Notes: a model not told the origin generated them from the sequence alone. A stretch of DNA of 52,389 bases from an uncultured Bauldia sp. (GCA_964441935.1 CAYTXI010000001.1:1-52389); one strand, 5' to 3'; positions 1 through 52,389 are shown, numbered from the stretch's first letter. Made by a program: numbers and translations.

Positions 1-600
1 GGTGCCGGCAACCTGCTGGGCGAGGAGCAGTCCGGCCACATCCGCGAGGTCGGCTACGAGCTCTACCAGCAGATGCTGGAGGAGGCGGTCGCCACCCTCA
101 AGGCCGGCGGCAAGACCGTCGGCGATGGGCGTTGGTCGCCACAGATCACCGTCGGCATGGCGGTGATGATCCCGGAGAGTTACGTCGGCGATCTTCAGCT
201 GAGACTCGGCCTCTACAAACGCCTCGCCGAGCTCGACGAGCCGGCGGAGATCGAGGCCTTCGCCGCCGAGCTGATCGACCGCTTTGGGCCGCTACCGCAA
301 GAGGTCGAGCACCTCCTGCAGATCGTGAGCCTCAAGGGGCTCTGCCGCCGCGCCAACGTCGACCGCCTCGAGGCGGGGCCGAAAGGCGCGGCGATCGGCT
401 TCCGCGGCAACGTGTTTGCCGACCCCGCCGGTCTGATCGAGTGGATCGGCGGGCAGGGCTCCTTTGCCCGCATCAGGCCCGACCAGTCGGTCGTGCTGAT
501 CCGCGATTGGGACGACGAGACGAGCCGGCTCAAGGGCGCCGCCGGCGTCCTCGGCACGCTCGCGCGCCTGGCCGAGGCGGGCGAGAAAGAGGCCGCGTAA
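1..600 (+). CDS. mfd: Transcription-repair coupling factor Mfd, C-terminal fragment (5' end outside the window)
   Basis: Frame 1 is open from base 1. The translation GAGNLLGEEQSGHIREVGYELYQQMLEEAV...FGPLPQEVEHLL matches the conserved helicase-end/C-terminal region of Mfd. Stop at 598-600. Confidence 0.85.
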   Translation, partial: GAGNLLGEEQSGHIREVGYELYQQMLEEAVATLKAGGKTVGDGRWSPQITVGMAVMIPESYVGDLQLRLGLYKRLAELDEPAEIEAFAAELIDRFGPLPQEVEHLLQIVSLKGLCRRANVDRLEAGPKGAAIGFRGNVFADPAGLIEWIGGQGSFARIRPDQSVVLIRDWDDETSRLKGAAGVLGTLARLAEAGEKEAA

Positions 601-665
601 CGCGCCGTCAACCACGGTACCGCAGCGCACCAACGCGCCTCGCTTGATCGTGTTAGCATCGCCCA

Positions 666-1067
666 ATGTTTGCGCGATTGCTCATGATTTGTGCATGCGC
701 ATGGGCCGCCTCAGGCGCGAGCATCGTTGAGGCGGTCGACATACCGGAGCGCATCCGCCTGGACTGCTCCGGCACGCTCGCAACCTTCGGGGCCCGACAA
801 CAGGGGAGCGACATCACCGCGAGCGGCCTCGTCGATGTCGCTCGCGGCGCCGTGTACGGCTTCGGGCTCGGCGGTCAGCCGATCCGTTCCCTGAATACGG
901 AGCGCATCGCCTTCGGCGACACCGGTCGGTTCGGCGAACCGCGAATTGACGGCGCGATCGACCGGCAGACGTACGACACCCACATCGCGGTCCACGCCGC
1001 CCATCGCCAGGGCGACCCGCTGATGGTCATGCGTCTTGCTTGCCGGGTCGCCGCTCCGCCAATCTAG
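666..1067 (+). CDS. Hypothetical small secreted protein
   Basis: 133-aa ORF with an N-terminal hydrophobic signal-like segment MFARLLMICACAWAASGASI. I recognise no family. Coding status rests on the ORF and the signal peptide only. Confidence 0.4.
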   Translation: MFARLLMICACAWAASGASIVEAVDIPERIRLDCSGTLATFGARQQGSDITASGLVDVARGAVYGFGLGGQPIRSLNTERIAFGDTGRFGEPRIDGAIDRQTYDTHIAVHAAHRQGDPLMVMRLACRVAAPPI

Positions 1068-1152
1068 GTCGGCCGCGCGACGCCGACATTTTGACTAAAA
1101 TTTTAATCGCAAAGAAGAACGACCTTAACGGAGTCGTCGTAATCCATATTGC

Positions 1153-2907
1153 ATGGGTGCGCCGGTAGAACAGGAACCAAGCGACAAGGTCGTGCGTTTT
1201 CGGCAGAGCGCAGCGCTGCTCCGGCAACTTACCGAGCACGCGGCCGTCCCCACGTTTCTCGTCAACAACAACGGTGACGTGTTCTATGCCAACGCCGCCT
1301 TCTGCCGGCTCCTCGGTTACGAGCCCGACGAAGTCACCGGCCTCGGCATAGGCGACATCGTCTGCCGTAGCGACGCGACCGACGCCCGCGAGCAGGTCGC
1401 CCAGCTCGCCTCCGGCGAGATCGACGGTTACCGTGCCGAGCGGCGCTACCTGCGCAAGAGCGGCGGCACCGTCTGGGTCTCGGCGAACGCGTCGGTCCTG
1501 CGCGATGAACGCACCGGCAGGCCGCTCTACCTGATCGTCCAGGCCCTCGATATCGACCGCCAGAAGAAGGCAGAGGCCGCGCTTGTCGAAAGCGAAAGCC
1601 GCTGGAACTTCGCCCTGGAGAGCGCCCGCCAGGGGGTCTGGGATCATGACAACCGGAATCAACGGGCGTTCTTTTCGCGCGTGTGGCGCCAATTGCGCGG
1701 CTTCGACGCCGATGAAGAAGTCGACGGCTCCCCGGAGGGATGGATGCAGCGCGTTCATCCGGACGACCGCGAACGAATCCTGGACATCATTCGCCGTCAG
1801 GCCACCGGAGAGATTTCCGCCCACGAGTACGAGTATCGCGAACGCCACAAGGACGGCCACTGGATCTGGATCCTCAGTCGGGGAAAGGTGATCGAACGTG
1901 GGACCGACGGGCGTCCGCTACGCGTTCTGGGCACCGACACCGACATCACCCACCTGAAGGAGGTCGAGGCCGAACTCGCTGGGGAAAAGGAACGATTCCG
2001 TGTCGCCCTCGAATCCATCGGCGACGGCGTGGTATCCACCGACGCCGGCGGGCTGGTCACTTTCATGAATCCCATCGCCGAGCACCTGACCGGTTGGCGG
2101 GCCGCGGACGCCCGGGGCAAACCGCTCACCCAGGTGTTCACCGCCGTTGCCGATGACACCGGCGAGCCGGCGGCCGATCCCGTAGCCGCGTGCCTGGCGC
2201 GCGGGGATCTGTTCCGCCGCGAATCGGACGTGCTTTTGGTCAGTCGCACCGGCGAGCGCCACGACATCCGCGATTCGGCCGCACCGTTGAAGCGGGACGG
2301 TGAGGTCATCGGCGCCGTGCTGGTCTTCCACGACGTGACCGCGAGCCGCGCCCTGCAAAGGGAGCTCGCCCATTCAGCGATGCACGATCCCCTGACAGGT
2401 CTTCCCAACCGCGCCGCCTTCGATAGCGCACTGCAGAATGCCAGCGAACAGGCACGCCGCGAGTTGCGCGAGCATGCACTCTGCTTCCTCGACGTCGACC
2501 GGTTCAAGGCGGTCAACGATAGAGCCGGCCACGCCGCCGGCGACGAGTTGCTTCAAGAGATCGCCCGCGTCATTCGCCGAGGCTGCCGCGCCCACGACAT
2601 CGCCGCCCGCATCGGCGGCGACGAGTTTGCACTGCTTCTTCCCGACTGTTCGTTGATTGGCGGTCGCAGGGTCGCCGAAGGCATCATCGAGGCGATCGCC
2701 TCCCTGCGCTTCTCGCGGTACGACAAGACCCACGAGATCGGCGCCAGCGTCGGCATCACCCCCATCACCAGCACGTCGCCGAGCCCCGAGACCCTGATGA
2801 GCCAGGCGGATGCGGCCTGCTATGCCGCCAAGGAAAAGGGGCGAAACCAGGTGGCCCTGTACGACGAGAACACCGACGCCAGCGAGCGCGTCGACCTGAT
2901 CGCCTAG
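1153..2907 (+). CDS. Multi-PAS/PAC sensor diguanylate cyclase (GGDEF domain)
   Basis: 584 aa with repeated PAS/PAC-like segments (e.g. YRERHKDGHWIWILSRG) and a C-terminal GGDEF domain with an intact RIGGDEFALLL active-site motif. An AT-rich promoter-like region lies at 1080-1150. Confidence 0.9.
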   Translation: MGAPVEQEPSDKVVRFRQSAALLRQLTEHAAVPTFLVNNNGDVFYANAAFCRLLGYEPDEVTGLGIGDIVCRSDATDAREQVAQLASGEIDGYRAERRYLRKSGGTVWVSANASVLRDERTGRPLYLIVQALDIDRQKKAEAALVESESRWNFALESARQGVWDHDNRNQRAFFSRVWRQLRGFDADEEVDGSPEGWMQRVHPDDRERILDIIRRQATGEISAHEYEYRERHKDGHWIWILSRGKVIERGTDGRPLRVLGTDTDITHLKEVEAELAGEKERFRVALESIGDGVVSTDAGGLVTFMNPIAEHLTGWRAADARGKPLTQVFTAVADDTGEPAADPVAACLARGDLFRRESDVLLVSRTGERHDIRDSAAPLKRDGEVIGAVLVFHDVTASRALQRELAHSAMHDPLTGLPNRAAFDSALQNASEQARRELREHALCFLDVDRFKAVNDRAGHAAGDELLQEIARVIRRGCRAHDIAARIGGDEFALLLPDCSLIGGRRVAEGIIEAIASLRFSRYDKTHEIGASVGITPITSTSPSPETLMSQADAACYAAKEKGRNQVALYDENTDASERVDLIA

Positions 2908-2937
2908 CTGCGTCGCACGATCTATCGCACGATCTAG

Positions 2938-3597
2938 CTAGGCGCCGGGCGCCGGCAGCGCTGCTGCGGCTTGAGCGATGGCTTCGGCCAGCATCTCCGG
3001 CGGGTGGGCACCCATCACCGCATAGCGGTGCTCGATGATGAAGCAGGGGACGCCGGTTACGCCCATGCGAAAGGCGTCCTCGACCTCGCCGACGACCTCG
3101 CCGCGATCTTCGTCGCTGGCCAGCCGCGCCGCCACTTCGCCCTCGTCGAGCCCGCTTTCACCGGCGATGGCGACGAGCACGTCGCTCTCCCCGATGTCGC
3201 GCCCGTGGGTGAAATAGGCGGCGAACAGGCGTTCGACCACGAGGTCTTGCAGGCCCTCCGGCGCCGCCCAACGCACCAGTCGATGCGCGTCGACCGTATT
3301 AGGCGAACGCGTGATCCGCTCGAAGCGATAATCGATGCCCTCCTCGCGGCCCTGGTCGGTCAGCCGCTGGTGGATGTCGGCGACGGCTTCAAGACTGCCG
3401 AACTTGCGCGTGAGATAGTCGTCGCGATCGATGCCCTCGGGCGGAATCGTCGGGTCGAGCTGAAACGGCCGCCAACGGACCATCACGACAACCTCGGGCA
3501 TGAGGTCGAGGGCGCGCGCCAGCCGTCGCTTGCCAAGGTAGCACCACGGGCAGACAACGTCCGAGATGACGTCGATATCGAGGGTGGCCGCAGTCAC
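2938..3597 (-). CDS. DsbA/FrnE-family thiol:disulfide oxidoreductase (2-hydroxychromene-2-carboxylate isomerase-like)
   Basis: Thioredoxin-fold CxxC motif in DVISDVVCPWCYLGKRRL. I place the start at GTG 3597, which overlaps the upstream gene's stop (GTGA, 3594-3597). The track ORF extends to 3681 but would overlap the SBP gene. Confidence 0.75.
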   Translation of the reverse strand: MTAATLDIDVISDVVCPWCYLGKRRLARALDLMPEVVVMVRWRPFQLDPTIPPEGIDRDDYLTRKFGSLEAVADIHQRLTDQGREEGIDYRFERITRSPNTVDAHRLVRWAAPEGLQDLVVERLFAAYFTHGRDIGESDVLVAIAGESGLDEGEVAARLASDEDRGEVVGEVEDAFRMGVTGVPCFIIEHRYAVMGAHPPEMLAEAIAQAAAALPAPGA

Positions 3598-5423
3598 TCC
3601 GCCGCCCACCAGGTCGACGGAACCACGCCATAGAGCGACGGTGTCGCCGGCATCTCGATATTGGTCCAGCGGGCAATCCATTGCGCCGGCGCATGGAACA
3701 GTGGGATGACGTAGAACCCGGATATCAGGACACGATCGAGCGCCCTGACCGCGGTGACGAAATCCTCCTGGGATCTGGCAGTGAGCATCGCATCGATCAT
3801 CGCCTTCACCGCCGGACTGTCGACTCCGGCGAAATTCAGCCGACCCTCAGGATCCCCCCAGCGACCGACCTGCTCGTTTCCCGGCGACAGCGATGCCCCG
3901 TAGCGCCACTGGATCATGTCGTAGTCGCGCTCCGGCGACAGGGTGCGCTCCCAGTACTGGGCAGCGTCGACGGAGCGAACCGCCATGTCGAGGCCGACGA
4001 GCGCCAGCGCCCGCTGCAAGGCCAACGCCAGCCGCTCCTGCTCCTTGTCCACCGCGGCGAACTCGAACGCGAACGGCCGGCCGGTGGCGGCGTCGACCAG
4101 TTTGCCGTCCCGCTCCTCGAAGCCGGCCTCCATCAAAAGGTCGAGGCCTTTCTTCAGGTTGACGCGGTCACGTCCGCTGCCGTCGCTGACCGGCGGCGCG
4201 TAAATTCCATCCATGACGTCGGCGCGCACGGCATCGGGGAATGGCGCCAGCAGTGCCTTCTCCGCGGCGCTCGCCGGCCGGCCAAGGGCCGAGAGCTCCG
4301 AGCCCTCGAAATAACTGCCGGTGCGCGCGTAGGCGCCACCGTAGAGGTTGCGATTGATCCATTCGAAGTCGAGGAAATAGGTCAGCGCTTCCCGCACCCG
4401 GATGTCGTCGAACGGCGGCCGCCGCATGTTGAACACGAACCCGTTCATGCCGTCCGGCACGCCGGTCGGCACCGCGGCCTTCACCACCTTGCCCTGGTTG
4501 GCCGCGGGAAAATTGTACCCGCCGGTCCAACGTCCCGGATCGTTCTCCACGGTCACGTTAAGGATGCCTTTGGTGAAGGCCTCGAACAGAGACGTGTCGT
4601 TGCGGATGTACTCGATGCGGATCTCATCGAAGTTGTCGAACCCGCGCTTCTGCGGCAGGTCCTTCGCCCAGTAGTCGGGATTGCGCTTGAGCGTTACCAT
4701 GGTGCCGGGATGGACGTCGGCGATCGTGTACGGCCCGCTTCCGATCGGCGGTTCGAACCCCGTTTCGCCGAACGCCTCCGGGTCGGTCGCATGCTTGGGG
4801 AGTACCGGCAGTAGACCGGCAAGCAGCGGCATCTCCCGGTCCCACGTGTCGCCGAACACGAAACGCACCCTGCCGCCCGATTTCTCTTCCAGGTGGTCGA
4901 CGTTCTTGTACCAGGAGCGCGGCTGGCCCTTCTCTTTCAGAAGCTCGAACGTGAACACGACGTCGGCGGTGGTCACCGGCTCGCCGTCCGAAAAGCGGGC
5001 GGCCGGGTTGAGGGTAAACTCGACCCACGAGCGATCGTCCGGCACCTCGACGAATTGGGCGACGTGGCCATAGAGCGTGAACGGCTCGTCCCAGTTCCTG
5101 ACCATCAGGCTGTCCCAAACGTTGTTCGGCCAGAACGAGCCGCGTGCCCACAGCCCGTCGGGCACCGCGCCCTTGACGATGAACGGGTTCAGGCTGTCGA
5201 AGGCGCCCAGACCGCCGAAGGCGATCGACCCGCCCTTGGGCGCGTCCGGGTTGGCGTAGGGGATGTGATCGAAATCCGCCGGCAATTTTGGCTGGCCGTG
5301 CATGGCGATGCCGTGCATCGGCGCGGCGGCGGCGATTTGTGGGATCAGCCCGAGGGCACAGGTAGCAGCGATCGCTGCGGCAATCGGACGCTTGAGCGAA
5401 AGGGCGATGATCGTCGCTGACAT
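3594..5423 (-). CDS. ABC transporter substrate-binding protein, family 5 (peptide/nickel/opine type)
   Basis: About 609 aa from ATG 5423, beginning with a signal peptide (MSATIIALSLKRPIAAAIAATCALGLIPQIAAAAP). Family-5 SBP-like sequence follows throughout (FTLYGHVAQFVEV..., NPDYWAKDLP...). The upstream part of the 677-aa track ORF looks non-coding. Confidence 0.85.
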   Translation of the reverse strand: MSATIIALSLKRPIAAAIAATCALGLIPQIAAAAPMHGIAMHGQPKLPADFDHIPYANPDAPKGGSIAFGGLGAFDSLNPFIVKGAVPDGLWARGSFWPNNVWDSLMVRNWDEPFTLYGHVAQFVEVPDDRSWVEFTLNPAARFSDGEPVTTADVVFTFELLKEKGQPRSWYKNVDHLEEKSGGRVRFVFGDTWDREMPLLAGLLPVLPKHATDPEAFGETGFEPPIGSGPYTIADVHPGTMVTLKRNPDYWAKDLPQKRGFDNFDEIRIEYIRNDTSLFEAFTKGILNVTVENDPGRWTGGYNFPAANQGKVVKAAVPTGVPDGMNGFVFNMRRPPFDDIRVREALTYFLDFEWINRNLYGGAYARTGSYFEGSELSALGRPASAAEKALLAPFPDAVRADVMDGIYAPPVSDGSGRDRVNLKKGLDLLMEAGFEERDGKLVDAATGRPFAFEFAAVDKEQERLALALQRALALVGLDMAVRSVDAAQYWERTLSPERDYDMIQWRYGASLSPGNEQVGRWGDPEGRLNFAGVDSPAVKAMIDAMLTARSQEDFVTAVRALDRVLISGFYVIPLFHAPAQWIARWTNIEMPATPSLYGVVPSTWWAAE

Positions 5424-5668
5424 GGGCGGGCTCGCGCTGGCGGTCCTGGGATCGGCGTCGGCCGGCGGCCAACCTAGCATATCGGTCCCTGGCGCGGCGG
5501 GCGATGCTAGGCAAGACGCTGGAAATCGGGCGTCGGTCGGGCTAAGGATGCGGGCGTGCCGGCCACCCTCTCGCCGCATTTGACGGTCAAGCCGGCGCCA
5601 AATTAGGGCCGATAGTTCCGTTTTCACGGCCGGTGACGCGGCGGGAGTTCAGTCAGGGAAGACGCTTG

Positions 5669-6304
5669 ATGGTTGAGCTTGGATTACAACGTGCGGTGCG
5701 GGTGTGCCAGCCGGCGGCGCTTGCCGCGGCGCTGGTGCTGCCCTCGGCGGCGCTCGCCCAGGATGTGGCGCCGCCGGACCAATCGCAGTGGGTCAAGATC
5801 TGCAGCGAGGATCCCAACACCAACAAACGCCTTTGCTTGGTGACCCAGGAACTGCATGCCGATACCGGCCAGTTCATCGCCTCGGCGACGCTTCGTCAGT
5901 TCGCCGGCGAGGACAAGACGACGTTCATTGCCGCGGTCCCGCCCGGCATGCTGCTCCAGCCGGGGCTCCGCGCGCAGGTCGACGACGGCAAGCAGTACGA
6001 GATCAAGTACAGCATCTGCTTCCCCAACGCCTGCTACGCGGACGTTGAAGTCGACAATGATTTCATCGACGCGATGAAAGCCGGCGGACAACTGATGATC
6101 ACGGCGCTCAACCAGCAGGCCAAGGGTATTTCTTTCCCGCTCACGCTGGTCGGTTTCACCAAGACATTCGAAAGCGAGGGCGTCGATCCGACCGCCGGTC
6201 GCGCCCAACTCGAGGACCTTACCAAGAGCCTCAAAGCGCACGCCGACGAAGCGCGCCAGAAGCTGATCGAGCAGCAACAGAAGAGCGCCGGCCAGTCCAA
6301 CTAA
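5669..6304 (+). CDS. Invasion-associated locus B (IalB) family periplasmic protein
   Basis: Signal peptide (AALAAALVLPSAALAQD) followed by the IalB-like core QWVKICSEDPNTNKRLCLVTQEL...CFPNACYADV. The start could be 5633 or 5669. Confidence 0.75.
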   Translation: MVELGLQRAVRVCQPAALAAALVLPSAALAQDVAPPDQSQWVKICSEDPNTNKRLCLVTQELHADTGQFIASATLRQFAGEDKTTFIAAVPPGMLLQPGLRAQVDDGKQYEIKYSICFPNACYADVEVDNDFIDAMKAGGQLMITALNQQAKGISFPLTLVGFTKTFESEGVDPTAGRAQLEDLTKSLKAHADEARQKLIEQQQKSAGQSN

Positions 6305-6370
6305 CCGCCGCGCTGCGGTCCCGGCGCGAGCGAACGTGAGGCCGGGCCGGCGGCACGGCCTGTCCCCGAT

Positions 6371-6703
6371 TCAGTGGAGATCGCGCTCGCGCATCACGTA
6401 AACGTCGCCGTCGCGCCCGCTGAAGACCTTGTCGATCTCCGGATGGCGCAGCGGTTCCGCCGATTCATCGGGCATCAGGTTCTGCTCGGACACGTAGGCG
6501 ATATACTCGCTCTCGGCGTTCTCAGCGAGCATGTGGTAGTACGGCTGGTCCTTGGCCGGCCGCACGTCTTCCGGGATCGCCAACCACCACTCCTCGGTGT
6601 TGTCGAACACGGGATCGACGTCGAAGATGACGCCGCGAAACGGGTAGAGGCGGTGCCTGACGACTTGTCCGATAACGAACCGCGCGGTGCGCAACTTGTC
6701 CAT
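6371..6703 (-). CDS. hspQ: Heat-shock protein HspQ / hemimethylated-DNA-binding YccV-like protein
   Basis: MDKLRTARFVIGQVVRHRLYPFRGVIFDVDPVF...PYYHMLAENAESEYIAYVSEQNL is the characteristic HspQ/YccV sequence. ATG at 6703. Confidence 0.8.
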   Translation of the reverse strand: MDKLRTARFVIGQVVRHRLYPFRGVIFDVDPVFDNTEEWWLAIPEDVRPAKDQPYYHMLAENAESEYIAYVSEQNLMPDESAEPLRHPEIDKVFSGRDGDVYVMRERDLH

Positions 6704-6888
6704 GGTTAGTACCAAGGGACTCGGATACCGATTGGACGCTGTAAGGGCACGTCCGCGCGGCGAAGTCAAACGGGAGGGGTCCCGCAATTGACCCCATTCG
6801 GCGAAACCGTTAGGCAGCCGGAGCGGCGAGCGGGGGCGTTCGCTTCTGTGCGCCCTCGCGGTCGATCCGCTGCGGGCGGTAGCACCGG

Positions 6889-7854
6889 ATGCTGAGCGAT
6901 ATCGTCAGCCTCATCCTGCCCTTCTTCGGGTTGATCTTCCTGGGCTACGCTGCCGGTCGCTGGCGCGGCATCGGCGATACCGGGCTCGCCGGCCTCCATT
7001 TCTTCGTTTTCTACGTGGCCTTGCCGGCGCTGTTTTTTCAGATCATCGCCACGACGCCGCCGACCGACGTGGTGATCTGGTCCTTCGTCTTGACCACGAC
7101 GTTTTCGACCTACTGCGCGTTCGCTGTCGCCTTTTCGTTCGGCGCGTTGGCCAACCGCGGCAACATCTCCGAGGCGACGATCCAGGGCCTTGTCGGCTCG
7201 TACGCCAACGTCGGCTACATGGCGCCGGCACTGGTGATCGCCGCGTTCAGCCCGGCGGCGGCTGTGCCGACCGCGCTTATCTTCTCGTTCGACACGGCGA
7301 TGCTGCTGACCTTGACGCCACTGATGATGGCGCTCGGCGGCGCCGTGCGCGCCAGCCCCGCCGGACTGGTCGAGGTCATCGCGCGCCAAGTGTTGCTCCA
7401 CCCTTTCATCATTGCCACGGTCCTCGGTTTTCTCGCGCTCGGCACCGGCACATCGATTCCAGCACCGATCGATGCGCTGCTGACGCTGCTGCGCAACGCC
7501 GCCGCGCCCGCCGCGCTGTTCGCGCTCGGCATCGCGCTCGCGCGGCGGCCGCTCGGCAAGGTGCCGGGGGAGTTGCCGGTGCTGATCGGCGTCAAGCTGA
7601 TCGGCCATCCGATGATCGTTTATTTGCTCTTGAGCTGGGTCGGCGGCTTCGATCCGCTGTGGGTCCACACCGCGGTTCTGGTCTCCGCGTTGCCGCCGGC
7701 GACCAACGCCGTCGCGCTCGCCCGACGCTACAACACGTACGACAAGCGCGCCGCGAGCGCTGTCGTCCTGACCACCGTCGTCTCCATCGCGACGGTCACC
7801 GTCGTCCTTATCCTGCTGCTTTCCGACAGCCTGCCGCTCGACCCCTTCCGCTGA
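6889..7854 (+). CDS. AEC (auxin efflux carrier) family permease
   Basis: 321-aa polytopic membrane protein, about 10 hydrophobic segments. The N-terminus ILPFFGLIFLGYAAGR is typical of the AEC/MdcF-like family. Confidence 0.85.
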   Translation: MLSDIVSLILPFFGLIFLGYAAGRWRGIGDTGLAGLHFFVFYVALPALFFQIIATTPPTDVVIWSFVLTTTFSTYCAFAVAFSFGALANRGNISEATIQGLVGSYANVGYMAPALVIAAFSPAAAVPTALIFSFDTAMLLTLTPLMMALGGAVRASPAGLVEVIARQVLLHPFIIATVLGFLALGTGTSIPAPIDALLTLLRNAAAPAALFALGIALARRPLGKVPGELPVLIGVKLIGHPMIVYLLLSWVGGFDPLWVHTAVLVSALPPATNAVALARRYNTYDKRAASAVVLTTVVSIATVTVVLILLLSDSLPLDPFR

Positions 7855-7861
7855 GCGGGCC

Positions 7862-9064
7862 CTAGCCGGCGGCGAGGCCCTGGCGCATGGCGAGCCGCTT
7901 CAGTGCTGGAACGCGGTCGACGAGGAACAAGCCGAGGCCGCGCAGGCCCTGCACTGGCAGGAAGTCGGACAACAGCGTCCGGTTGAGGGCGTCGACGGCG
8001 GCGGTTCGCGTCACCACGTCGGTGCGTCTGGCGCGGTCGTAGGCAGCGCACGCGCCGTCGGCGCCGGGATCGTTCAGCGGACCGGCGAGAACTTCGGCGA
8101 GAGCGGCGACGTCGCGGTAGCCGAGGTTGAGGCCCTGCGCTCCGATCGGCGGGAAAAGATGGGCGGCCTCGCCGACGAGCATCACCCGGCCGGCGGCGAA
8201 ACGACGCGCGCTCATGCCGGCAAGCGGGAAGGCCTGTCGGCCGCCGTCGACGGTGATGCCCCCGAGGATTGCAGCCGATCGCTCTTCGATTTCGGCAGCG
8301 AGGGTTCCGTCGTCGCTGCCGAGGCGTCGGCTGGTCTCGTCCGGTCGATCGACCCAAACCAGGCTCGACCGTTTGCCGGTGAGCGGAACCAGCGTGAACG
8401 GGCCGGTCTCGGTGTGGAACTCAGTCGAGGTGTCGTCGTGCGGAAGCGTGTGGCAGATGTTGCAGACCAAGGCCGACTGATCGTAGCGCCAGGTGTTGGT
8501 TGCAATCCCGGCGGCCGCGCGCATCCGCGAGCGATTCCCGTCGGCGGCGACCACCAGCCGCGTCGTCACGTCGTCCCCGTTCGACAACCCCACCGCGATG
8601 TCCTCAGCGCCGACGCGAGCCGTCTCAGCGAGCGCATCGACGCGTCGGATGCCGGCTTCGGCGACCGCCGCTTCCAGTGCTGCGATCAGCGTGCTGTTGG
8701 GAACGTTGTAGCCGAACGCGTCGCGGCCGATTTCCTTCGCCCGGAAGGTGACCTCTGGCGCGCGGATGAGGCGGTGTGTCGCATCGACGATCCGGAGCGT
8801 CCTCAGCGACGCGGCCTCCTCAGAGATGCCGGGCCAGACGCCGACGCGCTGGAGGAGGACGATCGATCCGGCGAGCAGCGCGGAGGTGCGTTCGTCCGCC
8901 GGAGCCCGCGGCCCGACCAGGACGACGTCGTATCCACCGTCTGCCAGGATCAGTGCTGCGGCAAGACCGACCGGCCCAGCGCCGACGACGGCGACCGTCG
9001 CCGACCGCCGAGCAGTCCCGGCTACATCGCCGTTACGTTGGCGGCCTCTTGTATTCGCGACCAT
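7862..9064 (-). CDS. FAD-dependent monooxygenase, UbiH/UbiF/VisC/COQ6 family
   Basis: Rossmann motif VAVVGAGPVGLAAAL near the N-terminus; LVGEAAHLFPPIGAQGLNLGYRDV is the signature of ubiquinone-biosynthesis hydroxylases. Start ATG 9064 overlaps the upstream YeeE-like gene by 43 nt. The track ORF's N-terminal 98 aa are Arg/Pro shadow. Confidence 0.85.
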   Translation of the reverse strand: MVANTRGRQRNGDVAGTARRSATVAVVGAGPVGLAAALILADGGYDVVLVGPRAPADERTSALLAGSIVLLQRVGVWPGISEEAASLRTLRIVDATHRLIRAPEVTFRAKEIGRDAFGYNVPNSTLIAALEAAVAEAGIRRVDALAETARVGAEDIAVGLSNGDDVTTRLVVAADGNRSRMRAAAGIATNTWRYDQSALVCNICHTLPHDDTSTEFHTETGPFTLVPLTGKRSSLVWVDRPDETSRRLGSDDGTLAAEIEERSAAILGGITVDGGRQAFPLAGMSARRFAAGRVMLVGEAAHLFPPIGAQGLNLGYRDVAALAEVLAGPLNDPGADGACAAYDRARRTDVVTRTAAVDALNRTLLSDFLPVQGLRGLGLFLVDRVPALKRLAMRQGLAAG

Positions 9065-9495
9065 TCCGCAACCTGCCCGGCGCCCCACGATCCGACTAGC
9101 ATGGCGAGCACGAACAGGAAAACGTCGCCGGGGACAAGGCCTAGGTCGGCAACGGCCGGGCCGGGGCAAAAACCGGACAGGCCCCAGCCGAGCCCGAAGA
9201 TGGCCGCGCCAACGACCAGTGGCCGGTCGATGCGGGCGTGATTGGTGCTGATGAACTTTGGTGCCGCCAGCGGCGCGCGCAGCCACCGGTCGAGGCGAAG
9301 GCCGGCCAGGCCGACCAGCACCCCGCCGCCCATGACGAAAGCGAGGCTTGGGTCCCACCCACCCGACGGGATCGCGGCGACGTCGAGGAAGTCCTTAATC
9401 TTCTGGGGGTCGGTCATACGCGCGAGCGCCAGACCAATGCCGAATACGACACCGCTGACGAGCGCGGCGGCGAGCGACAGGAGCGAGCGGTTCAT
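9022..9495 (-). CDS. YeeE/YedE-family sulfur-transport membrane protein, second half-size paralogue
   Basis: 157 aa from MNRSLLSLAAALVSGVVFGIGLAL with a GLSGFCPGP motif. Its ATG overlaps the stop of the upstream paralogue (ATGA at 9492-9495). Confidence 0.75.
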   Translation of the reverse strand: MNRSLLSLAAALVSGVVFGIGLALARMTDPQKIKDFLDVAAIPSGGWDPSLAFVMGGGVLVGLAGLRLDRWLRAPLAAPKFISTNHARIDRPLVVGAAIFGLGWGLSGFCPGPAVADLGLVPGDVFLFVLAMLVGSWGAGQVAEWSRIQEAANVTAM

Positions 9496-9932
9496 CCGAC
9501 CACGTGCCTCACGACGAACACGGTGACCATCGCCGTCGCCATGAACGTGCCGACGGCAACGAACGAGCGCGGCGACAGACGCGACAGCCCACAGATGCCG
9601 TGACCGGAGGTGCAGCCGCGGCCGACCCGCGTTCCGATGCCGACGAGCAGGCCGGACGCCACCAACGCGACCGGCGTCATAACGATCTCCGGCAGTGTCC
9701 TCGGAATTTCCGGCAGGATCGAAGGGCCCAGGTTGAAGCCGACAAGCGCGCCGATCGGCAATCCGATCAGGAAGACGACGCGCCACAACGTGTCGCCGGC
9801 GCGCAGCGGGTAGACGCCGCCGGCGATGTTGGAGATGCCGGCCGTGCGCCCGTTGACCACCCACAACAGCGTCGTCGCGAGCCCGATGAGGACTCCGCCA
9901 ATGGTCGCGGAAAGGGGAGTGAAGTTTTCCAT
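9492..9932 (-). CDS. YeeE/YedE-family sulfur-transport membrane protein, first half-size paralogue
   Basis: 146 aa from MENFTPLSATIGGVLIGLATTLLW with the conserved RVGRGCTSGHGICG motif. Translationally coupled to the next gene. Confidence 0.75.
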   Translation of the reverse strand: MENFTPLSATIGGVLIGLATTLLWVVNGRTAGISNIAGGVYPLRAGDTLWRVVFLIGLPIGALVGFNLGPSILPEIPRTLPEIVMTPVALVASGLLVGIGTRVGRGCTSGHGICGLSRLSPRSFVAVGTFMATAMVTVFVVRHVVG

Positions 9933-10055
9933 CGTATTGACTTTCCGAGGGTTTTCGCTGGAACAAATAAGTCCGCGCCAAACGGCCGGCAAGGAAAGGA
10001 CACCCAAGATTCCCGCCGCGCGCGAGAAGGCTTGCCACGTTCAGGCGTATCGGCC

Positions 10056-10778
10056 ATGCATTCCGCCGCCGTGCCACTGGAGCGGGTCGGAGCGATGCGG
10101 AACCTGAGCGCGTGGGCGGTCCATGTCTTGACCGCAAGCGGTGCGGCACTCGCGCTGCTGGCGGCGTTCGCGGCCGCCGCGCGCAACTGGCAGGCGGTTT
10201 TTCTTCTGCTCGGTGTCGCCATGATCGTCGACGGAATCGACGGGCCGCTTGCCCGCCGCCTGCGCGTCGCCGAACGGCTGCCGTGGTTCTACGGCGCGAG
10301 ACTCGACCTCGTCGTCGACTACGCGACGTATGTACTGGTTCCGGCGCTCGTGGTCGCGCTGAGCGCGCTCCTGTCGCAGCCCCTGGCGATCGTTGCCGCC
10401 GTCGTCATCGCCGTCGTCGGCGTCATCTACTTCGGCGACTCGCGCATGAAGACGGCCGAAGCGTCCTTTCGCGGCTTTCCGGCGGTGTGGAACGTCGTGG
10501 TGTTCCAACTGATGGTCTACAAGTTGCCCGAGCTCGTGACGCTTCTGATCATCGCCGCCTGCGCGGTCGCCACCTTCACGCCGCTCGAATTCGTCCACCC
10601 CTTACGCGTTAGGCGGCTGCGACCGCTGACGATCGCGATGGCTGTCGCGTGGAGCGGACTGGCGCTCGTCGCGTTGGCCGCCGATCTCGATCCTGGCCCG
10701 GCCACCGTTGCCGCGTTCGCCGTCGTCAGCCTCTATTTCGCCGTGATCGGCATCGTTCTCCAGATCACCCGCGCCTGA
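10056..10778 (+). CDS. pcs: Phosphatidylcholine synthase (CDP-alcohol phosphatidyltransferase family)
   Basis: AVHVLTASGAALALLA...LLGVAMIVDGIDGPLARRLRV...LDLVVDYATYVLVPA matches the bacterial Pcs signature, including the CDP-alcohol motif DG-x2-AR...D-x3-D. An alternative start is ATG 10095. Confidence 0.8.
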   Translation: MHSAAVPLERVGAMRNLSAWAVHVLTASGAALALLAAFAAAARNWQAVFLLLGVAMIVDGIDGPLARRLRVAERLPWFYGARLDLVVDYATYVLVPALVVALSALLSQPLAIVAAVVIAVVGVIYFGDSRMKTAEASFRGFPAVWNVVVFQLMVYKLPELVTLLIIAACAVATFTPLEFVHPLRVRRLRPLTIAMAVAWSGLALVALAADLDPGPATVAAFAVVSLYFAVIGIVLQITRA

Positions 10779-10801
10779 TTCTCCTGGATGGGGAGCCAAC
10801 G

Positions 10802-11533
10802 ATGATCGTCTTCGACTGGATCGCCGACCCGGCGATCCTCGCCAGCCTGGTGACGCTCACCGCCATGGAGATCGTCCTCGGCATCGACAACATCGTGTTC
10901 ATCTCGGTGATCGTCGGCCGCCTGCCGGCGGACCGGGCCAAGCGGGCCCGCCAGATCGGCCTGGCGCTGGCGCTGATCTTCCGGCTGCTCCTGCTCAGCG
11001 TCATATTCTGGCTGATCGGCCTGACCGCGCCGCTGTTCGAGCTTGCCGGGCATGCGTTCTCGTGGCGCGATGTCATACTGATCGGCGGCGGGCTATTCCT
11101 CCTGGTCAAGGCGACCCGCGAGATTCACCAGGATGTCGAGGGCGACCACGAAGTGGCGGGTGCCAAGGTGGCGGCTGCCGCGTTCGGCACCATCATCGCC
11201 CAGATCATCGTCATCGACATGGTGTTCTCGGTCGATTCGATCATCACCGCGGTCGGCATGGCCGAGCACATCGGCGTCATGATTGCCGCGGTGATCATCG
11301 CCATGGGTGTCATGTACGTCGCTGCCGGCGCCGTTGCCGGGTTCATCCAGCGACACCCGACCACGCGCATGCTGGCGCTGGCATTTCTGCTGATGATTGG
11401 CATCGCGCTCGTTGCCGACGGCGTGGGATTCCATATCCCGCGCGGCTACCTCTACGTGGCCATGGCCTTCTCCGCCTCCGTCGAGTTGTTGAACGTGCTC
11501 GCCCGTCGCAACCGGCAGAAGCGGACCGCATGA
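10802..11533 (+). CDS. TerC-family integral membrane protein
   Basis: MIVFDWIADPAILASLVTLTAMEIVLGIDNIVFISV... and the second repeat FSVDSIITAVGM are typical TerC motifs. Only 23 nt separate it from pcs, so there is no room for a leader riboswitch. Confidence 0.85.
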   Translation: MIVFDWIADPAILASLVTLTAMEIVLGIDNIVFISVIVGRLPADRAKRARQIGLALALIFRLLLLSVIFWLIGLTAPLFELAGHAFSWRDVILIGGGLFLLVKATREIHQDVEGDHEVAGAKVAAAAFGTIIAQIIVIDMVFSVDSIITAVGMAEHIGVMIAAVIIAMGVMYVAAGAVAGFIQRHPTTRMLALAFLLMIGIALVADGVGFHIPRGYLYVAMAFSASVELLNVLARRNRQKRTA

Positions 11534-11638
11534 GCCTTCCCGAAATGACGCCACTACTTCGCGCTCCCCGCCCTTGAGCCCAAAGGGACCGGGCTACGGC
11601 TTGCCCGACGGTCAACCAACCGGCTAGGAAAACGCTGC

Positions 11639-11654
11639 GGCGGGCGGCCGCCCG
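11639..11654 (+). terminator. Perfect 16-nt GC palindrome between TerC-family gene and qor (possible terminator/attenuator hairpin)
   Basis: gcgggcgg/ccgcccgc. It lies 106 nt after the TerC-family stop and 24 nt before the qor ATG. No T-tract follows. Confidence 0.3.
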
Positions 11655-11677
11655 CAGATCTTACGAGGAGCCGATCC

Positions 11678-12649
11678 ATGCCTCATGCCATTCGTGTCGC
11701 GCAATTCGGCGGACCGGAAGCCTTGCAGTGGGTCGAGGTCCCCGAGCCGGCGCCCGGGCCGGGCGAGGTCCTGATCCGGCAGACAGCGGTCGGGGTGAAC
11801 TTCATCGACGTCTACCACAGGATCGGCCTCTATCCGCTCGACCTACCGATCACGCCGGGCTCGGAAGGGGCCGGTGTGGTCGAGGCGGTCGGCGATGGCG
11901 TCACCGAATTCAGTGCCGGCGACCGGGTCGGCTACCAGGGCGCGATCGGCGGCTACGCCGAGGTGCGCGTGGTGCCGGCCGCGCGGTTGTTGCATCTGCC
12001 CGATGCGATCGGCGACAAGACCGCGGCGGCAGCGTTGCTCAAGGGGGTGACCGCCTACTACCTCCTCTTTCGCACCTTCAAGGTCGGCAAGGAGCACACG
12101 ATCCTTTTCCACGCTGCCGCCGGCGCCGTCGGCACCATCGCCTGCCAGTGGGCTTCGGACCTCGGCGCCACCGTCATCGGTACCGTCGGCTCCGAGGAGA
12201 AGATGGCTCGCGCCCGCGACAACGGCTGCGCCCACGTGATCAACTACCGCCGGGAGAACTTCGTCGACCGCGTGCGTGAGCTGACCGGCGGCGAGGGCGT
12301 TGCCGTCGTTTATGACTCGGTCGGCAAGGACACCTTCCCCGGCTCACTCGACTGTCTGGCTCCGATGGGCATGTGGGTGTCGTTCGGGCAGTCCTCCGGA
12401 TTGCCCCCGTCGATCACGATGGCCATGTTGCAGCAAAAGGGTTCGCTGTTCGCCACCCGACCTACCACCGCGCACTACCTGGCCAGGCGCGCCGACCTTG
12501 AAACCGCGGCTGCCGCGCTGTTCGAGGCGATCGCCGCCGGCACCGTCAAGATCCCCATCGGCCAGGAGTTTCCGCTGAGATCCGCCGCCGAGGCCCATCG
12601 CGCGCTGGAATCGCGCGCAACCGCGGGCCCCACCGTGCTGATCCCCTGA
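11678..12649 (+). CDS. qor: NADPH:quinone oxidoreductase (zeta-crystallin / MDR family)
   Basis: 323 aa. N-terminal GroES-like fold (GEVLIRQTAVGVNFIDVYHRIGLYP) and nucleotide-binding AAAGAVG motif. GAGGAG RBS upstream. Confidence 0.9.
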   Translation: MPHAIRVAQFGGPEALQWVEVPEPAPGPGEVLIRQTAVGVNFIDVYHRIGLYPLDLPITPGSEGAGVVEAVGDGVTEFSAGDRVGYQGAIGGYAEVRVVPAARLLHLPDAIGDKTAAAALLKGVTAYYLLFRTFKVGKEHTILFHAAAGAVGTIACQWASDLGATVIGTVGSEEKMARARDNGCAHVINYRRENFVDRVRELTGGEGVAVVYDSVGKDTFPGSLDCLAPMGMWVSFGQSSGLPPSITMAMLQQKGSLFATRPTTAHYLARRADLETAAAALFEAIAAGTVKIPIGQEFPLRSAAEAHRALESRATAGPTVLIP

Positions 12650-12828
12650 CCGCGGACTTCGCCAAAACCCGCTGCACGGTGCCCAAAATTAGCGTTTGAT
12701 CCCGTTTTGGGCATAATCCATTGTGGATGCTGGCAAACCGCCCGACGGGCGGGACCTTGCGTATTGCCAGGTGCGGCGGGGCAGGGCTGACTGCGGCCGA
12801 TGTTTGACCAGGCAGAACGGGTGTCACG

Positions 12829-13176
12829 ATGGGGCGCCTCACCACGCATGTATTGGACACCGCCTCCGGCAAGCCGGCGGAGGGCGTAACCGTTGAGTTG
12901 TATCGTGCCGACGACCCCACGGAACGCCTGGCCGTCGCCACGACCAACGCTGACGGGCGGGTCGACAAGCCGTTGCTGGAAGGCGAGGCGCTGACCGAGG
13001 GTGTGTACGAGTTGCGGTTCCACGCCGGCGACTATTGGCGTCGGTCGCTGGGTCTCGCCGAGCCCCCGTTCATCGACATCGTACCGATCCGCTTCGGCGT
13101 CGCCGCGGCCGACGAGAGCTACCACGTGCCGCTGATCCTGTCGCCGCACGGCTATGCCACCTACCGGGGCAGTTGA
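12829..13176 (+). CDS. uraH: 5-hydroxyisourate hydrolase (transthyretin-like)
   Basis: 115 aa. N-terminal LTTHVLDTASGKPA and the diagnostic C-terminal tetrapeptide YRGS. Its stop overlaps the xdhA start (TGATG). Confidence 0.9.
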   Translation: MGRLTTHVLDTASGKPAEGVTVELYRADDPTERLAVATTNADGRVDKPLLEGEALTEGVYELRFHAGDYWRRSLGLAEPPFIDIVPIRFGVAAADESYHVPLILSPHGYATYRGS

Positions 13177-14681
13177 TGCGTCAGACCATCCGCTTCATCC
13201 GCCACAACCGGCTGGTCGAGCTGGCCGACGTTCCCCCTACCATGCTGCTGCTCGACTACCTGCGGGAGAGCGAAGGCGCGACCGGCACCAAAGAGGGGTG
13301 CGGGGAGGGCGATTGCGGCGCCTGTACGGTGGCGCTCGGCCGCGTGCGTGACGGCAAGCTCGTATATGAACCGGTCAACGCCTGCATCCTGCTGCTTGGC
13401 CAGGTCGATGGCACCGAGGTGGTCACCGTCGAGGACCTGGCGGCAGATGACGGCACGCTGCATCCCGTGCAGCTCGCCATGGTCCAGAAGCACGCATCCC
13501 AGTGCGGCTTCTGCACGCCCGGGTTCGTCATGGCGTTGTTCGCGCTCTACCAATCGACCGATGGCGAGGTGACCCGCGCGGAGGTCAACGACTGGCTCGC
13601 TGGCAACCTCTGCCGCTGCACGGGTTATCGCCCGATCGTCGATGCGGGCATCGCCGCCTGCGCGGCGCCGCGCGGTGACCGCTTCCGCGCCGACGCCGAG
13701 GACACGGCCGGTGCGCTCGCGTTCCTGTCGGACTTAGAGGACGTGTTCGTGGGCGACGAGGAGCGCTTCTTCGCTGCGCCAGCGAGCCTCGATGGCCTCG
13801 CCGACCTCTACCTAGAGCACCCGGATGCGACCGTGGTCGCCGGCGCCACCGACGTCGGACTGTGGATCACCAAGCAGCTTCACGACCTCAAGAAGATTAT
13901 CCACGTCGGCAAGGTGCGCGATTTCGATACGATCGAAGACAACGGTCACGAGCTGGTCGTCGGCGCCGGGGCGACTTACGCGCAGGTTGAGCCCTATTTC
14001 GCCGAGATCGATCCCGACCTCGGCGAGCTCCTGCGCCGGCTGGGCTCCAAGCAGGTGCGCGCCTCCGGCACCGTCGGCGGCAACGTCGCCAACGGCTCAC
14101 CGATCGGCGACACCCCGCCGGCGTTGATCTCGCTGGGGGCCACCCTCCACCTACGCAAGGGCCAGCAAGTCCGCTCCATGCCGCTCGAGCAGTTCTTCAT
14201 CGATTACGGCAGGCAGGCGCGTGCTGCCGGCGAACTGGTCACCGCGATCACCGTTCCGCGCCTCGGTCCCGAGCACATCTTCCGTTGCTACAAGGTGACC
14301 AAGCGCTTCGATCAGGACATCTCCTCGGTGATGGGCGCCTTCCGCTTCACCGTCGATGAGGAAGACCGGGTCCGGGAGGCGAGGCTCGCCTATGGCGGCA
14401 TGGCCAAGACGCCGAAGCGCGCGTCGGGCGCCGAGAAGGCACTGGTCGGCACCGAAATCCGCGATTCGCGCGCCTGGAGTCGCGCCTTCGCCGCCCTTCG
14501 CCATGACTTCGCCCCCATCGACGATCACCGCGCGTCCCGCCGCTACCGCATCGAAACCGCCCACGCCCTCCTCGGAAAGGCGCTGATCGAGGCGTCGGGT
14601 ACTGCGACCGCGCGCACTCGCGTGGTCGGGCATCGCGAGCCGACCGTCGCCGGACCACTCGAGGCCGTGACCGATGAATGA
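13176..14681 (+). CDS. xdhA: Xanthine dehydrogenase small subunit (2Fe-2S + FAD-binding)
   Basis: Ferredoxin-type GCGEGDCGACTV and a second cluster motif CGFCTPGF, followed by an FAD-binding domain. The true ATG is at 13176; the track ORF starts upstream inside uraH. Confidence 0.9.
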   Translation: MRQTIRFIRHNRLVELADVPPTMLLLDYLRESEGATGTKEGCGEGDCGACTVALGRVRDGKLVYEPVNACILLLGQVDGTEVVTVEDLAADDGTLHPVQLAMVQKHASQCGFCTPGFVMALFALYQSTDGEVTRAEVNDWLAGNLCRCTGYRPIVDAGIAACAAPRGDRFRADAEDTAGALAFLSDLEDVFVGDEERFFAAPASLDGLADLYLEHPDATVVAGATDVGLWITKQLHDLKKIIHVGKVRDFDTIEDNGHELVVGAGATYAQVEPYFAEIDPDLGELLRRLGSKQVRASGTVGGNVANGSPIGDTPPALISLGATLHLRKGQQVRSMPLEQFFIDYGRQARAAGELVTAITVPRLGPEHIFRCYKVTKRFDQDISSVMGAFRFTVDEEDRVREARLAYGGMAKTPKRASGAEKALVGTEIRDSRAWSRAFAALRHDFAPIDDHRASRRYRIETAHALLGKALIEASGTATARTRVVGHREPTVAGPLEAVTDE

Positions 14682-17001
14682 GGTCACCCCCGGCCTGGCG
14701 GTCACCGAGCTTGCCGTCGTCGGCAAGGCCAGCGCCCACGACAGTGCCGTCAAGCACGTCACGGGCACCGCGACCTACGTCGACGACATACGTGCCCCGG
14801 CCGGTACGCTGCACCTCGCGCCGGGCCATGCGCCCATCACCGCCGGCCGCATTACCGGGCTCGACTTTGACCCGGTCATCGCCGCGCCCGGCGTGGTCGC
14901 GGTGCTGACCGCTGCCGACATCCCCGGCAGGAACGACATCAGCCCCAAGGAGATCGACGACGACCCGCTAATCGCCGAGGAGCAGATCATGTTCTACGGT
15001 CAGGTGCTGTTCGTCGTCGTTGCCGAGACCCGCGATCAGGCCCGGCGCGCGGCGCGCAAGGCGCGGGTGACTACGGCACCCACCATGCCGGTGATTGATG
15101 TCGACGACGCCATTGTCGCCGAGACAAAGATACATGCCGACCATACGTTCGAGCACGGCGAGACGATCGACGAGATGGAACGCTCGCCGAAGCGGGTGAC
15201 CGGCGAATTCCGCGTCGGCGGCCAGGAGCATTTCTACCTCGAAGGCCAGGTCGCTCTCGCCATCCCCGGCGAGGACGGCGACATGTTCGTGCAGTCGTCG
15301 ACACAGCACCCGAGCGAGGTGCAGCACATGGTGGCGCACGCGCTCGGCATCACCGACAACGCCGTCACCGTCGAAGTGCGGCGCATGGGTGGCGCCTTCG
15401 GTGGCAAGGAGAGCCAGGCGACGCAATGGGCGGTGCTGGCGGCGCTGGCGGCGTGGAAAACGGGGCGGCCGTGCAAGATCCGCCTCGATCGGGACGATGA
15501 CATGACCATGACCGGCAAGCGTCACGATTTCCGTGTCGACTATTCTGCCGGCTTCTCGCGCGAGGGCAGCTTGCGCTCGGTCGATGTCACGCTGTCGGCG
15601 CGCTGCGGGCACTCCGAAGATCTGACCCTGGGCGTGGTCGACCGCGCCATGTTCCACGCCGACAATGCCTACTACTATCCTTCGTGCCGCATCGTCTCTC
15701 GGCGGTTCCGCACCAACACCGTTTCCAACACGGCCTTCCGCGGATTCGGCGGGCCGCAGGGCATGCTCTTTGCCGAGCGCATGATGGATCAGATCGCCTA
15801 TGCCATCGGCCGCGATCCGCTGGATGTGCGCAAGGCCAATTTCTACGCCGGTGTCGGGCGCGACCGCACGCCCTACGGCATGCGGGTGGAAGACAACATC
15901 CTGCATGAGCTGGTCGGCGATCTGGAACGCACCAGCGACTACCGGACGCGGCGCGAGGAGTTGAGCGAGTTCAACGCCGCGAGCCCGGTGCTCAAGAAAG
16001 GACTGGCACTGACGCCGGTGAAGTTCGGTATCTCCTTCACCCTTATCCACCTCAACCAGGCCGGCGCCCTCGTCCACCTCTACCGCGACGGCTCGATCAG
16101 CCTCAATCACGGCGGCACGGAGATGGGGCAGGGGCTGTTCGTCAAGGTCGCCCAGGTGGTCGCCGAGGAGTTCGGCGTCGGCCTCGACAAGGTCAAGATA
16201 ACCGCCACCTCGACCGCCAAGGTACCGAACACCTCGCCGACCGCCGCATCGGCCGGCACGGACCTCAACGCTCAGGCGGCGCTGGTCGCCTGCCGGCAGA
16301 TCAAGGACCGCCTGTACGACTTCATCGAGGAGAAGTGGAGCGTACCGCGTGACCGGGTCGAATTCCGCAGCGGCGAGGTGCTGATCGGCAACCGCACGGT
16401 GCCCCTGGCGGACCTCGCCAGCGCCGCCCACGTCTCGCGCGTCCACCTATCCTCGGCCGGCTTCTACAAGACGCCGCTGATCCACTGGGATCGCGACAAA
16501 GTCACCGGGCGGCCGTTTTACTATTTCGCCTATGGTGCGGCCTGCTCGGAAGTCACGGTCGACACGACGACCGGCGAGATGCGCGTCGACCGCGTCGACA
16601 TCCTCCATGACGTCGGCAAGTCGCTCAATCCGGCCATCGACATCGGCCAGATCGAGGGCGGTTTCATCCAGGGCATGGGCTGGCTCACGACGGAAGAGCT
16701 GGTCTGGGATTCTGCCGGGCGGCTCCAGACCCACGCCCCTTCCACCTACAAGATCCCCACCGCGTCGGACGTGCCGGCCGACTTCCGCGTCGCCCTGTTC
16801 GAGTCGGGCGGCAACCGCGAGGAGTCCATCTTCCGCTCCAAGGCGGTCGGCGAGCCGCCGCTGATGCTGGCGATCTCCGTGTTCTCGGCAATCACCGACG
16901 CGATCCTCAGCCTCAAGCCGGCGGTGATGCCGCGGCTCGACGCGCCGGCGACGCCGGAGGCGATCATGCGCGCGGTCCGGGCCACCAGCGGAGGCGATTG
17001 A
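14674..17001 (+). CDS. xdhB: Xanthine dehydrogenase molybdopterin-binding subunit
   Basis: 775 aa with motifs GGAFGGKE, FRGFGGPQG and GQGLFVKVAQV typical of XdhB. Overlaps the xdhA stop by 8 nt. Confidence 0.95.
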   Translation: MNEVTPGLAVTELAVVGKASAHDSAVKHVTGTATYVDDIRAPAGTLHLAPGHAPITAGRITGLDFDPVIAAPGVVAVLTAADIPGRNDISPKEIDDDPLIAEEQIMFYGQVLFVVVAETRDQARRAARKARVTTAPTMPVIDVDDAIVAETKIHADHTFEHGETIDEMERSPKRVTGEFRVGGQEHFYLEGQVALAIPGEDGDMFVQSSTQHPSEVQHMVAHALGITDNAVTVEVRRMGGAFGGKESQATQWAVLAALAAWKTGRPCKIRLDRDDDMTMTGKRHDFRVDYSAGFSREGSLRSVDVTLSARCGHSEDLTLGVVDRAMFHADNAYYYPSCRIVSRRFRTNTVSNTAFRGFGGPQGMLFAERMMDQIAYAIGRDPLDVRKANFYAGVGRDRTPYGMRVEDNILHELVGDLERTSDYRTRREELSEFNAASPVLKKGLALTPVKFGISFTLIHLNQAGALVHLYRDGSISLNHGGTEMGQGLFVKVAQVVAEEFGVGLDKVKITATSTAKVPNTSPTAASAGTDLNAQAALVACRQIKDRLYDFIEEKWSVPRDRVEFRSGEVLIGNRTVPLADLASAAHVSRVHLSSAGFYKTPLIHWDRDKVTGRPFYYFAYGAACSEVTVDTTTGEMRVDRVDILHDVGKSLNPAIDIGQIEGGFIQGMGWLTTEELVWDSAGRLQTHAPSTYKIPTASDVPADFRVALFESGGNREESIFRSKAVGEPPLMLAISVFSAITDAILSLKPAVMPRLDAPATPEAIMRAVRATSGGD

Positions 17002-17004
17002 GCC

Positions 17005-18003
17005 ATGCTGACCTGGTCCCGGGCGCTTGCCGCTATCGACCAGCACGGCCGCGCCGCCATGGTCACCGTCGCTGCGACCCAGGGCTCGGTGCCGCGCGAG
17101 GCCGGCGCTCGGCTGATCGTCCACCCCGACGGCACCTTCACCGGGACCATCGGCGGCGGCACGCTCGAGTGGCGAGCGATCGCGCGCGCCCAGGCCGCAC
17201 TCGCCGACGACGGAGCGCGCCAGGCCGAGGTGCACGACTTTGCCCTCGGCCCAGAGCTCGGTCAGTGCTGCGGCGGTCAGGTCAAGCTGATCATCGAGCT
17301 GATCGGGTCCGACAACCGCGCCGCGATCGCCGACCTCGCCGAACGCGAAAAAGGGAGCAGGGTGGTGACGCGAGCGACGCTCTCCGCCGGCAAGGGCGTC
17401 GAGCGGCAGGTCGTCACCGACATCGACATGCCACCGGGCTCGGCGACCTTCCGTGGCGGTGTCCTCACCGAGGGATTTGGCGACGACCGGCGGCCCCTAG
17501 TCCTGTTCGGCGCCGGGCACGTTGGCCGCGCGTTGACCCTGGCACTGGCGGCGCTGCCGTTCAGGATCACCTGGGTCGACCCGCGCGCCGACGCTTTTCC
17601 GACCCACGTCCCGGCAAACGTCGCCGTTCGCCGGCTCGACGACCCGACCGCGGCACTCGCGGATGCGCCCGCCGACAGTTTCGTGCTGATCATGAGCCAC
17701 AGCCACCAGCTCGACTTGGCCCTTACCCACGCCGCACTTGCCGAACGGCGCTTCCCGTATGTCGGCCTGATCGGGTCGAAGTCGAAGCGCGCGCGCTTCG
17801 AGAAGCGCCTCGCGGCCGGTGGTGTGCCGCGACAGCGGATTGCCGAGCTCGTTTGCCCGATCGGTATCGCCGGCATTCGCTCCAAGGCGCCGGCGGCGAT
17901 CGCCGCAGCTACCGTCGCCGAGATGCTCGCCCGAGACGAGGCCCTGCGCGCGGCCGCCGACGCGGGGCGGACGCCAGCGGCCGTCGCCGGCGCGGGAAGG
18001 TGA
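17005..18003 (+). CDS. xdhC: Xanthine dehydrogenase accessory (Moco insertion) protein XdhC
   Basis: 332 aa. GSVPREAGARL...GTIGGGTLEW and the Rossmann-like LVLFGAGHVGRAL are XdhC/CoxI-family features. Position immediately after xdhB agrees. Confidence 0.85.
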   Translation: MLTWSRALAAIDQHGRAAMVTVAATQGSVPREAGARLIVHPDGTFTGTIGGGTLEWRAIARAQAALADDGARQAEVHDFALGPELGQCCGGQVKLIIELIGSDNRAAIADLAEREKGSRVVTRATLSAGKGVERQVVTDIDMPPGSATFRGGVLTEGFGDDRRPLVLFGAGHVGRALTLALAALPFRITWVDPRADAFPTHVPANVAVRRLDDPTAALADAPADSFVLIMSHSHQLDLALTHAALAERRFPYVGLIGSKSKRARFEKRLAAGGVPRQRIAELVCPIGIAGIRSKAPAAIAAATVAEMLARDEALRAAADAGRTPAAVAGAGR

Positions 18004-18005
18004 CG

Positions 18006-19562
18006 ATGGAAGCGAGACCGCAAACCGCGTCGACGACCGGCGAGCGCCCGACCCGCGCGCCGATGCTGGAGGCCGTCGGCATCACCAAGGACTTCGCCAC
18101 GCTGCGCGCCAACGACAACATTGATCTTGCCATTCGCGCGGGTGAGATTCACGCACTCCTCGGCGAGAACGGTGCCGGCAAATCGACGCTGGTCAAGATC
18201 CTGTACGGCGCGCTGCAGCCGAGTGAAGGTGAGATCCGTTGGAAGGGCGAACGGATCGCCGTCGCCAACCCCGCCGCGGCGCGCGCGCTTGGCATCGGCA
18301 TGGTGTTTCAGCATTTCTCCCTGTTCGACGCTCTGACCGTGGCCGAGAACATCTCGCTGGCGCTCGCCGACGCCCCGGCTCTCGGCGATCTCAAGAAACG
18401 GATCGCCACCGTCTCGGCGGAGTACGGCCTGCCGCTAAGGCCGGACTCAATCGTCGCCGACCTTTCCGTCGGCGAGCGCCAACGGGTCGAGATTGTCCGC
18501 TGTCTGCTCCAGGAGCCGGAGCTGATCATCATGGACGAGCCGACCTCGGTGCTTACCCCGCAGGAAGCCGACGACCTTTTCGTCACGCTCAAGCGCCTCG
18601 CCGCTGAGAAGTGCGCGGTCCTCTACATCAGCCACCGGCTGGAAGAGGTGAAGCAGATCTGCCACCGCGCCACGATCCTGCGCCACGGCAAGGTCGTGGC
18701 CGAATGCGACCCGCAGCAGGAGACTGCGGCGCGGCTGGCGAGCCTGATGGTCGGCGCCGAGCTGCGCGAGCTCTCAGCCCCCGAGCCGGTCTCCGCCACC
18801 GCCCCGGTCCGCCTCGCGGTTAGCCATCTTTCGTTGCCGGCGCCGCATCCCTTCGCCGTCGCCCTCGACGATATTTCGATCGAGGTGCGCGGCGGCGAGG
18901 TCGTATCGATCGCCGGCGTCGCCGGCAACGGCCAGGACGAATTCTTCGACGCGCTGTCAGGCGAGACGCCGTCGGCCGCGAACATGGTCGCCATCGACGG
19001 GGTCGCCTGCGGCCACCGAAGCGTCACCACCCGGCGCCGGCTGAACGCGGCGTTCGTGCCCGAGGAGCGCCTCGGCCACGGCGCCGTGCCACGCCTCAAG
19101 CTGTCGGACAACGTCATCCTCACCCGCCACGCCACCAGCGAGGGGCTAGTGCGCTCGGGCATCCTCAATTTCCTCAGCGCCCGCGGCATCGTCGGGCGCG
19201 TCAGCGAGGCCTTCGACGTGCGCAAGGGATCGCCCGATCCGGAAGCCCACGCGCTCTCCGGCGGCAACCTGCAAAAGTTCGTGGTCGGTCGCGAGTTCGA
19301 CCGCAAGCCGGGCGTGTTGGTCGTCTGCCAGCCGACCTGGGGGGTGGACGCCGGCGCCACTACCGCCATCCGCCAAGCGCTGATCGACCTTGCCGGTGAC
19401 GGTGCGGCGATCCTGGTGATCAGCCAGGACCTCGACGAGATTCTGGAAATTTCCGACCGGGTGGCGGTGATCTCCAAAGGGCGGCTGTCGGAGACGCGCG
19501 ACGCCCGCGGGGTAACCCGCGAGGAAATCGGCCTGATGATGGGCGGTGCCCACGGACACTGA
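18006..19562 (+). CDS. ABC transporter ATP-binding protein with duplicated ATPase domains (BMP/nucleoside-purine uptake type)
   Basis: Walker A GENGAGKST, signature LSVGERQRV and Walker B IIMDEP, then a second degenerate cassette (LSGGNLQKF, LVVCQPTWGVD). The first 336 aa of the 854-aa track ORF are an out-of-frame shadow over xdhC. An alternative start is 18063. Confidence 0.9.
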   Translation: MEARPQTASTTGERPTRAPMLEAVGITKDFATLRANDNIDLAIRAGEIHALLGENGAGKSTLVKILYGALQPSEGEIRWKGERIAVANPAAARALGIGMVFQHFSLFDALTVAENISLALADAPALGDLKKRIATVSAEYGLPLRPDSIVADLSVGERQRVEIVRCLLQEPELIIMDEPTSVLTPQEADDLFVTLKRLAAEKCAVLYISHRLEEVKQICHRATILRHGKVVAECDPQQETAARLASLMVGAELRELSAPEPVSATAPVRLAVSHLSLPAPHPFAVALDDISIEVRGGEVVSIAGVAGNGQDEFFDALSGETPSAANMVAIDGVACGHRSVTTRRRLNAAFVPEERLGHGAVPRLKLSDNVILTRHATSEGLVRSGILNFLSARGIVGRVSEAFDVRKGSPDPEAHALSGGNLQKFVVGREFDRKPGVLVVCQPTWGVDAGATTAIRQALIDLAGDGAAILVISQDLDEILEISDRVAVISKGRLSETRDARGVTREEIGLMMGGAHGH

Positions 19563-19589
19563 GACGGCGAACCGGGGGAGGGGACATCC

Positions 19590-20684
19590 ATGCGCATCGA
19601 ATTGATCCGCCGCCCGCAGCGGTCGGCTCGCATGGCTGTGCTGTCGCCGCTCATCGCCATCGCCCTGACCGTCGTCACCGGCTTCGTCATCTTCGCGGCC
19701 AACGGCGTCGACCCCTTCGGCGCGCTCTACGTCTATTTCATAGAGAAGCTGACAGCGTGGTGGTCGATCCAGGACCTGATCGTCAAGATGACGCCCCTCA
19801 TCCTGATCGCCGTTGGCCTGTCGCTCTGCTATTTGTCCAACAACTGGAACATCGGCGCGGAAGGCCAGCTCGTCGCCGGCGCCATCGCCGGCTCGGTGCT
19901 GCCGATTTACTTCCCGGATTGGGGCGGGCCGTTGGTCGTGACCCTGATGCTCCTCATGGGCATTCTCGGCGGCATGGCCTACGGCGCGATCCCAGCGCTC
20001 CTCAAGACCCGCTTCGGCGCCAACGAAATCCTCACCAGCCTGATGCTGGTGTACGTCGCCGGCTTCGCGCTCGACTGGCTGGCGCGCGGCCCCTGGCGCA
20101 ACCCGGCCGGCTTCAACTTCCCCAACAGCCGCCAGTTCAGCGACGACCAGTTGCTGCCCGTGATCGCCGGCCAGCACGTCACCGTCGCCACCGCAATCGC
20201 GCTCGTCGTCGCCGTCGCCGCCTGGTTCTTGCTGCGCAAGACGCTCACCGGCTTCAAGATCCGCGTCCTCGGCGAGGCGCCGCGCGCCGGGGCGTTCGCC
20301 GGTTTCAGCCGCAACCGCATGGTCCTTGTCGCGTTCCTGATCTCGGGCGGACTCGCCGGCCTCGCCGGCATCTGCGAGGTCGCCGGCCCCCTCGGCCAAC
20401 TGCGCATCAGCGTGTCGCCCGGCTACGGCTTCACCGCCATCATTGTCGCCTTTCTCGGGCGGCTGAACCCGCTGGGCATCATCGTTGCGGGTTTCGTCCT
20501 GGCGCTGTCCTACCTCGGTGGCGAGGGCATCCAGTCGACGTATCACCTGTCCGACCAGATCGCCCGCGTCTTTCAGGGCTTGCTGCTGTTCTTCGTGCTC
20601 GCCTGCGACACGTTGATCTTCTACCGCATGCGGATCGCACGCCGCCGCCCGGTCACAGCGGCAACCGTGGAGGCGGCCTCATGA
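19590..20684 (+). CDS. ABC transporter permease (BMP-family system, YufP-like)
   Basis: 364-aa polytopic membrane protein following the ATPase. GGGGAGGGGA RBS upstream. Confidence 0.85.
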   Translation: MRIELIRRPQRSARMAVLSPLIAIALTVVTGFVIFAANGVDPFGALYVYFIEKLTAWWSIQDLIVKMTPLILIAVGLSLCYLSNNWNIGAEGQLVAGAIAGSVLPIYFPDWGGPLVVTLMLLMGILGGMAYGAIPALLKTRFGANEILTSLMLVYVAGFALDWLARGPWRNPAGFNFPNSRQFSDDQLLPVIAGQHVTVATAIALVVAVAAWFLLRKTLTGFKIRVLGEAPRAGAFAGFSRNRMVLVAFLISGGLAGLAGICEVAGPLGQLRISVSPGYGFTAIIVAFLGRLNPLGIIVAGFVLALSYLGGEGIQSTYHLSDQIARVFQGLLLFFVLACDTLIFYRMRIARRRPVTAATVEAAS

Positions 20685-21607
20685 GCCTGCTTGAGCTTCA
20701 GGGCCTGCTGCTGACGATCGTGACCGCGGCGACTCCGCTGATTTTCGCATCGCTCGGCGAGCTGGTGGCGGAACGCTCGGGCGTCCTCAACCTCGGCGTC
20801 GAGGGCATGATGGCGGTCGGCGCCGTCATCGGTTTCATCACCGGCCACGCCACCGGCCTGCCGATCGCGGGCGTCGTTGCCGCCATCCTCGCGGGCACCG
20901 TGATGGCGGCGCTGTTCGGGTTGGTGACGCTCGTCTTCGTCGCCAATCAGGTTGCCTCGGGACTGGCGCTGACGCTGTTCGGCCTGGGGTTGTCCGGACT
21001 GATCGGCGACCGCTACGTCAGCATTCCCGGCTTCAGCCTCGAACGCATCAACATTCCCGGCTTGACCGACATCCCTTTCCTCGGCCCGCTCATCTTCGGC
21101 GAGGACCCGCTGGTCTACGTTGCCGCCGCCCTCGCCATCGCGGTCTCTTGGTTCCTGTTTTCCACGCGCGCCGGCTTGGTCGTGCGCGCCACCGGCAACA
21201 ACCATGTTTCGGCGCACGCCCTCGGTTACGACGTGATCCGGGTGCGCTTCTTCTCGGTGCTGTTCGGCGGCGCCTGTGCGGGGCTCGCCGGCGGCTACCT
21301 GTCGATCGTCTATTCCACCCAGTGGATTCCGAACATGACTGCCGGTCGCGGCTGGATCGCGCTGGCTCTGGTCGTGTTCGGGACGTGGCTCCCGGGCCGG
21401 GTAGCAATCGGGGCGGTGCTTTTCGGCGCCATCAGCATCCTGCAGCTCAACGCTCAGGGCTACGGAGTCGCCCTGCCGCCCCAGTTCCTCAACGCGCTGC
21501 CCTATCTGACGACGGTCGTGGTATTGGTGATCATCTCGCGCAATCGTACGCTCCTGCGCGTGAACACGCCGGCCTGTCTCGGCCAGGCGTTCGTGCCCGA
21601 CCGTTAG
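20681..21607 (+). CDS. ABC transporter permease (BMP-family system, YufQ-like)
   Basis: 308 aa from MSLLELQGLLLTIVTAATPLIFASLGELVAERSGVLNLGVEGMM. ATGA overlap with the preceding permease. The track ORF's upstream 308 aa are shadow. Confidence 0.85.
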   Translation: MSLLELQGLLLTIVTAATPLIFASLGELVAERSGVLNLGVEGMMAVGAVIGFITGHATGLPIAGVVAAILAGTVMAALFGLVTLVFVANQVASGLALTLFGLGLSGLIGDRYVSIPGFSLERINIPGLTDIPFLGPLIFGEDPLVYVAAALAIAVSWFLFSTRAGLVVRATGNNHVSAHALGYDVIRVRFFSVLFGGACAGLAGGYLSIVYSTQWIPNMTAGRGWIALALVVFGTWLPGRVAIGAVLFGAISILQLNAQGYGVALPPQFLNALPYLTTVVVLVIISRNRTLLRVNTPACLGQAFVPDR

Positions 21608-21710
21608 GCGCGGAGGGTTCCGGCGGCGGTCGAAGATGGGGCGCGAGTCTTGCTTCCTGCGGTCACGTTATTGTGCCCGCATTCGTGAGGGGAACAGGGA
21701 GACCATTGGG

Positions 21711-22796
21711 ATGAACAAGCTATTTGCCGTGACCAGCGCGGCGTGCGCTCTGGCCCTGTCGGCCGCGGTTGCCGAGGCCGCTCCGCTGAAAGCCTGCTGG
21801 GTCTACGTCGGCCCGCATAACGACGGCGGCTACAGCCAGCAACACGACATTGGGCGCCAGGACGTCGCCGCGGCGTTCGGCGACCAAGTAGACGCCTCGA
21901 CCTACATCGAGAACGTCTCGGAGACCGATTCCGAGCGCCCGATCCGCGAGCTCGCCCAGAAGGGCTGCCAGATCATTTTCACCACCTCCTTCGGCTTCAT
22001 GGAGTCGACCCTCAAGGTCGCCAAGGACTTCCCCGACGTGAAGTTCGAGCATGCCACCGGCTTCATGACCGCGGACAACGTCTCGACCTACAACATCCGC
22101 TGGTACGAGGGCCGCTACGTCATGGGCCAGATCGCCGCCAGCATTTCCAAGAAGGGTCTCGCCGGCTACATCGTCTCCTTCCCAATTCCGGAAGTCATCA
22201 TGGGCATCGACGCCTTCATGCTCGGCGCCCAATCGGTCAACCCCGATTTCAAGATCAAGATCGTCTGGGTCAACTCGTGGTTCGACCCGGGCAAGGAAGG
22301 CGACGCCGCCAACGTGCTGATCAACCAGGGTGCGGACATCCTCGTCCAGCACACCGACTCGCCGGCGCCGATGCAGGCCGCCGAGAAGGCCGGCATTCAC
22401 GCGTTCGGCCAGGCGGCCGACATGTCGAGCTTTGGTCCCAGCGCGCATCTCGCCTCACTGATCGACAACTGGGGCCCGTACTATGTCAAGGAAGTGCAGG
22501 CGGTTCTCGACGGCACCTGGGAATCCCACCAGGACTGGGAGGGTTTCAAGACCAACCTCGTCGAGGTCGCTCCGCTCCAGAACATGCCCGACGACGTGAA
22601 AGCGACGGCCGAGGATTCGATCGCCAAGATCATATCGGGCGAGCTGCAGCCGTTCGAGGGACCGATCTACAAGCAGAGCTCGGGAATGCCGTCGAAAGAG
22701 ACCGAGGTTGTCGGCCCGGGTGAGGTCATCGACGACGCAACGCTGCTCGGGCTCAACTGGTACGTCAACGGCATCGACGACAAGATCCCGCAGTAA
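21711..22796 (+). CDS. BMP-family (basic membrane protein/PnrA-like) ABC substrate-binding protein, probable purine/nucleoside binding
   Basis: Signal peptide MNKLFAVTSAACALALSAAVAEA. The mature part shows BMP-family features (GPHNDGGYSQQHD..., FGFMESTL, NSWFDPGKE). Confidence 0.85.
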   Translation: MNKLFAVTSAACALALSAAVAEAAPLKACWVYVGPHNDGGYSQQHDIGRQDVAAAFGDQVDASTYIENVSETDSERPIRELAQKGCQIIFTTSFGFMESTLKVAKDFPDVKFEHATGFMTADNVSTYNIRWYEGRYVMGQIAASISKKGLAGYIVSFPIPEVIMGIDAFMLGAQSVNPDFKIKIVWVNSWFDPGKEGDAANVLINQGADILVQHTDSPAPMQAAEKAGIHAFGQAADMSSFGPSAHLASLIDNWGPYYVKEVQAVLDGTWESHQDWEGFKTNLVEVAPLQNMPDDVKATAEDSIAKIISGELQPFEGPIYKQSSGMPSKETEVVGPGEVIDDATLLGLNWYVNGIDDKIPQ

Positions 22797-22834
22797 GCCT
22801 CATTCCTGCGGGATGCACCGCGTGTCATTCCGGG

Positions 22835-22862
22835 CGCAGCGCAGCACCGGGTGGTGCGCTGC
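22835..22862. repeat. GC-rich extragenic hairpin (REP-like or terminator-like) between the BMP SBP gene and puuD
   Basis: gcgcagcgcagcacc-gggt-ggtgcgctgc forms a stem of about 10 bp with one bulge. It is embedded in gtcattccgggcgcagcgcagcaccgggtggtgcgctgccgacccgggg, which resembles repeated extragenic palindromes I recall from alphaproteobacteria. Only one copy is in this window. Confidence 0.35.
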
Positions 22863-22973
22863 CGACCCGGGGCCTCGTCGCTTTGGCACAGCGTCGCCAG
22901 GCTCCGCGTTCGCGGTCAATCGCCATCGCGCCGCGCGGCGCACCAAACAACCGTCTTGCCGGGCGGCAGCCTG

Positions 22974-24155
22974 ATGCCGTCCTTCCTCGTCGACTGGCTC
23001 AACCTTCTCTTCCGCTGGGCCCACCTGATCGTCGGCATCGGCTGGATCGGCACCTCGTTTTATTTCATCGCCCTCGACCTCAGTCTGAGGAAGCGCGAGC
23101 GCATGAAGGAGGGCGTTGCCGGCACCGCCTGGGAAGTGCACGGCGGCGGCTTTTACTACGTGGAGAAATACCTGGTCGCGCCGAAGGAGCTGCCGCCCGA
23201 CCTCATCTGGTACCGGTGGGAGGCATACCTCACCTGGGTCACCGGCTTCGTGCTGATGATCCTCCAGTACTACTGGAACGCCGACGCCTACCTGATCGAT
23301 CGCGCGGTTCTCGTGCTGCTCCCGGTGCAGGCGGTCGCCATCTCGGTGTTGAGCCTCATCGCCGGCTGGTTGATCTATGACCGGATCTGCAAGTCGACGC
23401 TCGGTGGCAATACGCCGTTGCTCGCCGCCGCGGTTTTCATCCTCATCGTCGCCGCCGCCTGGTTCTACGGGCAGGTGTTTTCCGGCCGCGCGGCCCTCGT
23501 CCACGTCGGCGCCTTTGTCGGCACAATCATGGCGTTCAACGTGTTCGGCGTTATCATTCCGAACCAGAAGAAGATCGTCGCCGCCTTGATCGCCGGTCGG
23601 CAACCGGACCCGCGCCTCGGCGCCGCAGGCAAGCAGCGTTCCGTCCACAACAACTATCTGACCCTGCCGGTTCTGGTGATGATGGTGGGCGGCCATTACC
23701 CGATGCTGTCGAGCCACCCGCAGTCGTGGCTGATCGTCGCTCTGATCGTGGTTATCGGCGCCTCGGGCCGCCACTTCCTCAACCGCCACGACGCCGGCGA
23801 CCCGTTGGCGAAGATCGCCTGGGCGCTACCGGTCGCCGCGGTAGCGCTCGGCGCCGCCATCTACCTGACCGCGCCGCGCGCCGACCCGGCGATGGCGGGG
23901 CTGTCGGTCGGCGAGGGCGAGGCGCTATCGATCGTCGCCAGGCACTGCGTTATGTGCCACTCGGCCCGTCCGAGCCACGAGGGCTTCGACGCGCCGCCCA
24001 AGGACGTGGTTCTCGGCTCGGTCGCCGACATTCGCCGGCACGCCGATCAGATCATGGCGCAGTCCGTCCGCGGGGACGCCATGCCGCTCGGCAACGAGAC
24101 CGGGATGACCGACGAAGAGCGACGCAGGCTCGGCGCGTTCCTTCTGAATCAGTGA
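22974..24155 (+). CDS. puuD: Membrane-bound urate hydroxylase PuuD with C-terminal cytochrome c domain
   Basis: MPSFLVDWLNLLFRWAHLIVGIGWIGTSFYFIALD is the conserved PuuD N-terminus. Multiple TM helices, then a C-terminal haem-c site CVMCHS. Located in the purine cluster. Confidence 0.85.
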   Translation: MPSFLVDWLNLLFRWAHLIVGIGWIGTSFYFIALDLSLRKRERMKEGVAGTAWEVHGGGFYYVEKYLVAPKELPPDLIWYRWEAYLTWVTGFVLMILQYYWNADAYLIDRAVLVLLPVQAVAISVLSLIAGWLIYDRICKSTLGGNTPLLAAAVFILIVAAAWFYGQVFSGRAALVHVGAFVGTIMAFNVFGVIIPNQKKIVAALIAGRQPDPRLGAAGKQRSVHNNYLTLPVLVMMVGGHYPMLSSHPQSWLIVALIVVIGASGRHFLNRHDAGDPLAKIAWALPVAAVALGAAIYLTAPRADPAMAGLSVGEGEALSIVARHCVMCHSARPSHEGFDAPPKDVVLGSVADIRRHADQIMAQSVRGDAMPLGNETGMTDEERRRLGAFLLNQ

Positions 24156-24382
24156 CCGGCGGCCGGGGGCTGCCACTTTTCGTGGCCTGTCAGCTCGCTT
24201 TCCCGAGCGATCCGCTCGTGCGATTCCAGGTCGCTCTTGATGCGGTAGGAGGGTTCGCCGTCCTCAGGCGGCCGGTGACCGACGACGCGATATGGACCCG
24301 GCCGCGCGGACAGTCCCCGTGAAGAACTGCGGTAGCTGATGGTCTCGCCGACCTTGAACTTGTGGGCGTTTATTTTGTCCAT
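24149..24382 (-). CDS. Small conserved hypothetical protein (77 aa)
   Basis: MDKINAHKFKVGETISYRSS...YRVVGHRPPEDGEPSYRIKSDLESHERIARESEL resembles small proteins I recall from other Rhizobiales, with the pattern F-x-VG-x-[TV]...YRIK...ER-x-A-x-E-x-EL. Last gene of the desaturase operon. Its 3' end overlaps the convergent puuD stop by 7 nt. Confidence 0.45.
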   Translation of the reverse strand: MDKINAHKFKVGETISYRSSSRGLSARPGPYRVVGHRPPEDGEPSYRIKSDLESHERIARESELTGHEKWQPPAAGH

Positions 24383-24398
24383 CGAAGCACCCTCGGCC

Positions 24399-24788
24399 TC
24401 ACGACCGACAAACCAGAAGAACAGGGGTGTGCCCGTTGCCGCTGTGCGCGCCGACAAGCCGCCCCGTGACCGAGATTGCCTGGCCACTGGCAGCCACCAA
24501 GTCAGGGCACAGAATCTGAATGTCCGTGGCAACCGGCACCCCGGCGCTGACCACGTCCGCGGCGACGCAGACCGGCGCCTGCAGCATGAGCAGGTCGGCG
24601 GTCCGGCCCGTGATGCCCGCCGGCGCCTCGTTACCGCTGCCGCTTTCGGCGAGCACCGCGGGCGCGTAGTTGCCCGCCAGTGTCACCGTCTCGCCGAAGT
24701 GCAGGCAGTCCGCGGCGCCGGCCGGCGAGGCGATCAACACCGAGGCGGCGAGGCTCACGAGAATGAGGTCGCTAGGCACGGGCTGCAT
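24399..24788 (-). CDS. Secreted DUF4431-like protein
   Basis: 129 aa from ATG 24788. Signal peptide LILVSLAASVLIASPAGAAD, Cys pairs, and a C-terminal GRLVGAHSGNGHTPVLLV reminiscent of DUF4431 (family name from memory). The start overlaps the desaturase 3' end by 17 nt. Confidence 0.55.
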   Translation of the reverse strand: MQPVPSDLILVSLAASVLIASPAGAADCLHFGETVTLAGNYAPAVLAESGSGNEAPAGITGRTADLLMLQAPVCVAADVVSAGVPVATDIQILCPDLVAASGQAISVTGRLVGAHSGNGHTPVLLVCRS

Positions 24789-25908
24789 CCTTGTGCGCGA
24801 CGACGGGAATGCCGTCGGGTACGCGTACGACACCGGGCCGGCGAGCGACGTTGCCGGCCTCCGCCATCTCACGGCGCATCTGGCGAAAGGAAATCAGCCG
24901 TCTGTGAATCTCGTCCCACAGCACCAGGCGCACGCAGCGCATGCTCTCGACCAGCGACAACCGGCCGATGTCGCCGAACTCGGGATGATCCCTGAGCACT
25001 TGGGGAAGACGGTAGTACGGAATCCGGCTGCAGAGGTGATGGACGTGGTGGACGCCGATATTGGCGGTGAACCAGCGCAAGACCTTGGGCAGATCATAGT
25101 GCGAACTGCCGTGCAGCGCCGCGTCGGCCAGGTTCCACTCGTCGCCGTCGGTCCAGTGCGTGTCCTCGAACTGATGCTGGACGTAGAAGAGCCACATGCC
25201 GATCGAGGCGCCGATGATCGTGATCGGCAGGTGCACGAGCAGGAATGGTCCGACGCCTACCACCCAGATCATGACGGCTGCGGCCAGACCGATCGCCGCG
25301 TTCGTTGCCATCGGGCTGACCCACGCCGTGGTTTGGCGCATGAAACCCGCCGGCAGACGGTGTTGCACGAGGAAGAGATAGCTCGGCGCGATGCCGAACA
25401 GCACGAGTGGGTGACGGTAGAGTCGATAGCCGAGGCGACGCCACGGCGAAAGCGCCAGGTATTCATTTACCGTTAGCGTGGCCACGTCTCCGACGCCGCG
25501 GCGTGCCAGGTTGCCGGAGCCGGCGTGGTGCATGTTGTGAGTGCGCCGCCAGAAATCGTAGGGCGTCAAGGTCACCACGCCGATCGCCCGCCCGACCCAG
25601 TCGTTCAGCGACCGGTGGCGAAAGAAGGCCCCATGTCCGCAATCGTGCTGGATCATGAACAGACGCACAAGAAAACCGGCCGCGGGAAGCGCCAGCAGCA
25701 GGCTGAGCCAGTACGAGTACGTCAACGCGGCCCACGCCGCGATCCACAACAGGACCAGCGGCACGATGGTTATGGTGAGTTCGAACAGGCTGCGGCCGTG
25801 ATGCGCCCCGCGGTAGCGGGCTAGGATGCGCATCCAATCCCGGGCTTGCGGAACTACGGTCGCGCTGGCAGTGGCTGGAGCGGCAACGGACCCATCGGGC
25901 TCCGTCAT
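24772..25908 (-). CDS. Membrane fatty acid desaturase (di-iron, three His boxes)
   Basis: His boxes HDCGH, HNMHH and HVHHL with four or more TM segments. I chose ATG 25908, which forms an ATGA overlap with the upstream small gene. The track ORF extends to 26061. Confidence 0.85.
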   Translation of the reverse strand: MTEPDGSVAAPATASATVVPQARDWMRILARYRGAHHGRSLFELTITIVPLVLLWIAAWAALTYSYWLSLLLALPAAGFLVRLFMIQHDCGHGAFFRHRSLNDWVGRAIGVVTLTPYDFWRRTHNMHHAGSGNLARRGVGDVATLTVNEYLALSPWRRLGYRLYRHPLVLFGIAPSYLFLVQHRLPAGFMRQTTAWVSPMATNAAIGLAAAVMIWVVGVGPFLLVHLPITIIGASIGMWLFYVQHQFEDTHWTDGDEWNLADAALHGSSHYDLPKVLRWFTANIGVHHVHHLCSRIPYYRLPQVLRDHPEFGDIGRLSLVESMRCVRLVLWDEIHRRLISFRQMRREMAEAGNVARRPGVVRVPDGIPVVAHKDAARA

Positions 25909-26153
25909 TTCGACCGCCTCGCCGGCGCCGATGTCTTCTTCTTCTTCGGCACTCTGCGCCACAGCAGGCAGCCCCGGTCGTGGATGGATTTCTCGATTTC
26001 GTCGCGCGACAGGTTGTATGGAGGGTCTTTGTCGGGGCCGACCGCGCCGACCGCCTGCCACGGTCCGAACCGTTCCGGCAGCTCGCTTCCCGCCACATCG
26101 CCGGCGAAGGCGCGCAAATTCATGGCAGTCGACTTGAAGACATAGAGCCTCAT
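25905..26153 (-). CDS. Small conserved hypothetical protein (82 aa), first gene of the desaturase operon
   Basis: MRLYVFKSTAMNLRAFAGDVAGSELPERFGPWQAVGAVGPDKDPPYNLSRDEIEKSIHDRGCLLWR resembles a small protein family I recall from Bradyrhizobiaceae/Methylobacteriaceae. Lys-rich tail KKKKTS. Confidence 0.5.
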   Translation of the reverse strand: MRLYVFKSTAMNLRAFAGDVAGSELPERFGPWQAVGAVGPDKDPPYNLSRDEIEKSIHDRGCLLWRRVPKKKKTSAPARRSK

Positions 26154-26217
26154 GGCTTGCCTGTTCGATCGATCGGGAGAATTGTCGTTGTCGGCAACGC
26201 GCTCATGCATCTGGCGA

Positions 26218-26493
26218 TCAGCGCCGCCGGAAAGGTGGACGCCTAGCGGGCCGTCCCGGGTTGGTCGCGCGTTCGTCCTTGTGGCGGAAGATCACGCGGC
26301 CCTTGTCGAGGTCGTAGGGCGACATTTCGACCGTGACCCGATCGCCCGCGAGCGTCTTGATCCGGTGCTTGCGCATACGGCCGGCCGTGTAGGCGACAAT
26401 CGCGTGGCCGTTGTCGAGCTGCACGCGAAAACGAGTGTCGGGCAGGATTTCCGTGACCAGACCGTCGACCTCGATCAGTTCTTCCTTGGCCAT
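26218..26493 (-). CDS. infA: Translation initiation factor IF-1 (with Arg/Pro-rich C-terminal extension)
   Basis: [72 protein letters not shown] is canonical IF-1, followed by [19 protein letters not shown]. Confidence 0.95.
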
Positions 26494-26510
26494 GCCGGTT
26501 TCCTTGCAAG

Positions 26511-26574
26511 AACAAAAGGGGCAGCCACTCCCTGCGGAGCGGCTGCGGGTGCGCGGGCCTTACGAGGCCCGCGC
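26511..26574 (-). terminator. Probable cspA terminator region (two hairpins plus a T-tract on the minus strand)
   Basis: Perfect 9-bp GC stem gcgcgggcc-ttacga-ggcccgcgc (26551-26574). A second hairpin gcagcc...ggctgc lies at 26521-26546. On the minus strand these are followed by cccttttgttctt (26511-26520). Confidence 0.5.
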
Positions 26575-26588
26575 CCTACGGCACGACG

Positions 26589-26798
26589 TCAAACGACTTC
26601 GAGTTTGCCGACGGCGATCTTGCCGGATTTCGGGTCGGTCTGGGTGTCGAACGACACCTTCTGGCCCTCGTTCAGCGAGTGGATGCCGGCGCGCTCGAGC
26701 GCGGTGGCGTGGACGAACACGTCCTTGTCGCCGCCGTCGGGCTGGATAAAGCCGTAGCCTCTGGAGCCGTTGTAGAATTTCACTGTGCCCGTCATCAT
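26589..26798 (-). CDS. cspA: Cold-shock protein, CspA family
   Basis: 69 aa MMTGTVKFYNGSRGYGFIQPDGGDKDVFVHATALE with RNP1 (GYGFI) and RNP2 (VFVH) motifs. The 282-aa track ORF is an upstream extension through the leader. Confidence 0.95.
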   Translation of the reverse strand: MMTGTVKFYNGSRGYGFIQPDGGDKDVFVHATALERAGIHSLNEGQKVSFDTQTDPKSGKIAVGKLEVV

Positions 26799-27158
26799 GG
26801 GAATTGTCCTTTCACTAACGGTGTGCACGTGGGACGGGTTCGCACGAAGGTCGTGCCCCGGTCCCGGTTCGTCGATTCTGGAGAGAGCGTCTGAAGCGTG
26901 CGCCCGCAGTGCAGGCAACCGGCCCAGTTGTTCGGCCAAATATCGATGGTCAATACATATAGACTTGGCGGCGAAATACAAGACAATTCCATCTACGCCA
27001 ATGAATTGAACGATTTGTCGGTAGAAAAATGGCGCTCTTTCGTTCCGATTCGTTCGACGTTCTGCCGCCCGACGCCCGATGTTGGCGACGAGTTGACGTT
27101 GGCAGGCCTTCGGTGAGTCGCTAGACAGTCCACCGGCATTCAGCAAACGCATGCGGAC

Positions 27159-27680
27159 ATGAGCGACACCCCGATCACCCTCGACGCGGTTAACCGCATG
27201 GACGAGGCAGCATTCGTCGCCACTTTCGGCGACGTTGCCGAGCGGGCGCCGTGGGTGGCGGAGGCCGCGGCCGCCTGCCGCCCGTTTGCCACGCGCGAGG
27301 CCATGATCGACGCCTTCGCCGGGGCCGTCGCCGACGCAGATCCCGAGCGCCAGAAGGCGCTGCTGGTGGCCCACCCCGACCTCGCCGGCAAGGCCGCGAT
27401 CGCGGGCGAGATCAGCGCCGACTCGCGGAAGGAGCAATCAGGCGCCGGGCTCGACCGCATGACGCCGGAGGAGTTCGCCCGCTTCACCGAGATGAACGAG
27501 GCCTATCGCAAGCGCCACGGCATTCCGTTCATATATGCCGTGCGCGGCGCCACCAAGGACGAGATCCTCGCCGCGTTCGCCGAGCGCCTGCCGGACTCGC
27601 CGGCGACGGAGTTCGGGCAGGCGATCGAGCAGGTCGAGCTCATCATCCAATACCGCATCGAGGATCGCGTCTTGCCGTGA
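27159..27680 (+). CDS. uraD: 2-oxo-4-hydroxy-4-carboxy-5-ureidoimidazoline (OHCU) decarboxylase
   Basis: 173 aa. ...FVATFGDVAERAPWVAEAA... and HPDLAGKAA...S..EQ..AGL are the OHCU decarboxylase signatures. Confidence 0.85.
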   Translation: MSDTPITLDAVNRMDEAAFVATFGDVAERAPWVAEAAAACRPFATREAMIDAFAGAVADADPERQKALLVAHPDLAGKAAIAGEISADSRKEQSGAGLDRMTPEEFARFTEMNEAYRKRHGIPFIYAVRGATKDEILAAFAERLPDSPATEFGQAIEQVELIIQYRIEDRVLP

Positions 27681-27723
27681 GGCGCAGGACGCGGCGAAAA
27701 CCTGCCATTGAGCCCCACGGTCG

Positions 27724-28944
27724 ATGACGATCACCGACACGATCGACGCCAACTGGCCACGGGAGGTCGAGTTCCTCAGGGCGCTGGTGAGGGTGCCGAG
27801 CGACAACCCGCCGGGTGACTGCGCGCCCCACGCCGAAGCCGCCGCGCGCGAGCTGGAGGCGCTGGGCTTCACCGTCGAGCGGCACGTGGTTGCGGACGAC
27901 CTGGTCCGCGCCAACGGCATGGTAAGCGTAACCAACCTCGTCGTGCGCCATCGCTTTGGCAGCGGGGAGGGACCGGTTATCGCTCTCAACGCCCACGGCG
28001 ACGTCGTGCCGCCCGGCGACGGCTGGACCGTCGATCCATACGGGGCCGCGGAGCGCGATGGCGCGATCTACGGGCGCGGCGCGGCCGTATCGAAATCGGA
28101 CTTCGCCACCTACGCCTTCGCCTTGCTGGCACTCGCGGCGAACGCCACCGGTCGCAACGGCGGCGTCGAGCTGCACTTCACCTATGACGAAGAGGCGGGG
28201 GGCAACGTCGGCCCGAAGTGGTTGATCGACCGGGGCCTGACGAACGCCACCCACGCGATCTCGGCCGGCTTCTCCTACGCCATCACCACGGCGCACAACG
28301 GCTGCCTGCACCTCGAAGTGACGCTCACCGGCCGCCAGGCCCATGCTGCCATGCCGGCGACGGGCCGTGACGCACTGGCAGCCACGGTGCCGGTGCTCGG
28401 CGCGATCTACGCCGAGCGCAAGCGCCTGGCCAGCATCGTCAGCGCCGTGGACGGCATCGGATCTCCGCAGATCACCGTCGGCCTGATCTCGGGCGGCATC
28501 AACACCAACGTCGTTCCGGATCGCGTCGCCTTCCGCGTCGACCGCCGCATCATCCCCGAGGAAGATGGCGCAGCCGTGGAACGGGCGCTTGTCGCCCTCG
28601 TCGAGAACGCCGTGCCGGGGGGCGAGGGGATTTCCGTCGCCTGCCGGCGGATCATGCTCGCGGAACCGCTGCGGGCCTCGCCCGGGGCCGAGGTCCTCGC
28701 CCGCGCGTTGGGCGTGCGGGCCGCCGAGATCCTGCGCGTTCCGGTCCCGGCGTCCGGCTCGCCCCTCTACACCGACGCCCGCCACTATGCCGCCGCGGGC
28801 ATTCCCGTCGTGCTCTACGGCGCCGGTCCCCGCTCGATCCTGGAGGCCAACGCCCACGCCGCCGACGAGCATCTCGTTCTCGCCGATCTCAGAGCCGCGA
28901 CCGAGATCGTCGCCCTGGCCCTTGCCGATATTCTAGGCGCTTAG
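27724..28944 (+). CDS. M20-family metallohydrolase (ArgE/DapE/ACY1/CPG2 type)
   Basis: 406 aa. LNAHGDVVPPGDGW, GRGAAVSKSD and YDEEAGG are metal-binding motifs typical of M20 peptidases/deacylases. Follows uraD after 43 nt. Confidence 0.85.
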   Translation: MTITDTIDANWPREVEFLRALVRVPSDNPPGDCAPHAEAAARELEALGFTVERHVVADDLVRANGMVSVTNLVVRHRFGSGEGPVIALNAHGDVVPPGDGWTVDPYGAAERDGAIYGRGAAVSKSDFATYAFALLALAANATGRNGGVELHFTYDEEAGGNVGPKWLIDRGLTNATHAISAGFSYAITTAHNGCLHLEVTLTGRQAHAAMPATGRDALAATVPVLGAIYAERKRLASIVSAVDGIGSPQITVGLISGGINTNVVPDRVAFRVDRRIIPEEDGAAVERALVALVENAVPGGEGISVACRRIMLAEPLRASPGAEVLARALGVRAAEILRVPVPASGSPLYTDARHYAAAGIPVVLYGAGPRSILEANAHAADEHLVLADLRAATEIVALALADILGA

Positions 28945-29059
28945 CTGCGTTCAGACGCGGTTCAGCCGATCGCCGGAACAATCCCGACAAATGGCCCAAT
29001 CGTTGTCGGATTGGGTTATGCTCGGCGTTTGCCGCCGACAGCGCGACGGGAGGGAAGGC

Positions 29060-31957
29060 ATGGGCACGAGGCAAGTCGCCACGGCGGATGGCAAGTCGCA
29101 GCGGCGTTACAAGCGCCCGGCTTCCGGTACGCTCGTTGCCCTGTTTGCGATTTTGATCGCCGGCCTCACCGGCCACGCTGCGGCGCAGCAGATTGGGCTT
29201 GTTCCACCCGGATACGCCGTCATGACCGGGTACTCCGGGGCGATCCTAGGCCAGGCACCCCCAAACGCCGACCCCTTCGACTACTACATGACCAACCCCG
29301 ATGGGCCGAGCGCTCGGGTCGTCGACCTGACGACGCTCGGTCCCCAGGGCCAGCAGTCCGCAGCTCCCAAGCCGTTCGATGTCTCCGCCTCGCAAGCGGG
29401 CCAGGTTTTTGGCGTCGCGCTCGACGATGCGCCGGGCCCCAACATCTACCTTGCCGCGACCTCGGTGTACGGCCTTCAAATCTACGTTCCGGACGCTTCC
29501 GGCCAGCCGAAGCGCGTGCGCAGGGGCGCGCCCGGCGCGCGCTTCGTCCCCGGGCAGTTCGGCCCGCCGGCGCAAGGTGGCGGACCGGCCTCGATCTGGC
29601 GCGTCGACGGCACCACCGGGGCCGTGTCTTTGCTCACCAACGTCGACACTGCCCAGAACAGCGTCTCGGCGCTCGGCGGTCTGGCTTTCGATCCGCGCAC
29701 GCAGCAGCTCTTCGTCGCCGACCGCTCCACCGGCATCGTCCAGCGGTTATCGCTGACCGGCATCAAGAACGGCACATACGACCACGGTGTCGAGGGTCGT
29801 CCCGGCGCCGGCCTCGCGCCGGTTCCGCTGAGCCCCTCCGTCCCGGTCAACATCACCAGCCCCGCGTTCAACACGGAAGACCGGACGACCTGGGGCTTTG
29901 CCGCACCGGCGCGGCGGGTCTTCGCACTCGCCGTCCACAACGACCGCCTCTACTACGCGATCGCCCAGGGCCCGCAGGTATGGTCCGCCGGGATCACCGC
30001 CAGCGGTACGATTCCCGGCAGCGATGCCCGCCTCGAGGTCGAGGTACCGTCTTTGCAGGATGGCGTCGAGATCACCGCGATCGATTTCGATGACGACGAC
30101 CGCATGTACATCGCCGAGCGCGGGGCCACCACCGGCGACTACTTCCTCTATCGGCTCGCCAACGCCGGTCAGAACCGCGTCCTGCGCTTCCAGCCGAAGG
30201 CGCCCGGCGACCCGACCCCTGGCCGGTGGACCTCGCTGCCGGAGCAATACGCAATCGGTCTGCCGCCCAATTACAACAACGCCACCGGCGGTGTGGCGCT
30301 CTACTACGGCTACCGGCAGGACCAGAGCGGAGCGATCGACTTCGGCGCCTGCGACGACACCGTGTGGTCGACCGGCGAGCGGCTGCTCGATCCGGGCGAT
30401 CCCAACGCCGCGCCCGGGAGCTTCCCCACGGTCGACGGCCTCCAGGGCAACGCGAGTTCCCTCGTACGGCCCCAGAACACGCCGCCGCAGGAGAGCTGGT
30501 TCATCGACTACGACGACGGCGTCGGCCATCCCGATTTCCGCGGCCACATGGGGGCGGTGGCAACGCTGCCGTGTCCGGCTCCGCCAGCGCCGCCGCAGCC
30601 GCCAACCACAACCTGTCCTCCGGGCACCTACTTCAACGGGATCCAGTGCATCATCATCCCGACCTGTCCGCCGGGCACCACCTACCAGAACGGCCAGTGC
30701 GTCTATCCGACGTGCCCCCCGGGCTACGTGTTGTCCAACGGCCAGTGCGTGCCACCGCCGCTGACCTGCCCGCCGGGGACGTTCTTCTACCAGGGCCAAT
30801 GTTACCCGATCGCGTGCCCGCCGGGCTTGGTCAAGACGCCCAACGGGCAGTGCGGCTGTCCGGGCAACCTGGTGTTCTTCAACGGCCAGTGCGTGCCGCC
30901 GCAGGCCTGCCCGCCGGGCATGATCACGCTGCCCAACGGCATCTGCACTTGCCCGCTCGGGCTAATCTTCGGCCAGGGCGTCTGCCAACAGCCGCCTACT
31001 TGCCCGCCGGGCAAGGAGCTATGGCAGGGCCAGTGCGTACCGAAGTGCCTGCAAGGCCAGGTCCACAAGCCGCCGAATGGCGTCTGCGGACCGCCCGGTC
31101 CGGGACCGGGTCCGGGACCAGCCTGCCCGCCGGGGAAGGAGAAGTGGCAAGGCCAGTGCGTCGACAAGTGCCCGCTGAACCAGTTCCACAAGCCGCCCAC
31201 CGGCGCGTGCGCGCCGTTTCCGTTGTCCTGCCCGCCGGGGAAGGAAGAGTGGCAGGGCCAGTGCGTCGACAAATGCTCGCCGAACCAGTTCCACAAGCCA
31301 CCCACCGGCGCCTGCGGACCGCTCCTAGTGCTGTGCCAGCCGGGGAAGGAAGAGTGGCAGGGCCAGTGCGTCGACAAATGCCAGCCCGGACAGGTGCACA
31401 AGCCGCCGAACGGTGCGTGCGGGTTCCAGATTGGCCCCATCGGACCCATCGGACCCATCGGACCCATTGGTCCGATCGGGCCGGGACCGGGACCAGGGCC
31501 AGGACCGGGACCAGGGCCAGGACCGGGACCAGGGCCAGGACCGGGACCAGGACCGGGCCCAGGACCAGGACCGGGACCGGGGCTGCAGCAGATACAGCCG
31601 ATAACACCGCCGGTGCTTTGCCCGGAGCCGAAGGAGATTTGGCAGGGCAAGTGCGTCGACAAATGCCCACTGGGCCTGGTCCACAAGGAACCGGACGGCG
31701 CGTGCGGCCCCCTGCTGGAGCTGTCACCGGAGAAATTGCTCCAGCCGATTCTCTGTCCGGAACCCAAGGAGGTCTGGGAGGACAAGTGCCTCGACGAATG
31801 CCCGGAAGGCGAGGTTCACCTGAAGCCGGACGGCGACTGCGGCCCGAAACCCGACGTGGTTGGGCCGCCGCAGCTCCAGAAGATCAATCCGAATCTCGTC
31901 AAACCCGGGCCGGGACCGCTGCAAAAGAACCCCGGCCTTATCCAGCCGCAGCAGTGA
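29060..31957 (+). CDS. Large secreted protein: unknown N-terminal domain (about 500 aa) plus C-terminal Cys/Pro-rich tandem repeats and PG/GPI low-complexity linkers
   Basis: ATG 29060 is preceded by GGGAGGGAAGG. Signal/anchor LVALFAILIAGLTGHAAAQQ. From nt 30613 there are 8 short CPPG-x6-8-G-x-C units, then 6 long units of about 35-41 aa (CPPGKE-x-WQGQCVDKC-x5-HKPP-x-G-x-CG). (GPI)5 and (GP)17 runs are present. I recognise no family for the N-terminal domain. Confidence 0.7.
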   Translation: MGTRQVATADGKSQRRYKRPASGTLVALFAILIAGLTGHAAAQQIGLVPPGYAVMTGYSGAILGQAPPNADPFDYYMTNPDGPSARVVDLTTLGPQGQQSAAPKPFDVSASQAGQVFGVALDDAPGPNIYLAATSVYGLQIYVPDASGQPKRVRRGAPGARFVPGQFGPPAQGGGPASIWRVDGTTGAVSLLTNVDTAQNSVSALGGLAFDPRTQQLFVADRSTGIVQRLSLTGIKNGTYDHGVEGRPGAGLAPVPLSPSVPVNITSPAFNTEDRTTWGFAAPARRVFALAVHNDRLYYAIAQGPQVWSAGITASGTIPGSDARLEVEVPSLQDGVEITAIDFDDDDRMYIAERGATTGDYFLYRLANAGQNRVLRFQPKAPGDPTPGRWTSLPEQYAIGLPPNYNNATGGVALYYGYRQDQSGAIDFGACDDTVWSTGERLLDPGDPNAAPGSFPTVDGLQGNASSLVRPQNTPPQESWFIDYDDGVGHPDFRGHMGAVATLPCPAPPAPPQPPTTTCPPGTYFNGIQCIIIPTCPPGTTYQNGQCVYPTCPPGYVLSNGQCVPPPLTCPPGTFFYQGQCYPIACPPGLVKTPNGQCGCPGNLVFFNGQCVPPQACPPGMITLPNGICTCPLGLIFGQGVCQQPPTCPPGKELWQGQCVPKCLQGQVHKPPNGVCGPPGPGPGPGPACPPGKEKWQGQCVDKCPLNQFHKPPTGACAPFPLSCPPGKEEWQGQCVDKCSPNQFHKPPTGACGPLLVLCQPGKEEWQGQCVDKCQPGQVHKPPNGACGFQIGPIGPIGPIGPIGPIGPGPGPGPGPGPGPGPGPGPGPGPGPGPGPGPGPGLQQIQPITPPVLCPEPKEIWQGKCVDKCPLGLVHKEPDGACGPLLELSPEKLLQPILCPEPKEVWEDKCLDECPEGEVHLKPDGDCGPKPDVVGPPQLQKINPNLVKPGPGPLQKNPGLIQPQQ
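31001..31438 (+). repeat. Tandem coding repeats (123, 105, 105, 105 nt) encoding 4-Cys modules
   Basis: Unit starts (TGC of CPPG/CQPG) are at 31001, 31124, 31229 and 31334. Units 2-4 are spaced exactly 105 nt apart and are near-identical at the DNA level (e.g. gggaaggaagagtggcagggccagtgcgtcgacaaatgc occurs twice). Two diverged units follow at 31619 and 31754. Confidence 0.85.
31433..31582 (+). repeat. In-frame microsatellites: 9-nt (GGMCCNATY)x5 then hexanucleotide (GGNCCN)x17.5
   Basis: ggccccatc ggacccatc ggacccatc ggacccatt ggtccgatc (31433-31477), followed by 105 nt of ggg/gga-ccg/cca repeats with an 18-nt super-period ggaccgggaccagggcca (31478-31582). A shorter run lies at 31091-31120. 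Confidence 0.9.
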
Positions 31958-32073
31958 CCGCGCGAAGCGAACCTCACTCGCGCCCGGGGATGTGAAGCTG
32001 TGCGCAATGCCCCCCGGGATGCCTGATGCGGCGCCCGGGGCGATACCCATCCTGTCGAGACCAAGGAGAGCCC

Positions 32074-32952
32074 GTGCTTGAATTCGAGCCCGTGAACGAC
32101 GTGCGCTGTCAACTCGGCGAGTCGCCGGCGTACGATGAGCGCCGCAATACGCTGTGGTTCTGCGACATCCTCGGCAAAACCCTCCACGCCGTCGACCTCG
32201 CAACGTCGAAACCACGTCGGTGGTCGTTCGACAGCGAGGTGACATCCGTGGGCATTGCCGAGTCGGGGCGCCTGGTGTTGGCGCTACGAGACGTGATCGG
32301 GTTGTTCGATCCGGAAGACGCCGCCTTCACCAAACTTGCCACCATCGAGGCCGATCGCGCCGACACCCGACTCAATGACGCCAAGGTCGGTCCGGACGGC
32401 GCCTATTGGGTCGGCACCACGGACGATGCCAACGTGCGCCAGCCCATCGGCACACTCTACCGACTCAACGCGCAGGGGAAAGTGGAGCCCAAGGTCGAGG
32501 GACTACAAGTCTCCAACGGCCTCGCCTTCACCGCCGACGGACGCACGATGTTCCATTCCGATTCGCGTGGCGCGTGGATTGACCGCTGGGATTTCGATCC
32601 ATCGACCGGAACGATTTCCAACCGCACCCGCATCGCCGAGCCGGATGAAGCCACCGGCCGCCCGGACGGCGGCGCCACCGACGCCGATGGCTGCTACTGG
32701 AGCGCTGGAATATCGGCCGCCTGCCTCAACCGCTTCGCGCCGGACGGCAGCCTGATCGCGAGCTACCCGGTGCCGGTCGCGGCACCGACCATGCCGTGCT
32801 TCGGCGGCGACGATCTGAGGACGCTGTTCGTCACGAGCCTGCGGGTTGGGCGGTCGCCGGAAGCGCTCGAGCGGCATCCCCTGACCGGCATCACCATCGC
32901 CGCCGCGAGCCCCGTCGCCGGCGCTCCCGTTAGCCGTTTCCGCGACGTGTGA
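32074..32952 (+). CDS. SMP-30/gluconolactonase/LRE-family protein
   Basis: GTG 32074 is preceded by AAGGAGAG. VNDVRCQLGESPAYDER...LWFCDI..., NDAKVGPDGAYWVGT and SNGLAFTADGRTMFHSDS are six-bladed propeller lactonase motifs. Confidence 0.8.
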   Translation: MLEFEPVNDVRCQLGESPAYDERRNTLWFCDILGKTLHAVDLATSKPRRWSFDSEVTSVGIAESGRLVLALRDVIGLFDPEDAAFTKLATIEADRADTRLNDAKVGPDGAYWVGTTDDANVRQPIGTLYRLNAQGKVEPKVEGLQVSNGLAFTADGRTMFHSDSRGAWIDRWDFDPSTGTISNRTRIAEPDEATGRPDGGATDADGCYWSAGISAACLNRFAPDGSLIASYPVPVAAPTMPCFGGDDLRTLFVTSLRVGRSPEALERHPLTGITIAAASPVAGAPVSRFRDV

Positions 32953-32973
32953 CGACGAGAGCCGGGCGCCGGT

Positions 32974-33678
32974 TCAGCTGTTCAGCCGCGATAGCAGCGC
33001 GCGGTTGCGCAGTTCGATCCGCCGGCAGGTAGGCAAGGCGATGGTCGCAGCGTGCTCCATTTGGCTCAACGTGCGCGACACCGTCTCAATGGTGAGCCCG
33101 AGGTAGTCGGCGATATCCTGGCGCGACATCGGCAGCTCGATCATCTCGCCGTCGGCGACACGATCGGCCATCTCCAGAAGGAAGGTCGCGACGCGCTCCT
33201 GAGCGCTTTTGCGGCCGAGAAGCAAAAGCAGATCTTGCGCACGCACGAGGTCGCGTGCCGTGGCCGCCCACATGGCACGCGCGACGGTGCCGTCACGGGC
33301 AGCCAGCGTCATGATGGCGCTGCGCTTGGCGACGATCACCTCCGAGTCGGCGATGGCCTCTGCCGTAAACACATGGCTCTCGCCGACTTCCAAACCGAAG
33401 ACGTCGCCGGGCAGGCGAAAGGCAGCGATCTGACGGCGACCGTCAGCGAGCAGCTTGTAGGTCCGGATGGCGCCGCGGATGACCATGTAGACGAACTCGG
33501 CAGGCTCGTCCTCCCCATAGACTTCTTCGTTCCGCGCGTAGGAAATCACCGCGCCCATGAGCCTGACGGCGTTGGCGAGCGGCGACTGTGTGGCGACGCC
33601 CGCCGCGGCCGCATCAACAGTGTCAACTGGCACCGGCCGGGCCGCACCACTGATATCGATCTGTCGAAAAGCGCCCAT
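32974..33678 (-). CDS. fixK: Crp/Fnr-family transcriptional regulator, FixK-like
   Basis: 234 aa from ATG 33678. cNMP-like beta-barrel (FVYMVIRGAIRTYKLLADGRRQIAAF) and C-terminal HTH (MSRQDIADYLGLTIETVSRTLSQM). There is no N-terminal Cys cluster, so it is FixK-type rather than Fnr-type. Divergent from fixLJ. Confidence 0.85.
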   Translation of the reverse strand: MGAFRQIDISGAARPVPVDTVDAAAAGVATQSPLANAVRLMGAVISYARNEEVYGEDEPAEFVYMVIRGAIRTYKLLADGRRQIAAFRLPGDVFGLEVGESHVFTAEAIADSEVIVAKRSAIMTLAARDGTVARAMWAATARDLVRAQDLLLLLGRKSAQERVATFLLEMADRVADGEMIELPMSRQDIADYLGLTIETVSRTLSQMEHAATIALPTCRRIELRNRALLSRLNS

Positions 33679-33773
33679 TGCCAGCCTCCATCGCAATCGG
33701 TTGACCGTTGGGTATGGATACGAGGCGCCAACCGGGTGCGAAATTCCGATATTGTCCCTACGGGATTTCCCGG

Positions 33774-35342
33774 ATGACCGATTGTCGCAGGGCGTCCGCG
33801 GAACGCCGGAGACCATGCGCCGTGGCCAAATCGCCGTCGCCAGATCGTAGACAGTCGCGGCCAACCGTGCCGGGCGACAACCCCGCCGTGCCGGCGTTCG
33901 TCCGCTATGGGTTGGCCCTGGTGCTGATCGGCGCGGGTTTCGTCTTGTTCGCCGTCACCGGCGGGCCCGGCGGCATGCCGACTCTTCTCTTGATCTTCTG
34001 TGCGGCGATCGTGGCCACATCGGGCATCGGCGGATTCGGACCGGGGATGCTCGCCGTTGTCGGCGGGCTGCTCGCCGCTGGGTTCGTCGCAACCCGGGAC
34101 GCCGCCCCCGCGACCAACGTGGCGTACGTCGTGCTGTTCGCCGCGCTCGGCGGCGGGATCGCGTGGACCGGTGGTCGTTTCCACCGCGCTTGGCGCGAGG
34201 CCGCCGAAGCGATCCGGGATATCACTGCGCGCGAGGCGCACCTTCAATCGATCCTCGACACGGTTCCCGAGGCGATGATTGTCATCGATGAGACCGCCGC
34301 AATTCAATCGTTCAGTTCGGCCGCCGAGCGCCTGTTCGGCTACCGAGCGCACGAGGTTCTCGGTCAGAACGTCGCCATCCTGATGCCGGAACCTTATCGC
34401 AGCGGCCACGACGGCTATCTGCACCGCTACCTGTCCACCGGCGAGCGCCACATCATCGGCATCGGCCGAGTCGTTGTCGGCCAGCGGCGCGACGGCTCCA
34501 CATTTCCCATGGAACTCGCCGTCGGCGAAATGCGTTCCGCGGGACGTCGGTTCTTCACCGGCTTCATCCGCGATCTGACCGAACGCCAGGCGACCGAGGC
34601 CCGCCTGCAGGAACTGCAGCAGGAAGTCGCCCACATGTCGCGGCTGACCGCAATGGGCGAGATGGCCTCGGCGCTGGCGCACGAGCTCAACCAGCCGCTA
34701 TCGGCGATCGCCAACTACGTGAAGGGCTCGCTGCGGCTCCTGGAAGACGTCAAAGGCGAACGGACGGCGATGCTCGGCGACGCCCTCGACAAGGCGGCCG
34801 AACAGGCGCTGCGCGCCGGTCAGATCATCCGGCGGCTGCGCGAGTTTGTCGGCCGTGGCGAGACCGAAAAACGCGTCGAGAGTGTTGCCAGGCTGGTTGA
34901 GGAGGCGGGCGCCCTGGCGCTGGTCGGTGTCAGGGAGCGCGGCGTGCGCGTGCACTACCGGCTCGATCGGGCGGCGGATCGCGTGGTCGCCGACAGGGTC
35001 CAGGTCCAGCAGGTCCTCCTCAATCTGATGCGCAACGCCATCGAGGCGATGGACTCGGTCGACCGCCGCGAGCTCGTCGTGGCGAATTCCCTTGACGACG
35101 GTATGATCAGGATCGACGTGATCGACACCGGCGCCGGCATCGCGCCGGACGTTGCCGAACGGCTGTTCCAGCCGTTCGTCACCAGCAAGGCTCAGGGCAT
35201 GGGGGTCGGTCTCTCGATCTCGCGAACGATCGTGGAGTCCCATGGGGGCCGCATCTGGGCGGAACCCAATCCCGGCGGCGGGACGCGGTTCAGCCTGACG
35301 CTGCCGGGCGTGCAGGTAGACGAGCTCGCTGATGCAGACTGA
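33774..35342 (+). CDS. fixL: Oxygen-sensing haem-PAS histidine kinase FixL
   Basis: N-terminal TM segments, then a haem-PAS core [31 protein letters not shown]...[52 protein letters not shown]-box [11 protein letters not shown] and HATPase N/G boxes follow. The start is uncertain: in-frame candidates at 33708, 33774, 33867 and 33888. Confidence 0.85.
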
Positions 35343-35976
35343 CCGTACCGTCCATGTCATCGACGACGACGAAAGCGTCCGCCACTCCCTTGCTTTCCTC
35401 CTCGACGCGTCCGGCTTCGTCGTCCACACGTATGAGTCGGCCGAAGCCTTCCTGAACGCCCTCCCGGACATGGACCCCGGCTGCGTCATCACCGACGTCC
35501 GCATGCCGGGTCTGACCGGCATCGAACTGATCAGGCGGCTCAACGATCGCCAAGCCGAACTCGCCGTCATCGTCGTCACCGGCCACGGGGACGTACCGAT
35601 GGCGGTCGAAGCCATGAAACTTGGCGCCGCCGATTTCCTGGAGAAGCCCTTTGACGACGAGAGCATCCTGGCGGCCGTGCATGGCGCTTGCGCGCGCATG
35701 CGCGACACGGGCGCTGAGACGCACAGACGAGCCGAGGCGGCTCAGAAACTGGCGACACTGTCCAATCGCGAACGCCAGATCCTCGACGGCCTGGTCGCCG
35801 GATTGGCCAACAAGGCGATCGCTCAGGACCTGGGCATCAGCCCGCGCACGGTGGAGGTCTACCGTGCCAACGTCATGACCAAGATGCGGGCCGACAGTCT
35901 CTCAGACCTCGTGCGTATGGCACTTGTTTCCGGTGCCATCGACGCGGGCGGCAAGGGAACGCCAACGACCGGTTGA
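35332..35976 (+). CDS. fixJ: Response regulator FixJ (receiver + LuxR-type HTH)
   Basis: [18 protein letters not shown]...[12 protein letters not shown] receiver domain, and a C-terminal [43 protein letters not shown]. Overlaps the fixL stop by 11 nt. Confidence 0.9.
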
Positions 35977-36003
35977 TCCGGCGTTCCGCCGGCACCGGGG
36001 CCG

Positions 36004-36017
36004 TTGAGGCAGATCAA
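36004..36017 (+). promoter_or_regulatory. FixK/Fnr-type box TTGAGGCAGATCAA (TTGA-N6-TCAA)
   Basis: A perfect TTGA-N6-TCAA palindrome core lies 66 nt upstream of the orphan receiver gene start (36083) and 28 nt after the fixJ stop. Confidence 0.5.
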
Positions 36018-36082
36018 TCCGACCCGTCACTCACTCATGCACTCTGGGCCTGGCGATTTGTCCGCCAAGACAGGCCGATTCG

Positions 36083-36478
36083 ATGGTCAGGAGCGGCACA
36101 TCACTCGAGGAGAAGCGTGCGGTCTTCGTTGTCGACGACGACCAGGCCGTGCTGCATGCGCTGAAGTTCGCCCTCGAGCTCGAAGGCTATTCGGTCTCCA
36201 TCTTCCACAACGCGACCGAGATCCTGGCCGCGCCCGGGCTCCCCGAACGCGGCTGCCTGGTCGTCGACTACCGGCTGCCGGACAGGAACGGCCTGGAGGT
36301 GCTCGCCGACCTGCGGGCGCGCGGGATCAAGACGCCAGCGGTCCTGATGACTAGCGAGCCGAACGAGGGACTAGCGCAACGCGCGGCAGCGGCAGACGTC
36401 GCCATCATCGAGAAGCCGCTGCTCACCAATACCCTGAACCAGGCCATAGACGCGGTGTTCGAACGCACGCACCGATAG
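36083..36478 (+). CDS. Single-domain response regulator (receiver only)
   Basis: 131 aa. VFVVDDDQAVLHALKFALE...VVDYRLPDRNGLEVL...VLMTS...KP receiver motifs and no output domain. Located directly downstream of fixLJ. Confidence 0.8.
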   Translation: MVRSGTSLEEKRAVFVVDDDQAVLHALKFALELEGYSVSIFHNATEILAAPGLPERGCLVVDYRLPDRNGLEVLADLRARGIKTPAVLMTSEPNEGLAQRAAAADVAIIEKPLLTNTLNQAIDAVFERTHR

Positions 36479-36498
36479 TCGCCAGGGCTCGGGACCTT

Positions 36499-38493
36499 CT
36501 ACCAACCGCCGCCACCGCCTCCGCCACCGCCGCCACCTGATCCTCCGCCGCCACCGAATCCCGACGATGACGAGGAGGGGGCCGGGACCGCGCTCGCGAA
36601 GGAGCCTTGCGCCGCCGAGATCGCCGACGACATCGACCGGCCGAAATCGCCGCTGCCCCAGCCGCGTCCGCCGTGCCACACCGGCGCATACGCACCCGCC
36701 AGCGTCTCTCCGGGATGGGAGCGGGCGAAGGCGGCGGCGAAGGCGTCCGACCACGGCCGTTCCGCGTCGAGCGCGATGGCGTAGGGCAGCAGATGCTCGA
36801 AGTGGCCGGCATCGAAGTCCGGGGCGCCGGCCAGGTTGAACCGCCCAGTCTCGGCGGTGCGGATGTAGAGTTCCAGCCCTTCGATCTGGTCCATCACCAT
36901 CCGCCCAGCCGCCGTCGGGGCTCTGAGCAGGTAGTAGAAGAGGCCGTTCATCGCCGCGAAGCCGGCGACCAGCACGAACGGAAAGCTGTTGGCGAGGAAC
37001 GCCTCGAAGAGGCTGCCGGCGAAATCGTTTGGTAGCTCCTGGACGGCGCCGCCGACGATGGTCAAGAACACCGTGATTATGAAGGCGACGACCGCCAAGT
37101 GGAGCCCAGCCGAGACGACCGAGCGGACGCCCCGCGCACCGAAGAAGACGCGCAGCACCGGGACCACGATCATGCCGAGGAAGACACCGACGAAACCGGA
37201 GAGGATGAGGAGGACCAACTCGCCCTCGCGCAAACCGCCGAAGGCGAGCACCAGGCCCACCGCGCCGGCGGTCAGCGCCAACCCAACGATGAAATACCCG
37301 CGATTGCGGTCGAAGAAGCGGTGGCGGTTCTCCCGTTCCACTTGTTCCTTGAAGGTCTTGAAGACCTTGGCGACCTTCTTGCCGTTGGCGCTGTCGATGC
37401 TGATGCGGCCGCCGTTGCGGTCGATCCAGGTGAGGATGGCGCGTTCGCCGATCGGCAGGCCGGCCTTGTCCGCGCGGCCGGCCCCACCGGCGCGGCTCAG
37501 GAGCAACCCGTCGTCGGTGTCCTCGAACACCATGAGGCCCTTGACCGCGAGCGACACCGCCGCGGCCGTGAATTCGCGCCAGCCGCTCCAGCCGAAGCCG
37601 CGGATGTAACCGGCAAGCGCCGGCGAAATGCCCTCCGGCGGATGGAACAAGGGGATGACCGTTCCCTTCGGCAAGTCGCGGCCGACCGCGCCCCACGTCA
37701 CGATGTAGAAAATGAGCACGCCGAGGAAACCGGCCCCGCCGATGATGAACCGCCGATTGTCGAGATAGCGGTAATAGAGTGCCTGGAGACCGCTCGGCGG
37801 CACCACCAGGCCGCCCGGAATCTCGGCGACCACCGACAGGCCTTCACCGGGTTCGAGGGTGCGCGTGGTCGAGACTTCGAACCCGCCGTTCGGGAGTGTC
37901 CCGCCGGTGAAATCCCGGCCGCGCTCGCCGAACCGACCGGTGTAGGCCGTCCAGCGCGGCGGCGAGGCGCGCTCCGGCAGCCGCACGGTTGCGCTCGCTT
38001 GGCGAATTGGAAAGGCCCATTCGTTTCCGGTGACGTTCCAGAAGAGCTCGGTGTGGTCGGGCAGGAACCGGATCTGGCGGCCGGTCTGGTAGTGGATCTC
38101 GTAGGTGTAGACGTTTGGCGACAGGAACACGTCCGCCTCGCCGGCGTAGATGCGCACGCCCTCGGCGTTGCCGGCGGTGTGGTAGGGCTCCGGCGCGCCG
38201 TTCTTGGCGACGCCGATCAACCGGAAGCTGACCTGGTGGCTGTTGCCCGCTTCGTCGACGAAGGTCGTCGGGAAATCGCGGTAGATGCCGCGCTTGATGA
38301 GGTCGCCCTCGGCGCGCACTCGGATCGTCTCGGTGACGTCGAGCACGCCGTCGTTGCGCACGACGATCGTGGAATCGAACGCGAGGATTTCCTCGGCCGC
38401 CCTGAGCGGGCCAGCGAGCCCCGCGGCCACCAAAACCGCGGCGCAGGCCTGAGAGACCCTGGCAACGAAGGGAGACGTACGCCGCACCAGCAT
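36499..38493 (-). CDS. DUF2207-family membrane protein with poly-Gly C-terminal tail
   Basis: 664 aa. Signal peptide, a large N-terminal extracytoplasmic domain (FDSTIVVRNDGVLDVTETIRV...IKRGIYRDFPT), several TM helices, and the tail SSSSSGFGGGGGSGGGGGGGGGGGW. Immediately downstream of lemA, which is the usual pairing. Confidence 0.8.
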   Translation of the reverse strand: MLVRRTSPFVARVSQACAAVLVAAGLAGPLRAAEEILAFDSTIVVRNDGVLDVTETIRVRAEGDLIKRGIYRDFPTTFVDEAGNSHQVSFRLIGVAKNGAPEPYHTAGNAEGVRIYAGEADVFLSPNVYTYEIHYQTGRQIRFLPDHTELFWNVTGNEWAFPIRQASATVRLPERASPPRWTAYTGRFGERGRDFTGGTLPNGGFEVSTTRTLEPGEGLSVVAEIPGGLVVPPSGLQALYYRYLDNRRFIIGGAGFLGVLIFYIVTWGAVGRDLPKGTVIPLFHPPEGISPALAGYIRGFGWSGWREFTAAAVSLAVKGLMVFEDTDDGLLLSRAGGAGRADKAGLPIGERAILTWIDRNGGRISIDSANGKKVAKVFKTFKEQVERENRHRFFDRNRGYFIVGLALTAGAVGLVLAFGGLREGELVLLILSGFVGVFLGMIVVPVLRVFFGARGVRSVVSAGLHLAVVAFIITVFLTIVGGAVQELPNDFAGSLFEAFLANSFPFVLVAGFAAMNGLFYYLLRAPTAAGRMVMDQIEGLELYIRTAETGRFNLAGAPDFDAGHFEHLLPYAIALDAERPWSDAFAAAFARSHPGETLAGAYAPVWHGGRGWGSGDFGRSMSSAISAAQGSFASAVPAPSSSSSGFGGGGGSGGGGGGGGGGGW

Positions 38494-38505
38494 CGCTGGC
38501 CTCCG

Positions 38506-39066
38506 CTATCCGCTGAACGTGACCGCAGGAGCGGTTCGGTCCGTGTCGTCGATTTCGAAATAGTCGCGTTTGTGGAAGGCAAGCGCCCGCGCCACGAGGT
38601 TGCTCGGAAATGACTCGACCATCACGTTCAGGTTGCGCGTCGCGCCATTGTAGTAGCGCCGCGCCATCTGGATTTCGTCCTCGACGCCGGCGAGCGCAGC
38701 TTGCAGGTCACGGAAGTTCTGGCTGGCCTTGAGTTCCGGGTATGCCTCGGCCAGGGCCAAGAGCTTGCCGAGCGCCCCCGTCAGCATCCCTTCCAGCCGG
38801 CCCCGCTCGACGACCTCACCCTCCGCCAAACGGCCGACCGCGGATCTGAGCCCGGTGATCTCCTCGAACAGCGCCCGCTCGTGGCTGGCATAGCCCTTGA
38901 CGGTGTCGACGAGGTTGGGGACGAGATCGGCACGCCGCTTGAGCTGCACGTCGATGCCGCTCCAGCCCTCGGCCGCCATCTGCCGCGTCTTCACCAGTCG
39001 GTTAAAGAGGACGATGACGTAGACCGCGACCGCGGCTGCGATCGCCAGCACGACCCAGGTCGTCAT
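38506..39066 (-). CDS. lemA: LemA-family protein
   Basis: 186 aa. N-terminal TM, then LFNRLVKTRQMAAEGWSGIDVQLKRRADLVPNLVDTVKGYASHERALFEEIT, the LemA signature. Confidence 0.9.
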   Translation of the reverse strand: MTTWVVLAIAAAVAVYVIVLFNRLVKTRQMAAEGWSGIDVQLKRRADLVPNLVDTVKGYASHERALFEEITGLRSAVGRLAEGEVVERGRLEGMLTGALGKLLALAEAYPELKASQNFRDLQAALAGVEDEIQMARRYYNGATRNLNVMVESFPSNLVARALAFHKRDYFEIDDTDRTAPAVTFSG

Positions 39067-39167
39067 CGCATGGCTCCCCGCCTTTCGGGCGCTTTATCGC
39101 CCGAGTCGTGCGGGAAGGGAAGTTAGGGCGGTGGCACTGGGCATGATGGCCGATCCGACCCCCCGCT

Positions 39168-39740
39168 TTATTCGCCGTCTTCCAGCAGCGCCCTGAGGTG
39201 CCGCTGATACCGGCGCATCCGCATTTGATAGAAGGAGCCGGCCAAGACGTTCGGCAGGGCCTTCGCGGTGAGGTCGCCCACAAGCTCGGTGGTGGCCGAC
39301 ACCCGATACGTGAAGCGCGTCTCGGCCGGTCCGATCGCCGCAAACGTCCGCTCGACGGCGAGAGCCGGCGCGGCCCCGGACGCCGTCGCGTAGCGCACCG
39401 AGTTTGGCGCGTTTAACGCTTGGATTTTGGTAATCGTCACGTGATGGCCGTCGGGGCCGAGCTTCGCGTATTCGGTGTAGCGGCCTCCGACGTACATCGT
39501 GGGGGCGCCGCTGATACGCACGACCTCGTCGCGCCACAGGGCGTCGTTCGCTGCGTTCGCGGCGAAGGCGTAGGCTGATTCGACAGGTACCTTGATGTCA
39601 ACCGTTGCCTTCATCTGCACGATCGCACCGGTCGGCGTCTCCACGACGTGGGCGCATGCCGCAAGCTCTACCGCAGCGATTGCGAGCGCGACGACACCCG
39701 TCCATCGCGCGAATCCGCTCGTCGGCACCAGCCCCGGCAT
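39168..39740 (-). CDS. Probable lipoprotein with SRPBCC (START/polyketide-cyclase-like) fold
   Basis: ATG 39740 gives MPGLVPTSGFARWTGVVALAIAAVELAAC, a possible lipobox LAAC. The body VDIKVPVESAYAFAANAANDALWRDEV...RFTYRV looks SRPBCC-like. The track ORF extends to 39818, only 17 nt from the tRNA. Confidence 0.5.
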   Translation of the reverse strand: MPGLVPTSGFARWTGVVALAIAAVELAACAHVVETPTGAIVQMKATVDIKVPVESAYAFAANAANDALWRDEVVRISGAPTMYVGGRYTEYAKLGPDGHHVTITKIQALNAPNSVRYATASGAAPALAVERTFAAIGPAETRFTYRVSATTELVGDLTAKALPNVLAGSFYQMRMRRYQRHLRALLEDGE

Positions 39741-39834
39741 GGCCGCGACGATAGCATCGGCGCTCGCTAGATGGGCTTTCGCGTCCAAGCCCAGAACAGC
39801 CGCCAACGCCCACAACAAGAAGGATTTATGAAAA

Positions 39835-39924
39835 TGGCGGATGGGGTGGGATTCGAACCCACGAGACGGTTTCCCGCCTGCCGGTTTTCAAGACCGGTGC
39901 CTTCGACCACTCGGCCACCCATCC
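39835..39924 (-). tRNA. tRNA-Ser (anticodon UGA), class II with long variable arm, CCA encoded
   Basis: The reverse complement reads GGATGGG-TG-GCCGAGTGGTCGAAGGCA-C-CGGTCTTGAAAACCGG-CAGGCGGGAAACCGTCTC-GTGGGTTCGAATCCCAC-CCCATCC-G-CCA. The acceptor stem (7 bp), anticodon stem CCGGT/ACCGG with loop CTTGAAA, and T-arm GTGGG/CCCAC all pair. Confidence 0.9.
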
Positions 39925-40196
39925 GGCTCGGATTGTCAGTCACTTAGCAGGGCAGGGGAGTCGCTGAAAGGCGGAATTGCCCCGAATCGCCACCGCCAAC
40001 CCAAGCCGTTCGTTCCGATGATGTTCAAGGAGCAGTCGCTTCCTTCACGCGGCCGGCCGTGAGGAGCTCGGCGCGCTGGGTATGCACTACACCAGTACGC
40101 CGGACATTCTAAGGTGTTAAAGCCGCACTTTCTCGACAATCTCCGAGTGCGAATGGAGAACGCCGGCAACAACGCCCGCATGCTTCTTAGCCCGCG

Positions 40197-41339
40197 TCAC
40201 GCGGCCACCATATCATCGTGCTGTGCAGTCTGGGACGCCGATGACGCTTCGGTGGCGACGACCAGCAACCGCGCAGCGGAATCGAGGTCAAGGTGCTCAC
40301 GGATGGCACCCGCGAAAGGACCGCCGAAGGCTGCCAGAAGGCCGCCGGTTCCGGCAGCCCCGCTGATGCCCGTTTGAAGGCCACAGGCCCGTAGCTCGAC
40401 GGCCGCCGCTTCCGCCCACGAGTCCTCGATGGCGAGACAGCAACTGACCCCGGCGGCGAGAGTCGCATATGCGCTGAGCGACACGGTCCCACATTGGAGG
40501 CAACTCATCGCCGACACCTCACTTGCCGACACCGCGATCGGCTCTCCAGCGGCAAGCGCCGTGGTCACACAGGCGGCCGACTCTGGCTCGACTATGATGA
40601 CCCGCGGCGCACGGCCGCGCCGCGTGCGCCGGGCCCACTTTGTAGCGGCCGACGCCAGTCCGCCGACCCCGGCCTGAACCGACACCGCATCAATGCGGTC
40701 GTCTCCGGACAGCGCGAGCCGCTGCTCGACCTCGCCGAAGGCAGTCGAATAGCCGGCCGTCACCAGCCGAGGGACGATGTCGGAGGCCGAGCGGGCCGTG
40801 TCTGTAATGAGTACCGTGTCGGGGTCGCCCGCCGCCTCGATAGCGGCATCGACTGACGCGTCATAGACGCCGTCGATAACGGTCAGCTCGGCGCCCTCCG
40901 CCTCAATGGCCTCGCAGCGGCCCTTCGACACGAAGTTCGGCACGAAGATGCGCGCGTGGAGGTCGAGCCACCGTGCCACCCGCGCCACCGCGCGGCCGTG
41001 GTTGCCGTCGGTGGCGGCAATCAGCGTCAGCGGACGCAGCGGCGCGACCCAAGCCCGCAGCTTGTCGTAGGTGAGCGGGCCATCCGGGGCGGGACCGAGC
41101 CGCTCACGGAGCGCGGCATAGGTTGCCCATGATGCACCGAGAATCTTGAACGATGGCAGCCCGAAACGCGCAGTCTCATCCTTGACAAAGACCTTGGCAA
41201 CGCCGAGCCGCTCGGCGAGGTGCGGCGCCTCCAGCAACGGCGAGGGTCGGTAGTCCGGTAGGCGGCGATGGAAGTCGATCGGCCGGTCCGTGCTCGTCGT
41301 CTCCAGCGTTTCGAGTGGCTGCCTCAACAGGACGCGCAT
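40197..41339 (-). CDS. PLP-dependent enzyme of the diaminopropionate ammonia-lyase / threonine-dehydratase (fold type II) family
   Basis: 380 aa. HRRLPDYRPSPLLEAPHLAERLGVAKVFVKDETARFGLPSFKILGASWA contains the Schiff-base Lys context (KDE-x-x-RF-x-L-x-[AS]FK-x-LG) that I associate with DAP ammonia-lyase. ATDGNHGRAVA also fits. Starts 39 nt after the synthetase stop on the same strand. Confidence 0.7.
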   Translation of the reverse strand: MRVLLRQPLETLETTSTDRPIDFHRRLPDYRPSPLLEAPHLAERLGVAKVFVKDETARFGLPSFKILGASWATYAALRERLGPAPDGPLTYDKLRAWVAPLRPLTLIAATDGNHGRAVARVARWLDLHARIFVPNFVSKGRCEAIEAEGAELTVIDGVYDASVDAAIEAAGDPDTVLITDTARSASDIVPRLVTAGYSTAFGEVEQRLALSGDDRIDAVSVQAGVGGLASAATKWARRTRRGRAPRVIIVEPESAACVTTALAAGEPIAVSASEVSAMSCLQCGTVSLSAYATLAAGVSCCLAIEDSWAEAAAVELRACGLQTGISGAAGTGGLLAAFGGPFAGAIREHLDLDSAARLLVVATEASSASQTAQHDDMVAA

Positions 41340-41378
41340 GACGCAAACTCCATCCAGACCCCGGACGCCCTGCCTCGC

Positions 41379-44300
41379 CTACGCCGCACACGCCGGAGCA
41401 CGCGTCTCCGCGGCGTCCGGCCCCACATTCTTGAATGCCGTGCCACCGACCGCCTTTGCCGGATTGCCGCGCCACGTCGTGTTTGAATCGACGATCTCTC
41501 CCTTCATCAGGAAGGAATCGGTACCGAGCACGACGTAGTCTCCCATCGTCACGCCGTAGTGCACGTTCGACGCAACGCCCAGCGTGCAGCCCGTGCCGAT
41601 CTTCACGTAGTCGGATTTGAAGACGCCTTCCTCGAGCGAGTGCGGCTGCACCACGCATTCGGCGTTGACGTTCACGTAGTCGCCGACCTCGATCAGTGTG
41701 TACTCGTCGAAGTTGCTGCCGTCGTCGAAGCACTTCTTGCCGATCTTCACGCCCTGAAGACGCGAGATGATGGTGCGGAAGGGAGTTCCGTTGAAGAACG
41801 GCTCGATGAGCCACAGCCCGGTCAGCTTCCAGTGGCGCTCGTGGAACCAGAAATACTCATCGAGCAGCGAGACGACCTTGGGCGTCAGTCGGCCGAAGCG
41901 CAGCACGGACCGTTCGGCGAACCACAGCCAGAATATTCCGAAGAAGAGGGAGAATGCGGCGTAGGCGTAAACCCCGGCGATGCCGTACACGGGGTAGTAG
42001 ACCAGAGCCAGCAGCCCGGCGCACGTGCCGACAAAGAGCTGGAACCAGTTGGTGAGGAGGAACAGCGCCCCCGTCACGAGATTGTAGCGGTTCTTCGCGT
42101 GGAGTTGACGCTCGCGCGTCGCATCATCCATCTGCGCTAGCTCTAGGTCCCGGCTGGTAGCACGCGGAATCTCGAAGGCGGGGGAACCAAGCAGCCCGAC
42201 ATTCTCGCGAATCGGACCGTCGATGGGCACCAGCGCCTTGGTCCCAAGGAGAACGTTGGCGCCCATCTTGGAGTCGGCCGGGATGCGAACGTAGTTGCCC
42301 AGGTAGTTGTGCTCGCCGACCTTCACCGTGCTGACCTTGAAGGCCTCGTGCGACATCGTCTTGTTCATCATCTTCAGCCCCCCCGACACCATCGTCCCGG
42401 TGCCGATGTCGCACAGGAACGGATTGTCGTGGCGCTGATCCATGCCGAAGTTGGAGCCGGTCTGGATGATCGTGTTCAGGCGATAACCGATCCATCCCAG
42501 GTAATGGACGATGGCGGAACTGTCGCCGAAAAGCCGATTGTAGAAGACGGAGTTCGTCATCCCCGAAATCCACTGGTGGACGAAATGATGCCAGCCATAG
42601 AGGACGTAGGTCTTGTCCGTCTCCAGCAGTCTATTCAGCAGCCTTGCGATGAGGCTTATGGAAAGCAGAGCCAGCGGAACACCGATGAAGAACACGGTCA
42701 GCGTTGCCAGCAACGTCTCGCCGCCGAGAGCGAGCAGCGCGTTTGCTGGCGCGTCGTAGGGAAACTGTCCCACGATGAGCTCGTAGATATGCGGGAACAG
42801 CGCGTAGAGGATGATCACTGGGATCGGCGCCAGCACGAAGCCCGTGAGGATGAAGCTGGTCGGATAAGCCCAGCGACGGAAGGTGGAGCACGTCTTCGGC
42901 TCGATCACGCAATAGTCGGCGGTCGTCTCCTGGGCGGGGCATCCGTGGTAATGCTTGCCCTTGGGGATGCGCTGGCCGCTGTGTAGGGACGACGCGTGCC
43001 CAAGCTGGGTGTCGTCCTCCATCGTGGTGTCGATGTCGAGGATGCCGGCCTCGCCCACGAAGGCGTTGGAGCCGATCGTGACCGCGCCGGTGTGGATATA
43101 GTTCGACTGCGCTTTGTATCCCTGGAGGATTGCGTCCTTGCTGATCACCGTGTTCGCGCCGATCGAGATGAGATCGGTGCAGACGGGCATGGACTTGGCT
43201 TGGATCACCGTGTTCGCGCCGATCTTAGCGCCAAGAAGCCGAAGATAGAGGTTGTAGTAAGGGGCGCCGAAGCGAGCGATCGGCGCGCTGCGAACAAAAC
43301 CCCTGAGAGCCCAAAAGCGAAAGTAGCGAAGACTCCAGATCGGGATGACCTCCGGCTTCCACTTTCCGATCACCAGCCATTTCACGGCGAGCGGTACGAT
43401 CGTGGTGAGCACGAGGAGGGCGGCGGCGAGCATCTCAACGCGCAGGAAGACTGTGCCGTAGTCGGGCATCGCCGCGTAGGTCCAGCGGATCGAGGCGACG
43501 AAGACCCACACGCCGATGGCCATCCAACCGACATACCAGGCAAGCTGCAGCGCCCCGCAGCGGTAGTAATCGAGGTCGGAGGGAATGTGGAACGGTAGCG
43601 CCCCCTGCTCGCCTTCCTCCGACTCCTCCTCCGGCAGGAAATCGATGTGGCGGGCGAGCTTCTCGATCGTTGGGTTGAGGTAGATGTCCTGCATGGACAC
43701 GGCGGAGATGTTCAGCCGCCTGCGAATATCGGCGCTGAAGCGCGCCATAAGTAGCGAGTGGCCGCCAAGATCGGAGAAGAAGTTGTCCTCTACGGAGGCG
43801 CGCTCGATTCGCATGACCTCGATGAGGGCATCAGAAAGCGCCTTCTCGGTCGCTGTCCTCGGCGCAACGTACTTGCTGCTCGAAACCGATAGACGCGGCC
43901 CCGTCGGTGCCGGCAGATTCTTACGATCCGCCTTGTTGTTCGACGTCATCGGAATAAGCGGCAGCTCTTCGAGATAGGCGGGCACCATGTAGCCGGGGAG
44001 GCGACGGCGCAGCGTCTCCAGCACATCGCTCAGCGAGACGTACGGCGCTCCCTGTTTGCGCGTGAAGTAAGCCACCAGTTCAGTCGCGCCGGGCTCAGCT
44101 TCGTAAGGATTCGCGACTGCCTGTGAGATGTGCGGCAGTTCCAGAAGCACTGCCTCGATCTCCTCAAGCTCAACACGGTAGCCGCGGATCTTGATCTGGG
44201 TGTCGATGCGGCCGTGGAACTCGAGCTCGCCGTCTTCGCGGATGCGGCCAAGATCGCCCGTGCGGTAGATGCGCTTCGATGGATTGTTGGGGAGATCGAG

Positions 44301-45455
44301 AAAGTCGGAAATGAACTTCTGCTTAGTCAGCTCCTCGCGATTGAGGTAGCCGAGCGCGAGCCCGATGCCGGCGATGCCGATTTCACCAATCGCGCCGTGC
44401 TCGACGACCGCGTCCTTGTGCTCATCGAGGATCACCACCGTGTAGGTCGGCAGCGGCCGACCGATGGTGACTGGGCTTTCCGGCTCGAGCTTCCGCAACG
44501 TCGAGCTGACCGAGCACTCAGTTGGTCCGTAGGCGTTGAGAATCGTGCGCCCCGGACGGTGCCAGCGGACCACGAGATTGTGCGGTACCGCTTCGCCCGA
44601 CAGGAGCACGATGCGCACGTCCGGAAGGTCCGCTTCCAAAGTGGCCCAGAGTGTCGGCACGCAGGGCAGCACCGTCACCCGCTGCTCCCGCAGGAACGCA
44701 TGCAGATCGCCGCCGAACAACGTGCCACTCGACTTGCCGGCGATCAGCGTCGCACCGGAGATCAGCGGAACCCACAGATCCTCGACATGGAAGTCGAAGG
44801 CGAGCGTCATTCCCTGATAACAGCGGTCGTCCTCACGGACGCCGTAGACTTCTTTGGCGACCTTGACGAAGTTGCAGATGCCAGCGTGCTCGATCGCCAC
44901 GCCCTTGGGCTTGCCGGTCGTTCCGGACGTGTAGATGATGTAGAAGAGCCGGTCACTCGACGCCGGCTTTTCATCGAGTCTGAGTCGGGCCTCGGATCGC
45001 GCGCCGATCATCGGCTGGTCGAGGTCGACGAATATCCGCGGCACGTCGAACTCGGCAAGCTTGTCGCGGAACCGCGACACCGAGACGACGGCACTGATGC
45101 CCGCGTCCTCCAAAATGAACCCGATGCGATCCGCGGGAAAACCGGCGTCGAGCGGCACGTACGCAGCGCCGAGCTTCACGACTGCCAAAAGCGTCGTGTA
45201 GGCGTGCACCGACTTGTCGAACAGCAGCCCGACGCGGTCGCCCGGCTTCAGGCCCCGGCCGAGGAGGTGGCGCGCGACCTGATTGGCTTGGTTGTCCAGC
45301 TCGCGAAACGTGAGGGCGACGTTTTCGGCGACGATCGCCAGGTGATCGGCAGGCAGTTCGTCACAGCGTTGCTCAAACACTTGGTCGAGCCGTTCATCCT
45401 CGAGCCAACGAACTTCATTGTTGAAATCTGTACAGAGAAGAGGATTAGCGTGCAT
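41379..45455 (-). CDS. Pls/PosA-type single-module membrane NRPS (homopoly-amino-acid synthetase-like): A - T - [TM1 TM2 - LbH1] - [TM3 TM4 - LbH2] - [TM5 TM6 - LbH3]
   Basis: 1358 aa. Adenylation motifs: YIIYTSGTTGKPKGV (aa 173-187), FDFHVEDLW (220-228), NAYGPTE (307-313), YRTGDL (397-402), GRIDTQIKIRGYRVELEEIE (415-434), TSNNKADRK (504-512). Carrier motif FFSDLGGHSLL with Ser567 (nt 43755-43757). There is no condensation or thioesterase domain. Instead three pairs of hydrophobic helices (about aa 634-696, 862-938, 1124-1182) alternate with three hexapeptide-repeat-like soluble segments (about aa 735-835, 975-1095, 1215-1335, e.g. IGANTVIQAKSMPVCTDLISIGANTVISKDAIL). Confidence 0.85.
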   Translation of the reverse strand: MHANPLLCTDFNNEVRWLEDERLDQVFEQRCDELPADHLAIVAENVALTFRELDNQANQVARHLLGRGLKPGDRVGLLFDKSVHAYTTLLAVVKLGAAYVPLDAGFPADRIGFILEDAGISAVVSVSRFRDKLAEFDVPRIFVDLDQPMIGARSEARLRLDEKPASSDRLFYIIYTSGTTGKPKGVAIEHAGICNFVKVAKEVYGVREDDRCYQGMTLAFDFHVEDLWVPLISGATLIAGKSSGTLFGGDLHAFLREQRVTVLPCVPTLWATLEADLPDVRIVLLSGEAVPHNLVVRWHRPGRTILNAYGPTECSVSSTLRKLEPESPVTIGRPLPTYTVVILDEHKDAVVEHGAIGEIGIAGIGLALGYLNREELTKQKFISDFLDLPNNPSKRIYRTGDLGRIREDGELEFHGRIDTQIKIRGYRVELEEIEAVLLELPHISQAVANPYEAEPGATELVAYFTRKQGAPYVSLSDVLETLRRRLPGYMVPAYLEELPLIPMTSNNKADRKNLPAPTGPRLSVSSSKYVAPRTATEKALSDALIEVMRIERASVEDNFFSDLGGHSLLMARFSADIRRRLNISAVSMQDIYLNPTIEKLARHIDFLPEEESEEGEQGALPFHIPSDLDYYRCGALQLAWYVGWMAIGVWVFVASIRWTYAAMPDYGTVFLRVEMLAAALLVLTTIVPLAVKWLVIGKWKPEVIPIWSLRYFRFWALRGFVRSAPIARFGAPYYNLYLRLLGAKIGANTVIQAKSMPVCTDLISIGANTVISKDAILQGYKAQSNYIHTGAVTIGSNAFVGEAGILDIDTTMEDDTQLGHASSLHSGQRIPKGKHYHGCPAQETTADYCVIEPKTCSTFRRWAYPTSFILTGFVLAPIPVIILYALFPHIYELIVGQFPYDAPANALLALGGETLLATLTVFFIGVPLALLSISLIARLLNRLLETDKTYVLYGWHHFVHQWISGMTNSVFYNRLFGDSSAIVHYLGWIGYRLNTIIQTGSNFGMDQRHDNPFLCDIGTGTMVSGGLKMMNKTMSHEAFKVSTVKVGEHNYLGNYVRIPADSKMGANVLLGTKALVPIDGPIRENVGLLGSPAFEIPRATSRDLELAQMDDATRERQLHAKNRYNLVTGALFLLTNWFQLFVGTCAGLLALVYYPVYGIAGVYAYAAFSLFFGIFWLWFAERSVLRFGRLTPKVVSLLDEYFWFHERHWKLTGLWLIEPFFNGTPFRTIISRLQGVKIGKKCFDDGSNFDEYTLIEVGDYVNVNAECVVQPHSLEEGVFKSDYVKIGTGCTLGVASNVHYGVTMGDYVVLGTDSFLMKGEIVDSNTTWRGNPAKAVGGTAFKNVGPDAAETRAPACAA

Positions 45456-45837
45456 TTTAAGTATAAGTCCGCAATTTCACGCCCAAATAACCGATCGATA
45501 GGTCGCCGATCCAAACAATTCCACCGCCCGATCTGCGTCTGTACCCATCCCGCAGGTCATTCTCGGGAAGTGAGTTGCTTCGGCGGCGACCTCAGATCAC
45601 CTCGACCCTTTTGCGTTTAACCATGTTGAGTGTTCTTCGAACCGCGCCAGATTCTTCCGCTTTCGAAGTATTAATGAATGGTATAAAAGATGAGTCAACT
45701 AGACACGGAAGAACAAAGTAAAAATTTAACATTAACAACGGCGACTGTTTATGCAGGGCGGGATCCAGAACCGCGCCATGACCGAGTCGCTAGCGGCGAA
45801 AGCTGCCGTCCCGCAGAAAAGGGGTCAGCGTGAAACG
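45456..45837. promoter_or_regulatory. AT-rich divergent promoter region between the synthetase and the transaminase gene
   Basis: 382 nt. The stretch 45661-45750 (tttcgaagtattaatgaatggtataaaagatgagtcaactagacacggaagaacaaagtaaaaatttaacattaacaac) is far more AT-rich than anything in the flanking housekeeping DNA. A 7-bp inverted repeat cttcgaa (45635-45641) / ttcgaag (45662-45668) is present. Confidence 0.5.
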
Positions 45838-47211
45838 ATGTTCACAGACAGCATCTTTGCCCATCTCGAATCAGAGGTGCGTTCCTACGCCCGGACATTT
45901 CCATGCGTCATCGACCGGGCCCTTGGCGCCGAGCTCTGGACCGTGGATGGCCGCCGCTACTTGGATTTCCTGGCGGGCGCCGGATCTCTGAACTATGGGC
46001 ACAACAATCCGCGTCTGAAGAAGGCCCTCGTCGAGCACATCGAGCGCGACGGGATCACCCTTAGTCTCGATCTCCACACGACCGCCAAAGAGCGCTTCTT
46101 GGAGGCGCTGTCCGAGATCATCCTCGTACCACGCGGGCTCGACTACGTCGTCCAGTTCACCGGCCCGACCGGCACGAACGCGGTCGAAGCTGCGCTCAAG
46201 CTAGCGCGCAAGGCCACCGGACGCACCAACGTCATCTCGTTCACCAACGGTTTTCACGGTGTGTCGATGGGGGCCCTGGCCGCGACCGGCAACAGTTACA
46301 ACCGTGGCGGCGCCGGCATGCCGTTGTTCGGAACCACGGTGATGCCTTACGACGGCTATTTCGGACCGGAGGTCGACACGGTTGCATACATCGAGCGACT
46401 GATATCCGACCCGTCGAGCGGCGTCGATCATCCTGCGGCGATGATCGTCGAAACGGTGCAGGGGGAGGGCGGTCTCAATGTCGCGAGCAGCGGCTGGCTG
46501 CGGCGCATGGCAGCATTGTGCCGGGCTAAGGGCATCCTGCTCATCGTGGATGACATCCAGGCCGGTTGCGGCCGCACCGGCAGTTTCTTCAGCTTTGAGC
46601 CTGCGGGCATCACGCCCGACATCGTCACACTGTCGAAGTCGCTTTCCGGCTACGGACTGCCATTTGCAATCGTTCTGATCCGGCCCGACCTCGATGTCTG
46701 GAAACCGGGTGAGCACAACGGGACTTTCCGCGGCAACAACCATGCGTTCGTTACCGCCACCGCCGCCCTCGAACACTACTGGCGCACGTCGGACTTTGCC
46801 GACACGATCGAACGGACCGGCATTGCGGTCGGTCAGCAGCTTCAAGAGCTGGTCGACCGCTTTTCGCCAGATCTCGTGGAGGCCCGTGGCCGCGGAATGA
46901 TGCGTGGCATACGCTGCGCCGATCCGAAGCGGGCCGCCGCCGTGACGGCGCGTGCCTTTGAGCGTGGCCTAATCATCGAACGGTCCGGTCCCGAGGACGA
47001 GGTCATCAAGTGCCTTGCGCCATTGACGATCCATCGGAACGAGCTGATGGAGGGCCTTGGCATCCTCGAGTTGGCTATCGCGGAGGAGCTCGGGGTCCGC
47101 AGGCACGCAGACATCGCCGTGCGGCATTCGGCTGGATATCCGGCACCGAATGGTCACGGTGGCGAAGCTGTGCAGCGGATGGCGGCGAATTCGGCCGGGC
47201 AGGGGAGATAG
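45838..47211 (+). CDS. Diaminobutyrate--2-oxoglutarate transaminase (EctB/PvdH/Dat family)
   Basis: Near-colinear similarity to EctB as I recall it: [103 protein letters not shown] (PLP Lys) and NGTFRG. In-frame alternative starts are at 45751 and 45778. No ectA or ectC is in the window. Confidence 0.85.
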
Positions 47212-47276
47212 GACCAGAACCGCAAGGCGTCCGGCGCTGCCAGGGGACCCCGCTCTGACAGCGCAATTGCCCTGGG

Positions 47277-48035
47277 CTAACGCGGGCGTCCGTTCCGGTA
47301 GCGCTCGTTTGCGCCCGTCTTTACCCCGACGGTCCCTCGCTCCATCCGAGAACGGCCAACTGTCGCTGATTGCAGTGGTTCAATCGCGCCGCGGCTCTGT
47401 CTGACCGAGGTTGCCGCGGCAATAAAGCCACCACCGACTGTCCACCGCCCAATGGCAGTCACCTCCGCCCCCGGAGTAGATGACGCGTGAAGGTATGCCC
47501 AAAAAGTGCCGCCTCGATGCACTTTCACCGACACGTCCAGGAAGTCCAGCCAGTGGCGGGTGATGGGAAACCATGCCTTGAAAATCGCTTCCTTGGCGCA
47601 GAACAGGATCGTACCCCAATGCCGAGTGGGGTAAGCGTCCGCTAACGCCCGCAACTGATCTCGTTCCTCGCCCTGCACGATGAGGTCGAGCACTTCGGCG
47701 GGCAGTGCACGATCCGGCTCAGCGTCGACGCCGACGCTGCGTAGCGTCCGCGAGCGCGCGACGACGGCGGCGCGATAGCCGGTGCAATGGGTCATGCTCC
47801 CGACCACGCCGGCCGGCCAGCGCGGAGCCCCGTCCGCGTCGGGGAGAATTGGAACCGGTGGCACTCCGATCTCGCGCAGTGCTCGGCGGGCGCAATGGCG
47901 GACCGTGCCGAATTCGCGGCGACGTTCAGCAACGGCGCTGGCCACCATGGCGGCTTCGATCGCGAACATTGTTGACTCCGGAGCGTCAGAGAACATCTCG
48001 GAGCATGCGGCGGCCGGGAGCAGGGTCTCGATCAT
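47277..48035 (-). CDS. 4'-phosphopantetheinyl transferase, EntD/PptT type
   Basis: REFGTVRHCARRALREIG, WPAGVVGSMTHCTGYRAAVVA, VGVDAEP and LFCAKEAIFKAW are the EntD-type PPTase motifs. Confidence 0.8.
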   Translation of the reverse strand: MIETLLPAAACSEMFSDAPESTMFAIEAAMVASAVAERRREFGTVRHCARRALREIGVPPVPILPDADGAPRWPAGVVGSMTHCTGYRAAVVARSRTLRSVGVDAEPDRALPAEVLDLIVQGEERDQLRALADAYPTRHWGTILFCAKEAIFKAWFPITRHWLDFLDVSVKVHRGGTFWAYLHASSTPGAEVTAIGRWTVGGGFIAAATSVRQSRGAIEPLQSATVGRSRMERGTVGVKTGANERYRNGRPR

Positions 48036-48311
48036 CGTTGCCCACGCCCTCTTTAAGTTGGAGAATAGAATGCGACTTCGACTCTCATAGTATTACAGTT
48101 CCACCTTGTTGGAGTGGTGGCATGGCTTTATTTGGCCGCTGCAGCCTCAAAATTGGTCTTTTTCTTCAGGAGTCAATCGATCACATGACTAGGCATTATT
48201 AATGCTAACAACTGTGATTAATGATCGCCGCGAACCTGGGCCAATGGCGGCATGGGTCTGGGCGCTAACGAAGCCGGGACGCGGCCCGCTCCCACAACGA
48301 GCGACGACGTT

Positions 48312-48355
48312 CGAGGTCGGCCCGAAGGCGATTCCGAGGTCGGCGCGAAGGCGAT
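48312..48355. repeat. Imperfect 23-nt-period tandem direct repeat in non-coding DNA
   Basis: cgaggtcggcccgaaggcgat (48312-48332) and cgaggtcggcgcgaaggcgat (48335-48355) match at 20 of 21 positions and are separated by tc. Confidence 0.7.
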
Positions 48356-48591
48356 ATCGACGAACGACCTGCCACAGCCCGCTTCGACCCAAAGCAGACA
48401 TCGTCGAAGGAATGGGCCATCAGTGAAAGATCAGCCCGTCGATCGTCACAAGTGAAGTTGCCGCGCGTCTGCTCGAATTAACCTTGACCACTCATGTACC
48501 GGGACAGTTCCGATTGCGCCGAAGTATTTTCGACGCCGTTGAAGTCTCGAGCACACCTGTCTCAAACGAGCAGGCCTGCGATGGTGAGTGG

Positions 48592-49005
48592 ATGAGGAAG
48601 ACAATGAAGATCAGCAGACTGTTGGTCCGCGTCGCTATTGCCTGCGGCTTGTCAGCCGTGTCCCTTGTGGCCACCCAAGTTGTCCTGCCGGCCGGACCGT
48701 TGGACACCATGGCTCACGCCGCGATAAGCGTCTGCGCGTGGAATGATCTGGACTGGGACGAAATGTCCGCGGACCAGCAGCAATCCTGGGCCGCGCTTGG
48801 ATGGGATGAAGACCGGTGGTACGGCGACGCCCCCGCACCGACGTCCGACAACAAGGATTGGTACGAGCTGAGCCCGAAGGAAAAAGCAGCCGCTGCGCGC
48901 CTGGGCTACGCATGGCGCACCTGGGACGTGGACACCTGTCCCGTTTCCGCCGACGACATAGAGCCGTTTGTGTACACGGGGTGTGAAGATTGCGCCGACG
49001 ATTGA
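48592..49005 (+). CDS. Hypothetical small secreted Trp-rich protein with an internal duplicated motif
   Basis: Signal peptide MRKTMKISRLLVRVAIACGLSAVSLVATQV. Two copies of a motif of about 23 aa: DWDEMSADQQQSWAALGWDEDRW and DWYELSPKEKAAAARLGYAWRTW. Start is 48592 or 48604. I recognise no family. Confidence 0.45.
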   Translation: MRKTMKISRLLVRVAIACGLSAVSLVATQVVLPAGPLDTMAHAAISVCAWNDLDWDEMSADQQQSWAALGWDEDRWYGDAPAPTSDNKDWYELSPKEKAAAARLGYAWRTWDVDTCPVSADDIEPFVYTGCEDCADD

Positions 49006-49265
49006 GCTTACAGCTCAAGTTTCCGACGCGAGGCGGATCTGATTGGATGGATACCTGGCTCGCTGGCGAGTGAGCGACGGTGGTCGGTTGTGACGAACTG
49101 TGAATGGCAGCTCTTGGCGCTGAGCGGACATCGTTCAGCGACACGCTAAGGGTCGCTCCTGATCCGAACAAGATGCTCGCCGAACGGCACACAGTCCCTC
49201 GGCTCGTAGAAAACAGCCGGGCAGCGCGGCTGCCGGCAATGGCGCCTTGACGCTCTTCCCGCGAT

Positions 49266-49282
49266 TTGTCCAAATGGATCAA
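49266..49282 (+). promoter_or_regulatory. Imperfect palindrome TTGTCCAAATGGATCAA upstream of preT (RutR/TetR-like operator candidate)
   Basis: Located 27-43 nt upstream of the preT ATG (49309). It resembles the RutR consensus TTGACCA-NN-TGGTCAA as I recall it, but has one mismatch and one extra base. Confidence 0.3.
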
Positions 49283-49308
49283 AGCGTCACGCCGGCCGGA
49301 GGGGACCC

Positions 49309-50664
49309 ATGGCGGTCGACAGGGTGCCTGATATCGCCGCCGGGCGTTTGAATCAGGAAGACTACGTCGCCAATTTCAGCGACCTCCACCCGCCGCTCGA
49401 TCGCCATCAGGCCACGGTCGAGGCCGACCGCTGCTATTTCTGCTTCGACGCGCCGTGCGTCGCCGCTTGCCCGACCGGGATCGACATCCCGATGTTCATC
49501 CGCGAGATCCTGACCGACAACCCCAAGGGCGCGGCCGAGACGATCCTGTCTGCCAACATCCTCGGGGGTATGTGCGCGCGGGTCTGCCCGACCGAAACCC
49601 TCTGCGAGGAGGCGTGCGTGCGCCAGGCGGCCGAGGGCAAACCCGTGCGGATCGGCGGGCTCCAACGCTACGCCACTGATGCCCTCATGGCCGAAGGCAA
49701 GCAGCCCTTCGTGCGCGCCGCGCGGACCGGCCGTCGCGTCGCGGTCGTCGGCGGCGGTCCGGCCGGCCTCTCGTGCGCCCACCGCCTCGCCACGCATGGC
49801 CACGACGTCGTTATCTACGATGCCCGGCCGAAGATCGGCGGTCTCAACGAATACGGCATCGCGGCTTACAAGACGGTCGACGATTTCGCTCAGGCCGAGG
49901 TCGATTTCATCCTGTCGATTGGCGGTATTACGGTCGAAGCCGGCAAACAGCTGGGCCGCGACTTCACCCTCGCCGAGCTTCGCGAGGACTTCGACGCCGT
50001 GTTCCTGGGCATGGGCCTGACCGGAGTCAACGCCCTCGGCCTTGTCGGAGAGCAGGTCGCCGGAGTCTTTGACGCGGTCGCCTACATCGCCGAATTGCGG
50101 CAGGCCGAGGACCTTGCGACGCTGCCGGTCGGCCGCAAGGTGGTTGTCGTCGGCGGCGGCATGACCGCCATCGACATTGCCTCGCAATCGAAACGACTCG
50201 GCGCCGAGGACGTCACCATTGTCTACCGCCGCGACGCTGCCCGCATGGGCGCCAGCGAGTACGAGCAGGAGCTCGCCCAGACGAGCGGCGTCAAGATCAA
50301 GCACGGCGCCATGCCGAGGCGGCTGGTTTCATCGGGCGGCGCCGTGGTCGCGGTCGAGTTCGAGTACACCGCCGCCGTCGACGGCTCGCTATCCGGCACC
50401 GGCGAGACTTTCGTGGTCGAGGCCGACGCGGTGTTCAAGGCGATAGGGCAGACGTTCGTCACGGCCGCGCTCGACGGCGCCGACGGGATGATTGAGCTGG
50501 ACTCCGGACGCATCAAGGTCGACGAGGAGCGACGCACCACGCTTGCGGGCGTCTGGGCGGGCGGCGATTGCATCGCCGGTGGCAAGGACCTCACCGTCGT
50601 GGCCGTCGAGGACGGCAAGATCGCCGCCGAATCGATCCACCGCGCGCTATCGGGCTCATCTTGA
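49309..50664 (+). CDS. preT: NAD-dependent dihydropyrimidine dehydrogenase subunit PreT (GltD-like)
   Basis: 451 aa. N-terminal 4Fe-4S Cys motifs (CYFCFDAPCVAACP, CARVCPTETLCEEAC) and two dinucleotide folds (VAVVGGGPAGLSCA, VVVVGGGMTAID). Confidence 0.9.
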   Translation: MAVDRVPDIAAGRLNQEDYVANFSDLHPPLDRHQATVEADRCYFCFDAPCVAACPTGIDIPMFIREILTDNPKGAAETILSANILGGMCARVCPTETLCEEACVRQAAEGKPVRIGGLQRYATDALMAEGKQPFVRAARTGRRVAVVGGGPAGLSCAHRLATHGHDVVIYDARPKIGGLNEYGIAAYKTVDDFAQAEVDFILSIGGITVEAGKQLGRDFTLAELREDFDAVFLGMGLTGVNALGLVGEQVAGVFDAVAYIAELRQAEDLATLPVGRKVVVVGGGMTAIDIASQSKRLGAEDVTIVYRRDAARMGASEYEQELAQTSGVKIKHGAMPRRLVSSGGAVVAVEFEYTAAVDGSLSGTGETFVVEADAVFKAIGQTFVTAALDGADGMIELDSGRIKVDEERRTTLAGVWAGGDCIAGGKDLTVVAVEDGKIAAESIHRALSGSS

Positions 50665-50676
50665 GAGGAAACGTCG

Positions 50677-51981
50677 ATGGCCGATCTCCGTTCCGAATTC
50701 GTCGGCATCAAGTCGCCGAACCCCTTCTGGCTCGCCTCGGCCCCGCCGACCGACAAGGAATACAACGTCGTCCGCGCCTTCAAAGCGGGCTGGGGCGGCG
50801 TCGTCTGGAAGACCCTCGGCGAGGACCCGCCGATCGTCAACGTCGCCGGACCGCGCTATGGCGCCATCCACGCCGGCGATCGCCGGCTGATTGGCCTTAA
50901 CAACATTGAGCTGATCACCGACCGCCCGCTCGAGGTGAACCTCAACGAGATCAAGCAGGTCAAGCGCGACTGGCCCGACCGCGCGCTCGTCGTCTCGCTG
51001 ATGGTTCCCTGCGAGGAGCCCAACTGGAAGGCGATTCTAAAGGCGGTCGAGGACACCGGTGCAGACGGTGTCGAGCTCAACTTCGGATGCCCCCACGGTA
51101 TGAGCGAGCGTGGCATGGGCTCTGCAGTCGGCCAAGTGCCCGAGTACATCGAAATGGTCACTCGTTGGTGCAAGGCCGGCACCCGCATGCCGGTCATCGT
51201 CAAGCTGACGCCGAACATCACCGACATCCGCTACCCCGCGCGCGCCGCCAAGCAAGGTGGCGCCGACGCGGTGTCGCTGATCAACACTCTCAACTCGATC
51301 ACAAATGTCGACCTCGACACGTTTTCGCCCGAGCCGTCGATCGACGGCAAGGGCTCGCACGGTGGCTATTGCGGCCCGGCGGTCAAGCCCATCGCGCTCT
51401 CCATGGTGTCCGAGATCGCCCGCGACAAGGAAGCCGGAGGCATATCCATCTCCGGCATCGGCGGCATCACCACGTGGCGCGACGCCGCCGAGTTTCTGGC
51501 GCTCGGGGCCGTCAACGTCCAGGTTTGCACGGCGGTCATGACCTACGGATTCAAGATCGTCGGTGAACTGATCTCGGGGCTGGACCACTACCTCGATGAG
51601 CGTCAGATGAAACTCAACGACCTCGTCGGCCGTGCCGTGCCCAACGTCACCGACTGGCAGTACCTCAACCTCAATTACGTCACCAAGGCGCGCATCAACC
51701 AGGATCTGTGCATCGAGTGCGGTCGTTGCCACATCGTTTGCGAGGACGCCTCCCATCAGGCGATCACCGCCACCAAGAACGGCCGCCGACACTTCGAGGT
51801 GGTCGACGCCGAGTGTGTCGGCTGCAACCTCTGCGTCAACGTCTGTCCGGTCGAAAACTGCATCACAATGGAGCGCCTCACCGCCGGCGTCGATCCACAC
51901 ACCGGCGCGCCGGCAACGGGCCATCTCAACTGGACCCAACACCCCAACAACCCCATGCGCGTGTCAGAGCCGGCGGAGTAG
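50677..51981 (+). CDS. preA: NAD-dependent dihydropyrimidine dehydrogenase subunit PreA (DHOD-like TIM barrel + 2x4Fe-4S)
   Basis: 434 aa. GIKSPNPFWLASAPPT, ELNFGCPHGM and VKLTPNITDI, plus a C-terminal ferredoxin-like CIECGRCHIVC ... CVGCNLCVNVCP. Confidence 0.9.
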   Translation: MADLRSEFVGIKSPNPFWLASAPPTDKEYNVVRAFKAGWGGVVWKTLGEDPPIVNVAGPRYGAIHAGDRRLIGLNNIELITDRPLEVNLNEIKQVKRDWPDRALVVSLMVPCEEPNWKAILKAVEDTGADGVELNFGCPHGMSERGMGSAVGQVPEYIEMVTRWCKAGTRMPVIVKLTPNITDIRYPARAAKQGGADAVSLINTLNSITNVDLDTFSPEPSIDGKGSHGGYCGPAVKPIALSMVSEIARDKEAGGISISGIGGITTWRDAAEFLALGAVNVQVCTAVMTYGFKIVGELISGLDHYLDERQMKLNDLVGRAVPNVTDWQYLNLNYVTKARINQDLCIECGRCHIVCEDASHQAITATKNGRRHFEVVDAECVGCNLCVNVCPVENCITMERLTAGVDPHTGAPATGHLNWTQHPNNPMRVSEPAE

Positions 51982-52045
51982 GGTGGGCCAAAGCACGCCG
52001 AGCACGCGCTGACGGTAGGCCAGAAGAAGGTAGGCGAGGCACAAC

Positions 52046-52389
52046 ATGGCGAAGCTCAAGGGCGGTCTCATCCAGATGAAGCTGAAGGGCGACACCTCGA
52101 TGTCGCCCGCCGAGATCAAGGACAAGATGATTGCGGCCCATCTGCCGTTGATCGAGGCGGCGGGGAAGCAAGGCGTTCAGGTGCTCTGCTTCCAGGAGGT
52201 GTTCACCCAGCCGTATTTCTGTCCGAGCCAAGACGGTAAGTGGTACGGCGCCGCCGAAGCCATCCCCGACGGCCCAACCGTCAAGCTGATGCAGGAGCTT
52301 GCCAAGAAGCACTCCATGGTGATCGTCGCCCCGCTCTACGAGGAGGAGATCACCGGCGTCTACTACAACTGCGCCGCCGTCATCGACGC
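52046..52389 (+). CDS. Carbon-nitrogen hydrolase (beta-ureidopropionase / N-carbamoyl-amino-acid amidohydrolase type), 5' fragment running off the window
   Basis: Not in the ORF track because there is no stop. ATG 52046 gives MAKLKGGLIQMKL...VQVLCFQEVFTQPYFC...MVIVAPLYEEE. This shows the CN-hydrolase catalytic Glu context (CFQE). Its position after preTA fits the third step of reductive pyrimidine degradation. Confidence 0.7.
   Translation, partial: MAKLKGGLIQMKLKGDTSMSPAEIKDKMIAAHLPLIEAAGKQGVQVLCFQEVFTQPYFCPSQDGKWYGAAEAIPDGPTVKLMQELAKKHSMVIVAPLYEEEITGVYYNCAAVID

Follow-up and report, generated by a model that had tools for sequence, protein, structure and literature searches.

A Pls/PosA-type synthetase cluster with a diaminopropionate ammonia-lyase-like partner, probably for a diaminobutyrate polymer

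The DNA analyzed here, a stretch of 52,389 nucleotides from an uncultured Bauldia sp. that we refer to as the window, contains four genes at positions 40197-48035 which very probably form a genuine synthetase cluster of the poly-diaminobutyrate (poly-Dab) type. One of them, a pyridoxal phosphate (PLP) enzyme of the diaminopropionate ammonia-lyase (DAPAL) family, follows the synthetase gene in nearly all members of a distinct synthetase sub-clade, and for the whole proposal, a cluster for a Dab homopolymer in which this enzyme acts as a Dab racemase, we estimate a probability of about 0.4. What the analysis shows directly is presented first: the domain architecture, the families to which the proteins belong, the type of code, the synteny and the co-evolution.

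The four genes and their products

All four open reading frames that the initial annotation had placed in this region were recovered at the same positions. The synthetase gene (41379..45455, minus strand) encodes a Pls/PosA-family protein of 1358 aa, in which Pfam and NCBIfam models matched an AMP-binding domain at aa 27-371, an AMP-binding_C domain at aa 432-508 and a PP-binding domain at aa 539-604, and neither collection gave a match to a condensation or thioesterase domain, in agreement with the single adenylation-thiolation module that had been described. The adenylation domain accordingly spans aa 27-508 (43932..45377, minus), and the carrier domain, with the phosphopantetheine-attachment serine in a GGHS motif, corresponds to 43644..43841 (minus); TIGR01733 scored 407 bits on the protein. 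The Pls-type terminal polymerisation region at aa 633-1333 (41457..43559, minus) is matched by TIGR02353, the model named "Pls/PosA family NRPS", over positions 2-695 of 695 and with 604.2 bits against a curated cut-off of 423.1, so the predicted kinship of the C-terminal region to this family holds. A Kyte-Doolittle scan showed six hydrophobic helices in three pairs (approximately aa 635-656/670-695, 865-890/908-940 and 1131-1152/1156-1180), and the three soluble domains are mutually similar (C1 and C3 with 26% identity and E=8.5e-12, C2 and C3 with E=1.9e-5). The earlier description of three repeats of two helices plus a hexapeptide-repeat domain thus stood with respect to the topology, but the hexapeptide signal was weak, as PF00132 reached 32 bits over the whole synthetase and no single stretch passed alone. 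A sequence search gave no solved homologue of the terminal region; homologues of the synthetase number in the thousands, and those bearing names are annotated as Pls/PosA family.

Immediately behind the synthetase gene, across a spacer of exactly 39 nt (41340..41378, minus) which has the appearance of an operon junction, with GGAG 9 nt before the ATG, lies the gene for a fold-type II PLP enzyme of 380 aa (40197..41339, minus), just as the initial annotation had it. In related loci this junction varies from a 16-nt overlap up to approximately 150 nt.

On the other side the synthetase gene is separated by 295 AT-rich nucleotides (45456..45750, GC about 0.52) from a divergent gene for an EctB-type L-2,4-diaminobutyrate:2-oxoglutarate transaminase of 486 aa (45751..47211, plus strand), an assignment that was upheld by a TIGR02407 score of 642 bits against a cut-off of 552. 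The divergent region is presumably a bidirectional promoter region, and a search of it for the sigma-70 consensus gave no match. Since the neighbours of the EctB gene are the synthetase gene and a convergent phosphopantetheinyl transferase (PPTase) gene, with neither ectA nor ectC next to it, it was correctly judged not to be part of an ectoine locus. Of 80 genome loci, about 60 have an EctB-like gene next to the synthetase. The ORFs that were scanned next to the cluster include no pathway-specific aspartate kinase; such a kinase accompanies the cluster only in 37 actinobacterial loci.

The fourth gene (47277..48035, minus) encodes a PPTase of 252 aa with 4PPT_N and ACPS domains. It scored 210 and 184 bits on the PptT and Npt models (cut-offs 365 and 370) and 50.6 on the EntD model (cut-off 169); judged by these scores it appears to be an Sfp-type enzyme, closest to PptT/Npt and equivalog of no named one. 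The label EntD-type is therefore acceptable in the broad Sfp/EntD sense, not as an EntD equivalog. Clustering of a PPTase gene with the synthetase is sporadic, being seen also in L083, L087, L088 and six other loci. Genes of purine and pyrimidine catabolism are located elsewhere in the window.

A synthetase sub-clade paired with a DAPAL-like gene

The code residues D221, F222, E225, P264, L284, S286, A308, V316, S317 and K508 of the synthetase give DFEPLSAVSK, and the mapping is valid because at other loci the identical alignment columns give DFECLSAVTK, the L-Dab code of the literature. Eight of ten positions agree with this code and eight of ten with the D-Dab code DFECLSCVSK, compared to five of ten for the 2,3-diaminopropionate (Dap) code and poorer agreement for those of Orn, Lys and beta-Lys. 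The code is Dab-like and not Dap-like at positions 299, 301 and 322, and its P278 is absent from both the L-Dab and the D-Dab reference codes. D221 and E225 occupy code positions 1 and 3, where Asp and Glu bind the alpha- and side-chain amines according to PosA structures. The expectation that the adenylation domain would be specific for a basic amino acid was in this way borne out by a code of the diaminobutyrate type.

In a neighbour-joining tree the synthetases with P278 and S331 form a monophyletic clade, nested inside the DFE[CA]LSAVTK-type synthetases and distinguished by the pocket changes C278P, T331S, FDFS to FDFH and TE(T/A)T to TECS (TECSVS). These substrate-pocket residues co-vary with the presence of the DAPAL-like gene. 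It lies directly downstream of the P278/S331 synthetase in 13 of the 14 loci with a readable code (the window, L001, L002, L005, L062, L081-L083, L086-L088, L092 and L093), the sole unpaired locus being L084, where fragments of a transposase and integrase kind lie close by; the pair is also present in L091, where the synthetase N-terminus is cut off. Beside other Dab-type synthetases no DAPAL-like gene was seen (0/76 loci), and the association with the P278/S331 type has a Fisher p of about 1e-15, uncorrected for phylogeny. A search with the DAPAL-like protein gave the same picture, as all six DAPAL-clade loci lay behind a P278/S331 synthetase while none of 77 other DAPAL-family loci had a Pls-type neighbour, and between the two homologue searches at least 24 further pairs agree exactly in the length of the longest contig. 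All four genes occur together in L087 and L088 as well, so the synteny that the initial annotation had asked for does exist elsewhere, with the synthetase-DAPAL-like pair near-invariant in the sub-clade. S331 does not cleanly mark D specificity, as it is also found without an adjacent racemase-like gene, in L025 (DFECLSVVSK) and in Nitrobacter L085 (DFEALSAVSK).

It could be argued that the genes are neighbours by chance, with the EctB-like gene belonging to the metabolism of ectoine or of siderophores and with a catabolic role for the lyase, like that of the purine and pyrimidine genes of the window. This is hardly credible, as the synteny recurs in Alphaproteobacteria, Gammaproteobacteria and Actinomycetota, ectA and ectC are absent, and synthetase identity and PLP-enzyme identity track one another between loci; the synteny data contradict it.

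The PLP enzyme and its possible role

The PLP enzyme scored 272.2 bits on NF006058, just below the cut-off of 276, with clade members straddling this value (272-287), and far less than required on the other DAPAL equivalog models (TIGR03528, 207.6 against 532; TIGR01747, 194 against 274). Its predicted fold is that of DAPAL (E. coli YgeX/DpaL, Salmonella STM1002; PDB 4D9G, 5YGR) with a TM score of 0.72, but the identity is only 28-30%, and the gene, lying behind an NRPS-like synthetase, has a biosynthetic context where that of DAPAL is catabolic. K65, D111 and D180, equivalent to Lys77, Asp120 and Asp189 of DAPAL, are invariant in 114 clade members, and the cysteine pair is kept. The clade is set apart by R183, W235 (an insertion), V280, Q282 and F291 (Cys280 and Tyr291 in the window protein). 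Two active-site motifs of DAPAL, DTAR and MSVLQCG, contain invariant changes peculiar to the clade, and the AlphaFold model is poor in the clade-specific regions (pLDDT <50 at 181-187 and 252-304). The clade is also discrete, one full-length 50%-identity representative scoring 527 bits and the next ones, from unrelated contexts, 331 and 288 bits.

From these results we infer a polymer, its linkage and its export, and, most tentatively, a racemase activity and a D configuration. In the proposed pathway the EctB-type transaminase would convert aspartate semialdehyde to L-Dab, and the PPTase would convert the synthetase carrier domain to its holo form. The membrane synthetase would adenylate Dab and load it as a thioester, and the three tandem C-terminal domains would join Dab iteratively via the side-chain amine to a gamma-linked polycation, released outside the cell, as is established for Pls, PddA and PosA.

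A reading in which no free polymer is made, one or a few Dab residues being put on a membrane or envelope acceptor to modify the envelope charge, or the enzyme being inactive under natural conditions, seems quite improbable. It would suit this reading that an exporter, a chain-length factor and a degrading enzyme are all absent from the window, that PosA makes 7-12-mers only, and that knocking out posA gave a biofilm phenotype; however, the characterised TIGR02353 members all release homo-oligomers or polymers (PMC10522769, PMC8225329), and the terminal region here is intact and conserved with all three of its domains.

Within the proposed pathway the DAPAL-family enzyme would be a dedicated monomer processor, and our best, though unproven, guess is that it racemises Dab with the help of PLP, as a functional counterpart of PddB. 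The two bases of DAPAL, a Lys and an Asp on opposite faces of the cofactor, are both kept, and as Dab has no beta leaving group, deprotonation could only lead to reprotonation. The resulting D-Dab would feed a synthetase with a co-evolved pocket (C278P, T331S, FDFH, TECSVS). The next structural neighbours include serine racemases, which are of the same fold class (TM about 0.6) and use a two-base mechanism. Their second base presumably lies in the xxGNHG loop, where DAPAL has Asp120 and the PLP enzyme D111; however, the identity is below 20%, and the second base is Ser instead of Asp. We know of no racemase in the DAPAL family. Also counting against the proposal are the occurrence of S331 without a racemase-like neighbour in L025 and L085, the poor AlphaFold model in the clade-specific regions, the invariant extra Arg, R183, near an active-site motif, which is unexpected for binding a second amine, and the adjacency of EctB in only 8 of the 15 P278/S331-clade loci, the window included, together with the lack of an aspartate kinase here.

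Because the residues for DAP deamination are all kept and the scores lie at the DAPAL cut-off, the enzyme could simply be a DAPAL. The product would then be gamma-poly-L-Dab, and a genuine ammonia-lyase would rid the pool of Dap or of surplus diamino acid, giving a clean homopolymer and no toxicity, or catabolise monomers recycled from the polymer by an exported hydrolase. Such a hydrolase adjoins the cluster in seven clade loci; it is of family PF00144, contains an SxxK motif and begins with a signal-like segment, but the window has no PF00144 gene. Misactivation of Dap is conceivable since F at code position 2 is common to Dap- and Dab-activating domains; however, Dap is not a general metabolite, and DAPAL chemistry, a beta-elimination, cannot deaminate Dab. 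The lyase would also leave unexplained why this sub-clade alone needs the enzyme when 76 other Dab-type loci do without it, and why adenylation-pocket residues co-vary with its gene. We regard it as somewhat doubtful, but to be taken seriously.

Fold-type II enzymes catalyse beta-replacement and beta,gamma-replacement, and the sub-clade might polymerise a different diamino acid, made or remodelled by the PLP enzyme, to a new cationic homopolymer; candidates would be Dap, if serine or phosphoserine underwent beta-replacement, and an isomer of Dab rearranged by threonine-synthase-like beta,gamma chemistry. Pro at position 278 together with FDFH and TECSVS is unlike every characterised code, and the altered DTAR and MSVLQCG motifs and the fact that EctB is not a neighbour in roughly every second clade locus point in the same direction. 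We nevertheless find it unlikely, as the code sides with Dab and not with Dap at positions 299, 301 and 322, the tree puts the clade inside the Dab-type synthetases, the window and seven other clade loci do have EctB as a neighbour, and such chemistry has no known precedent in the DAPAL family.

Relation to known poly(amino acid) systems

The racemase proposal draws on PddA-PddD of Streptoalloteichus hindustanus (Yamanaka et al. 2020; PMC8225329), the characterised actinomycete system for poly-D-Dab, where a Pls-type synthetase with the F-E Dab code and S331, as here, is combined with an EctB-type transaminase (PddC) supplying L-Dab, and where a small enzyme gene likewise lies directly behind the synthetase gene (pddB behind pddA). 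PddB is a DapF-like cofactor-independent racemase, unrelated to the DAPAL-family enzyme of fold type II, which uses PLP and would fill its role here. Furthermore, PddA has C278 and C322 where the window has P278 and A322, the Pdd system has a pathway-specific aspartate kinase which the window cluster lacks, and unlike it the window cluster belongs to a proteobacterial host and includes a PPTase.

The gamma-poly-L-Dab synthetase of Streptomyces celluloflavus (BCD58482.1, DFECLSAVTK) agrees with the window synthetase in architecture and at 8 of 10 code positions; the clade of the window synthetase is nested among synthetases with exactly this code and differs from it by C to P at 278, T to S at 331, FDFS to FDFH and TE(T/A)T to TECS. 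This broader Dab type is the one for which the DAPAL-like partner was absent at all 76 examined loci. Pls (epsilon-poly-L-lysine, Streptomyces albulus) and PosA (delta-poly-L-ornithine, Acinetobacter baumannii) share the A-T-(2TM+domain)x3 architecture and TIGR02353, the recognition of diamino acids by Asp235 and Glu239 and, as would apply here too, iterative isopeptide polymerisation without condensation or thioesterase domains. Their monomers and codes (DAESIGTVVK, DMEHNGTVSK) are unlike that of the window, and the PosA adenylation domain is a distant relative (268 bits).

The claim that the gene combination is new can be kept for the DAPAL-like partner but not for the core, as PddA/PddC already represent a Pls-like synthetase with an EctB-type transaminase (PMC8225329), and Pls homologues in alphaproteobacteria had been noted, uncharacterised, by Patel and Gulick in 2023 (PMC10522769). 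We found no literature on a Pls-type synthetase paired with a DAPAL-like enzyme. Since the layout of Pls-like synthetase and EctB is already characterised, the novelty rests not on the type of cluster but on the sub-clade of synthetases, which is unstudied, and on its DAPAL-like partner.

Gene content and surroundings of the cluster

All four genes of the initial annotation were recovered at its coordinates. The adenylation domain of the synthetase (41379-45455, minus strand, 1358 aa) is covered by PF00501 (aa 27-371), PF13193 (aa 432-508) and TIGR01733 (407 bits), and is followed by a carrier domain with a GGHS motif (aa 539-604). Neither a condensation nor a thioesterase domain was matched in the profile search of the synthetase, in agreement with the proposed single module. 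The C-terminal region was expected to belong to the Pls/PosA type, and TIGR02353, the model for "Pls/PosA family non-ribosomal peptide synthetase", indeed covers aa 633-1333 end to end, scoring 604 bits (curated cut-off 423). A hydropathy scan located the three anticipated helix pairs at approximately 635-656/670-695, 865-890/908-940, and 1131-1152/1156-1180, and the three soluble stretches are mutually related (C1/C3, E = 8.5e-12; C2/C3, E = 1.9e-5). The suggested hexapeptide-repeat character of these stretches gave a weak signal, with PF00132 reaching threshold for the whole protein only, and a PDB sequence search with the C-terminal region returned marginal hexapeptide-transferase matches only. 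The first soluble domain also contains a repeated IGANTVI motif, which is the product of a perfect 22-nt direct repeat (43143-43164 and 43203-43224, 60 nt apart).

The divergent gene (45751-47211, plus strand, 486 aa) is an EctB-type transaminase as described (TIGR02407, 642 bits, cut-off 552). The gene located 39 nt downstream of the synthetase (40197-41339, minus strand, 380 aa) encodes a PALP-fold PLP enzyme for which the best models are those of diaminopropionate ammonia-lyase (DAPAL), as had been stated; it scores 272.2 bits against NF006058, which has a cut-off of 276. The PPTase (47277-48035, minus strand, 252 aa) is Sfp-type, but according to the model scores it is nearer to PptT/Npt than to EntD, to which it had been assigned. 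Taken as a whole, both the observation and the interpretation of the initial annotation hold.

The flanking genes are unrelated to the cluster, with tRNA-Ser and genes for an SRPBCC protein, LemA and DUF2207 on one side and PreT/PreA on the other. The GC content is 0.59-0.64 across 41.4-49.2 kb, from the synthetase to the PPTase, against approximately 0.66-0.70 in the flanks; between the divergent genes (45456-45750) it drops as low as 0.52. Because of this drop and the nearby tRNA-Ser(TGA) (39835-39924, minus strand, 272 nt beyond the DAPAL-like gene), signatures of an island were sought beside the cluster, and no tRNA-derived direct repeats, att-like repeats or integrase-like ORF were found. 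Relative to the tRNA, the cluster is on the 5' side. We do not claim a genomic island, and since repeats and integrase are absent, horizontal acquisition is only hinted at. Scans for promoters, terminators and Rfam families gave no matches within the cluster. Small ORFs at 39936-40181 and 48484-49282 were rejected as cluster parts, as related loci contain no homologues of them and their coding signal is poor. One of these, 48484-49005 (plus strand), has no family match; behind an internal start it contains a segment resembling a signal peptide (MKISRLLVRVAIACGLSAVSLVA...), and it may encode a small secreted protein or be non-coding. The xanthine dehydrogenase genes xdhA/xdhB and the dihydropyrimidine dehydrogenase genes preT/preA (13035-17001 and 49309-51981) show the contig to be chromosomal, with an abundance of genes for purine and pyrimidine catabolism. 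PreA falls into one 90%-identity cluster with a Bauldia sp. MAG, in keeping with Hyphomicrobiales.

Substrate code and known diaminobutyrate polymer systems

The ten Stachelhaus positions were set by register to GrsA-PheA followed by multiple alignment, giving the code DFEPLSAVSK for the window synthetase. In several other loci the identical columns give DFECLSAVTK. Precisely this code has been published for the gamma-poly-L-Dab (2,4-diaminobutyrate) synthetase, which is experimentally characterised, and the mapping is therefore sound. The window code shares eight of ten positions with the L-Dab synthetase of S. celluloflavus (DFECLSAVTK) and likewise eight with the D-Dab synthetase PddA (DFECLSCVSK), five with the diaminopropionate (Dap) synthetase (DFEYVGTVTK), and fewer with those for ornithine (PosA, DMEHNGTVSK), lysine (Pls, DAESIGTVVK) and beta-lysine (DGESVSVVNK). 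In a neighbour-joining tree of 80 synthetases the window clade is monophyletic and nested inside the DFE[CA]LSAVTK-type enzymes. With the tree position, the code match and the adjacent EctB-type gene taken together, 2,4-diaminobutyrate has the best support as the monomer.

The poly-D-Dab cluster of Streptoalloteichus hindustanus consists of four genes, encoding the synthetase PddA, the Dab racemase PddB (DapF-like, cofactor-independent and translationally coupled to PddA), the transaminase PddC (EctB-type) and the aspartate kinase PddD (PMC8225329). Using the motif AFDF[HS]VE[DE] and one genome per species we found more than 550 relatives. Among the best 80 of these loci the synthetase has an EctB-like neighbour in approximately 60, and an aspartate kinase is present as well in 37, all of them actinobacterial. 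Judged from this widespread pairing and the Pdd cluster, the combination of synthetase and Dab supply is common and already characterised, and uncharacterised homologues in alphaproteobacteria were previously noted by Patel and Gulick (PMC10522769). The sub-clade with a DAPAL-family partner is uncharacterised, and our literature search found no study of a DAPAL-like partner for Pls-type synthetases. As a separate observation, some Dab-type Pls homologues look fused to sensor-kinase modules (P0058, 2123 aa, with HAMP, GAF, HisKA and HATPase Pfam matches), and others lie in ORFs of approximately 2100-2400 aa (L013, L034 and L038); all of these may be real fusions or read-through.

Pairing of the synthetase with the DAPAL-like enzyme

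Among the best 80 loci, the P278 and S331 code residues (P264 and S317 in the window) occur together only in L001, L002, L005 (Kocuria dechangensis) and L062, and exactly these four have a DAPAL-like gene after the synthetase. Of the closest 120 protein clusters at 90% identity, approximately 70 have the P278/S331 code, and a PALP gene was directly downstream in three of the four contexts examined (L081-L083). The fourth, L084 (the contig of P0010), is alone among the P278/S331 loci found in lacking a DAPAL-like gene; there are transposase and integrase fragments within 5 kb, which suggest that this locus has been rearranged.

Looked at in reverse, three DAPAL-like matches were not a priori linked to a synthetase match (L086 from Skermanella aerolata, and L087 and L088), and each of them immediately follows a P278/S331 synthetase. 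When metagenomes were scanned with the DAPAL-like alignment, three loci of at least 66% identity were obtained, all with the synthetase upstream; of the 77 loci obtained at 40-50% identity, not one has a Pls-type gene. In the two homologue tables, 24 or more additional synthetase/PLP-enzyme pairs have identical lengths of the longest contig. Clustering of a library at 50% identity leaves one full-length representative of the linked clade (527 bits), and the next relatives (331 and 288 bits) are in unrelated contexts. Synteny of the four genes elsewhere, proposed earlier as a check, was seen in L087 and L088, which each carry all of them. It is clear from the reciprocal neighbourhood counts, which are not phylogenetically independent but nevertheless show clear exclusivity, and from the single clade representative that the pairing is a conserved, discrete and co-evolving module across Alpha- and Gammaproteobacteria and Actinomycetota.

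Outside the clade, P0242 (51% identity, L089 2746-3840) is the nearest relative in the DAPAL family; its operon partners are a GT4 glycosyltransferase and a TauD-type dioxygenase. In two other DAPAL-family loci (L118 and L138) a generic AMP-binding enzyme is encoded 2-3 kb downstream. Biosynthesis may have recruited members of this family on more than one occasion.

Possible role of the PLP enzyme

The PLP enzyme has the same fold as the DAPAL enzymes of E. coli and Salmonella (TM 0.72), to which it is 28-30% identical. The Schiff-base lysine K65, D111, D180 and a cysteine pair are kept in 114 of 114 clade members. D111 is the aspartate of the TDGNHG loop and equivalent to Asp120, the second catalytic base of DAPAL; the catalytic roles of Lys77 and Asp120 are those given in a paper citing the E. 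coli DAPAL structure. Comparison of the 114 clade members with 115 other family members revealed invariant or near-invariant differences, namely DTAR (R183) instead of DT[SA]W..Y, an inserted W235, MSVLQCG (V280 and Q282) instead of MAGLNCG, F291 where the others have W, and the clade-specific F136 and W97; the window enzyme departs from the clade consensus with Cys280 and Tyr291. In the AlphaFold model of the enzyme the clade-specific loops are of too low quality for these residues to be located. Given the conserved catalytic residues and the clade-specific differences, catalysis is probably kept and specificity changed, and the label diaminopropionate ammonia-lyase, which automatic annotation gives to the clade genes, is probably misleading.

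DAPAL acts on both Dap enantiomers, with its bases on opposite faces of PLP. As Dab has no beta leaving group, its quinonoid could only be reprotonated, and racemisation would be the natural outcome. We tentatively propose that the PLP enzyme is a PLP-dependent Dab racemase supplying D-Dab to the synthetase, analogous but unrelated to the cofactor-independent PddB. Consistent with this, the gene lies directly behind the synthetase as pddB does behind pddA, residues of the adenylation pocket co-vary with the PLP gene (C278P, T331S, FDFS to FDFH, and TE(T/A)T to TECS), and S331 is common to the clade and the D-Dab-specific PddA. S331 is, however, not a clean marker of D-specificity, as L025 and the Nitrobacter locus L085 have it without a racemase-like neighbour, and the clade-invariant R183 is no obvious ligand for an amine, which counts against a racemase. 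The enzyme may simply be a lyase. The chief alternatives to a racemase are a DAPAL acting in pool editing or recycling, with poly-L-Dab as the product, and an enzyme making a new monomer by beta- or beta,gamma-replacement chemistry.

In seven clade loci the PLP gene is followed by a PF00144 serine hydrolase with a signal-like N-terminus and an SVSKT motif (L001 15309-16532; L002, two copies, 7751-8788 and 8946-10196; L081 12351-13799; L083 12282-12866; L086 9216-10523; L087 9134-10297; L088 9182-10474), and no such gene was found in the window or in any other Dab-type locus examined. Since PF00144 includes class C beta-lactamase, DD-peptidases and D-aminopeptidases, it is an attractive idea that the protein is a polymer-specific, possibly D-specific, peptidase. 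The most far-reaching interpretation, to which we give a probability of roughly 0.45, is that the clade would represent a new fold-type II PLP racemase specific for 2,4-diaminobutyrate, or a maker of a new monomer, with the hydrolase as the matching, possibly D-stereospecific, peptidase.

Epsilon-polylysine and other cationic homopoly(amino acid)s are sold as antimicrobials, and only about seven natural types are known, nearly all from actinomycetes. The window locus is part of a large sub-family, as yet uncharacterised, with members in Proteobacteria from soil and water and in Kocuria. What is new here is the sub-clade with its DAPAL-family partner, the cluster type itself being known, and it offers an experimental test more than a surprise: an altered adenylation pocket co-evolving with a recruited lyase-family PLP enzyme provides a sharp hypothesis that is cheap to test. 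If the enzyme is a racemase, Dab racemase would have arisen independently of PddB, and Proteobacteria and some Actinomycetota would make gamma-poly-D-Dab; if it makes a new monomer, the product would be a new cationic homopolymer. Either way, the outcome would be a second, mechanistically unrelated D-Dab supply or a new monomer.
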